DNA of 64,000 nucleotides from Candidatus Latescibacterota bacterium (lineage in GTDB: Bacteria > Latescibacterota > UBA2968 > UBA8231), in contig CBDCXV010000009.1 in the NCBI GenBank assembly GCA_965223905.1, positions 256,001 to 320,000 on the forward strand. The letters run 5' to 3'. Made by a program: the position numbers and the translations under genes. Of this stretch, positions 1 to 64,000 are shown piece after piece (the stretch's first letter is position 1; every line of letters begins with the position of its first letter). Under the pieces are notes generated by a model, which made no database searches, was not told where the DNA came from, and saw only the letters and a program-made list of their open reading frames with translations.

Positions 1-327
1 AAGCACTGTCGGACCTTGATTGAGGCTGACGCCGAGGCGGGCAAGGCTGTCAAAGAGGCCCAAGCCCGTTTGGATGAGCAGGTGCTGGCCCGCTATGGCG
101 TGCTCACTGAAGTAGAGATCAAGACGCTGGCGGTCGAGGACAAGTGGTTTGCGAGCATCCGGGGCGCAATCGAGGGTGAGGTGCAGCGGCTGACCCAGCA
201 GCTCGCCGGGCGCGTGAAGGAACTGGAAGAGCGCTACGCCCGTCCGCTGCCGGAGTTGGAGCGGGAGGTGGAGGTGTTCGGCGCGAGGGTCGAGGGGCAC
301 TTGAAGCGGATGGGGATTTCGTCGTGA
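1..327 (+). CDS. hsdM: Type I R-M methyltransferase subunit, C-terminal part (runs off window start)
   Basis: C-terminus ...EIKTLAVEDKW...RVKELEERYARPLPELEREV...HLKRMG is typical of HsdM; lies upstream of hsdS and hsdR. Confidence 0.85.
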   Translation, partial: KHCRTLIEADAEAGKAVKEAQARLDEQVLARYGVLTEVEIKTLAVEDKWFASIRGAIEGEVQRLTQQLAGRVKELEERYARPLPELEREVEVFGARVEGHLKRMGISS

Positions 328-430
328 GGGAGAGATTCGTCCCGTTGAGTTCCGTACCTTTAGAAGAAGTGTGGTATGATGACCGGTCGTTGGCTGGCAA
401 CCTGAAGTCGTTCACTTTGGAGGAACAGTA

Positions 431-655
431 ATGGTAGAGCAAATAACCGTGTCAGTTGATTCCGATGTAGCCAAACTCTACCGTTCGGCTTCTGACAATG
501 AGCGTCGCAAACTGGATTTGCTTGTCAATTTGTGTTTGCGTGATGCGACAGAATCCGGGAAATCACTTGGGGACACGATGCTGGAAATCAGCCGCAACGC
601 GCAACGGCGCGGTCTGACTCCGGAGATTTTGCAGTCCATCTTGGCCGACGAATGA
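431..655 (+). CDS. Small putative antitoxin (74 aa)
   Basis: RBS GGAGGA; ends ...AQRRGLTPEILQSILADE; stop overlaps (ATGA) the start of a PIN-toxin remnant. Confidence 0.6.
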   Translation: MVEQITVSVDSDVAKLYRSASDNERRKLDLLVNLCLRDATESGKSLGDTMLEISRNAQRRGLTPEILQSILADE

Positions 656-824
656 CCTGCTTCGTCTTCGATACAAACGTCATCATCAGTGCTTTACTCT
701 TCAACGATTCCGTACCAGGGCGGGCGTTCCTCCAGGCTTTGAATCATGGAATGATTCTGGTTTCCGGGGCATTGTTGGCGTAGAGATTATAACGCCTGCC
801 GAGTTCCTGAAATTGACCGCTTGA
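652..824 (+). pseudogene. PIN-family toxin, internally deleted
   Basis: N-terminus MTCFVFDTNVIISALL joined out of frame to a C-terminus ...FRGIVGVEIITPAEFL; central catalytic part missing. Confidence 0.7.
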
Positions 825-830
825 CCCGCG

Positions 831-911
831 CAAGGTGCCATCGCCGAGGCGTTATCGGATGTGGATGGATTGCTCTCGGCGTTGGAGGAGCTGATCGCCA
901 AGAAGCGGGCC
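831..911 (+). repeat. Degenerate copy of the hsdS central conserved region
   Basis: Encodes QGAIAEALSDVDGLLSALEELIAKKRA; matches hsdS ~2792-2873 (QRAITEALSDVDKLLAALEALIAKKRA) at DNA level. Confidence 0.9.
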
Positions 912-932
912 TGTAGATTGCGGAGCGGTGCG

Positions 933-2186
933 ATGAAACGCGCGGAACTTCTCGAACTGATAGCAGGGGGCGAGAACTCCGGAGTGGAGTTCAAGCGGGA
1001 TGATTTGCGTCCGGAGCAACTGGCGCGGGAGGTGGTGGCGCTCGCCAACTTGCAGGGGGGGCGCGTCCTGCTCGGCGTGGAGGACGACGGCACCGTCACC
1101 GGCATCCAGAGAGACGATCTCGAACAGTGGGTGATGGATTCCGTGTTCGGGCGGGTGGTGCATCCGATGATACTGCCGTTCTACGAGGAAGTTCCGGTAG
1201 ACGATGTACGCCGCGTCGCGGTGGTCACGGTTACGCAAGGTGCCACCAAACCGTACGTCGTCCGGTATCGCGGCAGGGAAGACATCTACATACGGATCGG
1301 CAGCACCTCGCGACTGGCCTCGCGCGAGCAGCAGGCGCGGCTTTTCGCTGCCGGTGGGTTGATTCACACGGAGCTGTTGCCCGTTTCCGGCAGCGGCCTG
1401 TGCGATTTGAGCCGGGAACGGCTGGCGGACTACCTCACCGCAATCGTCGGTGACCGGGAAGTGCCCGAGATCGAGGAGGCGTGGAACGAGCGGCTTTGCG
1501 CGCTGGGTTTCATGGTTGAGCGGGAGGACGGCCCGCCCGCCTGTACGATCGCCGGGTTGATCCTGTTCGGCTATCGGCCGCGTCGCCTGTTGCGCCATGC
1601 CGGTATCCGTTGGATGTGCTTTGAGGGCCGGGAGAAGACCTACGATGCCCTTGACGATCAAGTGATTGAAGGGCCGCTTGTCGATCTTTGGCAGGCGCTG
1701 TCGGGAGGCCGCGAACTGGTGGAAAAAGGGCTGATTGAACGCCTTGCCGATGCAATGCGGCCGTTCGTATCCGAGGAGGCTGGCCAGGTAGGGGAGTCCA
1801 TGCGCCGGGAACGACGCTGGCACTATCCGCTGGAAGCGCTGCGCGAAGGGGTTGTCAACGCCCTGACGCATCGGGACTGGACGCGGTATGAGGAGATTGA
1901 GGTGGTCCGTTATGCGGACCGGATAGAGATACTCAGCCCCGGTGCGCTGCAAAACGGCATGACGGTGGAAAAAATGGTCGCCGGCCAACGGGTTCCCCGC
2001 AATCTGCTCATCTCCGAGACGTTGCGGGACTACAGCTATTCCGATGCACGCGGCATGGGGGTGCGGAACAAGATCATTCCGCTGATGCGGGCGCACAACG
2101 GCGTTGACCCGGAGTTCGAGGCGACGGAGGATTTCTTGCGGTTGACGCTGCGACGAGGCTCGGGGCGAAGGTTGAGTGGGGCCTGA
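933..2186 (+). CDS. Schlafen/AlbA_2 + HATPase_c_4 (RecG-C-like) protein
   Basis: GENSGVEFK, VALANLQGGRVLLGVEDDG, ALREGVVNALTHRDW, IEILSPG; ATG at 933 (the ORF extension from 861 is the hsdS remnant). Confidence 0.85.
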   Translation: MKRAELLELIAGGENSGVEFKRDDLRPEQLAREVVALANLQGGRVLLGVEDDGTVTGIQRDDLEQWVMDSVFGRVVHPMILPFYEEVPVDDVRRVAVVTVTQGATKPYVVRYRGREDIYIRIGSTSRLASREQQARLFAAGGLIHTELLPVSGSGLCDLSRERLADYLTAIVGDREVPEIEEAWNERLCALGFMVEREDGPPACTIAGLILFGYRPRRLLRHAGIRWMCFEGREKTYDALDDQVIEGPLVDLWQALSGGRELVEKGLIERLADAMRPFVSEEAGQVGESMRRERRWHYPLEALREGVVNALTHRDWTRYEEIEVVRYADRIEILSPGALQNGMTVEKMVAGQRVPRNLLISETLRDYSYSDARGMGVRNKIIPLMRAHNGVDPEFEATEDFLRLTLRRGSGRRLSGA

Positions 2187-2208
2187 AGTGGATGGGGATT
2201 TCCTATGA
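2159..2208 (+). repeat. Degenerate copy of the hsdM 3' end
   Basis: ggggcgaaggttgagtggggcctgaagtggatggggatttcctatga vs ggcgcgagggtcgaggggcacttgaagcggatggggatttcgtcgtga at ~280-327. Confidence 0.8.
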
Positions 2209-2303
2209 GTCCAACGTTCGATTTGGGGAGTCGCCCTGCTGGTCCGGAGACGGAGAAATCTGCAACAGGGTCGCGGATTTCCAGCAGCTTTGAGATTCAA
2301 CAA

Positions 2304-3521
2304 ATGAACAACGATCTTGGCGACGGACGCCGTGCGCAATCGGAAGAGGTGCCTGTGGGTTACAAGCGGACAGAAGTGGGGGTGATTCCGGTAAAGTGGA
2401 ACGTAAATAGAATCGACCAAAATACATCCATCAAGACTGGCTCGAAAAATACACAAGACAAGCAGGAGGACGGTGACTACCCGTTCTTTGTACGATCTCA
2501 GGAAGTCGAGCGCATCAGCTCCTATTCGTACGATGGCGAAGCCGTGTTGACAGCGGGTGATGGAGTCGGGACTGGAAAGGTGTTCCACTACATCCACGGT
2601 CGGTTCGACGTACACCAACGTGTTTACCGGATTACCGACTTCTCTGATCGGCTCAATGGCCGCTACTTCTTCTACCAGTTCAGCGCGGGATTCTACAATC
2701 GCATCATGTCCATGACAGCAAAGTCCTCTGTCGACTCCGTTCGGCTGGAGATGATCGCCGGCATGAAGATTCCAATGCCTCCCCTAGGCGAACAACGCGC
2801 CATCACCGAGGCGTTGTCGGATGTGGATAAGTTGCTCGCGGCGTTGGAGGCGCTGATCGCCAAGAAGCGGGCCGTCAAGCAGGCCGCCATGCAGCAACTC
2901 CTCACCGGCAAAACTCGCCTGCCGGGGTTCAGCGGGGCGTGGGAGACGAAGCGGCTTGAGCACATTGTCGATTGTCTCGATCATGTTCGCATACCTTTAA
3001 ATGAAACTCAGCGAGCAGACATGCCGGGTCCCTATCCATATTGCGGTGCCAACGGGGTCCTTGATTACGTGAACGACTTCATTCTTGATGATGACGTGAT
3101 TCTGATTGCTGAGGATGGTGGATACTTTGACGAATATGCCCATCGGCCAATAGCGTATCGTATGTCGGGAAAGATATGGGTGAACAACCATGCACATATC
3201 CTCAAAGCCAAGCGTGGTTATGGTCAGGGGTTCCTGTATTTCTCTCTGGTGCATAAGAATATACTCCCTTACTTGGCTAGCGGAACTCGTGCAAAACTCA
3301 ACAAGTCTGAGATGTATAAAATTGAGATATACCTTCCACTCCATTATGCTGAACAAAAGGCAATCGCCGCCGTTCTCTCCGACATAGATGCCGAGATCGC
3401 CGCGCTGGAACGACGCCGAGACAAAGCTCGCGCCGTCAAACAGGGCATGATGCAGCAGCTTCTTACCGGCCGGGTACGACTGGTCAAAATAACTCGCACC
3501 ACGGAAACCTCGGTATGCTGA
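2304..3521 (+). CDS. hsdS: Type I R-M specificity subunit
   Basis: VPVGYKRTEVGVIP N-terminus; two TRDs each followed by EQxAI..LSD.D...KQ.MQQLLTG conserved helices. Confidence 0.95.
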   Translation: MNNDLGDGRRAQSEEVPVGYKRTEVGVIPVKWNVNRIDQNTSIKTGSKNTQDKQEDGDYPFFVRSQEVERISSYSYDGEAVLTAGDGVGTGKVFHYIHGRFDVHQRVYRITDFSDRLNGRYFFYQFSAGFYNRIMSMTAKSSVDSVRLEMIAGMKIPMPPLGEQRAITEALSDVDKLLAALEALIAKKRAVKQAAMQQLLTGKTRLPGFSGAWETKRLEHIVDCLDHVRIPLNETQRADMPGPYPYCGANGVLDYVNDFILDDDVILIAEDGGYFDEYAHRPIAYRMSGKIWVNNHAHILKAKRGYGQGFLYFSLVHKNILPYLASGTRAKLNKSEMYKIEIYLPLHYAEQKAIAAVLSDIDAEIAALERRRDKARAVKQGMMQQLLTGRVRLVKITRTTETSVC

Positions 3522-4054
3522 ACATCTTTGCCAAGTGTCTTCTGGTATCGACATCCTTGTCACCTGTGTTAGGTGCCGTGGCCATAAATCAGTTGGAGTG
3601 TGGTGAGCCATGGACTAACTGGATTTGGTGGATAGTAGTGGCGTTTTTTCTGGTGGCTCTATGTTGGGGACTGTTGAAATATGCTAAAAAAAATGCCCAG
3701 AAGCACTTACTTTATATCAAGGAATTTCAACGCAGGGATCATGAAATGCTCACGTTCCTGTTTATCTATCTGTTGCCCTTTGTCAGATCAAAGCACTCGA
3801 CGTTTGCTAACGAGTGGATCATGAGTGTGTACATTCTGTCAATCATTATCCTAGCCATTGCTCATGCAGGTGCCTTTCATTTCAATCCAGTCATGCGTCT
3901 TCTATTTGGCTATCGATTTTATGCTGTAAAGGATTGTCATGGGGTATCCAATCTTCTCATTAGCAAGACGGACTTGCGGCGATCTGGAAAAGAAGTCCAA
4001 GTGGTGGGACTCGATTGGAACGTTTATCTATACATAGGAGAGTCAGATGCTTGA
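3515..4054 (+). CDS. kwaA: Kiwa-like membrane protein KwaA
   Basis: 179 aa, about 4 hydrophobic segments, YLLPF and F.FNP...LFGYRFY motifs; overlaps the kwaB-like gene. Confidence 0.7.
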   Translation: MLNIFAKCLLVSTSLSPVLGAVAINQLECGEPWTNWIWWIVVAFFLVALCWGLLKYAKKNAQKHLLYIKEFQRRDHEMLTFLFIYLLPFVRSKHSTFANEWIMSVYILSIIILAIAHAGAFHFNPVMRLLFGYRFYAVKDCHGVSNLLISKTDLRRSGKEVQVVGLDWNVYLYIGESDA

Positions 4055-4982
4055 GAACTTCCATCTTGCGGCGATCATTACACAAGGTACCCAAATGCGC
4101 CTGCTACAGATTCCTCTGCATCAGGCGCTACAGGAGTATCTCGCGGAGAGCTGGCAAACTCAGCTACAGGAGTATCTCGCGGAGAGCCGGAAAACTCAGT
4201 ATGACACATTTGTCGAAGATATACGTGAGGAAGATATACGTGAGATTGATTTCAACATCGGTTACAAATTGGATGAGGGCGAGTGCTTTCGCTTGTCTGA
4301 CTACGAACTGCCTGCCTGGATAGCGGAGGAAAACAGCGAGACCATTCGGAATTTTGATGCGATCGGTACCAATGAGACGTTGATTGATTCCATTAAGGGC
4401 ATGGTGGCATTCGCGCTAAACGACCAAGGAGAGGAGTTGATGCTGTTCCAGAACTTCACCCATTCTCAGGTGATCCGACCGGGCCTATCTCTGTTACTGC
4501 AACACCAGACTTACAAGACCATAGAACACCCAGGGCTGACGCTTGACAGGAAGCTGAGCGCCGTGTATTTGCCTACTGAAGGTAAGTTGCTGTTTCGTAG
4601 CTTCCGCACCGTCAATACCTTCCTACCGCTCGCGGACTTCTATAAAGAAGCATCGGAACAAGAGATTCGAGAAGTGCTGGGGCACGAACTGCTGGCACCA
4701 CAAGACGCGGACGCCCTGGCGGTGGGAGCCAATCAATGGTTCCGTAAGCGGTTCGCTATGCTCAGGGATTCACGTGTGCTCGATCAGTATTCTGCGAGAC
4801 AAATTCAGGAGCGTTCCAACGGATACGACGTTGAGATTCACATCTCACAAGACAAGATTGTCTTCCCAGCTGATAAGCCTACGGCGAAAAAAGTCCTGCA
4901 ATTTCTCAACGAAGAGATATTTCGAGGCGCTATCACGGAAACGCTCTATGAGACCAATTCTAAACGCGAAGCCGATAAATGA
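4047..4982 (+). CDS. kwaB: Kiwa-like protein KwaB (DUF4868-like)
   Basis: LFQNFTHSQVI, GLTLDRKLSAVY, LLFRSF, FYKEASEQEI, VLQFLNEEIFRG..T...YETNSKR; paired with an upstream membrane gene. Confidence 0.75.
   Translation: MLENFHLAAIITQGTQMRLLQIPLHQALQEYLAESWQTQLQEYLAESRKTQYDTFVEDIREEDIREIDFNIGYKLDEGECFRLSDYELPAWIAEENSETIRNFDAIGTNETLIDSIKGMVAFALNDQGEELMLFQNFTHSQVIRPGLSLLLQHQTYKTIEHPGLTLDRKLSAVYLPTEGKLLFRSFRTVNTFLPLADFYKEASEQEIREVLGHELLAPQDADALAVGANQWFRKRFAMLRDSRVLDQYSARQIQERSNGYDVEIHISQDKIVFPADKPTAKKVLQFLNEEIFRGAITETLYETNSKREADK
4127..4244 (+). repeat. In-frame tandem duplications in kwaB (36 bp x2 and 15 bp x2)
   Basis: gctacaggagtatctcgcggagagc(t/c)gg(c/a)aaactca at 4127-4162 and 4163-4198; gaagatatacgtgag at 4215-4229 and 4230-4244. 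Confidence 0.95.
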
Positions 4983-4986
4983 ACCG

Positions 4987-5118
4987 ATGTGGGACCAGCG
5001 GTGGGGCAAGCTGTTTGCGCAACCCGAGTCGGAGGATTTGCTAAAGTGGCTGACCGATGAGACCTTGGCAGCCCACCGGGCAGGGAGAACTCAGCCCGTC
5101 AATATGGAAGAGTTGTAG
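4987..5118 (+). pseudogene. 5'-truncated copy of the antitoxin at 10835-11059
   Basis: DQRWGKLFAQPESEDLLKWLTDETLAAHRAGRTQPVNMEEL vs DQRWAALFARPESEDLLERLADETLAAHRAGQTRPVKIEDL. Confidence 0.85.
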
Positions 5119-5158
5119 ATGTGGGCTCCTCCGCACAATCCCCGACTGGGGTGGTGTC

Positions 5159-5241
5159 CGGGACAAAACCGCCACCCTCAGCAGGGCATGATGCCGCAGC
5201 TTCTCACCGGCTGGATGGGGCTGCTCGAACCGGGGCTCTGA
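5159..5241 (+). repeat. Degenerate copy of the hsdS 3' end
   Basis: RDKT...QGMMPQLLTGWMGL vs hsdS RDKARAVKQGMMQQLLTGRVRL (~3417-3485). Confidence 0.85.
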
Positions 5242-5254
5242 CAGAGACGACGAC

Positions 5255-6753
5255 ATGAGTGAGAACCAGAACGTCGAATGGAAAGAGACGTGGCGGGACG
5301 AATACCTGAAGTGGATCTGCGGCTTCGCCAACGCGCAGGGCGGCGTCTTGGAAATCGGCAAGAACAACCGGGGTGAGGTGGTCGGCGTGAGGAACGTTCT
5401 CCGACTGCTCGAAGAGATTCCCAACAAGGCGCAGGCATTGCTCGGCGTCGTGGTGGACGTGAACCTGAGTCGGAAGACGGCGGGGAATACCTGGAAATCG
5501 CCGTTGATCCCTACCCGAATCCGATCAGCTACAAGGGCGAATTCCACTATCGAAGCGGCAGCACCAGGCAGGTTCTCAGGGGCGCGGCACTCAGCCGCTT
5601 CCTGTTGCAGAAATACGGCCGAACGTGGGACGATGTGCCCCTGCCGGGGGTCGGCCTCAAGGATCTGGACGGTCGCGTCTTCGATGGGTTTCGCCAGCGG
5701 GGTGCCGGCAGCGAACGCTTGCCGCAGGACATTCTGGACGAATCCGATGAAGAGGTGATCGAAAGGCTTCAGTTGCGAGAAGCCGGTTTCCTGAAACGCG
5801 CCGCGGTACTGCTCTTTCATCCGGCACCGGACCGGTTCGTGATGGAAGCCTATGTGAAGATCGGCTATTTCCGCGGTTCGGAGCTGCTGTATCAGGATGT
5901 TGTCGAAGGCGATCTGTTCACCCAGGTCGATCGGACGATGGACTTGCTGTACACGAAGTACACGAAAGCATTGATCTCCTACGACGGCGTTTACCGCGTG
6001 GAGACCTTCCCCGTGCCGCGCGAAGCCATGCGCGAAGCGGTGATCAACGCCATCATCCACCGCGACTACGCCAGCCCCACCACGATTCAGATTCGCGTGT
6101 ACGACGACCGGATCGCGATCTGGAATGCGGTGCAGTTGCCGCCTGAATGGACCGCCGATCAGCTTGCCGGGGAACTTTCGTCGAAGCCGTACAACCCGCG
6201 AATCGCCTATGCCTTCTTCCGAGCTGGAATGATCGAAGCCTGGGGACGGGGCATCCGGCGGATCGTGGACATGTGCCGGGAGGCTGGCAACCCCACACCA
6301 GAGTGGAAGCTGGAATCGAGTGGCGATGGTTTGTGGTTGAGGTTCCCGTTCTCCGCCGCGTACCGGGCAGCCGATTCCCCAGCAAGCAGCGCCCCTGCCC
6401 CGAAAACTACCCGGAAAGCCGGGGTCTCTGGAGTTGAAGCCGGGGACCAGTCAGAGTCGCAGCCAGACTGGGGTCGGGTCGGCGGGGTGCAAGTCGAAGT
6501 GCAGGCCCAAGATAAAACTAGGGAGAAAACTAGGGAGAAAACGGAGGAAACCAGGGAGAAAACCAGGGAGAAAATCTTGAACCTGATTGCCGTTGACCCC
6601 TCAATCACCACGACGGAACTGGCGAACCGACTTGGGATCACGCGAAAGGGAATCCAGTGGCAGATCGGCAAGCTGAAGAAAATGGGCGTCTTGGAACGGA
6701 TCGGGCCCGCCAAGGGCGGCCATTGGAAAATAGTGGAAACGGTGGATGAGTAA
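5255..6753 (+). pseudogene. Schlafen/AlbA_2 + HATPase_c_4 + wHTH protein with one frameshift near 5467
   Basis: ENQNVEWK...ICGFANAQGG in ORF 5255; continues in another frame (YPNPISYKGEFHYRSGS...AMREAVINAIIHRDY...C-terminal HTH); true pseudogene or sequencing indel. Confidence 0.8.
6514..6573 (+). repeat. 12-bp coding tandem repeat (KTRE)
   Basis: aaaac(t/c)agggag units encoding KTREKTREKTEETREKTREK just before the HTH. Confidence 0.9.
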
Positions 6754-9700
6754 CGTCGGCCAGAGGGAATTCCACGCGCAACAGCGGGTGGTCGAGTTCT
6801 TCCGGGACTCCCTTCGCTACGCCTATCTCGGCCGCTGGCAGGACCGAGATATCAACCGCAACGTCGAAAAAGGCCACCTCACCCGCTGGCTGAAACGCCA
6901 GGGTCACGGCGACGAGATCATCGAAAAGGCGCTGTACGAGCTGGACAAGGCCGCGGCCCTCGGAGGCAGCAAGACGCTCTACGAGGCCAACCGCGAAGTC
7001 TACGGCCTTCTGCGCTACGGTGTGAAGGTGCAGCCCGGCGTCGGCGAGCAGTTCGTCACGGTGTCGCTTATCGACTGGACGGATCCCCGCAATAACGACT
7101 TCGGCATTGCCCAGGAGGTGACCGTCTTCGGGGAGAACAACCGCCGCCCCGACCTCGTGCTCTACGTCAACGGCATCGCTTTGGGAGTGCTGGAGCTGAA
7201 GCGCTCCACGGTATCGGTTGCCGAGGGCATCCGCCAGAACCTCGACAGCCAGAAGAAGGAGTTCATCCAGCCGTTTTTCGCCACGGTGCAGTTCCTGATG
7301 GCGGGCAATGAAACCGAGGGGTTGCGCTACGCCGTCATCGGGACCCCGGAGAAGCACTGGCTGCGCTGGAAGGAAACCGAAGTCGACCCGGACGCCGGGG
7401 ACAGCCCGCTGCTCCGGGAGCTGGGGCAGCTCTGCAAGAAAGAGCGGCTGCTGGAGATCATCCACGATTTTCTGGTCTTCGACTCCGGCGACAAGAAGAT
7501 CTGCCGCCACAACCAGTACTTCGGCGTGAAGGCGGCGCAGGAGCGCGTGAAGCGGCGGGAGGGCGGTATCATCTGGCACACCCAGGGGAGCGGAAAGAGC
7601 CTGACCATGGTCTGGCTGGCCAAATGGATTCGCGAGCATGTCACCGACCCCCGGGTTCTTCTCATCACCGACCGCACCGAGCTGGACGAGCAGATCGAGG
7701 CGGTTTTCAAGGGGGTCAGCGAGGACATCCACCGCACAAGCAGCGGTGCCGATCTGGTGCGTGTGCTCAACAGCCCGGACGAGTGGCTGATCGGCTCGCT
7801 GATCCACAAGTTCGGCGCCTCCGAGGAGATCAGCGAAAAGGACATCGAGGCCTACGTCGACGAGATCGGGAAGAATCTGCCCAGGGGTTTCCACCCGAAG
7901 GGCGAGATCTTCGTCTTCGTGGACGAGTGCCACCGCACCCAGTCCGGCAAGCTCCACGAGGCCATGAAGGCGCTGCTGCCGGGGGCCATGCTGATCGGCT
8001 TCACCGGGACGCCGCTGCTCAAGGAGGACAAGAAGCGGAGCATCGAGACCTTCGGGACCTACATCCACACCTACAAGTACGACGAGGCGGTGAGCGACGG
8101 CGTGGTGCTGGACCTGCGCTACGAGGCGCGCGACATCGACCAGAGCATCGCCTCGCAGGACAGGATCGATCAGTGGTTCGACCTCAAGACCCGTGGGCTG
8201 ACCGACGTGGCAAAGGCCCAGCTCAAGCAGCGTTGGGGCACGATGCGAAGAGTCCTGAGTTCGCGTGAACGGCTGGAGAAGATCGTGGCCGACATCCTGT
8301 TCGACATGGAGACTCGGGACCGCCTCGAGAGCGGCCGCGGCAACGCCTTGCTCGTATCCGACAGCATTTACTCGGCCTGCCGTTTTTTCGAGAGGTTTCA
8401 GGAGCACGGTCTGGCCGGCAGATGCGCCATCGTCACCTCGTACAGGCCGGCCACGAGGGACACCAAGGGAGAGGAGACCGGCGAGGGGCTCACCGAAAAG
8501 CTGCTGCAGTACGAAGCCTACCGGAAGATGCTCGCGGCGCACTTCAACGAGCCGGAAGAAAAGGCGATGCGCAAGGTCGAGACCTTCGAAAAGGAGGTGA
8601 AGAGGCGCTTCATCGACGAGCCGGGGCAGATGAAGCTCCTGATCGTCGTCGACAAGCTGCTGACCGGTTTCGACGCGCCTTCGGCGACCTATCTCTACAT
8701 CGACAAGCACATGCAGGACCACGGCCTGTTTCAGGCCATCTGCCGTGTCAACCGCCTCGACGGGGAAGACAAGGAATACGGCTACATCATCGACTACAAG
8801 GACCTGTTCCGGTCGCTCGAGAAGTCAATCGAGGATTACACCGGCGAGGCATTCGAAGGCTATGACAAGGAGGACGTGGAGGGCCTGCTGAAGGACCGGC
8901 TGAAGCAGGGCCGGGAACGGTTGGAGGAGGCGCGGGAGGCGGTCAAGGGGCTGTGCGAGCCCGTCGAGCCCCCGCGCGACACCGCAGCCTATCTGCGCTT
9001 CTTCTGCGCGGCCGAAAGCGGTAACACCGAACAACTCAAGGAGAACGAACCCAAGAGAGTGGCGTTGTACAAGCTGGCCGCAGCTTTCCTGCGAGCCTAT
9101 GCCAACCTGGCCAACGAGATGTGCGAGGCCGGCTATTCGGACGCCGAGGCGCGGGAGATCAAGGCCGAGGTGGACCACTACGAGAAGGTGCGCCAGGAGG
9201 TCAAGCTGGCCAGCGGCGACTACATCGACCTCAAGCTGTACGAGCCGGCCATGCGGCACCTGCTCGACACCTACATCCGGGCGGAGGAGAGCGAGAAGGT
9301 CTCCGCTTTCGACGACCTGACGCTGGTGCAGCTGATCGTCGAGCGTGGAGAAAAGGCGGTGGACGAGCTGCCCGAGGGTATCCGCAGGCACCCCGAGGCG
9401 GTTGCCGAGACGATCGAGAACAACGTCAGGCGGCTGATCATAGACGAGATGGAGGTCAATCCCAGGTACTACGAAAAGATGTCGGAACTGCTCGACGACC
9501 TGATCCGGCAGCGCCGGCAGGAGGCGATGGACTACAAGGCTTACCTGAAGAGGATCATCGAGCTGACCAGGAATGTCGGCAGGCCGGAGGCTGAGCAGTC
9601 CTATCCTGCGGCCATCAACACCGCCGCCCTGAGGTCGCTCTTCGACAACCTGGAGGAAGCGCATGCCTGGGCGTGGCGAGAAAAGGCATCGAAGGACTAC

Positions 9701-9901
9701 GGCACCGGGACGGATGTTGATGCCAGGGAGGCGCTGGCGCTGGCCCTTGATAGCGCTATTCGCTTGGTGAAGAAGGCGGACTGGCGTGGAAACCGATTCA
9801 AGGAGCGGGAGGTCCGCATCGCCATCAGGTCGGAAGTCGACGGCGACGAGGCCTTTACGGAGAAGATATTCGAGCTCGTAAAGAACCAACGGGAGTACTG
9901 A
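6746..9901 (+). CDS. hsdR: Type I R-M restriction subunit
   Basis: Nuclease motif RPDLVLYVNG..LGVLELK, Walker A WHTQGSGKS, DECH box, FTGTP, LLTGFDAP, QAICRVNR. Confidence 0.97.
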   Translation: MSNVGQREFHAQQRVVEFFRDSLRYAYLGRWQDRDINRNVEKGHLTRWLKRQGHGDEIIEKALYELDKAAALGGSKTLYEANREVYGLLRYGVKVQPGVGEQFVTVSLIDWTDPRNNDFGIAQEVTVFGENNRRPDLVLYVNGIALGVLELKRSTVSVAEGIRQNLDSQKKEFIQPFFATVQFLMAGNETEGLRYAVIGTPEKHWLRWKETEVDPDAGDSPLLRELGQLCKKERLLEIIHDFLVFDSGDKKICRHNQYFGVKAAQERVKRREGGIIWHTQGSGKSLTMVWLAKWIREHVTDPRVLLITDRTELDEQIEAVFKGVSEDIHRTSSGADLVRVLNSPDEWLIGSLIHKFGASEEISEKDIEAYVDEIGKNLPRGFHPKGEIFVFVDECHRTQSGKLHEAMKALLPGAMLIGFTGTPLLKEDKKRSIETFGTYIHTYKYDEAVSDGVVLDLRYEARDIDQSIASQDRIDQWFDLKTRGLTDVAKAQLKQRWGTMRRVLSSRERLEKIVADILFDMETRDRLESGRGNALLVSDSIYSACRFFERFQEHGLAGRCAIVTSYRPATRDTKGEETGEGLTEKLLQYEAYRKMLAAHFNEPEEKAMRKVETFEKEVKRRFIDEPGQMKLLIVVDKLLTGFDAPSATYLYIDKHMQDHGLFQAICRVNRLDGEDKEYGYIIDYKDLFRSLEKSIEDYTGEAFEGYDKEDVEGLLKDRLKQGRERLEEAREAVKGLCEPVEPPRDTAAYLRFFCAAESGNTEQLKENEPKRVALYKLAAAFLRAYANLANEMCEAGYSDAEAREIKAEVDHYEKVRQEVKLASGDYIDLKLYEPAMRHLLDTYIRAEESEKVSAFDDLTLVQLIVERGEKAVDELPEGIRRHPEAVAETIENNVRRLIIDEMEVNPRYYEKMSELLDDLIRQRRQEAMDYKAYLKRIIELTRNVGRPEAEQSYPAAINTAALRSLFDNLEEAHAWAWREKASKDYGTGTDVDAREALALALDSAIRLVKKADWRGNRFKEREVRIAIRSEVDGDEAFTEKIFELVKNQREY

Positions 9902-9902
9902 C

Positions 9903-10625
9903 GTGGAACGTCAGCAAATCGAAGTGCGCGGCATCTCCGTGGAGGTCGTCCGCAAGGATATCAAGAACCTCCATGTGGGGGTTTACCCCCCGGCGGGCCG
10001 GGTGCGGGTGGCTGCGCCGTTGCGTCTTGACGACGGCACCCTGCGGCTGGCGGTCATCTCACGCCTGGGATGGATTCGTCGGAGGCGGGCGGAGTTCGCG
10101 CAACAGGACCGCCAGTCCCAGCGGGAGATGGTGACCGGCGAGAGCCATTACTTCAGGGGCAGGCGCTACCGGCTCGACGTGATCGACCACGACGGCATGC
10201 CTCGCATTCGCCTGGTCAACAACACCAGAATGGAACTGCGCACACGTCCGGGCGATGACCGGGACGCCCGGGAGGCCGTGCTTCACCGGTGGTACCGCCG
10301 CCAGCTGCGAGGCGAATTGCCGCGGCTTCTGGACAAGTGGGAAAGGACGGTCGGCGTGACCGTGGACGAGGTGCGGATCAAGAGGATGAAAACCCGCTGG
10401 GGCTCCTGCAATGCCGATGCCCGGCGCATCTGGCTGAACCTCGAGCTGGCCAAGAAGCCGGCATCCTGCCTGGCGTACATCCTCGTGCATGAAATGGTCC
10501 ACCTGATCGAGCGCAGTCACAACGACCGGTTCCGGGACCTGATGGATCAATTCATGCCTCAGTGGCATCTGCACAGGGACGAGCTCAATCGCGCCCCGCT
10601 CGCTCACGAAGACTGGTTATACTGA
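9903..10625 (+). CDS. M48/YgjP-like zinc metallopeptidase (hsdR-associated)
   Basis: MKTRWGSC and YILVHEMVHLIERSH (HExxH); usual position after hsdR. Confidence 0.9.
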   Translation: MERQQIEVRGISVEVVRKDIKNLHVGVYPPAGRVRVAAPLRLDDGTLRLAVISRLGWIRRRRAEFAQQDRQSQREMVTGESHYFRGRRYRLDVIDHDGMPRIRLVNNTRMELRTRPGDDRDAREAVLHRWYRRQLRGELPRLLDKWERTVGVTVDEVRIKRMKTRWGSCNADARRIWLNLELAKKPASCLAYILVHEMVHLIERSHNDRFRDLMDQFMPQWHLHRDELNRAPLAHEDWLY

Positions 10626-10834
10626 AAAAGAAGGCTCATCGGGGTTGGTATGGGCCCGGGCAGCCTGTGTGAGAACCCGGTAGGATTTTTCCCGTCGGGA
10701 TTTCGTCGTATGGGAGGGGGTTCGTACCCCTGGGTTCAGTATCTTTTGGAAGAGTGGAAATAGCGGGTAAGGGACGAGAGGCAGCGCATACGTCAACAGC
10801 GTTTGCCCATCAGGACTTGGCAAGGAGGAAACCG

Positions 10835-11059
10835 ATGACCCGACTTCTTCAGGAAGCTTTCGAGCGAGTCTCCAAACTTTCGCAGGAAGAACAGAACAGG
10901 TTTGCGCGGTTCATGCTGGTGGCGCTGGAGTCGGACCAGCGATGGGCCGCGTTGTTTGCGCGACCCGAATCGGAGGATTTACTGGAGCGACTTGCCGATG
11001 AGACCCTGGCAGCCCACCGAGCTGGACAGACCCGGCCCGTCAAAATAGAAGATTTGTAG
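10835..11059 (+). CDS. Putative antitoxin
   Basis: RBS AAGGAGG, 74 aa, directly upstream of a RelE/ParE-like toxin. Confidence 0.7.
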   Translation: MTRLLQEAFERVSKLSQEEQNRFARFMLVALESDQRWAALFARPESEDLLERLADETLAAHRAGQTRPVKIEDL

Positions 11060-11061
11060 GT

Positions 11062-11331
11062 GTGCGTTCGTTCGCACAGACCAGCTTCTGGGTTTCATAC
11101 AGACGCCTCCCGGAACACGTTCGCCGGCAAGCTCGTGCATCCTGTCAGTTCTTCATATCAGATCCCCATCACCCGAGCCTGGATTTCAAGCGCGTGAGTC
11201 GACGGAGTCCAGTCTACTCCGTGAGGGTGAGCATTGACTATCGTGCCCCCGGCGTACTGGACGACGGCGATATTGTGTGGTTCTGGATTGGTCACCACCA
11301 GGAATACGACCGGCTACTCAAGCGGATGTAG
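11062..11331 (+). CDS. RelE/ParE-like toxin
   Basis: DPHHPSLDFKRV...YSVRVSIDYRA...WFWIGHHQEYDRL. Confidence 0.75.
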   Translation: MRSFAQTSFWVSYRRLPEHVRRQARASCQFFISDPHHPSLDFKRVSRRSPVYSVRVSIDYRAPGVLDDGDIVWFWIGHHQEYDRLLKRM

Positions 11332-11355
11332 GATGCTGTACGGGGCAATTGTGCC

Positions 11356-11440
11356 GCCACGCTGGAGCTCCCGCTGAAAAGACTCACGCCATCAAGCTGG
11401 GCATGATGCAGTAGCTTTCACCGGCTCGATGAGGCTGGCC
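11356..11440 (+). repeat. Degenerate copy of the hsdS 3' end
   Basis: gccatcaagctgggcatgatgcagtagctttcaccggc vs hsdS gccgtcaaacagggcatgatgcagcagcttcttaccggc. Confidence 0.8.
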
Positions 11441-11576
11441 CCACGGATTGCTTGCGCATTCCTCGGAGCCGGGATGAGCGAAGCTCGGGGACGGGATTTC
11501 GTGGAGAACCGGTAGATTTCCTCCTCCCCAGTTCTACCCCTGAACAAACCCACAAATCCCGCAAGAAAGGATCCAA

Positions 11577-12777
11577 ATGGCCCTGGAGAAATTCACCATC
11601 TCGCGGGACGACGGCGTGTACGAGTGCTTCCCGCACCTGTGCCTGACCCGGAGCGGCCGCATCCTCCTGGCGTACCGGGAGAGCAACGGCCACGTCGCCA
11701 GCGAGTTCTGCCGCCTCGTGCTTCGCCACAGCGACGACGCCGGGCGCACCTGGTCCGAACGCTTCGTGCTCCGCGACGAGGCTTACGAGAACGGCGTCCT
11801 GACCAAGTGGAACTGCCCGAAGATCCAGCAGCTGCGCGACGGCCGCGTCCTGCTTCTGTGCGACGCCATCGACTTCCCCCCCGGAGAGTGGAACGCCACC
11901 GCGGGCAACGCCCGCATCGTGCTCTGGTTCAGCAACGACGACGGGGCGTCCTGGTCGGAGGGGTTCGCAACCAGCGTCAACGGCATCTGCCCCGACGTCG
12001 TCACCGAGCTGGCGGACGGCACCTGGCTGCTGGCGGCCAACACCTACGCCGACGGCATGCGGCGCGTCGTTCAGAACATCTCGGCGAGCGCCGACCAGGG
12101 GCGGACCTGGGGACCTCCGCGCGACATCTGCCCCGACCCGGACTACCGCCTCGCCGAGGCCAGCGTCATCGCCTGCCCGGACGGCGAGCTGGTCGTCTAC
12201 CTGAGGGAGGAGTCGGGTAAGGGCCGGCCGCTGCAGAAGATGATTTCGAGGGACGGCGGCCGTTCCTGGGAAGGCCCGTTCGACACCCTCAACCCGGCCG
12301 CCCACGGCATGCCGGTCGCGGGTGTTACCCGGGACCGGCTGGTGCTGACCCTGGGCCGTTTCAGCCTGCGCTCGAGCTGGCGCGTCGACATGAGCGCGGA
12401 GACCGTGCGCCGGCGCCTGGAGACACGCACCATCGTCGTCCCCAACGTGCCCGAGAACGCCGCTTTCCGCAGCCGCCTGAAACCGGGGCCGGGCACCCGC
12501 ATCGACGACGACGAGATCGTCATCGCGGGGGGGCGGGACTCCTCCTCACACCTTCGCCTTCCTCGAACCATTGGCCAGCGCCCTCGAAGCGGACCTCGAC
12601 AGGCAGGACGGCCTGCTGCTCCCCCTGGACCACGACCGCAACAACATCAGCTGCGACAGCGGCTATACCGGCTGGGTCGAGTACGAGCGCGGCCGCTTCC
12701 TCGCCGCCAATTACATCAACGACGACGCCCCCATGGCCCAGATCCGGGGCTACCGCTTCGGAGTCGAGGATTTCTAA
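11577..12777 (+). CDS. Sialidase/BNR (Asp-box) beta-propeller protein, frameshifted at a G-run near 12527-12533
   Basis: Asp boxes SDDAGRTW, SNDDGASW, SADQGRTW, SRDGGRSW; the C-terminus with DSGY lies in ORF 12571-12777. Confidence 0.8.
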
Positions 12778-12778
12778 G

Positions 12779-15376
12779 GTGCCTTCGCGCCCAGGGTGGG
12801 GCGGGAAACCGCGTCAGGAGGGGATGCAGCCGCAGCCCGCGGGCAAGGCCCGGCAGGAACCGGCACCTTCCAGCCCGACAGGGAACCTGAAGCTCTACGC
12901 GACGGCCGCCGCACTGGGTCTGCTGGCCCTGCTGCTGTTCGTCCACCAGTACACGACCATGGCCCGGTTCGGCGTCTTTCCGCCGGGAATAACCTTTGGA
13001 ACACCTTCCAATTTCCTGTCGGAGAGTTTTAAACACATAGGATTCAGCTCCCTGGACTACTCGCTTCTCGCCGCGATAGCCTGCCTGTTTCTGGCGCTGG
13101 TGATCGCGGAATTCCGCGGCGGCTGCTTTTCCGCCCTTCTCCGGGCGGCCTTCACCAGCGAATTCCGGACGATCACACTCCTGACAATCTGCGGTATCGT
13201 GGCCGTTCGATTTTACCTCGGCTCAGGTGAGTTCCCCTGGGGGGGGGATCAGCAGCAGCACATTTGTTTCGCGCACATGGCCTCGCGCTCGATATCCGAG
13301 GGGGAGCTGCCGATCTGGACCAACTACCTCGGCGCGGGCACTCCATACCTGCAGTTTTACGGCTTCCTGTTCTTCTATTTCGTAGCGCTGATTGACCAGC
13401 TCTGGAACGACGTGTTCACGTCGCTGAAAGTCGCGATGGGGGTTCTGCACGCTGCTTCCGGTGTGGCTATGTACCTGCTGGCGCGAACCCTGACGCGCTC
13501 GCGGAAGGCGGGCTTCATCGCCGGCCTGGCCTACGTGCTGAGCTTCTGGCATACCCAGCAGATCATCATCATGGGCCGCTTCCCGCTGTCGCTGTTCTAC
13601 GCCCTGCTTCCCCTGCCCTTCTACTTCTTCGAGCGCATGTGGAGTCCTGGAATTACGAAGAATCGGGAAAGACTGGCGGACAGTCTGGCTGGCGGGATCT
13701 GCCTGGGAGCCCTGGTCCTGACCCATCCCGGTTACGGCTTCTGGGCGACCGTTCTGCTGGGGGTGTTCGTGGGCTTGCGGTTGTTGCTGAAGATTCCGTT
13801 CAGCGAGCGCCCTGGTCTGGTCGGATGGTCCGCGGTCCTCTTTGCTGGCGGCTTGATCTTCGGGGGGTACCTGACCCTGCCGATGTGGCTCGAGCGGGAG
13901 CATACCGCACTCTACCGGGGTATGCTGGATCTCTCGGGGATCCCCCTCCCGACGTGGCAGCAGGTGCTGTCCTGGTCGAACTACCGTTTCTGGGTGCTGC
14001 CGCCACCCGATCTGCACCTCAACTGGTACGGCGGATATCTCGGACTGTCGCTCGCAGGTGTCGTCGCCTCCGGCATGGCCACCGCTCTCGGCAGCCGCTC
14101 TCGAGAGCTGATCCTCCGGTCTTTGCCCGCCCTCTGCTGTCTGGCGTTGACGGTCCTCCTCGTATTCGGATACCGATGGTCGCCGTTTCAGTCCCTTCCC
14201 ATCGTGAAGATGATGGGAGCCGGCCGCTACCTGCTGTTCACCGTCTTCTTTCTCGCCCTTGCCGCGGGCCCGGCGGTTCAAGCGCTGATGATCCTTCTGC
14301 GGCCCAGGCGCTGGAGGGTTCCGGCTTCGACGCTGATTTTGTTCGTCATTGTAATTGATTTGGGCCCGGCGACGTTTCAGCAGTCGTACTCGAGACATCC
14401 ATCATACATCGATCCCGAAGTCGACGTTTGGGGGATCCCGTTGGAACTGTACAAGCCTCTGCGCGCTCGCGCAGACTCCATGGACCATATTGGAGAGCTG
14501 CCGGGTTACCGGGTGTTCTGGAGCAGCCCGGAGCACAGCTTTTTTCAAAAAGGTCAACTTTATTTCCATTCGAGGACGCCGATCCCAGAGGCGTTTCATC
14601 CGGGAAAGGTGAAAGCGGTCGCTACTTTCGTTGACCCGGTTGCTCGATACTTGTCGATAATGTTGGACCGGACTATAAGGGAGAAAATAGATCAGGAGGG
14701 CTATCCTGAAAGGTTTTTAAGTACCGATCGCCAAGTTGTCCGTTCTTCGCTCGCTATGCTGAATGTTAAATATCTCATCTTGTCTGATCCAGATGGACAA
14801 AGGACCCTAACTAACTTGGGAACTATAGGTCCGGTGCTAGTATCTCCCACAATTGTTCCCTTTCCCACACACGTCGAGACTGACTCGTTGGCTGTACGAA
14901 TAGGCGAGTTCGTGAGATCTAAGGAAATTGACGTCGATATCAAGGAGTTGACGGAACTTTACCGGACCCGATTTCTGGTTTTGAGCATGGGAATGGACCC
15001 GCAGTCCCGGGTGCGTGAGCGGATCTACGTTCTCGATGGAGGTGGCCGGTGGCTGGGCACGAATCCGGAGGTCGAGGTCTTCGAGCACATGGTGCGCACA
15101 CAGCGGGTCGACCTGAAGCTGCGGGTCAGCGAGGCCTGCTTCGCGCGCTTGGCCTACTCCTACTTCCCTTATCTGCGGGTCACCGTCGATGGCAGGGAGG
15201 TCGCCCCCATGCCCACCGCGGGGGGGTTCATGGCGGTGCATCTCGAGGCCGGCGAGCACGACCTGACCCTGGAGGCGGAGCTGTCGCCGCTGCGCCGGGG
15301 CCTTCTCGCGGTCAACCTGTTCTACCTGGGGGCAACGGCGTACATGTTCGCGAGCAACCGTCGGAGGAAGCGATGA
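12779..15376 (+). CDS. GT-C-type (PTPS-related/YfhO-like) membrane glycosyltransferase, paralog 1
   Basis: Multi-TM; GGDQQQH...WTNYLGAGTPYLQFYG motif; YfhO-like C-terminal AYSYFPYLRVTVDG...GEHDLTL. Confidence 0.7.
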   Translation: MPSRPGWGGKPRQEGMQPQPAGKARQEPAPSSPTGNLKLYATAAALGLLALLLFVHQYTTMARFGVFPPGITFGTPSNFLSESFKHIGFSSLDYSLLAAIACLFLALVIAEFRGGCFSALLRAAFTSEFRTITLLTICGIVAVRFYLGSGEFPWGGDQQQHICFAHMASRSISEGELPIWTNYLGAGTPYLQFYGFLFFYFVALIDQLWNDVFTSLKVAMGVLHAASGVAMYLLARTLTRSRKAGFIAGLAYVLSFWHTQQIIIMGRFPLSLFYALLPLPFYFFERMWSPGITKNRERLADSLAGGICLGALVLTHPGYGFWATVLLGVFVGLRLLLKIPFSERPGLVGWSAVLFAGGLIFGGYLTLPMWLEREHTALYRGMLDLSGIPLPTWQQVLSWSNYRFWVLPPPDLHLNWYGGYLGLSLAGVVASGMATALGSRSRELILRSLPALCCLALTVLLVFGYRWSPFQSLPIVKMMGAGRYLLFTVFFLALAAGPAVQALMILLRPRRWRVPASTLILFVIVIDLGPATFQQSYSRHPSYIDPEVDVWGIPLELYKPLRARADSMDHIGELPGYRVFWSSPEHSFFQKGQLYFHSRTPIPEAFHPGKVKAVATFVDPVARYLSIMLDRTIREKIDQEGYPERFLSTDRQVVRSSLAMLNVKYLILSDPDGQRTLTNLGTIGPVLVSPTIVPFPTHVETDSLAVRIGEFVRSKEIDVDIKELTELYRTRFLVLSMGMDPQSRVRERIYVLDGGGRWLGTNPEVEVFEHMVRTQRVDLKLRVSEACFARLAYSYFPYLRVTVDGREVAPMPTAGGFMAVHLEAGEHDLTLEAELSPLRRGLLAVNLFYLGATAYMFASNRRRKR

Positions 15377-15454
15377 CCTTCATGCCTGTCCCGAGGCAGA
15401 AGTGCGTTTGATCCGGACCTGATCGGCAAACGCTTCTCAGTCGAGGATTTCAAA

Positions 15455-18064
15455 GTGCCTTCGCGCGCCAGGCGGAAGAAGAAACCGCCCAGGGAGGGGA
15501 TGCAGCCCCGCCCGGATTCAGGGCAGGCGCGGCAGGAGCCGGTACCTGCCGTCCCGACGGAAACCCGGAAGCTCTACGCCGCAGCCGCCGCACTGGGGCT
15601 GCTGGCCCTGCTGCTGTTCGTCCACCAGTACACGACCATGGCGCGGTTCGGGGTCCTCCCGCCGGGCCAGCGGTTCCTGAGCTATTCAGATTTCCTGGTA
15701 ATTGCCTTCGGGAAAATCCAGTTCGGTCCGCTGGACTACCTGCTGCTCGCCGCGATTGCCGGCCTCTTCCTTTCGCTGGTGATCGCCGAATATCGAGGCG
15801 GCCTCCTGAGCGCACTGCTGCGCAGGGTGTTCACCAGCGAAGGCTGGACGATCGGTCTGCTCGCAGCGGGTGGTCTCGTCGCGGTCCGGTTTTACCTCGG
15901 CGTCGGTGACTTCCCGTGGGGGGGAGATCAGCCGCAACACATCTGCTTCGCGCAGATGGCCTCCCGCTCGCTATCCGAGGGTGAGCTGCCGATCTGGACG
16001 AACTACCTCGGCGCGGGCACGCCGCACCTGCAGTTCTACGGCTTCCTGTTCTTCTATTTCGCAGGGCTGATCGACCAGCTCTGGAACGACGTGTTCACGT
16101 CGCTGAAGGTCGCGATGGCGGTTCTGCATGTCGCTTCCGGAGTGGCGATGTACCTGCTGGCCCGCACCCTGACGCGCTCGCGGAGAGCCGGCTTCATCGC
16201 CGCCCTGGCTTACGTGCTGAGCTTCTGGCATACCCAGCAGATCATCATCATGGGCCGCTTTCCCCTGTCCCTTTTCTACGCCCTGCTCCCCCTGCCGTTC
16301 TACTTCTTCGAGCGGCTGTCGAGTCCCCGCCTCGCGGAAAATCGGGTCAGGCTGGCGAGCAGTCTGGCGGGGGGGATCTGCCTCGGCGCCTTGGCCCTGA
16401 CCCACCCGGGCTACGCTTTCTGGGCAACCGTCCTGCTGGGGGTGTACGTGGGATTGCGGCTGATGATCCTGCTGCGCGCGGATCGCAGCCGGACCGACCT
16501 GGTCTGGTGGTCCGCGCTCCTCTTCGCCGGAGGCTTGGTCTTCGGGGCGTACCTGATCCTGCCGATGTCGCTCGAGCGCGACTATACCGGGCTCTACCTC
16601 GGCATGATGGATTTCGCGAAGGTGCCGATCCCGACATGGCAGCACGTGCTGGCCTGGTCCAACTACCGCTTCTGGGTGCTTCCGCCGCCCGACCTCAAAG
16701 TCAACTGGTACGGCGGATATCTCGGACTGTCGCTGGTAATCGTCGTGGCCGGCGGAGTCGCGGCGGCCCTGCGCAGCCGCTCCCGCGAGCTGATCCTCCG
16801 GTCCCTTCCGGCGCTGTGCTGTCTGGGGTTGACGGCCCTCCTCGTCTTCGGGTACCTGTTGCCCCCGCTCCAGGCTCTTCCGGTGGTAAAGATGCTGGCC
16901 GCGGGCCGCTACCTGTTGTTCACCGTCTTCTTTCTGGCCCTTGCCGTCGGCCCGGCGTCGCAGGCGCTGATGATCCTTCTTCGGCGCAGGCGCCGGCGAG
17001 TCCCGGTGCCGACGCTGATACTGCTCGCCATGGCAATCGACCTCGGGCCGGCTACGTTCCAGCAGATGTACAATACACGGGATCCGGCACCCAACATGTT
17101 CCCGCAACTCCGCGCGCAGGCCGACTCCCTGAATGCGCAAGGGAAGCTGCCGAATCACCGGGTCCTCTGGAGCGGCTCCAGCCACAGCAAGTACTGGCTG
17201 AAAGGCAAGCTGTATTTCGAATCGCGGACCTCGAGCCCGGGTTCGTTTCATCCCGGGAGAGCGAGGGCGGTCGTCGACTTCGTGGAACCGATCGACCTCT
17301 ACGTGTCGAAGCTGGTCGAGACGGGGTATTTCGCGATCGACAACAGCGGCAATACCGGCCTGCAGGAGGGGGTACCCGAAACGATTTTCGGCCGCAGCCA
17401 CGGGGAGATCATCCTCGCCGGCCTGAGCATGATGGATGTCAGGTATCTCATTCTGTCAAATCTCGATGAACAGATGAGGATCAGCGACATGAGCGACTTC
17501 GGTACCCATGGCCCAGTGCTCGTATCTCCGAGGGTCGTGCCGTTTCCCGCCGAACAGCTCGACCAACTCATCGCCAGCGGCGAACCATTCGAGACCATGG
17601 ACTCCAAGGGGGTCGACGCCGGTTTCACCCAGATGCTCATCGATTCCTACCACTCCCTTTTTCTGGCTGTTAACACCGGGGTCGATCTGAACAGCCGTGT
17701 GTGCGAGCGGATCTTCGTGCTCGACGCCGAGGGGCAAGAGCTGGGCACGAACCCGTCCCTCGAGGTTCTCGAGCACACGGTGCGCATGCAGCGAGTGGAC
17801 CTGAAGCTGCGGGTCAGCGAGGCCTGCTTCGCGCGCCTGGCGTACTCCTGTTTCCCGCATCTGCGGGTAACCGTCGACGACCGCGAGGTCGTCCCCCTGC
17901 GCACCGCGGGCGGGTTCATGGCGGTGCATTTCGTGGCGGGGGAGCACGAGCTGACCCTGGAGGCGGAGCTGTCGCCGCTGCGGCGGGGCCTGCTCGCCGT
18001 CAACCTGCTCTACCTTGCGGCAACGGCGTACCTGTTCGCAAGCAGCCGTAGAAGGAAGCGATGA
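15455..18064 (+). CDS. GT-C-type membrane glycosyltransferase, paralog 2
   Basis: Same architecture and long near-identical blocks as paralog 1. Confidence 0.7.
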   Translation: MPSRARRKKKPPREGMQPRPDSGQARQEPVPAVPTETRKLYAAAAALGLLALLLFVHQYTTMARFGVLPPGQRFLSYSDFLVIAFGKIQFGPLDYLLLAAIAGLFLSLVIAEYRGGLLSALLRRVFTSEGWTIGLLAAGGLVAVRFYLGVGDFPWGGDQPQHICFAQMASRSLSEGELPIWTNYLGAGTPHLQFYGFLFFYFAGLIDQLWNDVFTSLKVAMAVLHVASGVAMYLLARTLTRSRRAGFIAALAYVLSFWHTQQIIIMGRFPLSLFYALLPLPFYFFERLSSPRLAENRVRLASSLAGGICLGALALTHPGYAFWATVLLGVYVGLRLMILLRADRSRTDLVWWSALLFAGGLVFGAYLILPMSLERDYTGLYLGMMDFAKVPIPTWQHVLAWSNYRFWVLPPPDLKVNWYGGYLGLSLVIVVAGGVAAALRSRSRELILRSLPALCCLGLTALLVFGYLLPPLQALPVVKMLAAGRYLLFTVFFLALAVGPASQALMILLRRRRRRVPVPTLILLAMAIDLGPATFQQMYNTRDPAPNMFPQLRAQADSLNAQGKLPNHRVLWSGSSHSKYWLKGKLYFESRTSSPGSFHPGRARAVVDFVEPIDLYVSKLVETGYFAIDNSGNTGLQEGVPETIFGRSHGEIILAGLSMMDVRYLILSNLDEQMRISDMSDFGTHGPVLVSPRVVPFPAEQLDQLIASGEPFETMDSKGVDAGFTQMLIDSYHSLFLAVNTGVDLNSRVCERIFVLDAEGQELGTNPSLEVLEHTVRMQRVDLKLRVSEACFARLAYSCFPHLRVTVDDREVVPLRTAGGFMAVHFVAGEHELTLEAELSPLRRGLLAVNLLYLAATAYLFASSRRRKR

Positions 18065-18166
18065 CTTGGGTCAAGACACCAAGGGCAGAACAAACTCCCT
18101 CCTTTTCGGCAAAACGGTTCGGGGTCGATGGCTTTTCAATTGTGTGATGGAACACGGACCGGTTTG

Positions 18167-20641
18167 ATGCTCAATCGAAAATCGCTTTTTGCAACCGCAG
18201 CCTTGGGGATGCTGGCAGTTCTGCTGTACGTCCATCAGTACACGACCATGGCGCGGTTCGGCGTCTTTCCACCTGCCCGACGCTACAGAACCGTTTCGAG
18301 TTTCCTGTTGCAGGTTTTCGAGCACATCGAATTCACACTGCTCGACTACGCCTTGCTCACGGGGATAGCCGGCCTCTTCCTGGCGTTGCTGATCTCCGAA
18401 TTCCGGTACGGCTGCCTCACCGCCCTGCTGCGCGCTTTTTTCACCGGCGAACGCTTGACGATCGCCCTTCTCGCCATTGCCAGTCTCGTTGCGGTGAGGC
18501 ATTACCTCGGCCTCGGCAACTTCTCCTGGGGAGGCGACCAGCCGCAGCACATATGCTTCGCGCACATGGCCTCCCGTTCGATTGCCGAGGGAGAGCTGCC
18601 GATCTGGACGAACTACCTCGGCGCGGGCACGCCGTACCTCCAGTTCTATGGCTTCCTGTTTTTCTACCTGACCGGGCTCGTCGATCAGCTCCTGAACGAC
18701 ATTTTCTCCTCGTTGAAAGCTGTGATGGCTGTTCTGCACGTAGCCTCGGGGTTGGCTATGTACCTGCTCGCGCGCACCGTGACCGGCTCGCGGAAGGCGG
18801 GTTTCATCGCCGGCCTGGCCTACGTGCTGAGCTTCTGGCATACCCAGCAGATCATTATCATGGGCCGCTTCCCGTTGTCGCTCTTCTGGGCCCTGCTGCC
18901 CCTGCCATTCTACTTCTTCGAGCGCCTGTCGAGCCCTTGTCTCGCCGGGAATCAGGCAAGACTGGCCAGCAGTCTGGCGGGGGGGATCTGTCTGGGGGCC
19001 TTGGCCCTGACTCACCCCGGCTACGGCTTCTGGGTGACCGTCCTGTTCGGGCTGTATGCCGGCTTGCGGTTGTGGCTGAATATCCCGGCCAGCGAACGCC
19101 CCGGTCTGGCGGGATGGTCTGCGGTCCTCTTTTCCGGCGGCCTGGTCTTCGGGGGGTTCCTGACTCTGCCGATGTGGCTGGAGCGCGAGTATACGGGGCT
19201 GCACAGCAGCCTGGTGAACCTCTCTTCGATTCCCGTCCCTACGTGGCGGCACGTGCTGGCGTGGTCGAACTACCGCTTCTGGGCCCTTCCGCTGCCCGAC
19301 CTCGACTTCAATTGGTACGGCGGGTACCTCGGCCTGTCGCTGGTAATTGTCGTGGCGGGCGCAGCGGTTGTCGTACTGGGCAGCCGCTCCCGTGTGCTGA
19401 TCCTCAGGTCTTTGCCCGCCGTCTGTTGTCTTGCGTTGACGGTCCTCCTCGTTTTCGGATACCGGTGGTCGCCGTTGCAGTCCCTTCCCATCGTGAAGAT
19501 GATGGGAGCCGGCCGTTACCTGCTGTTCACGGTCTTCTTTCTCGCCCTTGCCGCGGGCCCGGCGGCCCAGGCGCTGATGGTCCTTCTCCGGCGCCGGCGC
19601 TGGAGGGTTCCCGTTTCGACCCTGATTCTGTGCGTCATCGCAGTCGACCTCGGGCCGACGACATTCCAACAGATGTACGTGACGCGAGATCAGCAAGCCA
19701 TGTTTCCGCAACTCCGCGAGTACTCCAGCTCCTTCGATGCGCAAGGAAAGCTGCCGAATCACCGGTTCCTCTGGACCGGAACCGGGCACAGTGGCTGGCG
19801 GAAAGGGAAGCTGTATTTCGAATCGCGAACTCCGAGCCCGGACACCTTTCATCCGGGAAGGGTCAGAGCCGCATCCGATTTTTTATCGCCGTTCGCCGAT
19901 TACTTTTCCGCGGTGTTGCACGAAATGCTCGGAGGGGGAACAAATGAGGAAGCTGACTTTCCTGGTACAGTCAGCGGCATCGACCATACGGAACTCGTCC
20001 GATCCGCGCTCTGCATGCTCGATATTAAATACCTCATGGTATCCGATTCTGATGGACAAACGGCCCTGAGTGACCTTGGGAATGAAGGTCCGGTACTCGT
20101 GTCTCCAACGATAATGGCCTTTCCCACTGAACGCCTCAATCGAATCGTCGCCTCAGGCGAACCAGCCGATTTCCTGAAAGCAGAGGGAGTAGACTCGACC
20201 TTTGCGGGAGTTCTCGTCGATTCGTACCCCACCCTGTTCCTTGTTGCGAACACCGGGGTAAACCCCATAACCCGGGTTTGCGAGCGGATCTTCGTGGTCG
20301 ACGCCGAGGGCCGGGAGCTGGGCACGAACCCGGAGGTCGAAGTCCTCGAGCACACGGTGCGCATGCAGCGGGTCGACATGAAGCTGCGGGTCACCGAGGC
20401 CTGCTTCGCCCGCCTGGCATACTCCTTCTTCCCCCATCTGCGCGTCGCCGTCGACGGCCGCGAGGTCGCCCCTCTGCGCACCGCCGGCGGGTTCATGGCG
20501 GTGCATCTCGAGGCGGGTGAGCACGACGTGACCCTTGAGGCGGAGCTGTCGCCGCTGCGGCGCGTCCTGCTCGCCGTCAACCTGCTCTACCTGACGGCAA
20601 CGGCGTACCTGTTCGTCGGCAACAGGCGAAGGAAGCGATGA
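18167..20641 (+). CDS. GT-C-type membrane glycosyltransferase, paralog 3
   Basis: Same motifs; start MLNRK aligns with MFNRK of paralog 4. Confidence 0.7.
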   Translation: MLNRKSLFATAALGMLAVLLYVHQYTTMARFGVFPPARRYRTVSSFLLQVFEHIEFTLLDYALLTGIAGLFLALLISEFRYGCLTALLRAFFTGERLTIALLAIASLVAVRHYLGLGNFSWGGDQPQHICFAHMASRSIAEGELPIWTNYLGAGTPYLQFYGFLFFYLTGLVDQLLNDIFSSLKAVMAVLHVASGLAMYLLARTVTGSRKAGFIAGLAYVLSFWHTQQIIIMGRFPLSLFWALLPLPFYFFERLSSPCLAGNQARLASSLAGGICLGALALTHPGYGFWVTVLFGLYAGLRLWLNIPASERPGLAGWSAVLFSGGLVFGGFLTLPMWLEREYTGLHSSLVNLSSIPVPTWRHVLAWSNYRFWALPLPDLDFNWYGGYLGLSLVIVVAGAAVVVLGSRSRVLILRSLPAVCCLALTVLLVFGYRWSPLQSLPIVKMMGAGRYLLFTVFFLALAAGPAAQALMVLLRRRRWRVPVSTLILCVIAVDLGPTTFQQMYVTRDQQAMFPQLREYSSSFDAQGKLPNHRFLWTGTGHSGWRKGKLYFESRTPSPDTFHPGRVRAASDFLSPFADYFSAVLHEMLGGGTNEEADFPGTVSGIDHTELVRSALCMLDIKYLMVSDSDGQTALSDLGNEGPVLVSPTIMAFPTERLNRIVASGEPADFLKAEGVDSTFAGVLVDSYPTLFLVANTGVNPITRVCERIFVVDAEGRELGTNPEVEVLEHTVRMQRVDMKLRVTEACFARLAYSFFPHLRVAVDGREVAPLRTAGGFMAVHLEAGEHDVTLEAELSPLRRVLLAVNLLYLTATAYLFVGNRRRKR

Positions 20642-20756
20642 CCCTTCGGCACTGTCCAGGGGCACGGGGGAAAGTTGAATTCCGGTCAAGATCAGTGGCT
20701 GCTGATTTCGGGCCCCGGGATTCCCAGACTCGCGCTATCCACGGTAGTCCCGTCTG

Positions 20757-23264
20757 ATGTTCAATCGCAAAGCGCTTCCGGCAACCGCCGCACTCGGGCT
20801 GCTGGCCCTTCTGCTGTCCATTCACCAGTACACCACCATGGCGCGGTTCGGGGTATTTCCACCCGGCTCAAGGGCAAAAAACTTCTCGGATTTTCTGACG
20901 AGGACCTTCGAAGGCATCGAGTTCGGTCCGCTGGACTACACGCTGCTCGCCGCCATAGCCAGCCTCTTCCTTGCTCTGCTGATCGCGGAACTTCGTGGCG
21001 GCTGCCTGAGCGCCATGCTGCGTGCGGTTTTTTCTGGTGAACGCGGGACGGTCATCCTGCTCGCTGCCGCCGGTTTTGTCGCCGTCCGTGCCTATCTCGG
21101 TCTGGGTGAATTTTCCTGGGGGGCGGATCAACCGCAGCACATAAGCTTCGCTCACATGGCCTCGCGCTCGATATCCGAGGGAGAGCTGCCCATCTGGACC
21201 AACTACCTGGGCACGGGCACGCCGTACCTGCAGTTCTACGGCTTCCTGTTCTTCTATCTTGTGGGGCTCGTCGATCAGCTTTGGCAGGACGTTTTCCTGT
21301 CGCTGAAAGTAGTGATGGCGGTCCTGCACGTTGCCTCGGGTGTGGCGATGTACTTGCTGGCGAGGACCGTGACGCGCTCGCGGAGCGCCGGCTTCCTCGC
21401 CGGACTGGCTTACGTGCTGAGCTTCTGGCATTACCAGCAGATCAGCATTATGGGCCGCTTCCCGCTGTCGCTTTTCTACGCCTTGCTGCCCCTGCCTTTC
21501 TACTTCTTCGAGCGCCTGTCGAGTCTCCGTCCCGCCGCGAATCGGGAGAGACTGGCGAGCGCTCTGGCGGGTGGCATCTGCTTAGGCGCCCTGGCCCTGA
21601 CACATCCCGGCTACGGCTTCTGGGCTACCGTTCTGCTGGCAGTGTACATGGGCTTGCGCCTGTTGGCTATCCCTGGGCACCAACGCCGCGGCCTGATTTC
21701 GTGGTCCGTGTTCCTGTTCGCCGGAGGCCTGGTTTTCGGGGGGTACCTGACCCTGCCGATGTGGCTGGAACGCGAGCATACGGGGCTGCACAGCAGCTTG
21801 GTGAACCTCTCTTCGATTCCGGTCCCTACGTGGCGGCACGTACTGGCCTGGTCGAACTACCGTTTCTGGGTGCTACCCCCGCCCGACCTCGATGTCAACT
21901 GGTACGGCGGGTACGTCGGACTTTCCATCGCAACCGTGGTCGCCGCCGGGGCTGTCGCCACATTTCGCAGCCGCTCCCGGGCCCTGATCCTCCGGTCTTT
22001 GCCGGCCCTCTGCTGCCTCGGGATGACGGTCGTCCTCGTCTTCGGGTACCGGTGGGAGCCCCTTCAATCCCTGCCGGTTGTGAAGATGCTGAGCGCCGGA
22101 CGCTACCTGCTGTTCACGATCTTTTTTCTCACCCTTGCCGTGGGCCCGGCGTCGCAGGGGCTGATGGTCCTTCTCCGGCGCCGGCATTGGCGGGTTCCCG
22201 CGTCGACGGTGATTCTGCTGGCGATAGCCATCGACCTCGGCCCCACGACGTTTCAGCAGCCGTACTGGATACCGCCTCCGGGCATCGATACCGAACGCGA
22301 CATGTTCGGTCAATCCCTGGAGCTGTACAAGCCGCTGCGCGCCCAGGCCGACTCCCTGGACTTGCACGGGCAGTTGCCGGGTCATCGTTCGTTCTGGAGC
22401 AGCCAGGAGTATGGCTATTCCGTGAAAGGTCAACTGTACTTCCATTCGAGGACACCAATCCCCCAATCCTTTCATCCGGGAAAGGTCAGGGCTGCTGCCG
22501 ATTTCGTATCGCCGTTCGCCCAATACTATTCCGCTGTGTTGGGCCGAATGCTCGAAGGGAGAACGGGTGAGACTCTGACTTTCCCGGAGACGGTCTTTGG
22601 CATCGACCATCACGAGGTCGCCCGGTCCGCGTTCAGCATGCTCGGAGTCAAATTCCTCATGGTTTCCAATTCCGACGGACAAACGGCTCTGAGTGACTTG
22701 GGGACTGAAGGTCCAGTGCTCGTGTCTCGGACGATTCTGCCGTTTCCTGGTGAAAAGCTTGCCCAAATCACTGCCAGCGGGGAGCCAAACGATTTCCTGA
22801 AAGCAGAAGGAGCAGATTCGGCCTTTGCAAAGGTCCTTGTCGATTCGTATTACACCCTGTTCCTGATAGCGAACACCAGGGTCAATCCGCAAACCCGGAC
22901 GTGCGAGCGGATCTTCGTGCTCGACGCCGAGGGGCAGGAGCTCTGTACGAATCCGGCCGTCAAGCTCCTCGAGCACACCGTCCGCATGCAGCGGGTCGAC
23001 CTGAAGCTGCGGGTCAGCGAGGCCTGCTTCGCGCGCCTGGCGTACTCCTGGTTCCCGCATCTGCGGGTAACCGTCGACGACCGCGAGGTCGTCCCCCTGC
23101 GCACCGCGGGCGGATTCATGGCGGTGCAACTCGAGGCCGGCGAGCACGACCTGGTCCTGGAGGCGGAGCTCTCGCCGCTGCGGCGGGGTCTGCTTGCCGT
23201 CAACCTGGCCTGCCTGGCGGCGACGGCGTACCTGTTCGCGAGCAACCGGCGCAGGAAGCAGTGA
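20757..23264 (+). CDS. GT-C-type membrane glycosyltransferase, paralog 4
   Basis: Same motifs (GADQPQH...WTNYLGTGTPYLQFYG). Confidence 0.7.
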   Translation: MFNRKALPATAALGLLALLLSIHQYTTMARFGVFPPGSRAKNFSDFLTRTFEGIEFGPLDYTLLAAIASLFLALLIAELRGGCLSAMLRAVFSGERGTVILLAAAGFVAVRAYLGLGEFSWGADQPQHISFAHMASRSISEGELPIWTNYLGTGTPYLQFYGFLFFYLVGLVDQLWQDVFLSLKVVMAVLHVASGVAMYLLARTVTRSRSAGFLAGLAYVLSFWHYQQISIMGRFPLSLFYALLPLPFYFFERLSSLRPAANRERLASALAGGICLGALALTHPGYGFWATVLLAVYMGLRLLAIPGHQRRGLISWSVFLFAGGLVFGGYLTLPMWLEREHTGLHSSLVNLSSIPVPTWRHVLAWSNYRFWVLPPPDLDVNWYGGYVGLSIATVVAAGAVATFRSRSRALILRSLPALCCLGMTVVLVFGYRWEPLQSLPVVKMLSAGRYLLFTIFFLTLAVGPASQGLMVLLRRRHWRVPASTVILLAIAIDLGPTTFQQPYWIPPPGIDTERDMFGQSLELYKPLRAQADSLDLHGQLPGHRSFWSSQEYGYSVKGQLYFHSRTPIPQSFHPGKVRAAADFVSPFAQYYSAVLGRMLEGRTGETLTFPETVFGIDHHEVARSAFSMLGVKFLMVSNSDGQTALSDLGTEGPVLVSRTILPFPGEKLAQITASGEPNDFLKAEGADSAFAKVLVDSYYTLFLIANTRVNPQTRTCERIFVLDAEGQELCTNPAVKLLEHTVRMQRVDLKLRVSEACFARLAYSWFPHLRVTVDDREVVPLRTAGGFMAVQLEAGEHDLVLEAELSPLRRGLLAVNLACLAATAYLFASNRRRKQ

Positions 23265-23353
23265 CCCGGATAGCCGACAGAATGGCAGGTGAACCCGAAG
23301 CTCCAAAAGAGCCTCGAGTATCTCCACCGCCGCGGCTTCTGTAGCGTGCCGCC

Positions 23354-25321
23354 CTACCAGTCGTGGACCCGGTGGCCCTCCACCGGAAACCAGATGACGT
23401 CGACCACTCCCGAAAGCACCACCGCCGCCACGTAGCCGATCCCCATGCCGTAGAAGAACGGCTTGCCGGCGCGGTAGGCGCGCGCGCCGCCGTAGCGGAG
23501 CAGGAGGAGCTTGGCGACCCAGACGAGGAAGAGGCTGAACCAGTAGATGCTGGTTCCCGCGGTGTGCTGGAACGCCAGCCCCATCGGGTGCAGCGGAAAC
23601 CAGTAGTAGCGGCCGCGCAGGAAAGCGAGCGCCGCGGCCTCGAAGAAGCCGGTGAGCCAGACGCCCCACTTGCCGGGATCGAACACGCGCGGGTTCTGGA
23701 TCAGGTGGGTGGTCTGGTCGTAGATCATTCTGAAGGCCCCCATCAGGTGGGTCGTGCCGCCGTGCTCGTAGGCGGTTTCGAGGCTGGCCCAGACTGCGAC
23801 CAGGAAGCCGGTGGGAAAGGCGACGAGCACCGCGGCGATCACGCGGCCCGGCTGCTCCCGCAGCGAGAAGATGCGGAAGTGGTGGGGCAGCGCCGGCCAC
23901 GCCGGCAGCCGGATGTTTCCGAAGAAGGCGTTGCCGGTGAACATCTTGAAGGCCACCACCTGCTGCGTCGAGAGCCGCGACGACCCGATCAGGTCGGTGA
24001 TCAGCGACTCCCCCTTGGCGTGGGCCCAGTTCGGCATCAGGTAGGGGAACCCGGTGGCCGCAATCAGCTTGACGACCACGAAGAAGGAGATCGCCATGGC
24101 GCCGAAGGCGATGACGGCCACCGGCAGGCTGGCCCCGAGGTGGATCCCCCAGGCGACGACGGCGGCTCCGGAAAGCACCAGGCCGGCCGAGGCCAGGCGG
24201 TAGCGCCGCACGTCCGCCCGGTCCCCCTCGCCAAAGCGCACCTGGCGCCACACCTCCTTCAGGTGCCGGCGCGCCAGCCAGACCGACCAGGCGGCGACGA
24301 AGACCATGGCGCCGTAGCTCTCCATCGACAGGATCTCCGCCCCCCGCATCTGCTGGCCCGACTCACCGACCTCGAAGCCGACGGCGTCGAGGCCCCCGAG
24401 CTTGACGACCGACAGCAGGTAGAACAGCACCAGGCTGCCGAGGATGTCCAAGGGGCACAGGTAGGTCACCGCGAGAACGAACGGCAGGACGCGGAAGCTC
24501 AGTCCCGGGAACGGCTGCGGCAGGGTTATGCCCATATGCCGCGTGTAGAGGATGAACTCCGGCAGGCCGAGGAAGAAGAAGGTGGCGACGTTGTAGAGCA
24601 GCGGCAGGAAGACGACGCCGAATCCGCCCCAGAAGAGCCGCGAGCGGAACAGGTCCGGCATGCGGCCGGCGCCGTCGAAGCCCCGGGTCATGTCGAGCGG
24701 CATCTGCGCCAGGGGAAAGCTCAGCTTCTCGGCCTCGACCCACTGGCGCTGGAAGAGGATCACGAGGCAGATGCCGAACAGGAGCATGGCCGCCGACGCC
24801 GCCAGCCACTGCAGGGTCACTCCGATCCAGCCGTCCCAGGGCAGCGGGGCCCCTTTGGGCAACCCCATCCAGAAGTTGCCGATCACCCGGGGAGTCGCTT
24901 CCGGCAGGGCGTGCCAGGGCAGGTAGGGCAGCAGCAGGTCGGCCCACTGGTTCTCGGGGGTGGCCATGTACCCGGGGGCGGCGACGATGGCGATCCAGTA
25001 GTCGCTCCAGCCCCACTGCGGCAGCGCCCCGACGATCCAGAGCATGCTGAAAACGGTCAGCAGCTCCCCCCGGGTCAGGGCCAGGCGCGGCCACAGGCGC
25101 TTGAGGAGGACGTTGGCGAACAGCCACATCACGAACGGCATCAGCGCCACCATCGGGAACTGCGAGCGCACGTAGCTGCCCGAGCCCGAGGTGTGCCCCA
25201 CCATCAGGATGAGATAGGTGAACTGGCCGGCGATGGTCAGGGCGCCGGCGAGGATGCCGCGCAGGGTGATGCGCAGGCTGGCGCCCTCGTCCGCGGCGCG
25301 CGTGCGGGGCTCTTCAGTCAC
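23354..25321 (-). CDS. DUF6785-like multi-pass membrane protein (putative transporter)
   Basis: ELLTVFSM, YMATPENQW, RQWVEAEKLSFPLAQMP, WFPLHPMG, YGGARAYRAGKPFFYG; GTG start at 25321 inferred. Confidence 0.7.
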   Translation of the reverse strand: MTEEPRTRAADEGASLRITLRGILAGALTIAGQFTYLILMVGHTSGSGSYVRSQFPMVALMPFVMWLFANVLLKRLWPRLALTRGELLTVFSMLWIVGALPQWGWSDYWIAIVAAPGYMATPENQWADLLLPYLPWHALPEATPRVIGNFWMGLPKGAPLPWDGWIGVTLQWLAASAAMLLFGICLVILFQRQWVEAEKLSFPLAQMPLDMTRGFDGAGRMPDLFRSRLFWGGFGVVFLPLLYNVATFFFLGLPEFILYTRHMGITLPQPFPGLSFRVLPFVLAVTYLCPLDILGSLVLFYLLSVVKLGGLDAVGFEVGESGQQMRGAEILSMESYGAMVFVAAWSVWLARRHLKEVWRQVRFGEGDRADVRRYRLASAGLVLSGAAVVAWGIHLGASLPVAVIAFGAMAISFFVVVKLIAATGFPYLMPNWAHAKGESLITDLIGSSRLSTQQVVAFKMFTGNAFFGNIRLPAWPALPHHFRIFSLREQPGRVIAAVLVAFPTGFLVAVWASLETAYEHGGTTHLMGAFRMIYDQTTHLIQNPRVFDPGKWGVWLTGFFEAAALAFLRGRYYWFPLHPMGLAFQHTAGTSIYWFSLFLVWVAKLLLLRYGGARAYRAGKPFFYGMGIGYVAAVVLSGVVDVIWFPVEGHRVHDW

Positions 25322-25451
25322 GGAACGGGTGTCGCAATCGAAGGTCCGGTTGCATAGATTGGCCAGCCTTCGCCGGGGCAGGGGTCGCAGGAGCGAGGAG
25401 TTCCGTTCCAATTCCGGCGGTCCCGAACGAGGATACTCAACCGGAGGATAC

Positions 25452-26561
25452 ATGCCGAAGAATACAGTACTCGAACCGGGGGTTCCCGCTGAGACCGGGC
25501 TTTCGGCCGAGCGCCTGGAGCGGGCCGCCGGCCTGCTGCAGGCGGCCCTGGAGGAAAGGGCGATTTCGGCTGCGTCGATCGCGGTCGCCAGGAGGGGAAG
25601 GCTGGTCCTTTCCCGGGGGTTCGGCCACCTGCAGCCGCGCGACGGCTCCCAGGAGGTGCAGCCGGATTCGATTTTCCTCCTCGCCTCGATCAGCAAGCCG
25701 GTGGCCGCCTGCAGCGTCATGCAGCTCGTCGACTGCGGCCTCGTCTCCCTCGACGACCCCGTCAACCTCCACATCCCCGAGTTCATCGGCTGGGAGCGGG
25801 CCAAGATACGCGTCTCCCACCTGCTGTCCCACGTCTCGGGGATGCCGGACATGCTCCCGGAGAACGTCCCCCTGCGGCGGGCGCACGCGCCGCTCAGCGC
25901 CTTCGTCGAAGGGGCGATCCGGACGCGGCTGCTCTACGAGCCCGGGACCTCGTTCCGCTACCAGAGCAAGGGGATCCTGCTGGCGGCCGAGATCGTCGAG
26001 CGCGTCACCGGCGAGCGCCTGCGCGACTTCCAGGAGCGCGAGCTGTTCGCGCCGCTGGGGATGAATCGGAGCGCCCTCGGGCTCGGCGGCTTCGCCATCC
26101 CCGACACCGTCTGGTGCGGCACCACAATGGATGAGGGCGACGAGGCGAAGAGCTGGGGGCAGAACAGCCCCTACTGGCGCGACCAGGGCCACCCCTGGGG
26201 CGGCATGCACAGCTCGGCGACCGACCTCGCGGCGCTGCTGCAGACCGTCCTCAACCGCGGCTCCTACGGCGATGCCGAGGTCTTCAGCGCGGCCGCCTGC
26301 GCGGCGATGACGGCGAACCGGAACCGCCACCTCGACGCCCCCTGGGGCCTCGGCTGGGCGCTGCGCGACTCCAAGGTCTGGAGCTTCTTCGGCGAGCTGG
26401 TGTCGGAGGGAACCTTCGGGCACGTCGGCGCCACCGGGACCGTGGCCTGGGCCGACCCCGAACGCGACCTGGTCTGCGTCGTGCTCACCAACCAGATGGT
26501 GGCCGGCGGCAGCCTGTTGAGGCGGGTGTCGAACGCCGTCGCCGCGGCGGTGGCCGACTGA
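25452..26561 (+). CDS. Beta-lactamase-family serine hydrolase
   Basis: SxxK (ASISKP), LLSHVSG, YQS, FGHVGATG; RBS GGAGG. Confidence 0.9.
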   Translation: MPKNTVLEPGVPAETGLSAERLERAAGLLQAALEERAISAASIAVARRGRLVLSRGFGHLQPRDGSQEVQPDSIFLLASISKPVAACSVMQLVDCGLVSLDDPVNLHIPEFIGWERAKIRVSHLLSHVSGMPDMLPENVPLRRAHAPLSAFVEGAIRTRLLYEPGTSFRYQSKGILLAAEIVERVTGERLRDFQERELFAPLGMNRSALGLGGFAIPDTVWCGTTMDEGDEAKSWGQNSPYWRDQGHPWGGMHSSATDLAALLQTVLNRGSYGDAEVFSAAACAAMTANRNRHLDAPWGLGWALRDSKVWSFFGELVSEGTFGHVGATGTVAWADPERDLVCVVLTNQMVAGGSLLRRVSNAVAAAVAD

Positions 26562-27517
26562 TGCCGGCGGCCATCCCCGAGTGCACCCTCGGGTCGACCG
26601 GAATAACCACCACGGCCCTGGGGATCGGCGGCTACATCGGCGGCCTGGAGCATCCCGGCGCCACCGCGGCCGAGCGCCGGGACGCCGGCGTCGCCGCGGT
26701 GCAGCGCGCCGCCGGGCTCGGCATCCGCTACTTCGACACCTCCCCGGCGTACGGGGCCGAAGGCGAGGCCCAGGAGCTGCTCGGCCTCGGGCTGCGCAGC
26801 CTGACCGAAGAGCAGCGGGCCGGGATCACCCTGTCGACGAAGGCCGGCACCCATCCCGAGCGCCACCACCGCTACGACCGCGACTCCATCCTGTGGTCGG
26901 TCGACGAGAGCTTGCGGCTGCTGTTCCGCGACCACATCGACGTTCTGCTGGTGCACGACCCGGCCGGCGACGAGCACATGGACCAGGCGCTCGCACCCGG
27001 GGGCGCGGTCGAAGCCCTCGAGGAGCTCAAGGAGCAGGGCGCCATCGGCGCCATCGGGTTGGGGGTGCAGAGCCACGCCCTGCAGCGGCGCGCCATCGAC
27101 AGCAGCCGTTTCGACGTCATCCTGCCTTCCTACGACTACCACCTGACCCGCACCAGCGCCGCTCCCCTCCTGCGGGCCGCGGCCGCCAGGGGGATCGGCG
27201 TCATCAACGCCTCCCCCTACAACGGCGGCATTCTCGCCGGGCTGCCCCCGTCGGAATCGGCGAGGCGCCGCGGCGGCTCCCCCACCGACCTCGAGGCGGC
27301 GACCAGGGTTTGGGACTGGTGCCGCGAGCGCGAGGTCGATATCGGGGCCCTGGCGGTGCAGTTCAGTTTCCGCTGCCCCGATATCGACGCCACCCTCGTC
27401 GGTCCGCGCACCGCCGCCGAGGTGGAGGAGAACGTGCGTCACGCGACCGCGGAGATCTCCCCGGAAGTCTGGGAGGAGTTCGGGCGCTTTCAGCCGAGCC
27501 TTCCCGGCATGCAGTAG
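26561..27517 (+). CDS. Aldo/keto reductase
   Basis: GIRYFDTSPAYG, LSTKAG, DVLLVHD. Confidence 0.9.
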   Translation: MPAAIPECTLGSTGITTTALGIGGYIGGLEHPGATAAERRDAGVAAVQRAAGLGIRYFDTSPAYGAEGEAQELLGLGLRSLTEEQRAGITLSTKAGTHPERHHRYDRDSILWSVDESLRLLFRDHIDVLLVHDPAGDEHMDQALAPGGAVEALEELKEQGAIGAIGLGVQSHALQRRAIDSSRFDVILPSYDYHLTRTSAAPLLRAAAARGIGVINASPYNGGILAGLPPSESARRRGGSPTDLEAATRVWDWCREREVDIGALAVQFSFRCPDIDATLVGPRTAAEVEENVRHATAEISPEVWEEFGRFQPSLPGMQ

Positions 27518-27529
27518 GCCCCCCGAACC

Positions 27530-28624
27530 ATGAGAATCACCGGCCTCGACATCCACGAGGTCGCCGTCGACGAGCGCCAGAGCTGGGTCTTCGTGCAGGT
27601 GCACGCCGCCGGCGGTATCAGCGGCCTCGGGGAGCTGAACCCGTCGGCGCCGCGGCGGGCCTGCCTCGACGCGGTGCGGGGAATCGGGGAAGCGCTGCAG
27701 GGCCGCGACCCGCGGCAGATCGGCGAGATCTCAGCCAGCCTCGAGCCTGAGAAGCTCGACCGCCCCGGGGTGCACGCCTTCAGCGCCGTCGAGCAGGCCC
27801 TGTGGGACATTCTGGGCAAGAGCCTGGGGAAACCGGTTCACGCCCTCTTCGGGGAGCGCCTTCACCGGGAGATCCCGTTGTACGCCAACATCACCCGGGG
27901 CACCCGCGAGCTGACCCCGCAGGCGTTCGCGCGCAGCGCCGCCGGGGCCGCGGCCGACGGCTTCGCAGCGATGAAGCTGGCCCCGTTCGGAGGGGAGCTG
28001 ATGAAGCGCGACCGGGCCGCGGCCCTCGCTAACGGCATCGAGTGCGCCCGCGCAGCGCGCGAAGCCATCGGCCCGGAGGCAGATCTGATGCTCGACTGCT
28101 ACGGGATCTTCAGCGCCGGCGAGGCCCTGGAGATCGCCCGCAGGGTGGCCGACCTCGGCCTCTTCTGGCTCGAGGAGCCGGTGGCCGAGGACGATGTCGA
28201 GGGGTACCGCCGGGTAAAGGGGGAGACCGGCCTGCGGCTGGCCGGAGGGGAGCGCTTCATGTTCCGCCGGGGATTCCGCCCGGCCCTGGATGCGGCGCTT
28301 TTCGACGTGGCGATGCCGGACGCGACCGTAGTCGGCGGCGCCGGCGAGCTGTGGAAGGTGGCCGGCATGGCCGCGGACCGGGGAATCGCCACGGCTCCGC
28401 ACGGACCGTTCGGGCCGGTGTTGACCGCGGTGCAGGCCCAGGTGATGGCGGCGCAGCCGTCGTTCCTGATCCTCGAGCACGCCTGGGGCCAGGTGCCGTG
28501 GCGGGAAGACCTGGTGCGGCCGCGCGAAAAGGTGTGGGATGGCCGGCTGCTGCTGCCCGGGGGGGCCGGTTACGGCATCGAGCTGGACCTCGAGGAGGTG
28601 TCGGCGCGCGCTCTGCGCGCCTAG
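27530..28624 (+). CDS. Mandelate racemase/galactonate dehydratase-like enolase-superfamily protein
   Basis: AVEQALWDILGK, LMLDC, WLEEP, AGGE, APH. Confidence 0.9.
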   Translation: MRITGLDIHEVAVDERQSWVFVQVHAAGGISGLGELNPSAPRRACLDAVRGIGEALQGRDPRQIGEISASLEPEKLDRPGVHAFSAVEQALWDILGKSLGKPVHALFGERLHREIPLYANITRGTRELTPQAFARSAAGAAADGFAAMKLAPFGGELMKRDRAAALANGIECARAAREAIGPEADLMLDCYGIFSAGEALEIARRVADLGLFWLEEPVAEDDVEGYRRVKGETGLRLAGGERFMFRRGFRPALDAALFDVAMPDATVVGGAGELWKVAGMAADRGIATAPHGPFGPVLTAVQAQVMAAQPSFLILEHAWGQVPWREDLVRPREKVWDGRLLLPGGAGYGIELDLEEVSARALRA

Positions 28625-28940
28625 CCGCGGCAGAGCTCGGTTCGGGCCGCGGGCACGGCATGGGTCGCACGGCGCGCCCGGGAGGCCTGAATGTCGCAGC
28701 GGATTTCCTGCCTGGTCTCTTCCGCCGCACGTCGAGGCCGGCATTGGTCGACTGGCGCGCCTGGTTGCGGCAGCAGATTGCCAGCTTCGTCGTTCAAGCC
28801 CAAGGGGCCCGCACCGGTCCCGCTTGTTGCCTCGCCCGGTCCCGGGCAAATTGCCCGGCCTTCCCGCCGGAGCGAGCTTCATCCCCGCTGCCGGCGAGTG
28901 CAGCGAATTTCGACTAGCAACCAGCAACAAGGGAGACGAC

Positions 28941-29564
28941 ATGAGAGTAGTAGCAGTCGGTTGCGAGTACTCCGGGGTGAGCACGCTGATAAACCGGATC
29001 TACGCCTGGGGCCGGGAGCGGGGGATCAATCACCATCTCGATGACCACTTCACCATCCCCGACGCCTCCCACCTCGACGAGGAGGAGCAGCGGGCCATGC
29101 TCGACATGCTGCCGGCGATCAAGGAGCGCTTCCAACGCTTCCAGATCGTCTATCACATCCGCCTGCTGTACCGCTACGAACACATCCTGATGGGGGGCTT
29201 CCACATCGAGGAGGCGGTCTACGGACCGCGCTACTACTACCCCGGGAAAAACGTCCACGTCCGCGAGTACGAGCCGGACATGCCGGATGACGTGATCCTC
29301 GTGCACCTGCACGCCCGCCCCGAGGTGATCCGCCGCCGCGGCGAGAGCGATCCCCACCCGCACCAGATGGTGCCGGCCTCCGACGTCGAGGAGGTGCTGG
29401 AGCAGTTCCGCAGCGAGGTCGCCCAGTCCTGGATTCGCCGCCGGTTCGACATCGACACCTCCGACCTGACCTCCGATGAGCTGCTCGAGCAGTTCCTCGA
29501 GCGCTCGATTCCCCAACTGAACCCCACCGACGCCCTCACCCGCCTCCAGACCCGGGAGAGCTGA
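28941..29564 (+). CDS. Hypothetical protein with a degenerate NMP-kinase-like P-loop
   Basis: MRVVAVGCEYSGVSTL; LVHLHARPEVIRRR; IDTSDL. Confidence 0.6.
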   Translation: MRVVAVGCEYSGVSTLINRIYAWGRERGINHHLDDHFTIPDASHLDEEEQRAMLDMLPAIKERFQRFQIVYHIRLLYRYEHILMGGFHIEEAVYGPRYYYPGKNVHVREYEPDMPDDVILVHLHARPEVIRRRGESDPHPHQMVPASDVEEVLEQFRSEVAQSWIRRRFDIDTSDLTSDELLEQFLERSIPQLNPTDALTRLQTRES

Positions 29565-29566
29565 AA

Positions 29567-30715
29567 ATGAAGATCGTCGACATCGGAGCCGTCCTGCTTC
29601 AACCGACCCCGTGGGTGCTGGTGAAGGTGCGCACCGACGAGGGGATCACCGGCATCGGCGAGGCCTACCACGGAGCCGGCGTCCACCACATCGCCGTCGA
29701 CGAGCGCCTCACCCGGCGCGCCCTCATCGGCCAGGACCCGCGCAACGTCGACAGGCTCTTCCGGGACATGAAGAGCTCGATGTCGGCATCGGGGTATTAC
29801 CAGGGAGCGGTGATGAGCGCCATCAGCGGCATCGAGATGGCCCTGTGGGAAATCACCGGGCAGGCGCTCGGGGTGCCGATCTGGCAACTGCTCGGAGGGG
29901 CCTGGCGCGACTCCATCCGCATCTACAACGACTGCCACGCCGGGGAAGACGAGGAGGACCCCGCCTCCTGGGCGGCCAAGGCGAAAGCGGTGGAAGCGCG
30001 CGGCTTCGACGCCGTCAAGTTCGACATCGACCCGCGCCCCGACCGACGCGAACGCTACAACCGCACCATGAGCAACCGCGACATCGCCTTCCACGTCGAG
30101 GTGGTCACGGCGATCCGCGAGGCCCTTGATCCGAACACCGACCTGCTCATCGACGCCCACTGGGCCTACGCCCCTCACGACATCCTCAAGGTCGCCTACG
30201 CGTTCGAGGAGCTGGACCTGATGTGGCTGGAAGACCCGATTCCCGCGGAGAACGTCGCCGCCCTCAAGGAGGTGAAGGCGGCGACGCGCGTCCCGATCTG
30301 CACCGGCGAGAACCTGTACACCCGGCACGGGTTCCGCGAGCTAGTCGAGACCCAGGCGACCGACATCATCTCCCCCGACCTCGCCAAGGCGGGCGGCCTG
30401 TCCGAAGGTCGGCGCATCGCCGACCTGGCCGACATCTACTACATGCCGATCTCACCCCACAACATCTGCAGTCCGATCGGCACGATGGCGATGGCCCACG
30501 TCTGCGCCGCTTCCCCCAACTTCCAGCTTCTCGAGTTCCACCACCTCGACAACGAGGTCTGGAACAGCCTGACGGTGGAGCGCGACCTGATCGTCGACGG
30601 ACACATCCCCCTGCCGCGCGCTCCCGGTCTCGGCGTCACCCTCGACGAGGAGACGGCGCGCCGCGCCGCGCGCGAGGACCTGGGGTTCTTCGATGAGGAG
30701 GGCGACGGGGGGTAG
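29567..30715 (+). CDS. Mandelate racemase/enolase-superfamily dehydratase
   Basis: ISGIEMALWEITG, KFD, IDAHW, WLEDP, TGENL, SPHN. Confidence 0.92.
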   Translation: MKIVDIGAVLLQPTPWVLVKVRTDEGITGIGEAYHGAGVHHIAVDERLTRRALIGQDPRNVDRLFRDMKSSMSASGYYQGAVMSAISGIEMALWEITGQALGVPIWQLLGGAWRDSIRIYNDCHAGEDEEDPASWAAKAKAVEARGFDAVKFDIDPRPDRRERYNRTMSNRDIAFHVEVVTAIREALDPNTDLLIDAHWAYAPHDILKVAYAFEELDLMWLEDPIPAENVAALKEVKAATRVPICTGENLYTRHGFRELVETQATDIISPDLAKAGGLSEGRRIADLADIYYMPISPHNICSPIGTMAMAHVCAASPNFQLLEFHHLDNEVWNSLTVERDLIVDGHIPLPRAPGLGVTLDEETARRAAREDLGFFDEEGDGG

Positions 30716-31010
30716 AGGGAGAGGCTGATGCCTTCGGATAAGTCCGGGCACGAAACGGGGGCAACGCCGCGAGACCAGAGCGCGGCCGGAAATGCGCGGG
30801 AAGTTCCCGGGCTGGCGGAGCCGCTGGGCCCGCACAGACCACGGCTCCGAACGGCGCGCCCATACAAGTGGCGTCGCCGGGCTAGTGGTTCACCGACGTA
30901 GTAATGCTGGATAGAGGAGGTGCAGCTTGATGCGCGCATCCTCGGTGGTGAATTGCCTTGTGCGCGCAGGTGTGAAAATCTTTACTCCGCAACGCTACAT
31001 TGACGGACCA

Positions 31011-31100
31011 CTAGCGGACCAGAAGGTGCCGGCGTGAGCTGCTGGTCCCGTCTTCACGTTAGAAGAGGTATACGCCGCTGGCGCGGTCCGGCCCCGGTCG
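31011..31100 (-). repeat. Degenerate copy of the 3' end of the adjacent S8 peptidase gene
   Basis: Minus strand reads ASGVYLF*...SRRHLLVR* vs ASGVYLYRLKTGNQQLSRRLVFVR* at 31148-31225. Confidence 0.8.
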
Positions 31101-31147
31101 CTGGCTAGTCCAAGGCGATTTTTTTTGAGATCCGGCCAGGGCGGCGG

Positions 31148-33070
31148 TTAGCGGACGAAAACGAGTCGCCGTGAGAGCTGCTGGTTCCCCGTCTTAAGCC
31201 GGTAGAGATAGACCCCGCTGGCGACCGCCCGCCCGCGGTCGTCGGCCCCGTCCCATGTGATTTCGTGCGATCCGGCTTCCTGGTATTCCGACACAAGGCG
31301 CCGCACCGGCCTGCCCAGCAGATCATAGAGGGTGAGCTTAACGGTGCCGGGATGTGGCAAGCGGTAGGCAATCACCGTGCGCCCGTTGAACGGGTTGGGG
31401 TAGTTCTGCTGCAGTGATACGCCTGCGGGGCGAACCTCTCCGGCTATCTCGGCAACCACGGTGGGAGGTTCCTGCAGGAGGGCGGCGACGTCGAGCTTGC
31501 CGTACCCCCAGTCGAGGTTGGGGGTCTGTCCGGTGAACTCGTCGGAAGCGGCGGTCCCGGTGAGGGCGCGCCAGACCTCGCGGTTGGTGGCCTGCGGAAA
31601 GCGCTCGAAGTAGAGGGCGACGGCGCCGGCAACCACCGGCGCGGAAGCGCTGGTTCCCGCTGCGGTCCGGTAGTTCGTAGAATCGCCGCTCCAGGCCGAG
31701 GTCAGCACCCCGGGAGCCACAAGGTCGGGCTTGAGCAGCCCATCCAGGGTAGGCCCGCGCGACGAAAACGGCAGCAGATCGCCGACCGCCAGATCCTCGT
31801 AGGTATCCGGGCGAAAATCCAGGTCGCGGTTGGCGAAGGCGCCGACCGAGATGACTTCCGAAGAGGTGCCGGGGGGTACAATCCCATAGCGGTTGTCGAA
31901 AGGCCTGAACTGCGGATCCTCGGGCGCTTGGCGAACACCTTGCGGCTGAGGGGTATGTGCCCAGACATGAAGCACGCCCCTTCCTCTTGCCGCCACGATC
32001 CAGTCGGCAGGTTCAGGCATCGAGTCCCAGATGAAAGTTGTCACCCCGGTGCGATTTCCTTCAGAGCCGGCGGTCATCCAGGCAATGTGCGCCCGAGCCT
32101 CGCCGCTTGCGGTCAAGAGTGAATCCACGGCGATGGGAATCGCGGAGGGATCGAATCTCTTTTTGTCGGCGAGCTGGCGCAGGGATCTCCAGACCATTTC
32201 ATCCTCGGAGAGCCCGATACCCAGCCAAGCCTCTCCCGGGCCCTGGTGATAGGGATGGAGGAAAAGCTCGTTCAGCGGTTCCTCCTGCAAGCGGCTGGCT
32301 CGGTAAATGGTGTAGAATGCCTTCTCCGTCAGGTCGAAGCGGCAGTGTCCGCTCTCCCCCCCGTTGCCCGCAGATGCCACCATCGCCCGCCCCGGCGTCT
32401 CTCGCAAAAGCTGCTCCAAACCTTCCTGATCGGTACCGGACCCGGTTACAATGCTGGCATTTACCACGACCGGACAGCCCTTGCGCTCCGCCACCCCGAA
32501 TATGTAACGGACGACATCCAACAGCGAAAACTGCTGACTGAAAGCGGAGACCACGACAATTTCCGCTCCGGGAGCCATCCCCTGGTAGCGGGGATCGGCG
32601 TTGCCGTTGCCGGCGGCGATGCCGGCGACGTAGGTCCCGTGACCGGCAACAACGCCGCCTGAGGTGTCGCGCGGCGGTCCGGGTCCCGCGCCGCGCAGCG
32701 CCGCTTCGATCTCGTCGCGCGTCCACTCCCGGCCGTAGTCGAATCCAGCCGGCGGGGAGCCGAGCTCGGAATTCATGTCCCAGATAGCGAGGATGCGGCT
32801 GCGCAGGCTGTCGGCAGGGTCGCGGAAGTCGGGGTGACGCCAGTCGATGCCGGAGTCGATGATGCCGACGATCACCCCCTTGCCGGTGGCCGTCACTCCG
32901 GACAGCATTTCCAGCAGGGTGCCGGTGGCTTTCCCGTCCTCGGGGCCGGATACGGATTGGAAGGGCCGGCCGTTCAGGAATGGCGGGAAACCGGAGGATA
33001 TGGGGATCTCGGCCGCGGCGAGAGGGACCTGCATGAGCAGGAACAGGAGGAGCACCCGGCTTGCCATCAC
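31148..33070 (-). CDS. Secreted S8 subtilase with FlgD/T9SS-like C-terminal domain
   Basis: Signal peptide; triad IIDSG, GHGT, GTSASAP; C-terminal QNYPNPFN...WDGADDRG..VASGVYLYRL. Confidence 0.92.
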   Translation of the reverse strand: MMASRVLLLFLLMQVPLAAAEIPISSGFPPFLNGRPFQSVSGPEDGKATGTLLEMLSGVTATGKGVIVGIIDSGIDWRHPDFRDPADSLRSRILAIWDMNSELGSPPAGFDYGREWTRDEIEAALRGAGPGPPRDTSGGVVAGHGTYVAGIAAGNGNADPRYQGMAPGAEIVVVSAFSQQFSLLDVVRYIFGVAERKGCPVVVNASIVTGSGTDQEGLEQLLRETPGRAMVASAGNGGESGHCRFDLTEKAFYTIYRASRLQEEPLNELFLHPYHQGPGEAWLGIGLSEDEMVWRSLRQLADKKRFDPSAIPIAVDSLLTASGEARAHIAWMTAGSEGNRTGVTTFIWDSMPEPADWIVAARGRGVLHVWAHTPQPQGVRQAPEDPQFRPFDNRYGIVPPGTSSEVISVGAFANRDLDFRPDTYEDLAVGDLLPFSSRGPTLDGLLKPDLVAPGVLTSAWSGDSTNYRTAAGTSASAPVVAGAVALYFERFPQATNREVWRALTGTAASDEFTGQTPNLDWGYGKLDVAALLQEPPTVVAEIAGEVRPAGVSLQQNYPNPFNGRTVIAYRLPHPGTVKLTLYDLLGRPVRRLVSEYQEAGSHEITWDGADDRGRAVASGVYLYRLKTGNQQLSRRLVFVR

Positions 33071-33252
33071 CTTCCGGTTGCCCGCCGTCGCGGACCAGGA
33101 TGGCCCTCCGCCATCGCTCTGTTCGACAGCAACCTCATAGCTCTACAGAACTATGACGCCTCTCTGGTGAAAGGGTTCGGCTGACGGACCAGAGGAGCCG
33201 GCGCGAACGGTGCTGATCCTGGCATTTAGCCTCGCTGGCGGCTGCGGCCCCC

Positions 33253-33291
33253 AAAAAGAAGAGGCCGGTCGCGCAGATTGACCGGCCCCTC
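33253..33291 (-). terminator. Rho-independent terminator
   Basis: Minus-strand stem GGGCCGGTC/GACCGGCCT followed by CTTCTTTTT, downstream of the 33405-34352 gene. Confidence 0.65.
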
Positions 33292-33404
33292 GTTGATGCC
33301 ATAGACACTATTCGCGAATCCGCCGACGGTTATTCATCGCCTGTAGCATCGAAGTTCCTTGGAAAGCCCGTCCCGGGCGCATACTCGCGGCACCGGGGAT
33401 TCCC

Positions 33405-34352
33405 TCAAGGGCACCCCCAGGCAACGAGGATCCGCTTCGAGCTCATGGAACTGCGGGGCTCCGCGAAGCCTGCTCCTCTGTCCGGGCATCCCGCCCCAAG
33501 GGGGTACGGCCTGTCAGGCGAATTGGGCAGCCCACCAAAGCGGACCATGAGGCCACCGTTTGCAAACAGGCCACCGAGTTTGAATTCCCGGGAAATCCCC
33601 GACCTCTGCCAAGACTTGTCGAGATGGCGGTAACGGATCTCGCCGAAGAGAAGGACATTTCGGTCCTCCCGATGGGAGAACAAGAGTGGGAAGTTGGCGC
33701 GCAGCCCGAGGGAGAGAGGAAAGGCGGTTCTGCCGTCGAGATCTCTGGAGCGCAACCCCCCCGAGGGATTGAGGCGGCGCAATTGGCCGCTCACGTGGGC
33801 AAAGCCGGCTCCGGCGACCAGTTCGAGACTCATGCCGGCCTGGGAGAAGAGGAGGTGATGGCCGGTCAGCTCCAGCGCCGTGACGGAGTGCCGGGCGCCG
33901 GGGGTGAGGTCGCCGGACGGGGATTCGACCTCGAAGGCGACCAGCGACAGACCGGCGCGGCGGCTGTCCGAGAGGCGGTGCACGAAGCCGAATTCACCCA
34001 GGCGGAAGTCGCCCAGCCTCCGCGCCCACCCCGCGCTCGACCGCAGATGGAGACTGCGCGTCCAGTGAAACCATGTCCGGTGTTGCAGACGGCGCAGGTG
34101 GTGAAGCAGGATGCCTTCGGAGGGGCTTCGAGGCGGATAGCGAAGGGAGTGCGGCGTCGGGATCACGTCGGCCGGCAGGATCGACGGCCCTCCTTTCCCC
34201 GGAGCAGGGGTCTCACCTGTCTGGCACTCGACCGCATCCAGTACAGCACTACCCTTCTTCAGGAAGGGGACATCAAGCTTTTCGAAGAGGGTGCCGGCAG
34301 CTTCGAGTTGGGCAACTGCGAGCAACAGGGTGATGAAGAAGACCTGGGTCAT
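33405..34352 (-). CDS. Hypothetical exported protein, possibly outer-membrane beta-barrel
   Basis: Signal-like N-terminus MTQVFFITLLLAVAQ; alternating beta-strand patterns (LSLGLRANF, LFGEIRYRH). Confidence 0.45.
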   Translation of the reverse strand: MTQVFFITLLLAVAQLEAAGTLFEKLDVPFLKKGSAVLDAVECQTGETPAPGKGGPSILPADVIPTPHSLRYPPRSPSEGILLHHLRRLQHRTWFHWTRSLHLRSSAGWARRLGDFRLGEFGFVHRLSDSRRAGLSLVAFEVESPSGDLTPGARHSVTALELTGHHLLFSQAGMSLELVAGAGFAHVSGQLRRLNPSGGLRSRDLDGRTAFPLSLGLRANFPLLFSHREDRNVLLFGEIRYRHLDKSWQRSGISREFKLGGLFANGGLMVRFGGLPNSPDRPYPLGAGCPDRGAGFAEPRSSMSSKRILVAWGCP

Positions 34353-34446
34353 GGCAACCCTCCTGCTTTTCCGGCAGTCTGTGGCCGGCGTATGAATTTG
34401 CATTCGCAATTGAAGTTACGTTTCCAACCGATCTGAACCCAAAACT

Positions 34447-36849
34447 TTACTTCGCCAAGGTCATTCGCCGCGCCGTTCGGGCATCCCCTGACTGCAGGGC
34501 GAGGAGGTAGGTCCCCGAGCCGAGACCGGTTTCGCGGTAGCGGAAAGTGTGTTGTCCGGCGGGCAGAAAATGCCGATCGAGGAGAAGGCCGACCCGCTGG
34601 CCGAGCAGGTTGTATACCGCCAGGGTCACCTCGCCGCCGGCAGGCAGGGCGAAGCTGAGGGTGGTGCCGGCGTTGAACGGGTTGGGGAAGTTCGGGTGCA
34701 GCTGAAACGCCTCGGGACGGGGGGCCGATGCATCCGCTACCGAAACGAGGGTGCGTTGCCCGGTGAGGGCGGCGATGATGTCGAGCTTGCCGTGGCCCCA
34801 ATGGCGATTCGGCAGCTCGCCGAAGGTGCTGGTGAACCGGTCCCGCCGGGCGCTGGCGAACAGGGCTTCCCGGATCTCCCGGCTGGTGGCGGTGGGATGC
34901 TTCTCGAGGTACAGGGCGACGGCGCCGGCGACCACCGGGGCGGACAGGCTGGTGCCGGCGCCTATGGCGCGTCCGTCGATCCCGACGTGCGAGGTGGAGT
35001 AGGTGATTCCGGGCGCCGCGAGGTCCGGTTTGATCCGTTCGTCGATGGTCGGCCCCCTGCTCGAGAAAGGCAGCAGGTCGCCTAGCTCCAGGCCGATTGA
35101 AGGGACCTCCATGTTGGCGTAGGCGCCCACCGCGATCACCTCCTCGGATGTTCCAGGGGAGATGACCATGTAGTAATTATCGGCCGGGCGATACCCGGTT
35201 TCAGCGTCCAGATCTCGCCTGATTACGCCTTCTCCCAGCCAACTCCAGACGTGGATGGTGCCCCGGCCCCTGGCCATGAGGCGCCACAACACGGAGCTGT
35301 TGTCGCTCGCCCAGGAAAGCTTCTCTGCTTCGAGCAGGAACCGGAAACCGCCCCCGCTTGCCTCTAGAGGGGAGGCCGCCAGGCTCACGGTGCCCAGGGT
35401 GTCCCCACTCGCCGAGATCAGGGCGTCGCTGACGGCGAATTCCGTATCAATATCCATATCAAAGAGATCCGTAACGAAATCCCAATCACCGAGATCCGTG
35501 ACCAAGTCCGACAGGCTGTACCAGGAAGTGCCGGCCAGCTGCGCACGATCTATCGGCTCTCCTTCCCCCCGCTCCGTGTCCAGGGCCAGGGCAAGAGAAC
35601 TTTCTTCCACCTTGGGCCCGAGGACGATGCCCTCGAGTATCAGGCGATCGTCCCAGTTCAGCGCAAGGAAAAAAGAGTCGACGAGAGAAGAGTCGACGGA
35701 AACCGGTTTATAGAAGGTCCATAGCGAATCCCGTTGCAGGGGAAATCCACCCCAATGGCCGAGGAATTCTCCCCCGTTACCTGCGGCTGCGATATAGGCG
35801 CGGCCGGGGTCCGCACGGATCAGCTTCTCCAAGCCCTCTTCCTCCAAAGTGGGAAAGAGGCTCAGGGAGCCCGACCAGGAACTCTGGTTTACGACCGCCG
35901 GCATTCCCTTTTCCGCCGCCTTCCCGTAGATGTAGTCGGCTGCCTCAAGGTAGGAAGCTCCCCTGAGGCCATGGACCATGACGATGTCCGCCTCCGGGGC
36001 CATTCCGGCGTGACTTCCCGTTGCCGCTCCATTGCCTGCGGCGGTCCCGGCCACGTGGGTGCCGTGGCCGGATTCATCTCCCGCAGGCTGATCCGAACCG
36101 CCTTTCAGGGCGGCTTCGATCTGGTCCCGCGTCCACTCGGTGTCACTGATTCTCCCTGAGAGCAGCTCGTCCCGGTCAACAGGAACCCGGATGAACAGAA
36201 TCCGGCTTTTGCCGGGATCATCGGGACCGCGGAAATCGAGATGACGGAAGTTGATCCCAGTGTCAAAGAAACCGATCACCACCCCCTTGCCGGTGTAAGG
36301 GCGGCTGAGGGGAGGGGCGCCCTGGTGCAAGGCGGCCGCGTCCGGCAGCTCGGGAGGGAGCTCGTCCGTAGAGAAGGAACCGCCGCTGGACTGAGGGAAG
36401 CGAAGGGTACCGGGTCGTGGCTGGGGTTTGAAGCGGACGGGATGAGGGAAGGATCGCCCGGCCAACTCTATGCGGGACACCCCGTCCTTCCGGGCAAGCC
36501 GAACCAAGCCTTCCGGAGGAATCAGGGCGGTGGCGATGTCGTCGATGACCGTGCGCACGCTGCCCCCGCATGCGGCGACCGCGGCTTGGAGCCGGTTGGG
36601 ATCCGCCCGCAACACCACGTGAATCGGGGGTCGCGCAACAGGCTTGGCCGCTTCCCCGGAAGTGGCTTCCAGGGCTCGGTGCAGGGCGAGCTTCAGGCGG
36701 GGGCCCAGAACGGCGGCGTCACTGCCTGCTGCGAGCGTCGCCTCCGCCAGCAAGGCGCCGATCAGCAAGGCCCCTGTTCTACTGCACCTCGACGATGAGG
36801 GGAATGGCCCCATGCGAGCCACCAGAAATTTCCCCGGATTCTCTCTCAA
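34447..36849 (-). CDS. Secreted S8 subtilase with T9SS-like C-terminal domain
   Basis: FFDTG, GHGTHVAG, GTSLSAP; C-terminal PNFPNPFN; start codon uncertain. Confidence 0.9.
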   Translation of the reverse strand: MRENPGKFLVARMGPFPSSSRCSRTGALLIGALLAEATLAAGSDAAVLGPRLKLALHRALEATSGEAAKPVARPPIHVVLRADPNRLQAAVAACGGSVRTVIDDIATALIPPEGLVRLARKDGVSRIELAGRSFPHPVRFKPQPRPGTLRFPQSSGGSFSTDELPPELPDAAALHQGAPPLSRPYTGKGVVIGFFDTGINFRHLDFRGPDDPGKSRILFIRVPVDRDELLSGRISDTEWTRDQIEAALKGGSDQPAGDESGHGTHVAGTAAGNGAATGSHAGMAPEADIVMVHGLRGASYLEAADYIYGKAAEKGMPAVVNQSSWSGSLSLFPTLEEEGLEKLIRADPGRAYIAAAGNGGEFLGHWGGFPLQRDSLWTFYKPVSVDSSLVDSFFLALNWDDRLILEGIVLGPKVEESSLALALDTERGEGEPIDRAQLAGTSWYSLSDLVTDLGDWDFVTDLFDMDIDTEFAVSDALISASGDTLGTVSLAASPLEASGGGFRFLLEAEKLSWASDNSSVLWRLMARGRGTIHVWSWLGEGVIRRDLDAETGYRPADNYYMVISPGTSEEVIAVGAYANMEVPSIGLELGDLLPFSSRGPTIDERIKPDLAAPGITYSTSHVGIDGRAIGAGTSLSAPVVAGAVALYLEKHPTATSREIREALFASARRDRFTSTFGELPNRHWGHGKLDIIAALTGQRTLVSVADASAPRPEAFQLHPNFPNPFNAGTTLSFALPAGGEVTLAVYNLLGQRVGLLLDRHFLPAGQHTFRYRETGLGSGTYLLALQSGDARTARRMTLAK

Positions 36850-37114
36850 GTTTCTTTGGTTAGTACTTTAGTACCTGGAGTTTTATACTCGCTTCATCGA
36901 TACAGCGCAACTTCCACCGTCACTTTTGGAGAAAGGAATCTGTTTCCAGGGATGCTGCCTTGATGCCGCCCCAGGATGCAAGAGGGAGGGCATTGGCCAA
37001 AAGAATGGATAGCACCAATGTAAAAATTGGGTGTCGACAGGCCATGAATGCTTTTCAACTAAAATCAGGTTCCCGTTCGACCGGCAAAAAGCAGTCCTGT
37101 CTAACAATCTCCTC

Positions 37115-38119
37115 CTAACCTCCGGGCCGTACCGCGGAACCGCCCTCCATCGACGCGAACACCGCGTCGATCACCCGCATCTGCCCCAGGCTGTTCTGCG
37201 GCGGGATGCGGTAGGCGCCGCCCCGCTCCAGGCAGTCGCGCAGGTGCTGCAGTTGCAGGGCGAACTGGAAGACCGGGGCGAAGTCGAAGCGGGCGGAGCC
37301 GCCTGCGAACTCGGCGTCGATGGCGGTCGGCTGGTTCTCGTTGTTCCAGGCCTTGTCGGCGCGGAGCCGCCCCCCGGTCCCGTGGACCTCGACGTACTGC
37401 GTGGCGAAAAAGGTGAATCCGACGGCGATCTCCGCGGTTCCGCCGCCTGGAAACTCGAGCAGAATGGTGGTCTTCTCGTCGATCCCGGTGGGGCCGCGGC
37501 GGCAGACGGCGAACACGGTTTGCGGTTCGGCTCCGTAGATGAAGCGGGCGTGGTGGATGCAGTAGCAGGCGAGGTCGTAGACGGCGCCGCCGCCGCGCTC
37601 GGGATCCCAGCGCCAGTTGAGCTCCTTGCGAATCTGTTCGGCCGGGACGTTGGTGGCGAAGGTGCTTCGGACCGAGCGCACCTCGCCGACGGCGCCGGCG
37701 TCGACGAGCTCCTTGAGCTTCAGGTGCATCGGGTGGTGGCGGAACTTGAAGGCTTCGGCCAGGAGCACGCCGTGGGCCGCGGCGGCCTCGACCATGCGGG
37801 CGCACTCGGCCGCGGTGGAGGAGATCGGCTTCTCGACGAGGATGGCCCGCACCTTTCCCGACTCGGCCGCCCGGACGGCGACCTCGGCGTGGCTGTTGCC
37901 CCAGGTGCAGACCGACAGGGTGTCGAGGTCCTCCTGCTCGAGCATCTCCCCGAGATCGGTGTAGCGGCCGGCGACCTCGAACTGGTCCCCGAAGCGCTGC
38001 AGGGCCGCTTCGGAGACGTCGCACAGGGCGACGAGGTCGACCCCGCTCACCTGGCCCGCGGCGCGGGCGTGGGCGCCGGCGATGCCTCCCGCGCCGATGA
38101 TCCCCATTCTTAAGGCCAT
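37115..38119 (-). CDS. Gfo/Idh/MocA oxidoreductase
   Basis: GIIGAGGIA, LVEKP, GGGAVYDLACY; RBS AAGGAGG. Confidence 0.92.
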   Translation of the reverse strand: MALRMGIIGAGGIAGAHARAAGQVSGVDLVALCDVSEAALQRFGDQFEVAGRYTDLGEMLEQEDLDTLSVCTWGNSHAEVAVRAAESGKVRAILVEKPISSTAAECARMVEAAAAHGVLLAEAFKFRHHPMHLKLKELVDAGAVGEVRSVRSTFATNVPAEQIRKELNWRWDPERGGGAVYDLACYCIHHARFIYGAEPQTVFAVCRRGPTGIDEKTTILLEFPGGGTAEIAVGFTFFATQYVEVHGTGGRLRADKAWNNENQPTAIDAEFAGGSARFDFAPVFQFALQLQHLRDCLERGGAYRIPPQNSLGQMRVIDAVFASMEGGSAVRPGG

Positions 38120-38211
38120 CGCACCCACCTCCTTCAGTTTCCGGCGGCAATGTACGACAAGGGCCGGCGGGGCTGAATTCCCCGGGCATCCCGTCCGACC
38201 CGATCGGCGCG

Positions 38212-38294
38212 ATCCGGCCGTCGAGAAGGATCCAGGACGGAATGCCGGTTTCCTTCGAACCTGATCGGGGCGCATCCGGCCGTCGAGAAGGATC
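38212..38294. repeat. 21-bp direct repeat in a divergent intergenic region
   Basis: atccggccgtcgagaaggatc at 38212-38232 and 38274-38294. Confidence 0.85.
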
Positions 38295-38513
38295 GACCAG
38301 CGGCAGCCTGCGGGACATCCGGAGACAGGACGCTGTTTGTTGGCACCCCCAACGGGCGATTCTATATTGCCTGCCCGCTGACGAAGAGCCTGTCCAGGTT
38401 CCCATTCGATTAGCGGCCGGCCGCGGCCACCGCGATCAGGTCTCGCCTCGAAGCGGATACCTCGGACAGGCACCGGCATTTCGACAACTCTTGCGACAAG
38501 GGAGCTCAACGAC

Positions 38514-39536
38514 ATGGCACCGGCGATTACAACCCGGAAGGTCGGCTCGACGGAGGTCGCCGTCTCCGAGTTCGGGCTCGGCACCGCTCCTCTCGGGGAC
38601 CTGTTCACGCCCCTGACCGAAGAGGAGGCGCAGGCGGTCCTGCAGGCGGCCTGGGACCGCGGCGTGCGCTACTACGACACCGCCCCGTTCTACGGCCACA
38701 CCAAGAGCGAGCACCGGGTGGGCTGGTTCCTGCGCCAGCAGGAGCGCGGCGACTTCGTCCTCTCCACCAAGGTCGGCCGCATCTTCAAGGCGGTTCCGCC
38801 GGAGCGCTTCCGCCCGGAGTTCTGGAGCGCGCCGCTGCCGTTCGACCTCCACTTCGACTACAGCTACGACGGCATCATGCGCTCCTGGGAGGACAGCCTG
38901 CAGCGGATGGGCCTCGAGCGCGTAGACATGCTGCTTATCCACGATCTCGACATCTGGTTCAACCAGACCGAGCAGCGCGTCCACTACTGGCTGGGCCAGC
39001 TCTACACCAGCGGCTGGCGCGCCCTCGCCGAGCTCAAGGCGAGCGGCCGCATCGGGGCGATCGGCGCCGGCATCAACGAGAACGGCATGATCCGGCGGTT
39101 TCTCGAAACCGTCCCCCTCGACTTCTTCATCGTGGCGCTGCCGTACACCCTGCTCGACCAGGAGGTGCTCGACGAGGAGTTCCCGCTCTGCGAAAAGCAC
39201 GGCGCCGGAGTCGTCATCGGCGCCCCGTTCGCCTCGGGCATCCTCGCGACCGGGCCGGTCGAGGGGGCCAGCTACAAGTACGCCCCGGCTACCCCGGAGA
39301 TCCTCGACAAGACCCGTGCCATCGAGTCGGTCTGCGACTCCCACGGCGTGCCGCTGCGCGCCGCCGCCCTGCAGTTCCCCCTGGCCAATCCACTCGTCGC
39401 CGCGATCATTCCCGGGGCGATCCGCCCGGAGCACGTGACCTCCAACGTCGCCGACTACCGCCGCGACATACCCGCGGAGATGTGGGCGGAGCTGAAGTCC
39501 TCCGGTCTCATCCGCGAAGATGCCCCCACTCCCTGA
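38514..39536 (+). CDS. Aldo/keto reductase (D-threo-aldose dehydrogenase-like)
   Basis: GLGTAPLG, YYDTAPFYG, LSTKVGR, FDYSYDG, LLIHDLD. Confidence 0.92.
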   Translation: MAPAITTRKVGSTEVAVSEFGLGTAPLGDLFTPLTEEEAQAVLQAAWDRGVRYYDTAPFYGHTKSEHRVGWFLRQQERGDFVLSTKVGRIFKAVPPERFRPEFWSAPLPFDLHFDYSYDGIMRSWEDSLQRMGLERVDMLLIHDLDIWFNQTEQRVHYWLGQLYTSGWRALAELKASGRIGAIGAGINENGMIRRFLETVPLDFFIVALPYTLLDQEVLDEEFPLCEKHGAGVVIGAPFASGILATGPVEGASYKYAPATPEILDKTRAIESVCDSHGVPLRAAALQFPLANPLVAAIIPGAIRPEHVTSNVADYRRDIPAEMWAELKSSGLIREDAPTP

Positions 39537-40311
39537 AGCGCCCGCGGCCGCGGGGACGCCGCAGCTGCGGCAACAGCTCGAGTTCTACGGGACCAACGGC
39601 TACCTCGTCGTCCCCGGAGCCCTGGACAGGGAGGAGGTCGCCGCCCTCAACGCGGCCGTCGACGCCGATCTCGAGGCCAACCCCACCCTGTGGCAGAACC
39701 GCGGCAACGCCCGCCTCACCGTGCACGCGCTGATGGCGCACCCGGTCATGGACGGCACCATGAGGCCGGCCCGCCTGCTGCCCCTGCTCGAGGCGATCAT
39801 GGGGGCGGAGCTGTGCGCCGAGGAGCACTCCGTCCGCATCCGCGTCCCCAACCCGGACGGCGAGCCGAACTGCCACTGGCACCGGGACGGGCAGCGCCCC
39901 GACGCCGGCGTCCCCTTCCGGACCCGCTACCTGTCGGTGGTCTTCTATCTGTCCGATGTCGACGCCACGACCCACACCTTCAGCGTCATCCCCGGGTCGG
40001 GGCAGGGGGAGGAGCTGCCGCCGGTGGAGGCGTACGACCTCGGGGCCGCCCATCACATCGAGGGACCCGCCGGCACCGCGGTGCTATTCAACACCGCGAC
40101 CATCCACGCCGGCAACGTGCGCCGCACCGACCGCGAGCGCCGCACCATCCACATCTACTGCGGGCGCTCCAGCGACCGCCACCTCAGCAACTACACCATC
40201 TTTCCAGGGCGGCTGCTGTACGCGGAGGAGGAATCGTTGCGGCGCTACTACGGCCGCCCGAACGCGATCACCCGCCTGGTGCAGGACCATTTCGGAGGAG
40301 GGAAGGCATGA
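39520..40311 (+). CDS. Phytanoyl-CoA dioxygenase (PhyH) family protein
   Basis: NGYLVV, WHRD, YLSDV, IPGS, IHAG. Confidence 0.85.
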   Translation: MPPLPEAPAAAGTPQLRQQLEFYGTNGYLVVPGALDREEVAALNAAVDADLEANPTLWQNRGNARLTVHALMAHPVMDGTMRPARLLPLLEAIMGAELCAEEHSVRIRVPNPDGEPNCHWHRDGQRPDAGVPFRTRYLSVVFYLSDVDATTHTFSVIPGSGQGEELPPVEAYDLGAAHHIEGPAGTAVLFNTATIHAGNVRRTDRERRTIHIYCGRSSDRHLSNYTIFPGRLLYAEEESLRRYYGRPNAITRLVQDHFGGGKA

Positions 40312-41087
40312 GACTGGAGAACCGGATTGCCATCGTCACCGGTGCCGCCGGCGGCATCGGGGCCGCGAGCGTGCGGCGCTTCGCGCAGGAAGGGGCGAAG
40401 GTGACCGCCGTAGACATCGACGGCGAGCGGCTCGAAAAGACGGTTGCCGAGGTGAACGCCGAGGTCCCCGGCTCGACCACGGCGCGCGCCGCCGACGTCG
40501 GCAAGGCGGCCGACGTCGAGGCCCTGGTCGCTTCGACGGTGGCGCAGCGCGGCCGCCTCGACGTCGTCTTCAGCAACGCCGGAATCATGAGGGACGGCTC
40601 GGTCGTCGACCTGCCGGAAAGCGATTGGGACCGGATGTTCTCCGTCAACGTCAAGGGCACCTTCCTGCTCGGCAAGTACGGCGTGCCCGCGATGCGGGAG
40701 GGCGGGGGCGGCGCCTTCGTGATCACCGCATCGGCCAACAGCTTCTACGCCGAGTCGGACATCGCCGGGTACTGCGCCACCAAGGGGGCGGTCATCCAGC
40801 TGACCCGCGCCATGGCGATCGACCACGGCCCCGAGAACATCCGCGTCAACTGCATCTGTCCCGGCTGGATCGAGACGCCGATGTCGCAGCCCTTCCTCGA
40901 CGAGAACCCGGAGGGCCGCAAGTTCGCCGGCAAAATCGCTCCCCTCGGCCGCATCGGGCAGCCGGAAGAGGTCGCCGAGGTCGCGGTATTCCTCGCCAGC
41001 GACGAGGCGCGCTTCGTCACCGCTTCCGCCTTCAACTGCGACGGCGGCTGGACCGCGGGGATGACCAAGGCGCTTGCCCTCATATAG
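40308..41087 (+). CDS. SDR oxidoreductase
   Basis: TGAAGGIG, SNAG, YCATK, RVNCICPG. Confidence 0.95.
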   Translation: MRLENRIAIVTGAAGGIGAASVRRFAQEGAKVTAVDIDGERLEKTVAEVNAEVPGSTTARAADVGKAADVEALVASTVAQRGRLDVVFSNAGIMRDGSVVDLPESDWDRMFSVNVKGTFLLGKYGVPAMREGGGGAFVITASANSFYAESDIAGYCATKGAVIQLTRAMAIDHGPENIRVNCICPGWIETPMSQPFLDENPEGRKFAGKIAPLGRIGQPEEVAEVAVFLASDEARFVTASAFNCDGGWTAGMTKALALI

Positions 41088-41242
41088 TGTCCTGTCCCAT
41101 CCAACCCTTGCCCTTCTACCGCGGATCCGTCCCGGGGATTTCCCCGGCTCGCCGCAGGCCCCCGCTGCGACTCGCTCAGGCGCCATGCGGGCCGGGGCCT
41201 CGGCCGCGGAATCCGGAATCCCTGTCCGTGACAGGGCAGTAG
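41085..41242. repeat. MITE-like element with imperfect terminal inverted repeats
   Basis: TAGTGTCCTGTCCC ... GTGACAGGGCAGTA; left end supplies the SDR stop codon. Confidence 0.45.
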
Positions 41243-41291
41243 TGCCGGAGGCGTCGCCATCCGTTTCTTCAGACCGAACCTGCCGCAGCTG

Positions 41292-41873
41292 GTGATGGAG
41301 CGGCCTTCGTTCGCCGGACTGCCGCCGGCCGAGGTCCCGGAAGGGTACTCGCTGCGGCACTTCCGCCCCGGCGACGAGGAGGGCTGGAACCGCCTGATGG
41401 ACGCCGCCTTCGAGCGTCCCCCCGGCACCACCGATTTCGCCGAGTCGATGGCCGCCGATCCGATATACCTGCCGGAGCGCGTCAAGCTGGTGGTAAGCGC
41501 CGAGGGGCAGATCGCCGCCACCGCCTCGGCCTGGACTCACCCGCCTGTGGGCTCCCACCGGGGGATGCTGCACTGGGTCGGCACCGATCCCGGTCACGCG
41601 GGAAAGAAGCTGGGGACCGCGGTCTCCATCGCCGCCATGGAGCACTCGCGGGACGAGGGCCGCGCGGCCATGGCCCTGCTGACCGACGATTTCCGCACCG
41701 CGGCCCAGAAGACCTACCTGCGGCTGGGGTTCGAGCCCCGCTGCACCCACGAGAGCCACCCCGAACGCTGGAGGCGGATTCTGGCGGGGCTCTCGTGGCC
41801 GGAGAACTTCGAACAAATACTTCAAGGGCCGCTGGTGCGGCTCGACGACGAAGGGCAGGCAGGAGAAGGATGA
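41292..41873 (+). CDS. GNAT acetyltransferase
   Basis: LHWVGTDPGHAGKKLG, AAQKTYLRLGF. Confidence 0.85.
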   Translation: MMERPSFAGLPPAEVPEGYSLRHFRPGDEEGWNRLMDAAFERPPGTTDFAESMAADPIYLPERVKLVVSAEGQIAATASAWTHPPVGSHRGMLHWVGTDPGHAGKKLGTAVSIAAMEHSRDEGRAAMALLTDDFRTAAQKTYLRLGFEPRCTHESHPERWRRILAGLSWPENFEQILQGPLVRLDDEGQAGEG

Positions 41874-41945
41874 GACGCGGATCCCGGATGGAGCCGGCGC
41901 GAAGGCGTTCGACATGACCCCACAACAAACCGCCCCTGGCAAAGG

Positions 41946-42070
41946 AGTGTCCTGTCCCGTCAATATCCCGGCCTTCGCTCGCCGTACGCCGTCACGAGGC
42001 GCTCAGTCGCCTGGCGAGCCGGGTGACTCGGCGGCAGGATTTTTTCAATCTGTTTCCCGGACAGGACGCT
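41946..42070. repeat. MITE-like element with terminal inverted repeats
   Basis: AGTGTCCTGTCCCG ... CCGGACAGGACGCT; same left end as the 41085 element. Confidence 0.55.
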
Positions 42071-42087
42071 GAAAGGAGAAAAGCGAA

Positions 42088-43188
42088 TTGACTGCTGAAC
42101 TGGAGGACCGCGGGTCGCAGATCCGCGTGACGTCGCTGACGGCCTACCCGATGGACCCGAAGGCCTACGTCAAGATCGAGACCAGCATGGGAGTGACCGG
42201 CTGGGGGGAGATCAACAACATGGAGTCCGAGGTGGCCTGCGCCCTGGCGCGGTCGCTGTCGGAGATCGTCATCGGGGAGAACCCGACGCGGATGGAGCAC
42301 CTGTGGCAGCGGATGTTCCGGGCGCACCGCAACATCCGCGGGGGAGGCCTGATGGTGCACACCATCTCGGGGATCGACATGGCGCTGTGGGACATCGCCG
42401 GCAAGCTGTACGGGGTGCCGGTCTACCGCCTCCTCGGGGGGCCGGTGCGCGACAAAATCTGGAAATACCCCAGCTCCAAGGCGATCAAGGTGGGGCCGCC
42501 CGGGTCCCAGTACCACGCCGGGACGCCGGCGGAGGTCGACGTCCTGGTGCGGACGGTGCGGGAGGCGCGGGCGAAGGTCGGCCACGACGGCGCCGTGATG
42601 TTCGACGCCCACAGCATGCTGCCGCCCCCGATCGTCAGGCAGTTCGCGGCGCAGCTCGAGCCGGACGACCTGCTGTTCCTCGAGGAGGCCTGGGTACCGG
42701 GCAACATCGAGGTGATGGCGAGGCTGCGGCAGTCGGTGCCGGTGCCGCTGGCGACCGGGGAGCGCGACCGCACCATCTGGGAGGTGCGCGAGATCCTCGA
42801 GGCGCAGGTGGTCGACATCCTGCAGCCGGACTGCGGCCACGGCGGCGGCATCAGCCAGATGCGCAAGGTAGCCGCCCTCGCCGAGGCCCACCACGTGCCG
42901 ATCGCCCCGCACTGCACCATGTCCCACCTCGGTTTGACTGCGAGCCTGCAGGTGTCGGCCGCGGTGCCGCTGTTCCTGATCCACGAGGGCTACGAGGGGG
43001 TGCTGCCGGACGGCGTCGCCCGCAAGAACTGGGAGATGGACGAGGCGGGGTACGTGTCGCTTCCCGAGGGCCCCGGCCTCGGGGTGGAGGTCGACGAGGC
43101 GCAGGTCGTCGACCTGGCCTCGGACCGGTCGCGGAAGTTCCGCTGGCCCGACAACCGTCTGCGCGACGGCTCGGTCGCCGACTATTAA
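42088..43188 (+). CDS. Galactonate dehydratase-like enolase-superfamily protein
   Basis: ISGIDMALWDIAGK, MFDAH, FLEE, TGER, LQPD, APH. Confidence 0.9.
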   Translation: MTAELEDRGSQIRVTSLTAYPMDPKAYVKIETSMGVTGWGEINNMESEVACALARSLSEIVIGENPTRMEHLWQRMFRAHRNIRGGGLMVHTISGIDMALWDIAGKLYGVPVYRLLGGPVRDKIWKYPSSKAIKVGPPGSQYHAGTPAEVDVLVRTVREARAKVGHDGAVMFDAHSMLPPPIVRQFAAQLEPDDLLFLEEAWVPGNIEVMARLRQSVPVPLATGERDRTIWEVREILEAQVVDILQPDCGHGGGISQMRKVAALAEAHHVPIAPHCTMSHLGLTASLQVSAAVPLFLIHEGYEGVLPDGVARKNWEMDEAGYVSLPEGPGLGVEVDEAQVVDLASDRSRKFRWPDNRLRDGSVADY

Positions 43189-43239
43189 GAAGCTTCATCC
43201 TGCCCCGGCTTCATCCCTGACACGTTCTGGAGGTGCCGT

Positions 43240-44349
43240 ATGAACCGCTTAGGCTTGAGACAGCTTCTGGTCCTGATATCGCTTGCAATCCTTTCAGGTT
43301 GTGTTGCAAAGGAGTTTCCGGTAAAGGGTGAACTATTAATTGAGACGACGGAATTTTTCGTGGGAGTCTCTGGTGTTGCAGTAGACCCTAGGGATCCAAG
43401 TATCATTTACGTCGGCGATCGCAGAGGCCGAATTGCCAAAAGTATAGACCGCGGAAAAACCTGGGACCCATTGATAGATGGAACTGTCAGGACACTATCC
43501 TATCCCACCCGCGGTAGCATTGAAACTCTCTGCGATTACCCGGATTGTGAGGTCAGAGACATTGTGGTTGACCCTCGATCTCCAAGTAGAATCTTTCTGA
43601 CAAAGATAGGCAAAGCTTTTTTCAGTGAAGATGGGGGGTTGCAATGGTCAGAAGTCGGTCCAGCCAGTTCTGCGTTGTTCGTCAAAGAAATCCTGCGGTG
43701 GGGGGATAGGCTTCTTCTTTCCGCTACCGAAAGTTACCTGGAGAGACACCGTAGAGCACAGGGTTCACGAACCGATGACATAGGCGGCGGTTTGTACTTA
43801 AGCGAGGATAGTGGTGCTAGTTGGGTGAGGGCTCTGAATAAAGGGACGTGGGATATCTGTGTATCTACTTTGAATAACAATGTCGGATATGCCGCTGGCG
43901 GATATATTTTCAGAAGCGATGATGGTGGTCGGACTTGGATCGAAAAAGGACATCCACCTCTGGGAGAGAGCTCGATTTCGGCAGTTGAAATGAACCCAAA
44001 AGAGCCTGATATAGTGTACGCAGCCACTTGTGGTTCGCCTTCCAGCAAGTCTCAAGGCGTTTTTCGAAGCACAGATGGTGGGGATAGCTGGGTCGCTCAG
44101 GGTTTGCAAGGCCTGTGTATAAAGACATTAGCTGTCGATCCCCTTCATCCGAATATTTTGTATGCTGGCGGCGGGGAAAAAGGTCATCCGAGTGGAACAT
44201 ATCGAAGTGTTGATTCGGGTAAGAGCTGGACATCAATTCAAAAAAGGGGAGCGTCGATGGCATTATCCCTTGAGCCAGGCAATCCGGGAGTGGTCTATGA
44301 AGGGACCAATTTAGGATTATCCCGCTTTGTTTTCGCATTTCCAGATTGA
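43240..44349 (+). CDS. BNR/Asp-box beta-propeller lipoprotein
   Basis: Lipobox ILSGC; repeated S.D.G..W boxes; visibly AT-richer than neighbours. Confidence 0.8.
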   Translation: MNRLGLRQLLVLISLAILSGCVAKEFPVKGELLIETTEFFVGVSGVAVDPRDPSIIYVGDRRGRIAKSIDRGKTWDPLIDGTVRTLSYPTRGSIETLCDYPDCEVRDIVVDPRSPSRIFLTKIGKAFFSEDGGLQWSEVGPASSALFVKEILRWGDRLLLSATESYLERHRRAQGSRTDDIGGGLYLSEDSGASWVRALNKGTWDICVSTLNNNVGYAAGGYIFRSDDGGRTWIEKGHPPLGESSISAVEMNPKEPDIVYAATCGSPSSKSQGVFRSTDGGDSWVAQGLQGLCIKTLAVDPLHPNILYAGGGEKGHPSGTYRSVDSGKSWTSIQKRGASMALSLEPGNPGVVYEGTNLGLSRFVFAFPD

Positions 44350-44452
44350 GCAGGTAAAATGGTGAATATCATCACAGAGCAGAAATGATACATTCATTCA
44401 GTCATTCCCGTTCCGTCACGGATCGGTCGCGGACTGATGAGGAGCCTCCAAC

Positions 44453-45805
44453 GTGCCGACTCCAGAACCCGACAGCCTGTTCCACCGCGACCTCAACCAG
44501 GAGTACCCGGTCATGGTCCGCGGCGAGGGGATCTACCTCGTCGACGACGGGGGCCGGCGCTACATGGACGGCACCTCCGGGGCCGGAAACGTCATCCTCG
44601 GCCACGGCAACAAGCGCATCGCCGCGGCCATGGCGGAGCAGGCCGGGACCCTGGCCTACTGCTTCTCCGCCTTCCACACCAACCGGCCGGCGCGCGAGCT
44701 GTCGCAGCGGATCGCCGCCCTGGCCCCGGGCGACCTCGACTGCGTCTACTTCGTCAGCGGCGGCTCGGAGGGGATCGAGACGGCGCTCAAGATCGCGCGC
44801 CAGTACCACCTGCAGCAGGGGAACAAGCAGAAGTACCGGGTGATCGGCCGCTGGCGCGGCTACCACGGCGCCACTCTCGGGGCGCTGTCGGCCACCGGCA
44901 TGCCGGCGCTGCGCGAGCCGTTCTCCCCGTGGCTGCTGCCGTTCCACCACATCGCCCCCTGCTATCCGTACCGCTGTCCTTTCGCCGGCTGCGAAGGCCG
45001 CTGCAACTACAGCTGCGCCGGCGAGCTCGAGAAGGCGATCCTCCAGCTCGGCCCCGACAACGTCGCCGCCTTCGTCGGCGAGCCGGTGGTCCAGGGGGGC
45101 ATCGCCGCCGGCGTCCCCCCGGAGGAGTACTACGGCATCGTGCGCGAGACCTGCGACAAGTACGGCGTGCTCTTCATCGCCGACGAGATCATCACCGGCT
45201 TCGGCCGCACCGGAAAGCCGTTCGCCATCGAGCACTGGGACGTGGTGCCGGACATGATCGTCTTCGGCAAAGCGGCGAGCGCCGGGTACTGCCCCCTGAG
45301 CGGGGTGATCATGCGCGCGAAGATCCGCGACAGTTTCCGCGGCAGCGGCGACAGGTTCGCCCACGTCTTCACCTACGTCGACAACCCGGTCGCCATGCGC
45401 GTCGGCCTGACGGTGCAGGACATTCTCGACGAGGAGCAGGTGATCGCCGGAGCCGCGGCGACCGGCGCCTACCTGCACGAGCAGGCGCGGCAGCGGCTCG
45501 AGCGCCACCCCATCGTCGGCGAAATCCGCGGCAAGGGGATGCTGCTGGGGATAGAGCTGGTCAGGGACCGCGGCACCCGCGAGCCGTTCCCGGCCTCGGA
45601 GAACGTCCACAAGCGGATGGTCAGGCTGATGTTCGAACGCGGACTGTCGGCGTCGGGAACGGGGGGCGCCGCCGACTGGAAGAACGGCGACGACGTGCGC
45701 TTCTATCCGCCGCTGATCACCACCCCTGCCCAGGTCGACGAGGCGCTCGGGATCGTCGACGAGGCGCTCGGCCAGATCGAGGGAGAGCTCGGTGTCGCAG
45801 GCTGA
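44453..45805 (+). CDS. Class III aminotransferase
   Basis: SGGSE, YHGAT, FIADEIITGFGRTG, FGK (PLP lysine). Confidence 0.93.
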   Translation: MPTPEPDSLFHRDLNQEYPVMVRGEGIYLVDDGGRRYMDGTSGAGNVILGHGNKRIAAAMAEQAGTLAYCFSAFHTNRPARELSQRIAALAPGDLDCVYFVSGGSEGIETALKIARQYHLQQGNKQKYRVIGRWRGYHGATLGALSATGMPALREPFSPWLLPFHHIAPCYPYRCPFAGCEGRCNYSCAGELEKAILQLGPDNVAAFVGEPVVQGGIAAGVPPEEYYGIVRETCDKYGVLFIADEIITGFGRTGKPFAIEHWDVVPDMIVFGKAASAGYCPLSGVIMRAKIRDSFRGSGDRFAHVFTYVDNPVAMRVGLTVQDILDEEQVIAGAAATGAYLHEQARQRLERHPIVGEIRGKGMLLGIELVRDRGTREPFPASENVHKRMVRLMFERGLSASGTGGAADWKNGDDVRFYPPLITTPAQVDEALGIVDEALGQIEGELGVAG

Positions 45806-46106
45806 AACCCCGGGGGCGCGGCGGCTGGCCAGGATGCGGGAGTCCGGGTACGAGGCCGGGCGGTCGTACGGCGATTTCCTCGCGGAGCTGTTCGGCTACC
45901 TCGAGATCGACCCAAAGAAGTTCCGGCGCGCCGCCAGGAAGGTGGCCCCGCTGCTGACCGCTGAGGAGCTGCGCGGCCTCGTGCAGATCGGGCGGGACGT
46001 GCCGGCGACGCCGGGGGATTTCGAGGACCGCTTCGAGGAGGTATGCGCCGGCAGGTCGGCCGAGGAGCGCCGCGAGCTGATGCGGTTGTGGCTCCGCTAC
46101 CTGTAG
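45792..46106 (+). CDS. Hypothetical protein
   Basis: Overlaps the aminotransferase stop; host-like codon usage. Confidence 0.5.
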   Translation: MSQAETPGARRLARMRESGYEAGRSYGDFLAELFGYLEIDPKKFRRAARKVAPLLTAEELRGLVQIGRDVPATPGDFEDRFEEVCAGRSAEERRELMRLWLRYL

Positions 46107-46137
46107 CCGGCGGCAGGCGAGGGAGGGATAGAGCTTG

Positions 46138-46443
46138 CTACCCCGTTTCCAGATGGGGCCGCACCTCCCGATCCAGACGGTCGGACAGTTCGTCCTCTGC
46201 TGTATCGAGCTCATAGTCCATCTGAATCCCCATCCAGAACTGGGACGACATGTTGAAGTAGCGTGCCAGTCGCAGGGCGGTATCGGCAGAAATGCCTCGT
46301 TTCCCCAGGACGATCTCGTTGATACGCCGGGGAGGCACGCCGATGGCGAGCGCCAGGCGGTTTTGGCTGAGGTTCATCGGCTCGAGGAACTCTTCCAGCA
46401 AAACTTCCCCGGGATGAACGGGGGCCAACTTCCGAGCAGGCAT
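46138..46443 (-). CDS. higA: HigA-family antitoxin
   Basis: PVHPGEVLLEEFL, RINEIVLGKRGISADTALRLARYF, FWMGIQ. Confidence 0.92.
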   Translation of the reverse strand: MPARKLAPVHPGEVLLEEFLEPMNLSQNRLALAIGVPPRRINEIVLGKRGISADTALRLARYFNMSSQFWMGIQMDYELDTAEDELSDRLDREVRPHLETG

Positions 46444-46453
46444 AATCTCTCCC

Positions 46454-46519
46454 TCAGTGGTAGTCCACGATCTCAAGGTACGCATGGCGCCTGCATGAGG
46501 TACGCATGGCGCCTGCATG
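46454..46519 (-). pseudogene. 3' remnant of higB toxin with a 22-bp tandem duplication
   Basis: Minus strand ...HAYLEIVDYH* directly upstream of higA; aggtacgcatggcgcctgcatg x2 at 46476-46519. Confidence 0.75.
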
Positions 46520-46547
46520 CCGGCAGAAAACGCTGAGGCTCCCGCCC

Positions 46548-47192
46548 TCAGGACGTGATCAGGAAGGTCGCGAACATCGCGACCCAGACCCCTTCGAGAA
46601 AATGCCAGTAGGTGGCGCACCCGCGCACGGTGGGCAGGTGCTCCAGCCCGAGGCGGCCGAATGTCGCGCGCCAGGCGAGAGCGCCAAGCGGCACCAGGCC
46701 TCCGAGCACATGGGCGGCGTGGATGGCGATCAGGCAGAAGGTCACCCCCTCCATGCCGGGATGCGGGGTGCGCAGGGAGAGCTCGTGCTCGTGGAAGAGG
46801 CGCAGGATCGCGTGCGACTGCACCGCGACGAAGGCGATGCTGGCGAGGAAGGTGACCTTCACCCAGCGCCTCACCTCTTCGACGCGGCCCCGGCGCGCGT
46901 TCCAGGCCGCCCCCTCGACAGCCATTCCCGCGAGCAGCAGCAGCGCCGTCGACAGCCACATCGCCAGCGGCGGCGGCTTGCTGACCGGCGGGTACTCCGG
47001 GGGCCGCGACAGGTCGGTCAGGATGAACACCAGCAGGGAGCCGGCGAAGAAGAGGCCGAGCGATACCAGGAACAGGCGCAGCCCCATGCGGCGGAGGGAG
47101 CCGGCGTCCGGCAGCGGCGCCCTGGGCGCGGGTTCTCCGGGCCGCTGTCCCTCTTCGGGAAGCTCGGGGGATTGTTCAGGGGGACGTGCCAA
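46548..47192 (-). CDS. Cytochrome c oxidase subunit III-like protein
   Basis: STALLL, LIAIHAAHVLGG, YWHFLEGVW. Confidence 0.85.
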   Translation of the reverse strand: MARPPEQSPELPEEGQRPGEPAPRAPLPDAGSLRRMGLRLFLVSLGLFFAGSLLVFILTDLSRPPEYPPVSKPPPLAMWLSTALLLLAGMAVEGAAWNARRGRVEEVRRWVKVTFLASIAFVAVQSHAILRLFHEHELSLRTPHPGMEGVTFCLIAIHAAHVLGGLVPLGALAWRATFGRLGLEHLPTVRGCATYWHFLEGVWVAMFATFLITS

Positions 47193-47269
47193 GTGGGCTT
47201 TCGCGGGTGCGGATTGGTAGCGCCGATCCGGTATATTAAGGGAAAACCGCGGCAGGCAGACCGGTTTTG

Positions 47270-47298
47270 TTGAGAACTTCGAGGAGTTGGGGATATGA
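47270..47298 (+). repeat. Degenerate copy of the second hsdM 3' end
   Basis: agaacttcgaggagttggggatatga vs agaacttcgaggagctgggggtatga at 55873-55898. Confidence 0.8.
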
Positions 47299-47302
47299 GC
47301 CG

Positions 47303-48019
47303 ATGAACTCGGATCGGAAGATCATCATCATCGCCGGACCCAACGGCGCCGGAAAAACGACCTTCGCACGGGAGCATTTACCTCGCGAGGCGGAATGTCC
47401 CAACTTCGTCAACGCGGATTTGATCGCAACGGGCCTGTCCCCTTTTCAGCCGGAGGCCGCCTTTTTTCGGGCCGCCCGGTTGATGTTGGAGGAAATCGGC
47501 AACCATGTGCAGCAGCGTAGAAGTTTTGCCTTTGAAACCACCTTGTCCGGTCTTGGCTATGCCAGAATGATCCCGCGCTGGCGAAGCGACGGTTATACGG
47601 TGAAGCTGATATTTCTGGCGCTGGCAACGCCGGAAGAAGCGATCAAGCGGGTTGAATTGCGCGTCAGGCAAGGCGGCCACCATGTCCCGCCGGATGTCAT
47701 TCGCCGGCGCTTTGCGACCGGTTTCAAGAACTTTAAGAATACGTACCGCCATATCGTCAATTATTGGCAGTGGTTCGACAACAGCGGCCTTATTCCCACA
47801 TTGATTGATAAGGGAGAAAACCCGGTGACTGAACGAACCCGAGAAGTCCCTGCCTCGCAACATGGCGACAAGGAAACGCAGGATGTCCTTAACGCGCTAC
47901 ATCGTGCCGCCAGACGCGCACACAGGATCGCACACCAGCACCAGACCGGGGTGGTCGTTATGCGAGATGGCAAGGCCGTAGAAATTGAGCCGGATCCCGA
48001 GATGTACGAGGAGGAGTAG
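47303..48019 (+). CDS. Zeta-toxin-like P-loop ATPase, apparently fused to its small downstream partner
   Basis: IAGPNGAGKTT, FVNADLIA, FAFETTLSG, RVRQGGH, FDNS; tail ALHRAARRA..IA....VVVMRDG resembles the usual separate partner gene. Confidence 0.8.
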   Translation: MNSDRKIIIIAGPNGAGKTTFAREHLPREAECPNFVNADLIATGLSPFQPEAAFFRAARLMLEEIGNHVQQRRSFAFETTLSGLGYARMIPRWRSDGYTVKLIFLALATPEEAIKRVELRVRQGGHHVPPDVIRRRFATGFKNFKNTYRHIVNYWQWFDNSGLIPTLIDKGENPVTERTREVPASQHGDKETQDVLNALHRAARRAHRIAHQHQTGVVVMRDGKAVEIEPDPEMYEEE

Positions 48020-48141
48020 CATAAAGACGAAGAAGGCCAGAAAAAGCTTCGGCCTGAAATTGTCGTTCTTGAAATACTGGTATTGACTAAGGTAACTCAG
48101 GCAGGTATGAGTCTTCTGGTATGGTCCGGATTTAAGCGTAT

Positions 48142-49620
48142 ATGACCGAAGAGCAACTCCATAACCTCCTTGCCCTCGGCGAAGGTTCCACCACCGAGTT
48201 CAAACGCGGACTCCCCTCCAACTTGGGTAGGGAGATCTGCGCTTTCGCCAATGCTTCCGGGGGAGCGATCCTGCTCGGCGTTTCGGATGCGGGGGAGATC
48301 GTCGGTGTAGCCGACCACAACAGTCTGAAGTCGAGGGTGCAGAGCACCGCACGGTCCGCGGACCCGCCGATCTCGGTAGAAGTCGAGAGCTTCGGTGAGG
48401 TTCTGTCCGTGGTCGTGCCGCCGCAGGAACGCAAGCCCTACTCGTTCGGTGGGCGGTTCTTCATACGCGATGGGGCGAACAGTCAGCAGATGTCGAATGC
48501 GGAAGTGGAAAACCTGTTCTACGCGGTCGGGCGTCTTCATTTCGACAAGAAGCCATGCGAGGCTTTCTCCTTGGAAAACGACCTTGATGACCGGACCTGG
48601 GCGCGGTTCAGCGGACGCGCCAAGATCCCGGAGGCGATGGATAGGGTAGTGGCCCTCCGAAACCTCGGCCTGATCGACGCGCAAGACCGCATGACCCACG
48701 CCGGGGCATGGCTTCTGGCACGAGACATTCGGACGTTCACGACCAGTGCCCACGTGTCCTGTGCCCTCTTCATGGGTACCGAGAAGGTCAGGATTCTCGA
48801 CCGGCGGGACTTCCACAGCGACATCCCGGCGATGATTGACGAGGTGGTGGCTTGGATTCTCACCAAAATCAATGTCGAATTCATCATCAGGCATGTGAGG
48901 CGGGAGGAACGGCCGGAATTGCCCGAAGAAGCCCTTCGCGAGGCGGTGGTGAATGCAGTTGCACACCGCGATTACCGCTCGACCGCGAACGTCCAGATTT
49001 ACGTCTTCAAGGACCGGATCGAAATCGTCAGTCCGGGCGGGTTGCCCGAAGGGATGGGGGAAGCGGATCTGGGCACCAAGAGCGTGCCCCGCAATCCGCT
49101 GCTGTTCGGCATGTTGTACCGAATGGACGTGGTGGAGCAGATCGGTTCCGGCATTCGGCGCATTCGGGAGCTGTGTCGAGAGCACGGGGTGGCGGAGCCG
49201 GTGATCGAGGTGTCCGAGCACTGGGTTACCACTACTTTCAAGCGGCCACCGGCAGAAGTCGGGACCATGTCGGGAACAACTGGGGACCAGATCGCCAACT
49301 CCATATCTGACAGTACGTTACACTATCCTGGAACCCCCCCGGGGGATTCGACAGCCCAGGTCGGAACCAAGCAAGCACTAAGTAGGAACCAAGTTGGAAT
49401 TCTCCGTAACTCCTTGAACGAGCAGGCAATTACGGAGTTGATGGTACTGGCGGGAAAAAAAGATCGCACCAAGTTCAGGAACCAAGTGCTCAGGCCCTTG
49501 CTGGAGGAGGGGTTGCTGGAGATGACCGTCCCCGACAAGCCCCGAAGCAGCAAGCAGAAGTACCGGGTGACGGCACGGGGCAGGGACCTGTTGGCGGAGT
49601 TGGACAGAAAGCCGGATTGA
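48142..49620 (+). CDS. Schlafen/AlbA_2 + HATPase_c_4 + wHTH protein
   Basis: GEGSTTEFKR, ICAFANASGG, ALREAVVNAVAHRDY, EQIGSG, PDKPRSSKQKYR. Confidence 0.88.
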   Translation: MTEEQLHNLLALGEGSTTEFKRGLPSNLGREICAFANASGGAILLGVSDAGEIVGVADHNSLKSRVQSTARSADPPISVEVESFGEVLSVVVPPQERKPYSFGGRFFIRDGANSQQMSNAEVENLFYAVGRLHFDKKPCEAFSLENDLDDRTWARFSGRAKIPEAMDRVVALRNLGLIDAQDRMTHAGAWLLARDIRTFTTSAHVSCALFMGTEKVRILDRRDFHSDIPAMIDEVVAWILTKINVEFIIRHVRREERPELPEEALREAVVNAVAHRDYRSTANVQIYVFKDRIEIVSPGGLPEGMGEADLGTKSVPRNPLLFGMLYRMDVVEQIGSGIRRIRELCREHGVAEPVIEVSEHWVTTTFKRPPAEVGTMSGTTGDQIANSISDSTLHYPGTPPGDSTAQVGTKQALSRNQVGILRNSLNEQAITELMVLAGKKDRTKFRNQVLRPLLEEGLLEMTVPDKPRSSKQKYRVTARGRDLLAELDRKPD

Positions 49621-49631
49621 CCCATTCCTGC

Positions 49632-49830
49632 ACGGTGCTGGCGAAGAGGATCAGGATGAAGTTCCAGGAGCTGGGGCTATGAGGCGATGCACCCGGACCG
49701 GAATACCATCACCATCGCCGGACGACCTTTGCATGGGAGCATTACCCCGCGGAGCCGAATGTCACACTTTGGTTGTGGTTATGGAAAAAGGCAAGGTCGT
49801 AGAAATTGAGCCGGATCCCGAGATGTACTG
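49632..49830 (+). pseudogene. Second hsdM-3'-end remnant followed by an internally deleted copy of the zeta-like gene
   Basis: TVLAKRIRMKFQELGL* (49632-49682); then matches to the zeta start (~47303-47410) and end (gtagaaattgagccggatcccgagatgtac, also at ~47978-48007). Confidence 0.8.
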
Positions 49831-49848
49831 CGAGCATCGGGAGAAATA

Positions 49849-50735
49849 GTGCAACAGGGCGTTGAACAATTGAACCAGGCGCCTCCATACCTGTTCACCC
49901 CGGAGATACTGTCCTTGGTGGAGCGGATCGGCGAGGGAATCGGGCGGGCCGAGGCTTCCGGCGTCGCGCAGGATCTGCGGCTGCGGCGTATCAACCGCAT
50001 CCGAACGATACAGGGATCGCTGGCGATCGAGGGGAACACGCTGACCGAGGGGCAGATATCAACGCTGCTGGACGGCAAACCGGTTGCCGGACCCCTGCGG
50101 GAAATCCAGGAAGCTCAACGCCATCAAGGCGTACGACGTGTACGAGGCGTGGGATCCGGCAAAAGAGGCCGACCTCCTTGAGGCGCACCGCATCCTGATG
50201 GCCGGCCTGCTGGACAGGCCGGGGAGTTACCGCCGCGGCGGGGTGATGGTAGGAGGACCTGGAGGGGTCCATCACGTCGGCCCGCTGCCGGCACGGGTGC
50301 CGGAGCAGATGGCGAAGCTGCTGGGGTGGGTGGGGAGTGCGGGAGAGCATCCGCTGATTTCCAGTTCGGTCTTTCATTACGAGTTCGAGTTCATCCATCC
50401 CTTCGAGGACGGCAACGGCCGCATGGGGCGGCTGTGGCAGACGCTGATCCTGACGCACTGGCGGGACCTGTTCGCTCATCTTCCGGTGGAGAGCCTCGTG
50501 CACGCCCGCCAGAGCGACTACTATGCGGCTATCCGTGAGAGCTCGGCGGCCGGGGGAGAGCACGCCCTTCATCGTATTCATGCTGGAAATTATCCGGCTT
50601 GCCGTTACGGAGCAGACCTGAGCGGGGATGTGAACTTTGCCGGGAGCTCTGCTGGAGATTACCGTCCCGGACAGCAAGCTGAAGTACCGAGTGATGGCAA
50701 GGGACAGGGACCTGTTGGTGGAGTTGGACAGATGA
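49849..50735 (+). pseudogene. fic: Fic-domain protein, frameshifted and C-terminally deleted
   Basis: IQGSLAIEGN, HPFEDGNGRMGR; frameshifts near 50116 and 50552; truncated wHTH tail resembling 49511-49610. Confidence 0.85.
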
Positions 50736-50744
50736 GTACCCGTT

Positions 50745-52178
50745 ATGAATGAAAGAACCCTCCTCAGCCTGATCACCCTCGGCGAAGGCTTCACAACGGA
50801 GTTCAAGCGCTCTTTCCCCTCCGACCTGGGCACCGAAATCTGCGCCTTCGCGAATTCCACGGGCGGCGTAATTCTGCTCGGCGTGACGAACGAAGGGGAG
50901 ACCGTAGGCATTGGGAACCACAACAAGCTGAAATCGCAGGTCCAGTCTACCGCGCGTTCGGCGGAGCCACCGATTGCGGTCGAAGTGGAATCCGCCGGCG
51001 ACGTGCTCTGCGTGACCGTGCCCGAACAGCACGGAAAGCCCTATTCCTTCGGCGGAAGGTTCTACATCCGCCAAGGCGCCAATTCTCAGCAAATGTCCCG
51101 CGACGAAATCCGGGAGTTCTTCTACAAGGAAGGACTCATTCGCTTCGACGAGACGCCTTGCCAGCGCTTCGATCTCCAGCGCGATCTGACGCCGGAAGCG
51201 TGGTCTCGATTCGCCGGGCGGACTCGCATTCCGGACGACATGGAACCCTTGACGGCGCTGGAAAACCTGCATCTTGTCGTTGATGGAAAGATGACCCACG
51301 CCGGAGCGTGGCTGCTGGCGGACGATATCACCCGGTACAGCTTGCAGGCAGGGGTGACCTGCGCCCTGCTGCGGGGGGTGACCAAGACGCACATTCTCGA
51401 TCTCAAGAACTTCACCGGCGATCTCTACTCGATCTACGAGGATTGTGTGGCCTACGCACAGGCCAAGCTGAACACGGCGCTGATGCCGCACGTTCGCGGC
51501 AGGGATGAGCGTCTGGAGCTGCCCGAGGACGCGATTCGCGAAGCATTGGTGAACGCCATCGCGCACCGGGACTATCGATCTACCGCCAACGTACAGATGT
51601 ACGTGTTCCACGACCGGTTGGAAATCGTGACGCCGGGCGGGTTGCCCGCAGGAATGCGCGAAGAGGATCTGGGCGTCAAGAGCGTGCCGCGGAACCGGTT
51701 GCTGTTCGGGATGTTTCACCGCATGGGGATGGTGGAGCAGATCGGCAGCGGAATCAGGCGCATTCGACAGGAGTGCCGCGACTACGGGGTGGCGGAACCG
51801 GTGATCGAGGTATCCGAGCACTGGGTGACCATGACCTTTCAAAGGCCGTCCGCACAAATCGGTGAGCAAGTCACCGCGCATGTCAGGGCCCAAGTCCATG
51901 CAGGGCCAGAGTCAGGGCCAGAGTCAGGGCCAGAGTCAGGGCCAGAGTCACTGGAACTGCGCGTCCTGGCGCTACTGATCGAAGAACCTCTTTCGAGATC
52001 CGCCATAGCTGATGGTTTGGGACACCAATCCGTGTCGGCCGGCCTCAACAGAGTGATCCGCAACCTGGTGCGTGACAGGCGTATTGCGTACACGGTCCCG
52101 GACAAGCCGGGCAGCAGGCTTCAGAAGTACCGGATTACGCCAGCCGGGAGATCGGCGCTCGAAGAGTCAGCCAAGTGA
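50745..52178 (+). CDS. Schlafen/AlbA_2 + HATPase_c_4 + wHTH protein (paralog of 48142)
   Basis: GEGFTTEFKR, ICAFANSTGG, AIREALVNAIAHRDYRSTANVQ. Confidence 0.88.
   Translation: MNERTLLSLITLGEGFTTEFKRSFPSDLGTEICAFANSTGGVILLGVTNEGETVGIGNHNKLKSQVQSTARSAEPPIAVEVESAGDVLCVTVPEQHGKPYSFGGRFYIRQGANSQQMSRDEIREFFYKEGLIRFDETPCQRFDLQRDLTPEAWSRFAGRTRIPDDMEPLTALENLHLVVDGKMTHAGAWLLADDITRYSLQAGVTCALLRGVTKTHILDLKNFTGDLYSIYEDCVAYAQAKLNTALMPHVRGRDERLELPEDAIREALVNAIAHRDYRSTANVQMYVFHDRLEIVTPGGLPAGMREEDLGVKSVPRNRLLFGMFHRMGMVEQIGSGIRRIRQECRDYGVAEPVIEVSEHWVTMTFQRPSAQIGEQVTAHVRAQVHAGPESGPESGPESGPESLELRVLALLIEEPLSRSAIADGLGHQSVSAGLNRVIRNLVRDRRIAYTVPDKPGSRLQKYRITPAGRSALEESAK
51901..51948 (+). repeat. 12-bp coding tandem repeat x4 (GPES)
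   Basis: cagggccagagt x4. Confidence 0.95.
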
Positions 52179-52200
52179 GCCTCTCCCCCTGACAACACTC

Positions 52201-55200
52201 ATGCCCCAACTCGAACATATCGACGCCATCGAGAAGCGCCTCTGGGAAGCGGCGGACACGCTGCGGGCAAACTCCCCTTACGCCAGCAACGAGTACTTCC
52301 TGCCGGTCATGGGCCTGGTGTTCCTGCGCCACGCCTACAGCCGCTACCTGGCGGTCAAGGACAAAGTCGAAGCCAGCCTGCCGACCCGGGGCGGCAGGAA
52401 ACGGGCGCCGACCAGGGATGACTATTCCCGCCAGAGCGCCATCTTCCTGCGGCCCGAGGCCCAATTCGACAACCTGGTTGGCCTGCCGGACGGCGAGGAC
52501 CGCGCCAAGGCCGTCATCGCGGCGATGGACTCCATCGAGGAGGATTACCACAGCCTGCGCGGCGCCCTTCCCAAGGCCGAGTACCAGGAGCTTGACAACG
52601 ACGTTCTCGGCCAGCTCCTGCGCACGCTCAACCCCGACGAGCTGAAGCAGGTTTCGGGCGACGTCTTCGGACGCATCTACGAGTATTTCCTGACCAAGTT
52701 TGCGGATTTGAAAGCCCACGACGACGGTGAGTTCTTCACCCCCGTGTCGCTGGTCTCGCTGATCGCCCATGTGCTCGACCCCGACCGCGGCACCGTGCTC
52801 GACCCGGCCTGCGGTTCCGGCGGCATGTTCGTCCAAAGCGCCCGCACCGTGGAGGAGCACGGCAGCAGCCCTGCCGAGCGGCTTACCTTCCGCGGACTGG
52901 AAAAGAACGCCACCACCATCCGCATCGCCCGAATGAACCTCGCCGTCCACGGCCTCGAGGGGGACATCCGGCAGGCGATCACCTACTACGAGGATCCGCA
53001 TCAAATGGTGGGAAAGGCCGACTACGTGATGGCCAATCCCCCCTTCAACGTCGACGAGATCGACGCCGACAAGGTCGAGACCGACCCGCGCCTGCCGTTC
53101 GGCCTGCCCGGAGTCAACAAGAAGGAGAAGGTCTCCAACGGGAACTACGTCTGGATCAGCTACTTCTACAGCTACCTGAACGAGAAGGGGCGGGGCGGCT
53201 TCGTCATGTCGTCGCAGGCCTCCAGCGCCGGCGGCGGCGAGGCGCAGGTGCGGCGGAAGCTGATCGAGTCCGGCGACGTCGACGTGATGATCGCGGTGCG
53301 CTCCAACTTCTTCTACACCCGCACCGTGCCCTGCGAGCTGTGGTTCCTCAATCGCGACAAGCCCGGGGAGCTCCGCGACAAGGTGCTGATGATCGACGCC
53401 CGCAATGTCTATCGGAAGGTCACCCGCAAGATCTACGACTTCACCCCCGAGCAGGAGCAGAACCTGCTGGCCATCGTCTGGCTCTACCGGGGCGAAACGG
53501 CGCGCTATCTCGACCTTGTCTCCCAGTACCTGTGGGACGTTGCCGAGAATGGAAGGGCCTGTTACGAAGGAGTGAGCGTAAACGGCAGGACCTGCCGGCC
53601 CCTGCCGGAGTTCATGGAAGCCGTCGCCGCGCTTCGGAAGGAGCTGACCCCGTTCCTGAAGACCCGGCCGAGGATCGGCCCGCACGCCGAAATCTTCGCC
53701 GAGCTGGCGCAGGAGCAGAAGCAGTTCGGAGGCATCCTCAGGAGGTTCCAGGCTCGGGCCGCCAAGGCGGAGGAACAGTGGGAGCGGACTCCCGGCAGCA
53801 GGGCCGGATTGAACAAGCTGGTAGAGCGGTTCGCACCCCTGGCTGAGAGCAGCCACGACCTTGCCGGGCAGGCCGACCAGCTCTACAAGATTGCCGCGCG
53901 TCTGATCGAGACCTGCGAGCAGGGGGAGGACGCGAAGGCGAGCGACGCCTGGAACGGCCGCGGCATTACCCGGGCCCGCAAGGCCGTCGACGATGCCCTC
54001 CGGCAGGCCATCGAGCAGCTCGAACAGGTGCGCTACTTGCACCGGCAGGCGCGCTGGCTCACGGAGCGTTTCCCCGAGGGCGAGTTGCGCGACGTGGAAG
54101 GGCTGGTCAAGCTGGTGGACCGTGCCGAGATCGAGGCCAACGACTGGAGTCTGACTCCGGGCCGCTACGTCGGGGTCGCTCCAGAGGAGGAGGACGAGGA
54201 TTTTGATTTCAAGGAGGCTTTGCGGGAGGGTGTCTTAGCTGATTGTTACGGTTTCGGTGGTTGTTTTTAGGTTTTCTCGGTACTGCTGAAAGACCCGGTC
54301 AAGCGTTCCATTGTACAAGGCGCAGCGCAGGGCCAGAATGGCGTTGCTGTTTTCCTTATACCACCAAGCGCCCGACCGTTTCAGACGAACGTGGCCGATG
54401 AAGCGATGCGCCGATTCGATCGCCCCCGACCCGATCGGGTATCCGCCCTTGCGATGGCTGCCGAAATCGACCTGGTGCAGTCGCTTTTGCAGGTAGGTCA
54501 AGGCCGTGCCGATGGCCTCTCCGGCCTCTTCCGAGAGCGGCTGCATGCGCTGCAGACCCCAGACCACGCCGCTGCCCTCGCCGCAGAACAGGCGCGCCAG
54601 GGTCGCTTCCAGCCAATGGGCAGCACGCGCCGCATCGGCGCCGTATTGGGCCTCGGCCACCGCGTGCAGGTAGCTGCTGCAATGGTAGTAGTCGAGGATC
54701 TGACGGGCGCTCGGGAACAGCTCTTCCACCCACTTCCAGATCCACGGAGCGCCATCTCCGATGGCACACAAGCGCACCTGATCCTCCGGGATCAGCCCCG
54801 CCTCCTTGACCTGGCGCAAGGCCGCGCCGAAGGCCTGTTCGTTGCCCATCTGGTGCCAGGAGATCAGCTGCTCGATGCGCTCATCGTCTATCAGGTAGAA
54901 GCGAAAGCCCTTGGCTTCGTGGTATTCCCCCTGCCAACGCCTTCGCCGAGCCCGGCTCTTCTTGCGTCCGGGACGGGTGCCTTTGGCGGTCTGGGGACGA
55001 CTGGGCACGTCGGCCGCGTCGATGGCCAACACCACGATCGGCCGCCACTTGCGACCGGCGGCGGCTTGCGCAATGCGATCCTGGATATCGGCCGCGTCCG
55101 GACACACCTGCAGCACGTCCAACGACCCGGTCTGTTGCAGCACCTCGTGAATCACACAATCGCTCATCGACGCGTCGGTGAGCTCGTCCAACAGTTCGGC

Positions 55201-55898
55201 GGCGCGCCGGTGGGGCATCTCCAGCCCCAGCTTGACCCCGGCCTGCTGCACGTCCCACTGCTTGCGCTGCGCCGACAGGCCCAGGGCCTCGTCCAGCGGA
55301 TAGAACCCGTGGTGACAGCCAACGCAGTAGAAATAGGGACGCTCCAAGGTCACCGGCCCGAGCAGCGTCTCCACCGTGCGCGAGCGAGACGGGCGCGCTC
55401 GCAGCAGGCCTTTGCACTTGGGGCAGGCCGCCTCTTCCTGGGCCAGGAAATGGCCGTGGCGGCGTTCGACGAAGGCTTCCACCAAGGCCGCGGTGAGCCC
55501 GGAGCGCTCTTGAGACATCGCCGCGGTGATCTCCAGCAACGTCGGCGCACAAGATCCGCGCGCGCTCATTTGCGTCTCCACCCGATCCAGCCATTGGTCC
55601 AAGGCTTCATGCGCCCGGCTTCGAAAGCGGTCCTGACTCTGCCGCTCCTGAAAAACTTCCAGAGAGAGAATCGCACTCATCGCTCCCCTTCTTTCTGAAA
55701 TCAGGGGAGCGCGCCGCAGGGGATGCGGAAAAAGAAAGCAACTTACTGTAAAATATACACATACGCACCTGAATTGCGCTATAACAATTACTTAAGACGC
55801 CCTTGCGGGAGATCCACCTTGAGCTGGAAGACCTCAATGCCGAGGCAGTGGTGCTGGCGGAGAAGATCAGGAAGAACTTCGAGGAGCTGGGGGTATGA
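52201..55898 (+). CDS. hsdM: Type I R-M methyltransferase subunit, interrupted near its 3' end by an IS
   Basis: GEFFTP, LDPACGSGGM, ANPPFN; removing the IS and one TSD restores ...KEALREIHLELEDLN...NFEELGV*. Confidence 0.93.
54228..55802 (-). mobile_element. IS copy 1 (ISKra4/ISLre2-like, Mutator superfamily), 1575 bp
   Basis: Ends GGGTGTCTTAGCTGATTGTTA / TAACAATTACTTAAGACGCCC; 8-bp TSD TTGCGGGA. Confidence 0.95.
54235..55680 (-). CDS. tnp: DDE transposase (UPF0236/ISKra4-like)
   Basis: CPKC zinc knuckle, AIDAA, GDGAPWIW, ILDYYH, GYPIGSGAIESAHR. Confidence 0.93.
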   Translation of the reverse strand: MSAILSLEVFQERQSQDRFRSRAHEALDQWLDRVETQMSARGSCAPTLLEITAAMSQERSGLTAALVEAFVERRHGHFLAQEEAACPKCKGLLRARPSRSRTVETLLGPVTLERPYFYCVGCHHGFYPLDEALGLSAQRKQWDVQQAGVKLGLEMPHRRAAELLDELTDASMSDCVIHEVLQQTGSLDVLQVCPDAADIQDRIAQAAAGRKWRPIVVLAIDAADVPSRPQTAKGTRPGRKKSRARRRRWQGEYHEAKGFRFYLIDDERIEQLISWHQMGNEQAFGAALRQVKEAGLIPEDQVRLCAIGDGAPWIWKWVEELFPSARQILDYYHCSSYLHAVAEAQYGADAARAAHWLEATLARLFCGEGSGVVWGLQRMQPLSEEAGEAIGTALTYLQKRLHQVDFGSHRKGGYPIGSGAIESAHRFIGHVRLKRSGAWWYKENSNAILALRCALYNGTLDRVFQQYRENLKTTTETVTIS

Positions 55899-56052
55899 AG
55901 AAGCGAACCAACCTGTGGTCAGGCGGTTCTGGGGAGATCTTCCCGGCAATGCCCACAATAATGACCAAGCCGTCATTTAAGGTTGCTTGCACAAATCCTT
56001 TGATTGTTTGATGATGGGCAATACCAGGTAGCCTTTGGGGAGTCGAGGAGGA

Positions 56053-57270
56053 ATGAGTTGGCACGAAATCAGGCTTGGTGATGCAATCAAGGTGAAGCAC
56101 GGTTTTGCATTCAAGAGTCAGTATTTCTCTGATACCGGGGAATTCGTTGTCCTAACTCCCGGCAACTTCAACGAAGCGGGTGGATTCCGTGTGCGAGCTG
56201 GTAAGGATCGATTCTATGTGGGGGATATTCCGGAGGGGTATGTGTTGAAGGAAGGAGACCTCATCGTCGCAATGACGGAACAGGGCCCTGGTCTTCTTGG
56301 AAGTTCTGCCTTGGTTCCGGAAAGTGGGAAATACCTCCACAACCAACGTCTGGGCTTAATCCAGAATACAAAAAGCAGGATCCTGGACAAAAACTTTCTC
56401 TACTACCTCTTCAACACCAGAGAAGTTCGTGGGCAAATCAGCGCTAGCGCAAGCGGTACGAAAGTTAGACATACGGCTCCGGAACGAATTTACCGGGTCA
56501 AGATTATTGTTCCAGGTATCAAGAAGCAGCGGCGAATCGTTTCTATCCTTTCCTCCTACGACGATTTGATCGAAATCAATCGGCGCCGGATTCAGCTGTT
56601 GAAGAAGGCGGCGCGGTTGCTCTACAAGGAGTGGTTTATCCACCTTCGCTTCCCCGGACATGAGTATGTCCAGGTCAAGGACGGGGTGCATAAGGGCTGG
56701 GAGAGGAAGAGTGCCCTTGATGTGATGGATGTCATGAGTGGGGGAACCCCTAAGGTGGGTGTGCCGGATTATTGGGGTGGTGAGATTCCCTTCTTTACGT
56801 CAAAGGATACCACAGATTACCCATACGTTTTCGGAACAGAAAGAACGATTACGGAAGAGGGGTTACGTAATTGTAACAGTAGGCTTTATCCAAAGGACAC
56901 CATTTTTATTACCGCACGAGGAACAGTTGGAAAAATTAACCTCGCCCAGACAAATATGGCAATGAATCAATCATGCTATGCTCTGGTGGCCAAGCCACCG
57001 CTGGATCAGGAATTCCTGTACTTCGCACTAGAGGAAAACATCGACCAATTTCGTAGCCGTGCAGTAGGCGCGATTTTCGATGCGATCATACGAGACACTT
57101 TTAAGCTGATTCCATTTTTAGTTCCTGATAGTAGATCAATAAAAAGATTCGGAGGCGTCATATCGCCGACTTTAAAGCAAATCGACATCCTTTCTACTCA
57201 ATTAAGGAAGCTAGTCAAAGCTCGATCTATCATCTTGCCACGGCTAATTTGTGGAAAGATGGAGACATGA
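56053..57270 (+). CDS. hsdS: Type I R-M specificity subunit
   Basis: KHGFAFKS, QRRIVSILSSYDDLIEINRRRI, LYKEWFIHLRFPG, SGGTP, ILPRLICG; RBS GGAGG. Confidence 0.93.
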   Translation: MSWHEIRLGDAIKVKHGFAFKSQYFSDTGEFVVLTPGNFNEAGGFRVRAGKDRFYVGDIPEGYVLKEGDLIVAMTEQGPGLLGSSALVPESGKYLHNQRLGLIQNTKSRILDKNFLYYLFNTREVRGQISASASGTKVRHTAPERIYRVKIIVPGIKKQRRIVSILSSYDDLIEINRRRIQLLKKAARLLYKEWFIHLRFPGHEYVQVKDGVHKGWERKSALDVMDVMSGGTPKVGVPDYWGGEIPFFTSKDTTDYPYVFGTERTITEEGLRNCNSRLYPKDTIFITARGTVGKINLAQTNMAMNQSCYALVAKPPLDQEFLYFALEENIDQFRSRAVGAIFDAIIRDTFKLIPFLVPDSRSIKRFGGVISPTLKQIDILSTQLRKLVKARSIILPRLICGKMET

Positions 57271-57383
57271 AGCAGGGGTACCTTTTCATCCTTTTTGCCC
57301 GCTGAATAAATAATTGCCAATCCCTGTTCCGTGGTAGGGCTGCTCAAACAGTTTTCCACCCTAATAAAGAAATCTGGAAGAAT

Positions 57384-60300
57384 ATGAGTATCAAACACAT
57401 TTTCATTTCACATGCTGCGGAGGATGGGGAAATTGCTACTGAGTTAGAAGAACATCTGCGTAATGCCGGCCATGAGACCAAGATCGACACCCAGGTACTT
57501 AGTCTTGGAGACAATGCCATTTCCTTTATGAATGATGGAATCGCGGATGCGGCTGCAGTCATTATTCTCTTCTCAGAGCATACCCCTAATGCGAAGTGGC
57601 AGAACCTCGAAATCGATGCCGCAGTTTGGAACCAAGTCGCTCAGTCTGGGGGGAGATGTATTGTCGTCCGCCTGGACGATACCCCGATACCACCTTTGCT
57701 TGGTCCAAAGGTGTATGGAATGCTAGAGAAAGGAGATCAAGAATCTCTAAGAAGGTTAGTGGAAGACATTTGCGGCGAACTATTTAGCGAACAGACAACC
57801 TCGTCGTTGGTTGCCGAGGCTTTCACACCCAACTCACAAAATCCCTTTCGACACCTTAGAGCCGAATTTTTCGAGAACCAGCCAGAGCTTCACGCAAAGA
57901 CATTCGCGCTACCAGAGGCCATAAAAGTGGGAGCGCTCGAGGATATGAAACCGTGCATTCTAGAAGGATCGAGAGGAACGGGTAAATCGATGCTATTGCT
58001 GTCGTTAAGGGCGCGCAATTTTTTACAACGGAGTCCCAGTGAAAGAAGTGCCCCCCAACGCTTCGGTTTTTACTTGAAACTTACCCGCGGGGCGATCTGT
58101 AATGCAGGGGTCCGTTTCGAGGATGATCACCTAAATTCAACAATTAACACCGACGTTCTCGTAGACGTGGGTGCCCAAGAATTGTATCTACAGATAATGG
58201 AGAGTTTGTTATCCGAACTGGTATATTGCGTCGAACACAATTTGGTCAATCGCGACGGACTTGTTGAACGGAATTTCTGCGAAGCAGCCGACGAACTGCT
58301 GTTCGAATCTAAGGGAGAAAAGCCTATTTCCTTCGTCGAATTGCAAGTCAAACTCTCCGATATGCACAAACGGCTGGCTAATTTTATCCGCCGTAAGTTC
58401 ATTTATGAGGAATCCGTCTCGGTACCGATAGCTACTCTGGACTTGGAACAACTGAAACGTATCATAGCTTTATTACGACACCACACCCCATCCCTTGAAG
58501 AGTCGATTTTTGTTGTATTGCTTGATGAGTATGAGAACCTTTTCCCATATCAGAGACGGATAGTAAATAGCCTGGTCAAACTAGGTCCTCCACATATTTC
58601 AATCAAAATTGCAAAGAAGCTTGCAAGCGGAGATATCCCAGGAACCACGACTGGGCAAGAATTACAAGAGATACACGACTATACGAGAGTACCATTGGTG
58701 TACAACCTTGAAGACACAGCGGAAAGAAAGGCCTACCATGAACTACTGCGCCACATCGTAACAAACATGGCTATGCTTGAAAGTTCCCTCTCCGTTGATG
58801 TGGATAAACTTCTCCCTCACTTTTGCGATTCCGAAGTCGATGAGTCCTTATGGATAGAAGAACTGGTTAGACTCCAAAAGATCAGCCTCGATGAATTTGA
58901 GAATTTGCCAACTAAGGAGCAGCGGGAAAAGAGAACCTACTATGGTGAAGCAGCGACGTATCGGGTCCTTCTTGGAAGGCGTGGCCGGCATGCTGAGAAG
59001 CGGTTTGCCGGGTTCAAAGAGCTCGCGCTTTTAGGATCTGGAGTTATCCGCTATTTTCAAGAATTTCTGAGTGTTGGCTACCATCTTACCTTCGGGGGCA
59101 ATTCACCGCCCAAGGGAATTCTAACAATTCCACCAGACCAACAATCCAGGGCTGTCCATATCGTCTCTCAGCATAACCTTACGACGCTCAGCAAAAATGT
59201 AGAGCGTCACGGTGAGGAGCTGCGGTATTTCCTCCTGGACCTCGGTGATTGTTTAAGGCACAAATTGCTCAAGCACACAAGCGAACCGGAGGCTGCTCGA
59301 CTGACGATAGAGGATCCTGAGATGTTGGAAAAAACCACCATGGAAACGTTGAAACATATCCTTGCGGTTGGGGAAGGAGAGGGGGTGTTTCAAACCAAGG
59401 AGGGGCTTCCTGCATTCAAGCCTAAGCACGGGTCCGATCCTCAACCCACAGAATTCAATATTTGTCGAGTTTATGCCCCTGTCCTCCAAATCAGCCCACG
59501 ACTTCGCTGGAGAACGAACGTGAAGTGCAGGCACTTACAGCGTTTCCTTGAACCTGGAAAGGGGTGTCTTAGCTGATTGTTACGGTTTCGGTGGTTGTTT
59601 TTAGGTTTTCTCGGTACTGCTGAAAGACCCGGTCAAGCGTTCCATTGTACAAGGCGCAGCGCAGGGCCAGAATGGCGTTGCTGTTTTCCTTATACCACCA
59701 AGCGCCCGACCGTTTCAGACGAACGTGGCCGATGAAGCGATGCGCCGATTCGATCGCCCCCGACCCGATCGGGTATCCGCCCTTGCGATGGCTGCCGAAA
59801 TCGACCTGGTGCAGTCGCTTTTGCAGGTAGGTCAAGGCCGTGCCGATGGCCTCTCCGGCCTCTTCCGAGAGCGGCTGCATGCGCTGCAGACCCCAGACCA
59901 CGCCGCTGCCCTCGCCGCAGAACAGGCGCGCCAGGGTCGCTTCCAGCCAATGGGCAGCACGCGCCGCATCGGCGCCGTATTGGGCCTCGGCCACCGCGTG
60001 CAGGTAGCTGCTGCAATGGTAGTAGTCGAGGATCTGACGGGCGCTCGGGAACAGCTCTTCCACCCACTTCCAGATCCACGGAGCGCCATCTCCGATGGCA
60101 CACAAGCGCACCTGATCCTCCGGGATCAGCCCCGCCTCCTTGACCTGGCGCAAGGCCGCGCCGAAGGCCTGTTCGTTGCCCATCTGGTGCCAGGAGATCA
60201 GCTGCTCGATGCGCTCATCGTCTATCAGGTAGAAGCGAAAGCCCTTGGCTTCGTGGTATTCCCCCTGCCAACGCCTTCGCCGAGCCCGGCTCTTCTTGCG

Positions 60301-61246
60301 TCCGGGACGGGTGCCTTTGGCGGTCTGGGGACGACTGGGCACGTCGGCCGCGTCGATGGCCAACACCACGATCGGCCGCCACTTGCGACCGGCGGCGGCT
60401 TGCGCAATGCGATCCTGGATATCGGCCGCGTCCGGACACACCTGCAGCACGTCCAACGACCCGGTCTGTTGCAGCACCTCGTGAATCACACAATCGCTCA
60501 TCGACGCGTCGGTGAGCTCGTCCAACAGTTCGGCGGCGCGCCGGTGGGGCATCTCCAGCCCCAGCTTGACCCCGGCCTGCTGCACGTCCCACTGCTTGCG
60601 CTGCGCCGACAGGCCCAGGGCCTCGTCCAGCGGATAGAACCCGTGGTGACAGCCAACGCAGTAGAAATAGGGACGCTCCAAGGTCACCGGCCCGAGCAGC
60701 GTCTCCACCGTGCGCGAGCAAGACGGGCGCGCTCGCAGCAGGCCTTTGCACTTGGGGCAGGCCGCCTCTTCCTGGGCCAGGAAATGGCCGTGGCGGCGTT
60801 CGACGAAGGCTTCCACCAAGGCCGCGGTGAGCCCGGAGCGCTCTTGAGACATCGCCGCGGTGATCTCCAGCAACGTCGGCGCACAAGATCCGCGCGCGCT
60901 CATTTGCGTCTCCACCCGATCCAGCCATTGGTCCAAGGCTTCATGCGCCCGGCTTCGAAAGCGGTCCTGACTCTGCCGCTCCTGAAAAACTTCCAGAGAG
61001 AGAATCGCACTCATCGCTCCCCTTCTTTCTGAAATCAGGGGAGCGCGCCGCAGGGGATGCGGAAAAAGAAAGCAACTTACTGTAAAATATACACATACGC
61101 ACCTGAATTGCGCTATAACAATTACTTAAGACGCCCCTGGAAAGAGGGCTCAAGCGATTCGAGAATTAAAGAACACTGTAGCGAAGCCCGCAAAAGACCC
61201 AGCCACACAAGAGAGTTTGGTCCTTCAACCGGGAAGACAAAAGTGA
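57384..61246 (+). CDS. TIR domain + STAND/ORC-CDC6-like P-loop NTPase, interrupted near its 3' end by an IS
   Basis: TIR motifs IFISHAAED and KWQNLE; Walker A GSRGTGKS; Walker B VVLLDEYEN; restored end ...EPGKRAQAIRELK...GRQK*. Confidence 0.85.
59562..61136 (-). mobile_element. IS copy 2, 1575 bp
   Basis: Same terminal inverted repeats; 8-bp TSD CTGGAAAG. Confidence 0.95.
59569..61014 (-). CDS. tnp: DDE transposase (copy 2)
   Basis: Matches copy 1 except RPSR to RPSC. Confidence 0.93.
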   Translation of the reverse strand: MSAILSLEVFQERQSQDRFRSRAHEALDQWLDRVETQMSARGSCAPTLLEITAAMSQERSGLTAALVEAFVERRHGHFLAQEEAACPKCKGLLRARPSCSRTVETLLGPVTLERPYFYCVGCHHGFYPLDEALGLSAQRKQWDVQQAGVKLGLEMPHRRAAELLDELTDASMSDCVIHEVLQQTGSLDVLQVCPDAADIQDRIAQAAAGRKWRPIVVLAIDAADVPSRPQTAKGTRPGRKKSRARRRRWQGEYHEAKGFRFYLIDDERIEQLISWHQMGNEQAFGAALRQVKEAGLIPEDQVRLCAIGDGAPWIWKWVEELFPSARQILDYYHCSSYLHAVAEAQYGADAARAAHWLEATLARLFCGEGSGVVWGLQRMQPLSEEAGEAIGTALTYLQKRLHQVDFGSHRKGGYPIGSGAIESAHRFIGHVRLKRSGAWWYKENSNAILALRCALYNGTLDRVFQQYRENLKTTTETVTIS

Positions 61247-63776
61247 AACGGCTGCTAACCCAAGGAATTTTGCCTGATGGGGCAGTCCTAATTACATGTT
61301 CAAGCCACGAGGCCAGATGCAAAGGCCTACTTATTTCTACCCAGGGTTGGTTGCCGAGTGAAGTGAATCTCTTTCACTACGATGACGATAATCCCATCCG
61401 TGAAAAGAACCATAGCCATATGGAATCAGAGTTTCGGAAAATCGCTTCCCGGGTGACGACCCTTCAATTTACCGAAGCCGACGCAGTCAGTAGTTTGCGC
61501 GACAATATGGAAAATCTTCAGCACTCTATATACCGCTCCGACACCAAGGCTATCGTAATAGATATATCCGTTTTCACAAAAAGGCATTTGCTCATGATGT
61601 TGAGATGGCTTGATGACTATGATCTCTGGAATCCACTATATGTCGTGTATAGTGAACCAAGTGAATATTTGATTTCTGAGCACATTCCCCTCTCATTTGG
61701 ACTCGCTTCCCTTCAACAAACTCCCGGTTTTTCCGCCTGTCCAGATCTCAGTAGACCCGTGCACCTAATAATGTTTTTGGGGTATGAAGGCGATAGGGCC
61801 ATGGCGGTCTATGAACATATCCAACCAATGAAAACCACCTTGGCCGTTCCCCACCCCCCATATCGATCAGAATGGGCGGGAAGGACAGAGCAATTTAATA
61901 GAGATCTTCTGTCTTTGGTTGGAGAACAAGCCGTGCTCAAAATCGATGCACTCGATCCAGACGCCACAGACGAGACTCTCACAAATGTCCTGGGAAGTTC
62001 TGCAAGAGGCGATTTTGCGCGCATTGTCTCCCCCCTTGGAACCAAACCACAGACCCTCGGTGTCTATAACTACGTTAGGAAGGCAGAGGATCCACCAGCA
62101 ATTGTTTATGCCAGTCCGCAGCGACACAATCACGCCTTTTATTCTAGAGGATTCGGTAAGACGGGTGTCTTAGCTGATTGTTACGGTTTCGGTGGTTGTT
62201 TTCAGGTTTTCTCGGTACTGCTGAAAGACCCGGTCAAGCGTTCCATTGTACAAGGCGCAGCGCAGGGCCAGAATGGCGTTGCTGTTTTCCTTATACCACC
62301 AAGCGCCCGACCGTTTCAGACGAACGTGGCCGATGAAGCGATGCGCCGATTCGATCGCCCCCGACCCGATCGGGTATCCGCCCTTGCGATGGCTGCCGAA
62401 ATCGACCTGGTGCAGTCGCTTTTGCAGGTAGGTCAAGGCCGTGCCGATGGCCTCTCCGGCCTCTTCCGAGAGCGGCTGCATGCGCTGCAGACCCCAGACC
62501 ACGCCGCTGCCCTCGCCGCAGAACAGGCGCGCCAGGGTCGCTTCCAGCCAATGGGCAGCACGCGCCGCATCGGCGCCGTATTGGGCCTCGGCCACCGCGT
62601 GCAGGTAGCTGCTGCAATGGTAGTAGTCGAGGATCTGACGGGCGCTCGGGAACAGCTCTTCCACCCACTTCCAGATCCACGGAGCGCCATCTCCGATGGC
62701 ACACAAGCGCACCTGATCCTCCGGGATCAGCCCCGCCTCCTTGACCTGGCGCAAGGCCGCGCCGAAGGCCTGTTCGTTGCCCATCTGGTGCCAGGAGATC
62801 AGCTGCTCGATGCGCTCATCGTCTATCAGGTAGAAGCGAAAGCCCTTGGCTTCGTGGTATTCCCCCTGCCAACGCCTTCGCCGAGCCCGGCTCTTCTTGC
62901 GTCCGGGACGGGTGCCTTTGGCGGTCTGGGGACGACTGGGCACGTCGGCCGCGTCGATGGCCAACACCACGATCGGCCGCCACTTGCGACCGGCGGCGGC
63001 TTGCGCAATGCGATCCTGGATATCGGCCGCGTCCGGACACACCTGCAGCACGTCCAACGACCCGGTCTGTTGCAGCACCTCGTGAATCACACAATCGCTC
63101 ATCGACGCGTCGGTGAGCTCGTCCAACAGTTCGGCGGCGCGCCGGTGGGGCATCTCCAGCCCCAGCTTGACCCCGGCCTGCTGCACGTCCCACTGCTTGC
63201 GCTGCGCCGACAGGCCCAGGGCCTCGTCCAGCGGATAGAACCCGTGGTGACAGCCAACGCAGTAGAAATAGGGACGCTCCAAGGTCACCGGCCCGAGCAG
63301 CGTCTCCACCGTGCGCGAGCGAGACGGGCGCGCTCGCAGCAGGCCTTTGCACTTGGGGCAGGCCGCCTCTTCCTGGGCCAGGAAATGGCCGTGGCGGCGT
63401 TCGACGAAGGCTTCCACCAAGGCCGCGGTGAGCCCGGAGCGCTCTTGAGACATCGCCGCGGTGATCTCCAGCAACGTCGGCGCACAAGATCCGCGCGCGC
63501 TCATTTGCGTCTCCACCCGATCCAGCCATTGGTCCAAGGCTTCATGCGCCCGGCTTCGAAAGCGGTCCTGACTCTGCCGCTCCTGAAAAACTTCCAGAGA
63601 GAGAATCGCACTCATCGCTCCCCTTCTTTCTGAAATCAGGGGAGCGCGCCGCAGGGGATGCGGAAAAAGAAAGCAACTTACTGTAAAATATACACATACG
63701 CACCTGAATTGCGCTATAACAATTACTTAAGACGCCCGGTAAGACCTGGGTGCTAAAGAAGGCCGAAGAAAAATGA
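61243..63776 (+). CDS. Uncharacterised protein (possibly tandem CARF-like Rossmann fold), interrupted near its 3' end by an IS
   Basis: GTG start overlaps the TIR-NTPase stop; motifs VIDISVFTK, FLGYEGDR, SPLGTKPQTLG; restored end RGFGKTWVLKKAEEK*. Confidence 0.75.
62163..63737 (-). mobile_element. IS copy 3, 1575 bp
   Basis: Same terminal inverted repeats; 8-bp TSD GGTAAGAC. Confidence 0.95.
62170..63615 (-). CDS. tnp: DDE transposase (copy 3)
   Basis: Protein matches copy 1. Confidence 0.93.
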   Translation of the reverse strand: MSAILSLEVFQERQSQDRFRSRAHEALDQWLDRVETQMSARGSCAPTLLEITAAMSQERSGLTAALVEAFVERRHGHFLAQEEAACPKCKGLLRARPSRSRTVETLLGPVTLERPYFYCVGCHHGFYPLDEALGLSAQRKQWDVQQAGVKLGLEMPHRRAAELLDELTDASMSDCVIHEVLQQTGSLDVLQVCPDAADIQDRIAQAAAGRKWRPIVVLAIDAADVPSRPQTAKGTRPGRKKSRARRRRWQGEYHEAKGFRFYLIDDERIEQLISWHQMGNEQAFGAALRQVKEAGLIPEDQVRLCAIGDGAPWIWKWVEELFPSARQILDYYHCSSYLHAVAEAQYGADAARAAHWLEATLARLFCGEGSGVVWGLQRMQPLSEEAGEAIGTALTYLQKRLHQVDFGSHRKGGYPIGSGAIESAHRFIGHVRLKRSGAWWYKENSNAILALRCALYNGTLDRVFQQYRENLKTTTETVTIS

Positions 63777-64000
63777 AGTTGGCAACGAGACTAGATCGCT
63801 ACCCGGGAAAAATGGTATCCAAACTGGCCCATCGCCTAGTTCATCTTTATGCCTCTGAAGCTGACTCCGTTATTGATCCCTTTTGCGGATCCGGCGCGAT
63901 CCTCGTTGCGGCTAAGCAAGCTGGAATCTCCGTTTCCGGGATTGATCTTAATCCCATCTCAGAATTGTTCTGTCGCGTGAAGATCCAACGATTTGATCCT
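63773..64000 (+). CDS. DNA amino-methyltransferase, N-terminal part (runs off window end)
   Basis: MKLATRLDRYPGKM...VIDPFCGSGAILVAA...GIDLNP; ATGA overlap with the preceding stop. Confidence 0.85.
   Translation, partial: MKLATRLDRYPGKMVSKLAHRLVHLYASEADSVIDPFCGSGAILVAAKQAGISVSGIDLNPISELFCRVKIQRFDP

Follow-up and report, generated by a model that had tools for sequence, protein, structure and literature searches.

The window analysed (64,000 nucleotides) carries, on its plus strand, a type I restriction-modification operon that hosts a three-gene cassette, here G1-G2-G3. The genes hsdM (52072..55898; 747 aa in read-through; PADLOC MTase_I, E 1.3e-241) and hsdS (56035..57270; Pfam Methylase_S, E 9.8e-33; PADLOC Specificity_I, E 1.4e-69) precede the cassette, and 113 bp lie between the hsdS stop and the G1 start, so that G1 is not coupled to hsdS as the preliminary description of this DNA had it. 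A 1575-bp element occurs three times in the window, in one orientation and with pairwise differences of 1-2 bases: copy A (54228-55802) interrupts hsdM, with the 8-bp duplication TTGCGGGA; copy B (59562..61136, minus strand) lies in G1 after codon 726, with the duplication CTGGAAAG at 59554-59561 and 61137-61144; and copy C (62163..63737, minus strand) lies in G2, with the duplication GGTAAGAC at 62155-62162 and 63738-63745. The element belongs to the ISKra4 family (the 481-aa transposase on the minus strand of copy B scores 248.8 bits against NCBIfam NF033572, cut-off 205), has imperfect terminal inverted repeats and 8-bp direct target duplications at all three copies, and is present in 14 full copies genome-wide.

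When each element was taken out together with one copy of its duplication, the frames of G1, G2 and hsdM had no internal stops. G1 then consists of an N-terminal 726 codons (57384..59561) and, in continuous frame, a last 33 codons plus TGA (61145..61246); G2 starts at a GTG within the G1 stop (GTGA overlap, 61243-61246) and comprises 306 codons (61243..62162) followed by a last 9 codons plus TGA (63746..63776); and G3 starts at an ATG within the G2 stop (ATGA overlap, 63773-63776), with its first 76 codons in the window (63773..64000) and the whole gene running to the window-equivalent position 64951 (7952 in L002). The overlap-linked open frames and the AT-richer composition proposed earlier were thus borne out, the cassette having 43-50% G+C against 63.8% for the genome. 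The operon, which had been suggested to continue beyond the window, reaches past its end only with the remainder of G3 and is followed by a Schlafen-gene remnant, then an IS66 transposase, a DUF6932 gene pair and hsdR. Because the insertions split both G1 and G2, the window copy cannot work: the cassette is dead in this genome, with only the methylase gene intact, and the locus should be annotated as such, the methylase being the sole part still able to act.

Read through (57384..61246), G1 encodes 759 aa that align without gaps to an intact homologue (P0001, 88% identity). Its TIR domain (residues 6-126; Pfam TIR_2, E 4.3e-19) is followed by an ORC-CDC6-like AAA+ ATPase (residues 153-708; Pfam PF24389, E 3.9e-50, 171.6 bits, cut-off 27), matched over profile positions 1-566 of 571. 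The motifs FISH and WQNLE are at positions 7 and 72; GSRGTGKS (Walker A) and VVLLDE (Walker B) follow at 195 and 377. The TIR glutamate (E76) and Walker A/B were invariant in the 14 homologues compared, and the homologues of 750-771 aa at 55-90% identity number more than 120. No repeat family was matched on G1 in a Pfam search, in agreement with its initial reading as a ~760-aa TIR-NTPase without sensor repeats. By sequence, the kin of its TIR domain are AbTIR, PdTIR, BtpA and Cat1, and no solved structure matched its ATPase part. Modelled on its own with AF2, G1 gave a poor structure (pLDDT 47), and hence its AAA+/winged-helix anatomy is that given by the Pfam profile alone.

G2, read through from the GTG (61243..63776), encodes 316 aa that align without gaps to a homologue (P0121) at about 84-85% identity; we found 397 homologues, mostly of about 316 aa among the matches listed. 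No Pfam domain was matched on G2, but nine CARF6 models of PADLOC were, over near its whole length (best PDLC01917, E 7.1e-27); we take these models to stem from the CARF census of Makarova et al. (2020). In the AF2 model of P0121 (pLDDT 85.4), the best fold match was Can1 (6sce_A, Z 13.9, rmsd 3.9, 232 residues aligned), the closest folds were all cyclic oligoadenylate (cOA) sensors (Can1, Can2, Card1, Csm6 and Csa3), SAVED sensors (Cap5, CalpL) scored Z 8-9 over 185-200 residues, and no effector domain was present. The modelled fold and the family match place G2 among the tandem-CARF proteins of CARF6 type, and its earlier description as a CARF-like protein of ~315 aa holds. G3 is an intact 392-aa SPPY amino-methyltransferase (Pfam N6_N4_Mtase; PADLOC MTase_II, E 4.4e-20), as also recognised beforehand; in an alignment of 11 orthologues, motif I (DPFCGSGA) lies at 35-42 and motif IV (TSPPY) at 225-229, and the presumed target-recognition region is unusually conserved. 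Such conservation is atypical for the self-marking methylases of restriction-modification systems, and may leave room for another substrate.

Collinear G1-G2-G3 genes were present in 17 of the 20 related loci, across at least seven phyla, as expected of the conserved three-gene unit envisaged at the outset; the phyla represented include Nitrospirota, Acidobacteriota (Vicinamibacterales, Bryobacterales, Holophagales and Angelobacter), Latescibacterota, Verrucomicrobiota, Planctomycetota and Hydrogenedentota. G2 and G3 were each full-length in 16 of the 17, the 4-bp start/stop overlaps were present in the loci whose ORF coordinates were compared, and cassette G+C was lower than that of the flanks in all 11 intact loci. 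The distribution is patchy and island-like. The cassette lies between hsdS and hsdR in the window genome and L006 and after hsdS in L009, and is flanked by restriction-modification, BREX-type, Abi, CRISPR or mobile-element genes in L003, L008, L010, L011, L017 and L019, with Cmr5 and RAMP genes adjoining it in L019. Defence-island context is not universal, since six of the 17 flank sets (L004, L007, L015, L016, L018 and L022) consist of ordinary housekeeping or signalling neighbours; in L016 the cassette is inserted between two fumarase subunit genes. The suggestion that it backs up the type I restriction-modification system accordingly fits this genome, L006 and L009, but not the other hosts, where the cassette stands alone or belongs to different islands. 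Of the 20 related loci and the window taken together, seven had a damaged G1, through insertion sequences in the window (ISKra4), L012 and L019 (ISL3) and L014 (IS5), an insertion without family match in L016, a frameshift in L013 and a deletion in L021, and G3 was damaged alone only in L004. Searches of plasmids and viral contigs gave no close relative of G1. The cassette is real and widely conserved, and looks like a candidate kind of bacterial anti-phage system.

The preliminary description had asked whether the genes co-occur elsewhere with swapped effectors, and they do. PF24389 was found in 20 of 168 Latescibacterota genomes (12%) and 16 of 401 Bacteroidota genomes (4%), and we examined 35 loci of this wider class (15 + L023 + 19). 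The CARF6 gene was directly downstream of the ATPase gene in 28, fused to it in three (L090, L141 and L142) and absent from four; the adjacent or fused arrangement of 31 of the 35 is also that of the window. The effector slot held PRTase-CE (9), HD-CE (9), a calcineurin-like protein (1), an N-terminal protein kinase (7) or TIR (2, plus the window). An operon DNA methylase was present in 27 of the 35, belonging to the unrelated N6_N4, gamma N6 or C5 families besides one weak MTS-type match, so that the methylase as well as the effector is swapped among sister systems. With a PF24389 ATPase, CARF6 downstream, an operon methylase and an effector N-terminal to the ATPase, the cassette represents the TIR form of a wider modular class combining DNA methylase, swappable effector, ORC-CDC6-like ATPase and CARF6; its TIR effector is fused to the ATPase, and therefore three genes encode four functions. 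Kinase-ORC(-CARF6) proteins are found in L089, L090, L137-L140 and L143, and three kinase variants (L088, L139 and L140) have DruA in place of the methylase. The kinase in the slot of seven members fits poorly with purely nucleotide-depleting effectors. PF24389, PF24390 and PF24391 are consecutive Pfam accessions, presumably derived from Nicastro, Burroughs, Iyer and Aravind (NAR, 2023). Should an intact copy protect its host, the system would be a widespread one, given the sampled frequencies of its ATPase family in the host phylum and in Bacteroidota, and the slot would offer a test bed in which one sensor core is joined to several killing chemistries.

A complex of G1 (residues 140-759) with G2 was modelled with an ipSAE of 0.78 (best of three controls, 0.00), partner pLDDT of at least 83 and at least 84% of contacts agreeing between runs, a mark that 58 of 80 solved complexes attained, as did 2 of 110 mismatched pairs, in counts that are rough, own alignments having been used. 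The model confidently docks G2 on the ATPase. Together with the natural ORC-CARF6 fusions (L090, L141 and L142), the predicted interface provides direct handles for mutagenesis.

We found no named or tested system matching the cassette, and no experiments on any class member, in a literature search whose reach does not extend to all likely accounts of the class. The label "undescribed" applied earlier is right only in part: the domains were already modelled in Pfam (PF24389, alongside PRTase-CE and HD-CE) and PADLOC (CARF6), and a fusion family of kinase, AAA+ ATPase with an Arg in the P-loop, CARF and wHTH had been noted (Makarova et al., 2014; PMC4012209). In the part of that account available to us, the family, like the cassette, pairs a distinctive AAA+ ATPase with CARF, and its P-loop Arg recurs in the G1 Walker A; it is a single polypeptide with a kinase, whereas the cassette has a TIR, with ATPase and CARF on separate proteins, and a methylase, present in the cassette, goes unmentioned there. 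The PF24389-centred PRTase-CE, HD-CE and calcineurin systems share with the cassette the ATPase, CARF6 directly downstream, an operon methylase and a comparable order, but have a separate PRTase-CE or HD-CE gene where the cassette has TIR fused to the ATPase N-terminus, and their methylase lies upstream rather than downstream of CARF6.

Nor did the cassette fit the layouts of Thoeris, CBASS, Pycsar, Avs or pAgo systems in Pfam and PADLOC searches and in cyclase searches of its own genome, as had been anticipated. Thoeris, TIR-SAVED/CBASS, Cat1 and Avs/NLR-like proteins have, like G1, a bacterial TIR with the conserved catalytic Glu, but the cassette has no ThsA, CD-NTase, Cas10 or C-terminal repeat sensor, and the CARF that Cat1 fuses to TIR is here a separate protein, bound in the model to the ATPase. 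We rejected Thoeris on the lack of a ThsA match by PADLOC among the cassette and flanking proteins, the ThsB matches being weak (E 2.6e-4); CBASS/TIR-SAVED, as the operon has no CD-NTase and PF18144 (SMODS) was not found in the cassette's own genome (93.6% complete); a type III CRISPR ancillary effector, as TIGR02577 and TIGR02578 were not found there; and Avs/NLR-like proteins, as no repeat family, Avs or NLR model of Pfam or PADLOC matched G1. Can1 (PDB 6sce) and SAVED sensors share with G2 two CARF-like domains per chain and an asymmetric ligand site, whereas G2 lacks both a cyclase partner and any effector domain, nuclease or other. The PglW kinase of the Pgl system carries an ORC/STAND-like domain, according to the portion of that report we consulted (bioRxiv 10.1101/2025.10.09.681413). 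The cassette has a TIR effector and a CARF partner but no PglZ, BrxA, BrxB or BrxL, and BREX membership was rejected because the PADLOC models for PglZ, BrxC and PglX matched neither G1 nor G2 and were not among the best 25 of 32 matches of G3. MADS (the mad1-mad8 set) was rejected too, with marginal matches at the domain level only (mad8 on G1, E 1.1e-3; mad2 on methylases; mad5 on hsdS).

Altogether, the cassette is probably a TIR-effector version of a modular, predicted anti-mobile-element class, present here as a dead copy, and its defence role, NADase activity, DNA methylation and trigger are inferred. It would work as a methylation-aware, ATPase- and CARF-gated TIR NADase. G3, with its SPPY motif, would methylate an exocyclic amino group of host DNA, and the complex of G1 and G2 would act as sensor and switch, the ORC-like module reading the state of DNA and the double-CARF module a nucleotide-type ligand. 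Upon infection, ATP-dependent assembly would gather the TIR domains, whose conserved Glu76 site would hydrolyse NAD+, leading to growth arrest or abortive infection. Protection by such a system would bring a CARF sensor without cyclase together with epigenetic marking and an ATPase switch of the ORC/Cdc6 type, to our knowledge usually separate themes. CARF6 is given no role beyond "ligand sensor" in this scheme.

A more specific, tentative and rather less likely proposal assigns that ligand to the methylome: breakdown of the chromosome by phage would free methylated mono- or oligonucleotides, which would bind the asymmetric double-CARF pocket of G2 and switch on the ATPase-TIR protein. The methylase would then write a private mark, the precursor of its own alarm, and the ORC-like part would be an assembly switch and not a DNA reader, the assembled TIRs destroying NAD+. 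It accords with a ligand-binding fold without effector domain in an operon without cyclase, with the failure to find Cas10 or SMODS in the 93.6% complete genome, with methylase and CARF6 travelling together across effector types, and with the strong conservation, in the TIR-type orthologues, of both G2 and the presumed target-recognition region of G3, as expected of a fixed mark-and-reader pair. Against it, the chemically different marks in the class (m6A or m4C, and m5C) would require CARF6 to be re-tuned each time, and the three DruA-bearing kinase variants lack the methylase. The CARF6 tree has long branches, and its clades follow the whole operon. The CARF ligands we know of are (cyclic) oligoadenylates, not methylated deoxynucleotides. 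A precedent exists in m6-dAMP from degraded Dam-methylated DNA, which triggers PUA-Cal-HAD, as far as the consulted part of the report goes (bioRxiv 10.64898/2026.01.15.699771). If true, this proposal would extend CARF ligands beyond cyclic oligoadenylates, make the methylase a writer of signal precursors rather than a self-protection device, and give the PRTase-CE, HD-CE and kinase versions one shared logic.

Thoeris TIRs are established producers of signals, and with weak ThsB-type matches of the G1 TIR (PF08937, E 2e-4; PADLOC ThsB, E 2.6e-4) and CARF being, like SLOG, a Rossmann-like nucleotide sensor, G1 might generate a cADPR-type isomer with G2 as its receptor. This is improbable: G2 lacks an effector domain that could be activated, a ThsA-like gene is absent, the slot of sister systems holds PRTase-CE, HD-CE or calcineurin-like proteins, degradative effectors and not signal synthases, and a diffusible signal seems superfluous because G2 is modelled docked on the ATPase. 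A shade less probable again is a selfish addiction module, a post-segregational killer of the restriction-modification type kept by addiction and horizontal spread and not for defence, in which the methylase would be the antidote to an ATPase-TIR toxin released on unmethylated self DNA. The low G+C in 11 of 11 loci, the L016 insertion between fumarase subunit genes and the damage to G1 in seven cases against that to G3 alone in one (L004) are in its favour, but the asymmetry is not significant when gene lengths are considered (binomial estimate about 0.18), frameshifts in MAGs may be assembly errors, and plasmids and viral contigs yielded no close G1 relative; moreover, addiction and defence are compatible. 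Very improbable is an ancillary effector acting in trans, whose G2 would read cyclic oligoadenylates from type III CRISPR or CBASS elsewhere in the cell. That the nearest folds are all cOA sensors and that Cmr5 and RAMP genes lie beside the cassette in L019 would suit such a role, which however leaves the methylase without one, and Cas10 (TIGR02577, TIGR02578) and SMODS were unmatched in the own genome. In five other hosts, Cas10 was above cut-off only in G550, ~0.5 Mb from the cassette, and not in G003, G004, G005 or G549. What CARF binds in cells without a cyclic-oligoadenylate synthase is a question that the cassette, should an intact copy protect against phage, would make testable.

Within its last 10 kb the window carries three copies of a 1575-bp insertion sequence (IS; 54228-55802, 59562-61136 and 62163-63737) in one common orientation, which differ from one another by 1-2 bases, end in imperfect terminal inverted repeats and are each surrounded by a direct 8-bp duplication (TTGCGGGA, CTGGAAAG and GGTAAGAC). 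Their 481-aa transposase belongs to the ISKra4 family (248.8 bits, compared to the NCBIfam equivalog cut-off of 205). The IS-free reconstruction proposed in the preliminary description was carried out by script, taking out each IS and one duplicate copy, and yielded frames without internal stops for hsdM of the type I restriction-modification (R-M) operon (747 aa), for a gene encoding a TIR domain and an ORC-CDC6-like ATPase (G1; 57384..61246, 759 aa) and for a CARF6-family gene (G2; from a GTG, 61243..63776, 316 aa). Restored G1 and G2 align with zero gaps to the intact homologues P0001 (88%) and P0121 (84-85%), respectively, and hence the IS insertions are the sole lesions, and recent. With G1, G2 and hsdM broken and the DNA amino-methyltransferase gene G3, hsdS and hsdR intact, neither the G1-G2-G3 cassette nor the type I enzyme is able to work, and the window copy of the cassette is inactivated.

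G1 and G2 overlap at a GTGA, and G2 and G3 at an ATGA, as had been described; the coupling also claimed for hsdS and G1 did not hold, these two genes being separated by a 113-bp gap. G3 (392 aa) runs past the window end to window-equivalent position 64951, and the operon thus does continue beyond the window, as supposed, but stops with this gene. The cassette is indeed AT-rich, at 43-50% G+C compared to 63.8% for the genome. Downstream of G3 follow, in order, a Schlafen-gene remnant, an IS66 transposase gene, a pair made up of a DUF6932 gene and its 298-aa partner, and lastly hsdR. The remnant, of 48 residues, directly follows G3 just past the window (G000:C9:320997-321140 in the host's own genome) and is the third Schlafen-type gene here, since two tandem genes with Schlafen/AlbA_2, HATPase_c_4 and Fic-like_C domains and 53% mutual identity lie upstream of hsdM (window 48142-49620 and 50745-52178); well over a dozen paralogous matches occur in the same genome. 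The DUF6932 gene (10679-11236 in L002, the extended window locus; PADLOC candidate PDC-M63A, E = 5e-14) overlaps the 298-aa gene (11233-12129), which is without a family match, and together the two genes make another embedded cassette, with the IS66 element on one side and hsdR on the other (window-equivalent 67678-69128).

A Pfam search assigned residues 6-126 of G1 to TIR_2 (E = 4.3e-19) and residues 153-708 to the ORC-CDC6-like AAA+ domain PF24389 (E = 3.9e-50) and found no repeat-type sensor domains, in agreement with the earlier reading of a ~760-aa TIR protein with a P-loop NTPase lacking TPR or WD40 repeats; the ATPase part is not covered by any NCBIfam model. The TIR motifs pointed out previously, FISH (7) and WQNLE (72), are accompanied by a Walker A motif at 195 (GSRGTGKS, with Lys201) and a Walker B motif at 377 (VVLLDE), and the TIR glutamate (Glu76) and the Walker residues are invariant across an alignment of 14 homologues. 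When PDB sequences were searched with a profile from the G1 alignment, solved relatives were found for the TIR part only (AbTIR, PdTIR, BtpA/TcpB and Cat1), the ATPase part giving no match. An AF2 model of full-length G1 made with 14 close homologues was of too low quality for use (pLDDT 47).

G2, for which Pfam and NCBIfam gave no match, is matched by nine of PADLOC's models of CARF6 over nearly its full length, the best at E = 7.1e-27. We scanned an AF2 model of its homologue P0121 (pLDDT 85.4, pTM 0.88) against the full set of 48,161 PDB representatives using VIA-align. The top fold match was Can1 (6sce_A; Z = 13.9, rmsd 3.9 Å, 232 residues aligned, model residues 13-296), which has two CARF domains per chain, followed by the single CARF domains of Can2, Card1, Csm6 and Csa3 (Z 10-12, ~120-130 residues) and then by SAVED domains (Z 8-9 over 185-200 residues). 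By this ranking G2 is predicted to be a tandem-CARF, SAVED-like sensor without an effector domain, which refines its initial description as a CARF-like protein of ~315 aa. Foldseek PDB matches (cation-chloride cotransporter C-terminal domains and FabG4) were of low quality (TMq ≤ 0.28) and were set aside, VIA-align being preferred. G3 is the amino-methyltransferase it was taken for, with motif I (DPFCGSGA, 35-42) preceding motif IV (TSPPY, 225-229); an alignment of 11 orthologues shows strong conservation of the ~185 residues separating the two motifs, with the presumed target-recognition part among them, and NCBIfam matches are to generic methyltransferases only.

The three genes are a real unit, and a conserved one. 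More than 120 G1 homologues are listed (750-771 aa, 55-90% identity) and G2 has 397, which among the matches listed are mostly of ~316 aa and named 'hypothetical protein' at most. Scanning one genome per species gave 20 loci with close G1 relatives, and in 17 of these G1, G2 and G3 are collinear, so that the neighbourhood is conserved, a point the preliminary description had singled out for checking. G2 and G3 are each full length in 16 of the 17, and the 4-bp overlaps recur where coordinates were compared. Among the exceptions, G1 was found alone and IS-cut in L014, only its first 288 residues were matched, near the locus end, in L020, and an internal deletion has joined it to G3 in L021. Collinearity, overlaps and the gene fusions described below together exclude chance adjacency. 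The host titles span Nitrospirales, Vicinamibacterales, Bryobacterales, Holophagales, Angelobacter, Latescibacterota, Verrucomicrobiae/Prosthecobacter, Planctomicrobium and Hydrogenedentota, with the cultured strains Planctomicrobium sp. SH661 (L011) and Prosthecobacter fluviatilis KACC 12649 (L018) among the hosts, and cassette G+C is below flank G+C in all 11 of the 11 intact loci. Viral contigs gave no close G1 relatives (four distant matches only), and neither did 72,556 plasmid records.

Both in the window and in L006 the cassette lies within a type I R-M operon, with hsdS and hsdR on either side, and in L009 it lies after hsdS and before an intact Schlafen/AlbA_2 gene. Flanks elsewhere hold a BsuBI/PstI-type R-M system (L003), AbiEi and a phage portal gene (L008), DUF1156/DUF499 and an nSTAND gene (L010), BrxL, an AbiEii-like ATPase and a serine recombinase (L011), a large methylase and a helicase-nuclease (L017), or Cmr5/RAMP and an IS3 integrase (L019), and six loci (L004, L007, L015, L016, L018 and L022) have housekeeping or signalling neighbours only. 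L016 is a clean example of cassette mobility as a unit, its cassette being wedged between the genes for the N- and C-terminal fumarate hydratase (fumarase) subunits (9079-9954 and 16893-17465). In L006 (7901-8491) and L009 (8020-8556) hsdM and hsdS are separated by a small gene for a Zeta-toxin/AAA_33-like kinase, which the window operon does not have. The window's own genome also has a second CARF6 paralogue (G000:C9:630802-631698; minus strand, 8776-9786 in its locus L049; 25% identical, PADLOC E = 7.7e-25), directly upstream of another hsdS, with a 176-aa no-match gene before it, another IS further on and no ORC-like ATPase beside it in L049; the placing of CARF6 beside type I R-M genes may be a separate theme.

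The first clue to a wider class, combining a DNA methylase, a swappable effector, the ORC-CDC6-like ATPase and CARF6, was a distant Terrimonas locus (L023) with PRTase-CE, ORC-CDC6-like and CARF6 genes, two more genes and then an unrelated gamma-class N6 methylase. PF24389 occurs in 16 of 401 Bacteroidota genomes and, patchily (10 of 49 genera), in 20 of 168 genomes of the window's phylum. We assembled 35 class loci (15, L023 and 19 others), leaving out the window's genome itself, a contig-end fragment (G422) and a weak match (G569); ORFs came from our own simple caller, with no annotation pipeline, and CARF6 was detected with our own HMM of alignment A2, or with PADLOC for L023. CARF6 is directly downstream of the ATPase in 28 of the 35, fused to it in 3 (L090, L141 and L142) and absent from 4 (L089, L091, L092 and L144). 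The effector slot holds PRTase-CE (9 loci), HD-CE (9), a protein kinase joined to the N-terminus of the ATPase (7), a calcineurin-like phosphoesterase with a wHTH-Calcineurin_assc domain (1) or TIR (L134 and L135, identical to L006 and L009, plus the window), with no effector assigned in L083, L088, L141 and L142. An operon methylase is present in 27 of 35 (13 N6_N4, 2 gamma N6, 11 C5 and one weak MTS-type match). The suggested search for co-occurrence with swapped effectors was thus positive, with the methylase replaced as well, and non-homologous swaps of both around a constant ATPase-CARF6 pair are a conflict-system signature. In a CARF6 tree with effector and methylase types marked on it, built to see if CARF6 goes with the methylase, branches are long and clades track whole operons, which deprives the tree of information on this point.

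In three kinase-ORC and CARF6 loci a homologue of DruA (Druantia) replaces the methylase (L088 7148-8266, L139 10695-11870 and L140 6542-7720; E down to 4.5e-118), adjoined in L139 by a GmrSD gene. In two PRTase-CE variants (L127 6052-7029 and L128 11255-12199) the gene immediately after CARF6 encodes a ThyX-type thymidylate synthase, and in L010 (14478-15269) the TIR-type cassette is adjoined by a ThyA gene; these neighbours may reflect chance or a link to nucleotide modification. The 26 distant pattern matches (L023-L048), L023 apart, mostly belong to a separate ORC-like family of ~525-548 aa and were not counted as members. This family (for instance L024 9283-11602) shares RAEFFE and EGSRGTGKS motifs and occurs widely across Proteobacteria, Bacteroidota and Cyanobacteria, and also in viral contigs (L093-L096); in 10 of 10 loci inspected a 232-248-aa gene without Pfam or PADLOC match precedes the ATPase, and the L024-L048 type seems to be a two-gene family in its own right.

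Beyond single domains, the cassette corresponds to none of the PADLOC system models (the best non-TIR match on G1 being mad8, E = 1e-3); the preliminary description had found it unlike Thoeris, CBASS, Pycsar, Avs and short pAgo layouts. The parts are catalogued, PF24389 adjoining PRTase-CE (PF24390) and HD-CE (PF24391) in Pfam and CARF6 having PADLOC models; Nicastro et al. 2023 is reportedly the source of the consecutive entries PF24389-PF24391. A full-text literature search, with the likeliest source papers outside its reach, found no description of the G1-G2-G3 set. The label 'undescribed' is too strong, and the TIR-fused three-gene form is best seen as a new variant of a class that has, as far as we have seen, no name. 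The appeal of the class lies in a CARF that has no cyclase, in the link of a methylase to a sensor and in the confidently modelled contact of ATPase and CARF; it is tempered by a computational description that probably already exists and by the dead window copy. Makarova et al. (2014; PMC4012209) describe a family fusing a kinase, an AAA+ domain with Arg in its P-loop and a CARF, which agrees with the kinase variants here and with the GSRGTGKS P-loop of G1.

Natural ATPase-CARF6 fusions exist, such as P0241 (747 aa, with PF24389 and the full CARF6 part), and a complex model of G1(140-759) with G2 gave an ipSAE of 0.78 (runs 0.77, 0.80 and 0.78; best of three controls 0.00), with partner pLDDT of at least 83 and run-to-run contact agreement of at least 84%. 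Among solved complexes 58 of 80 reached this mark, and among mismatched pairs 2 of 110; both counts apply only approximately, our own alignments having gone into the modelling. The modelled interface involves the post-TIR segment 141-165 and ATPase helical parts (229-244, 270-278, 318-342 and 601-611) of G1, and the conserved 152-173 loop and neighbouring helices of G2, with G1 336-341 and G2 121-125 and 161-162 among the contact stretches. To our knowledge there is no solved ORC-CARF complex that the model could have memorised, and the two proteins probably bind each other, judging from model confidence rather than measurement.

The gene set is probably defensive, and from its parts, linkage, swaps, fusions and modelled interface we infer the following course. 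G3 would mark host DNA and the G1-G2 complex would be sensor and switch, in which the ORC/Cdc6-like module may read DNA; this clade does so in replication, transposition and BREX (PMC10853773 and bioRxiv 10.1101/2025.10.09.681413). The double CARF of G2 would read a nucleotide-type ligand, and ATP-driven assembly would bring TIR domains side by side. The NADase activity of bacterial and plant TIRs needs self-association, and loss of NAD+ would abort the infection.

For the methylase, we prefer a self-mark that would keep the ATPase off host DNA. Less probable, and the most interesting among the rivals, is that it writes the precursor of the CARF6 ligand, which would be freed when phage degrades host DNA; PUA-Cal-HAD, triggered by m6-dAMP (bioRxiv 10.64898/2026.01.15.699771), sets a precedent. 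We consider it unlikely that the cassette signals in the manner of Thoeris, and marginally less likely still that it is purely an addiction module. A role in trans as a cOA accessory is very hard to credit: neither Cas10 nor a SMODS cyclase was found in the window's genome (93.6% complete), and Cas10 was over the cut-off in one of five other hosts searched, ~0.5 Mb from the cassette.

Besides the window copy, G1 orthologues are split by ISL3 in L012 (11315-12946) and, at a different codon, in L019 (11551-13164), by IS5 in L014 (10340-11290) and by an insertion without family match in L016. Breakage by unrelated IS in L012, L019, L014 and the window suggests recurrent inactivation of the TIR-ATPase gene, and the repeated splitting is suggestive, if not statistically firm, of a cost of carrying G1. 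The window's genome has 14 full copies of its IS in 7.92 Mb, 3 of them inside 9.5 kb at the cassette, a clustering with a simulated probability of 0.0014 under uniform insertion. Flank G+C at all 14 sites (0.47-0.62) is under that of the genome, and a preference for low-G+C acquired DNA thus accounts for at least part of the clustering. Four of the 14 copies, on contig G000:C10 (1366138, 1429739, 1480367 and 1599671), are without matching 8-bp duplications; three of them share one another's half-sites (AGTCAATC, CCTTCGAA, TTCTCCTG and reverse complements), which points to IS-mediated inversions or rearrangements there.
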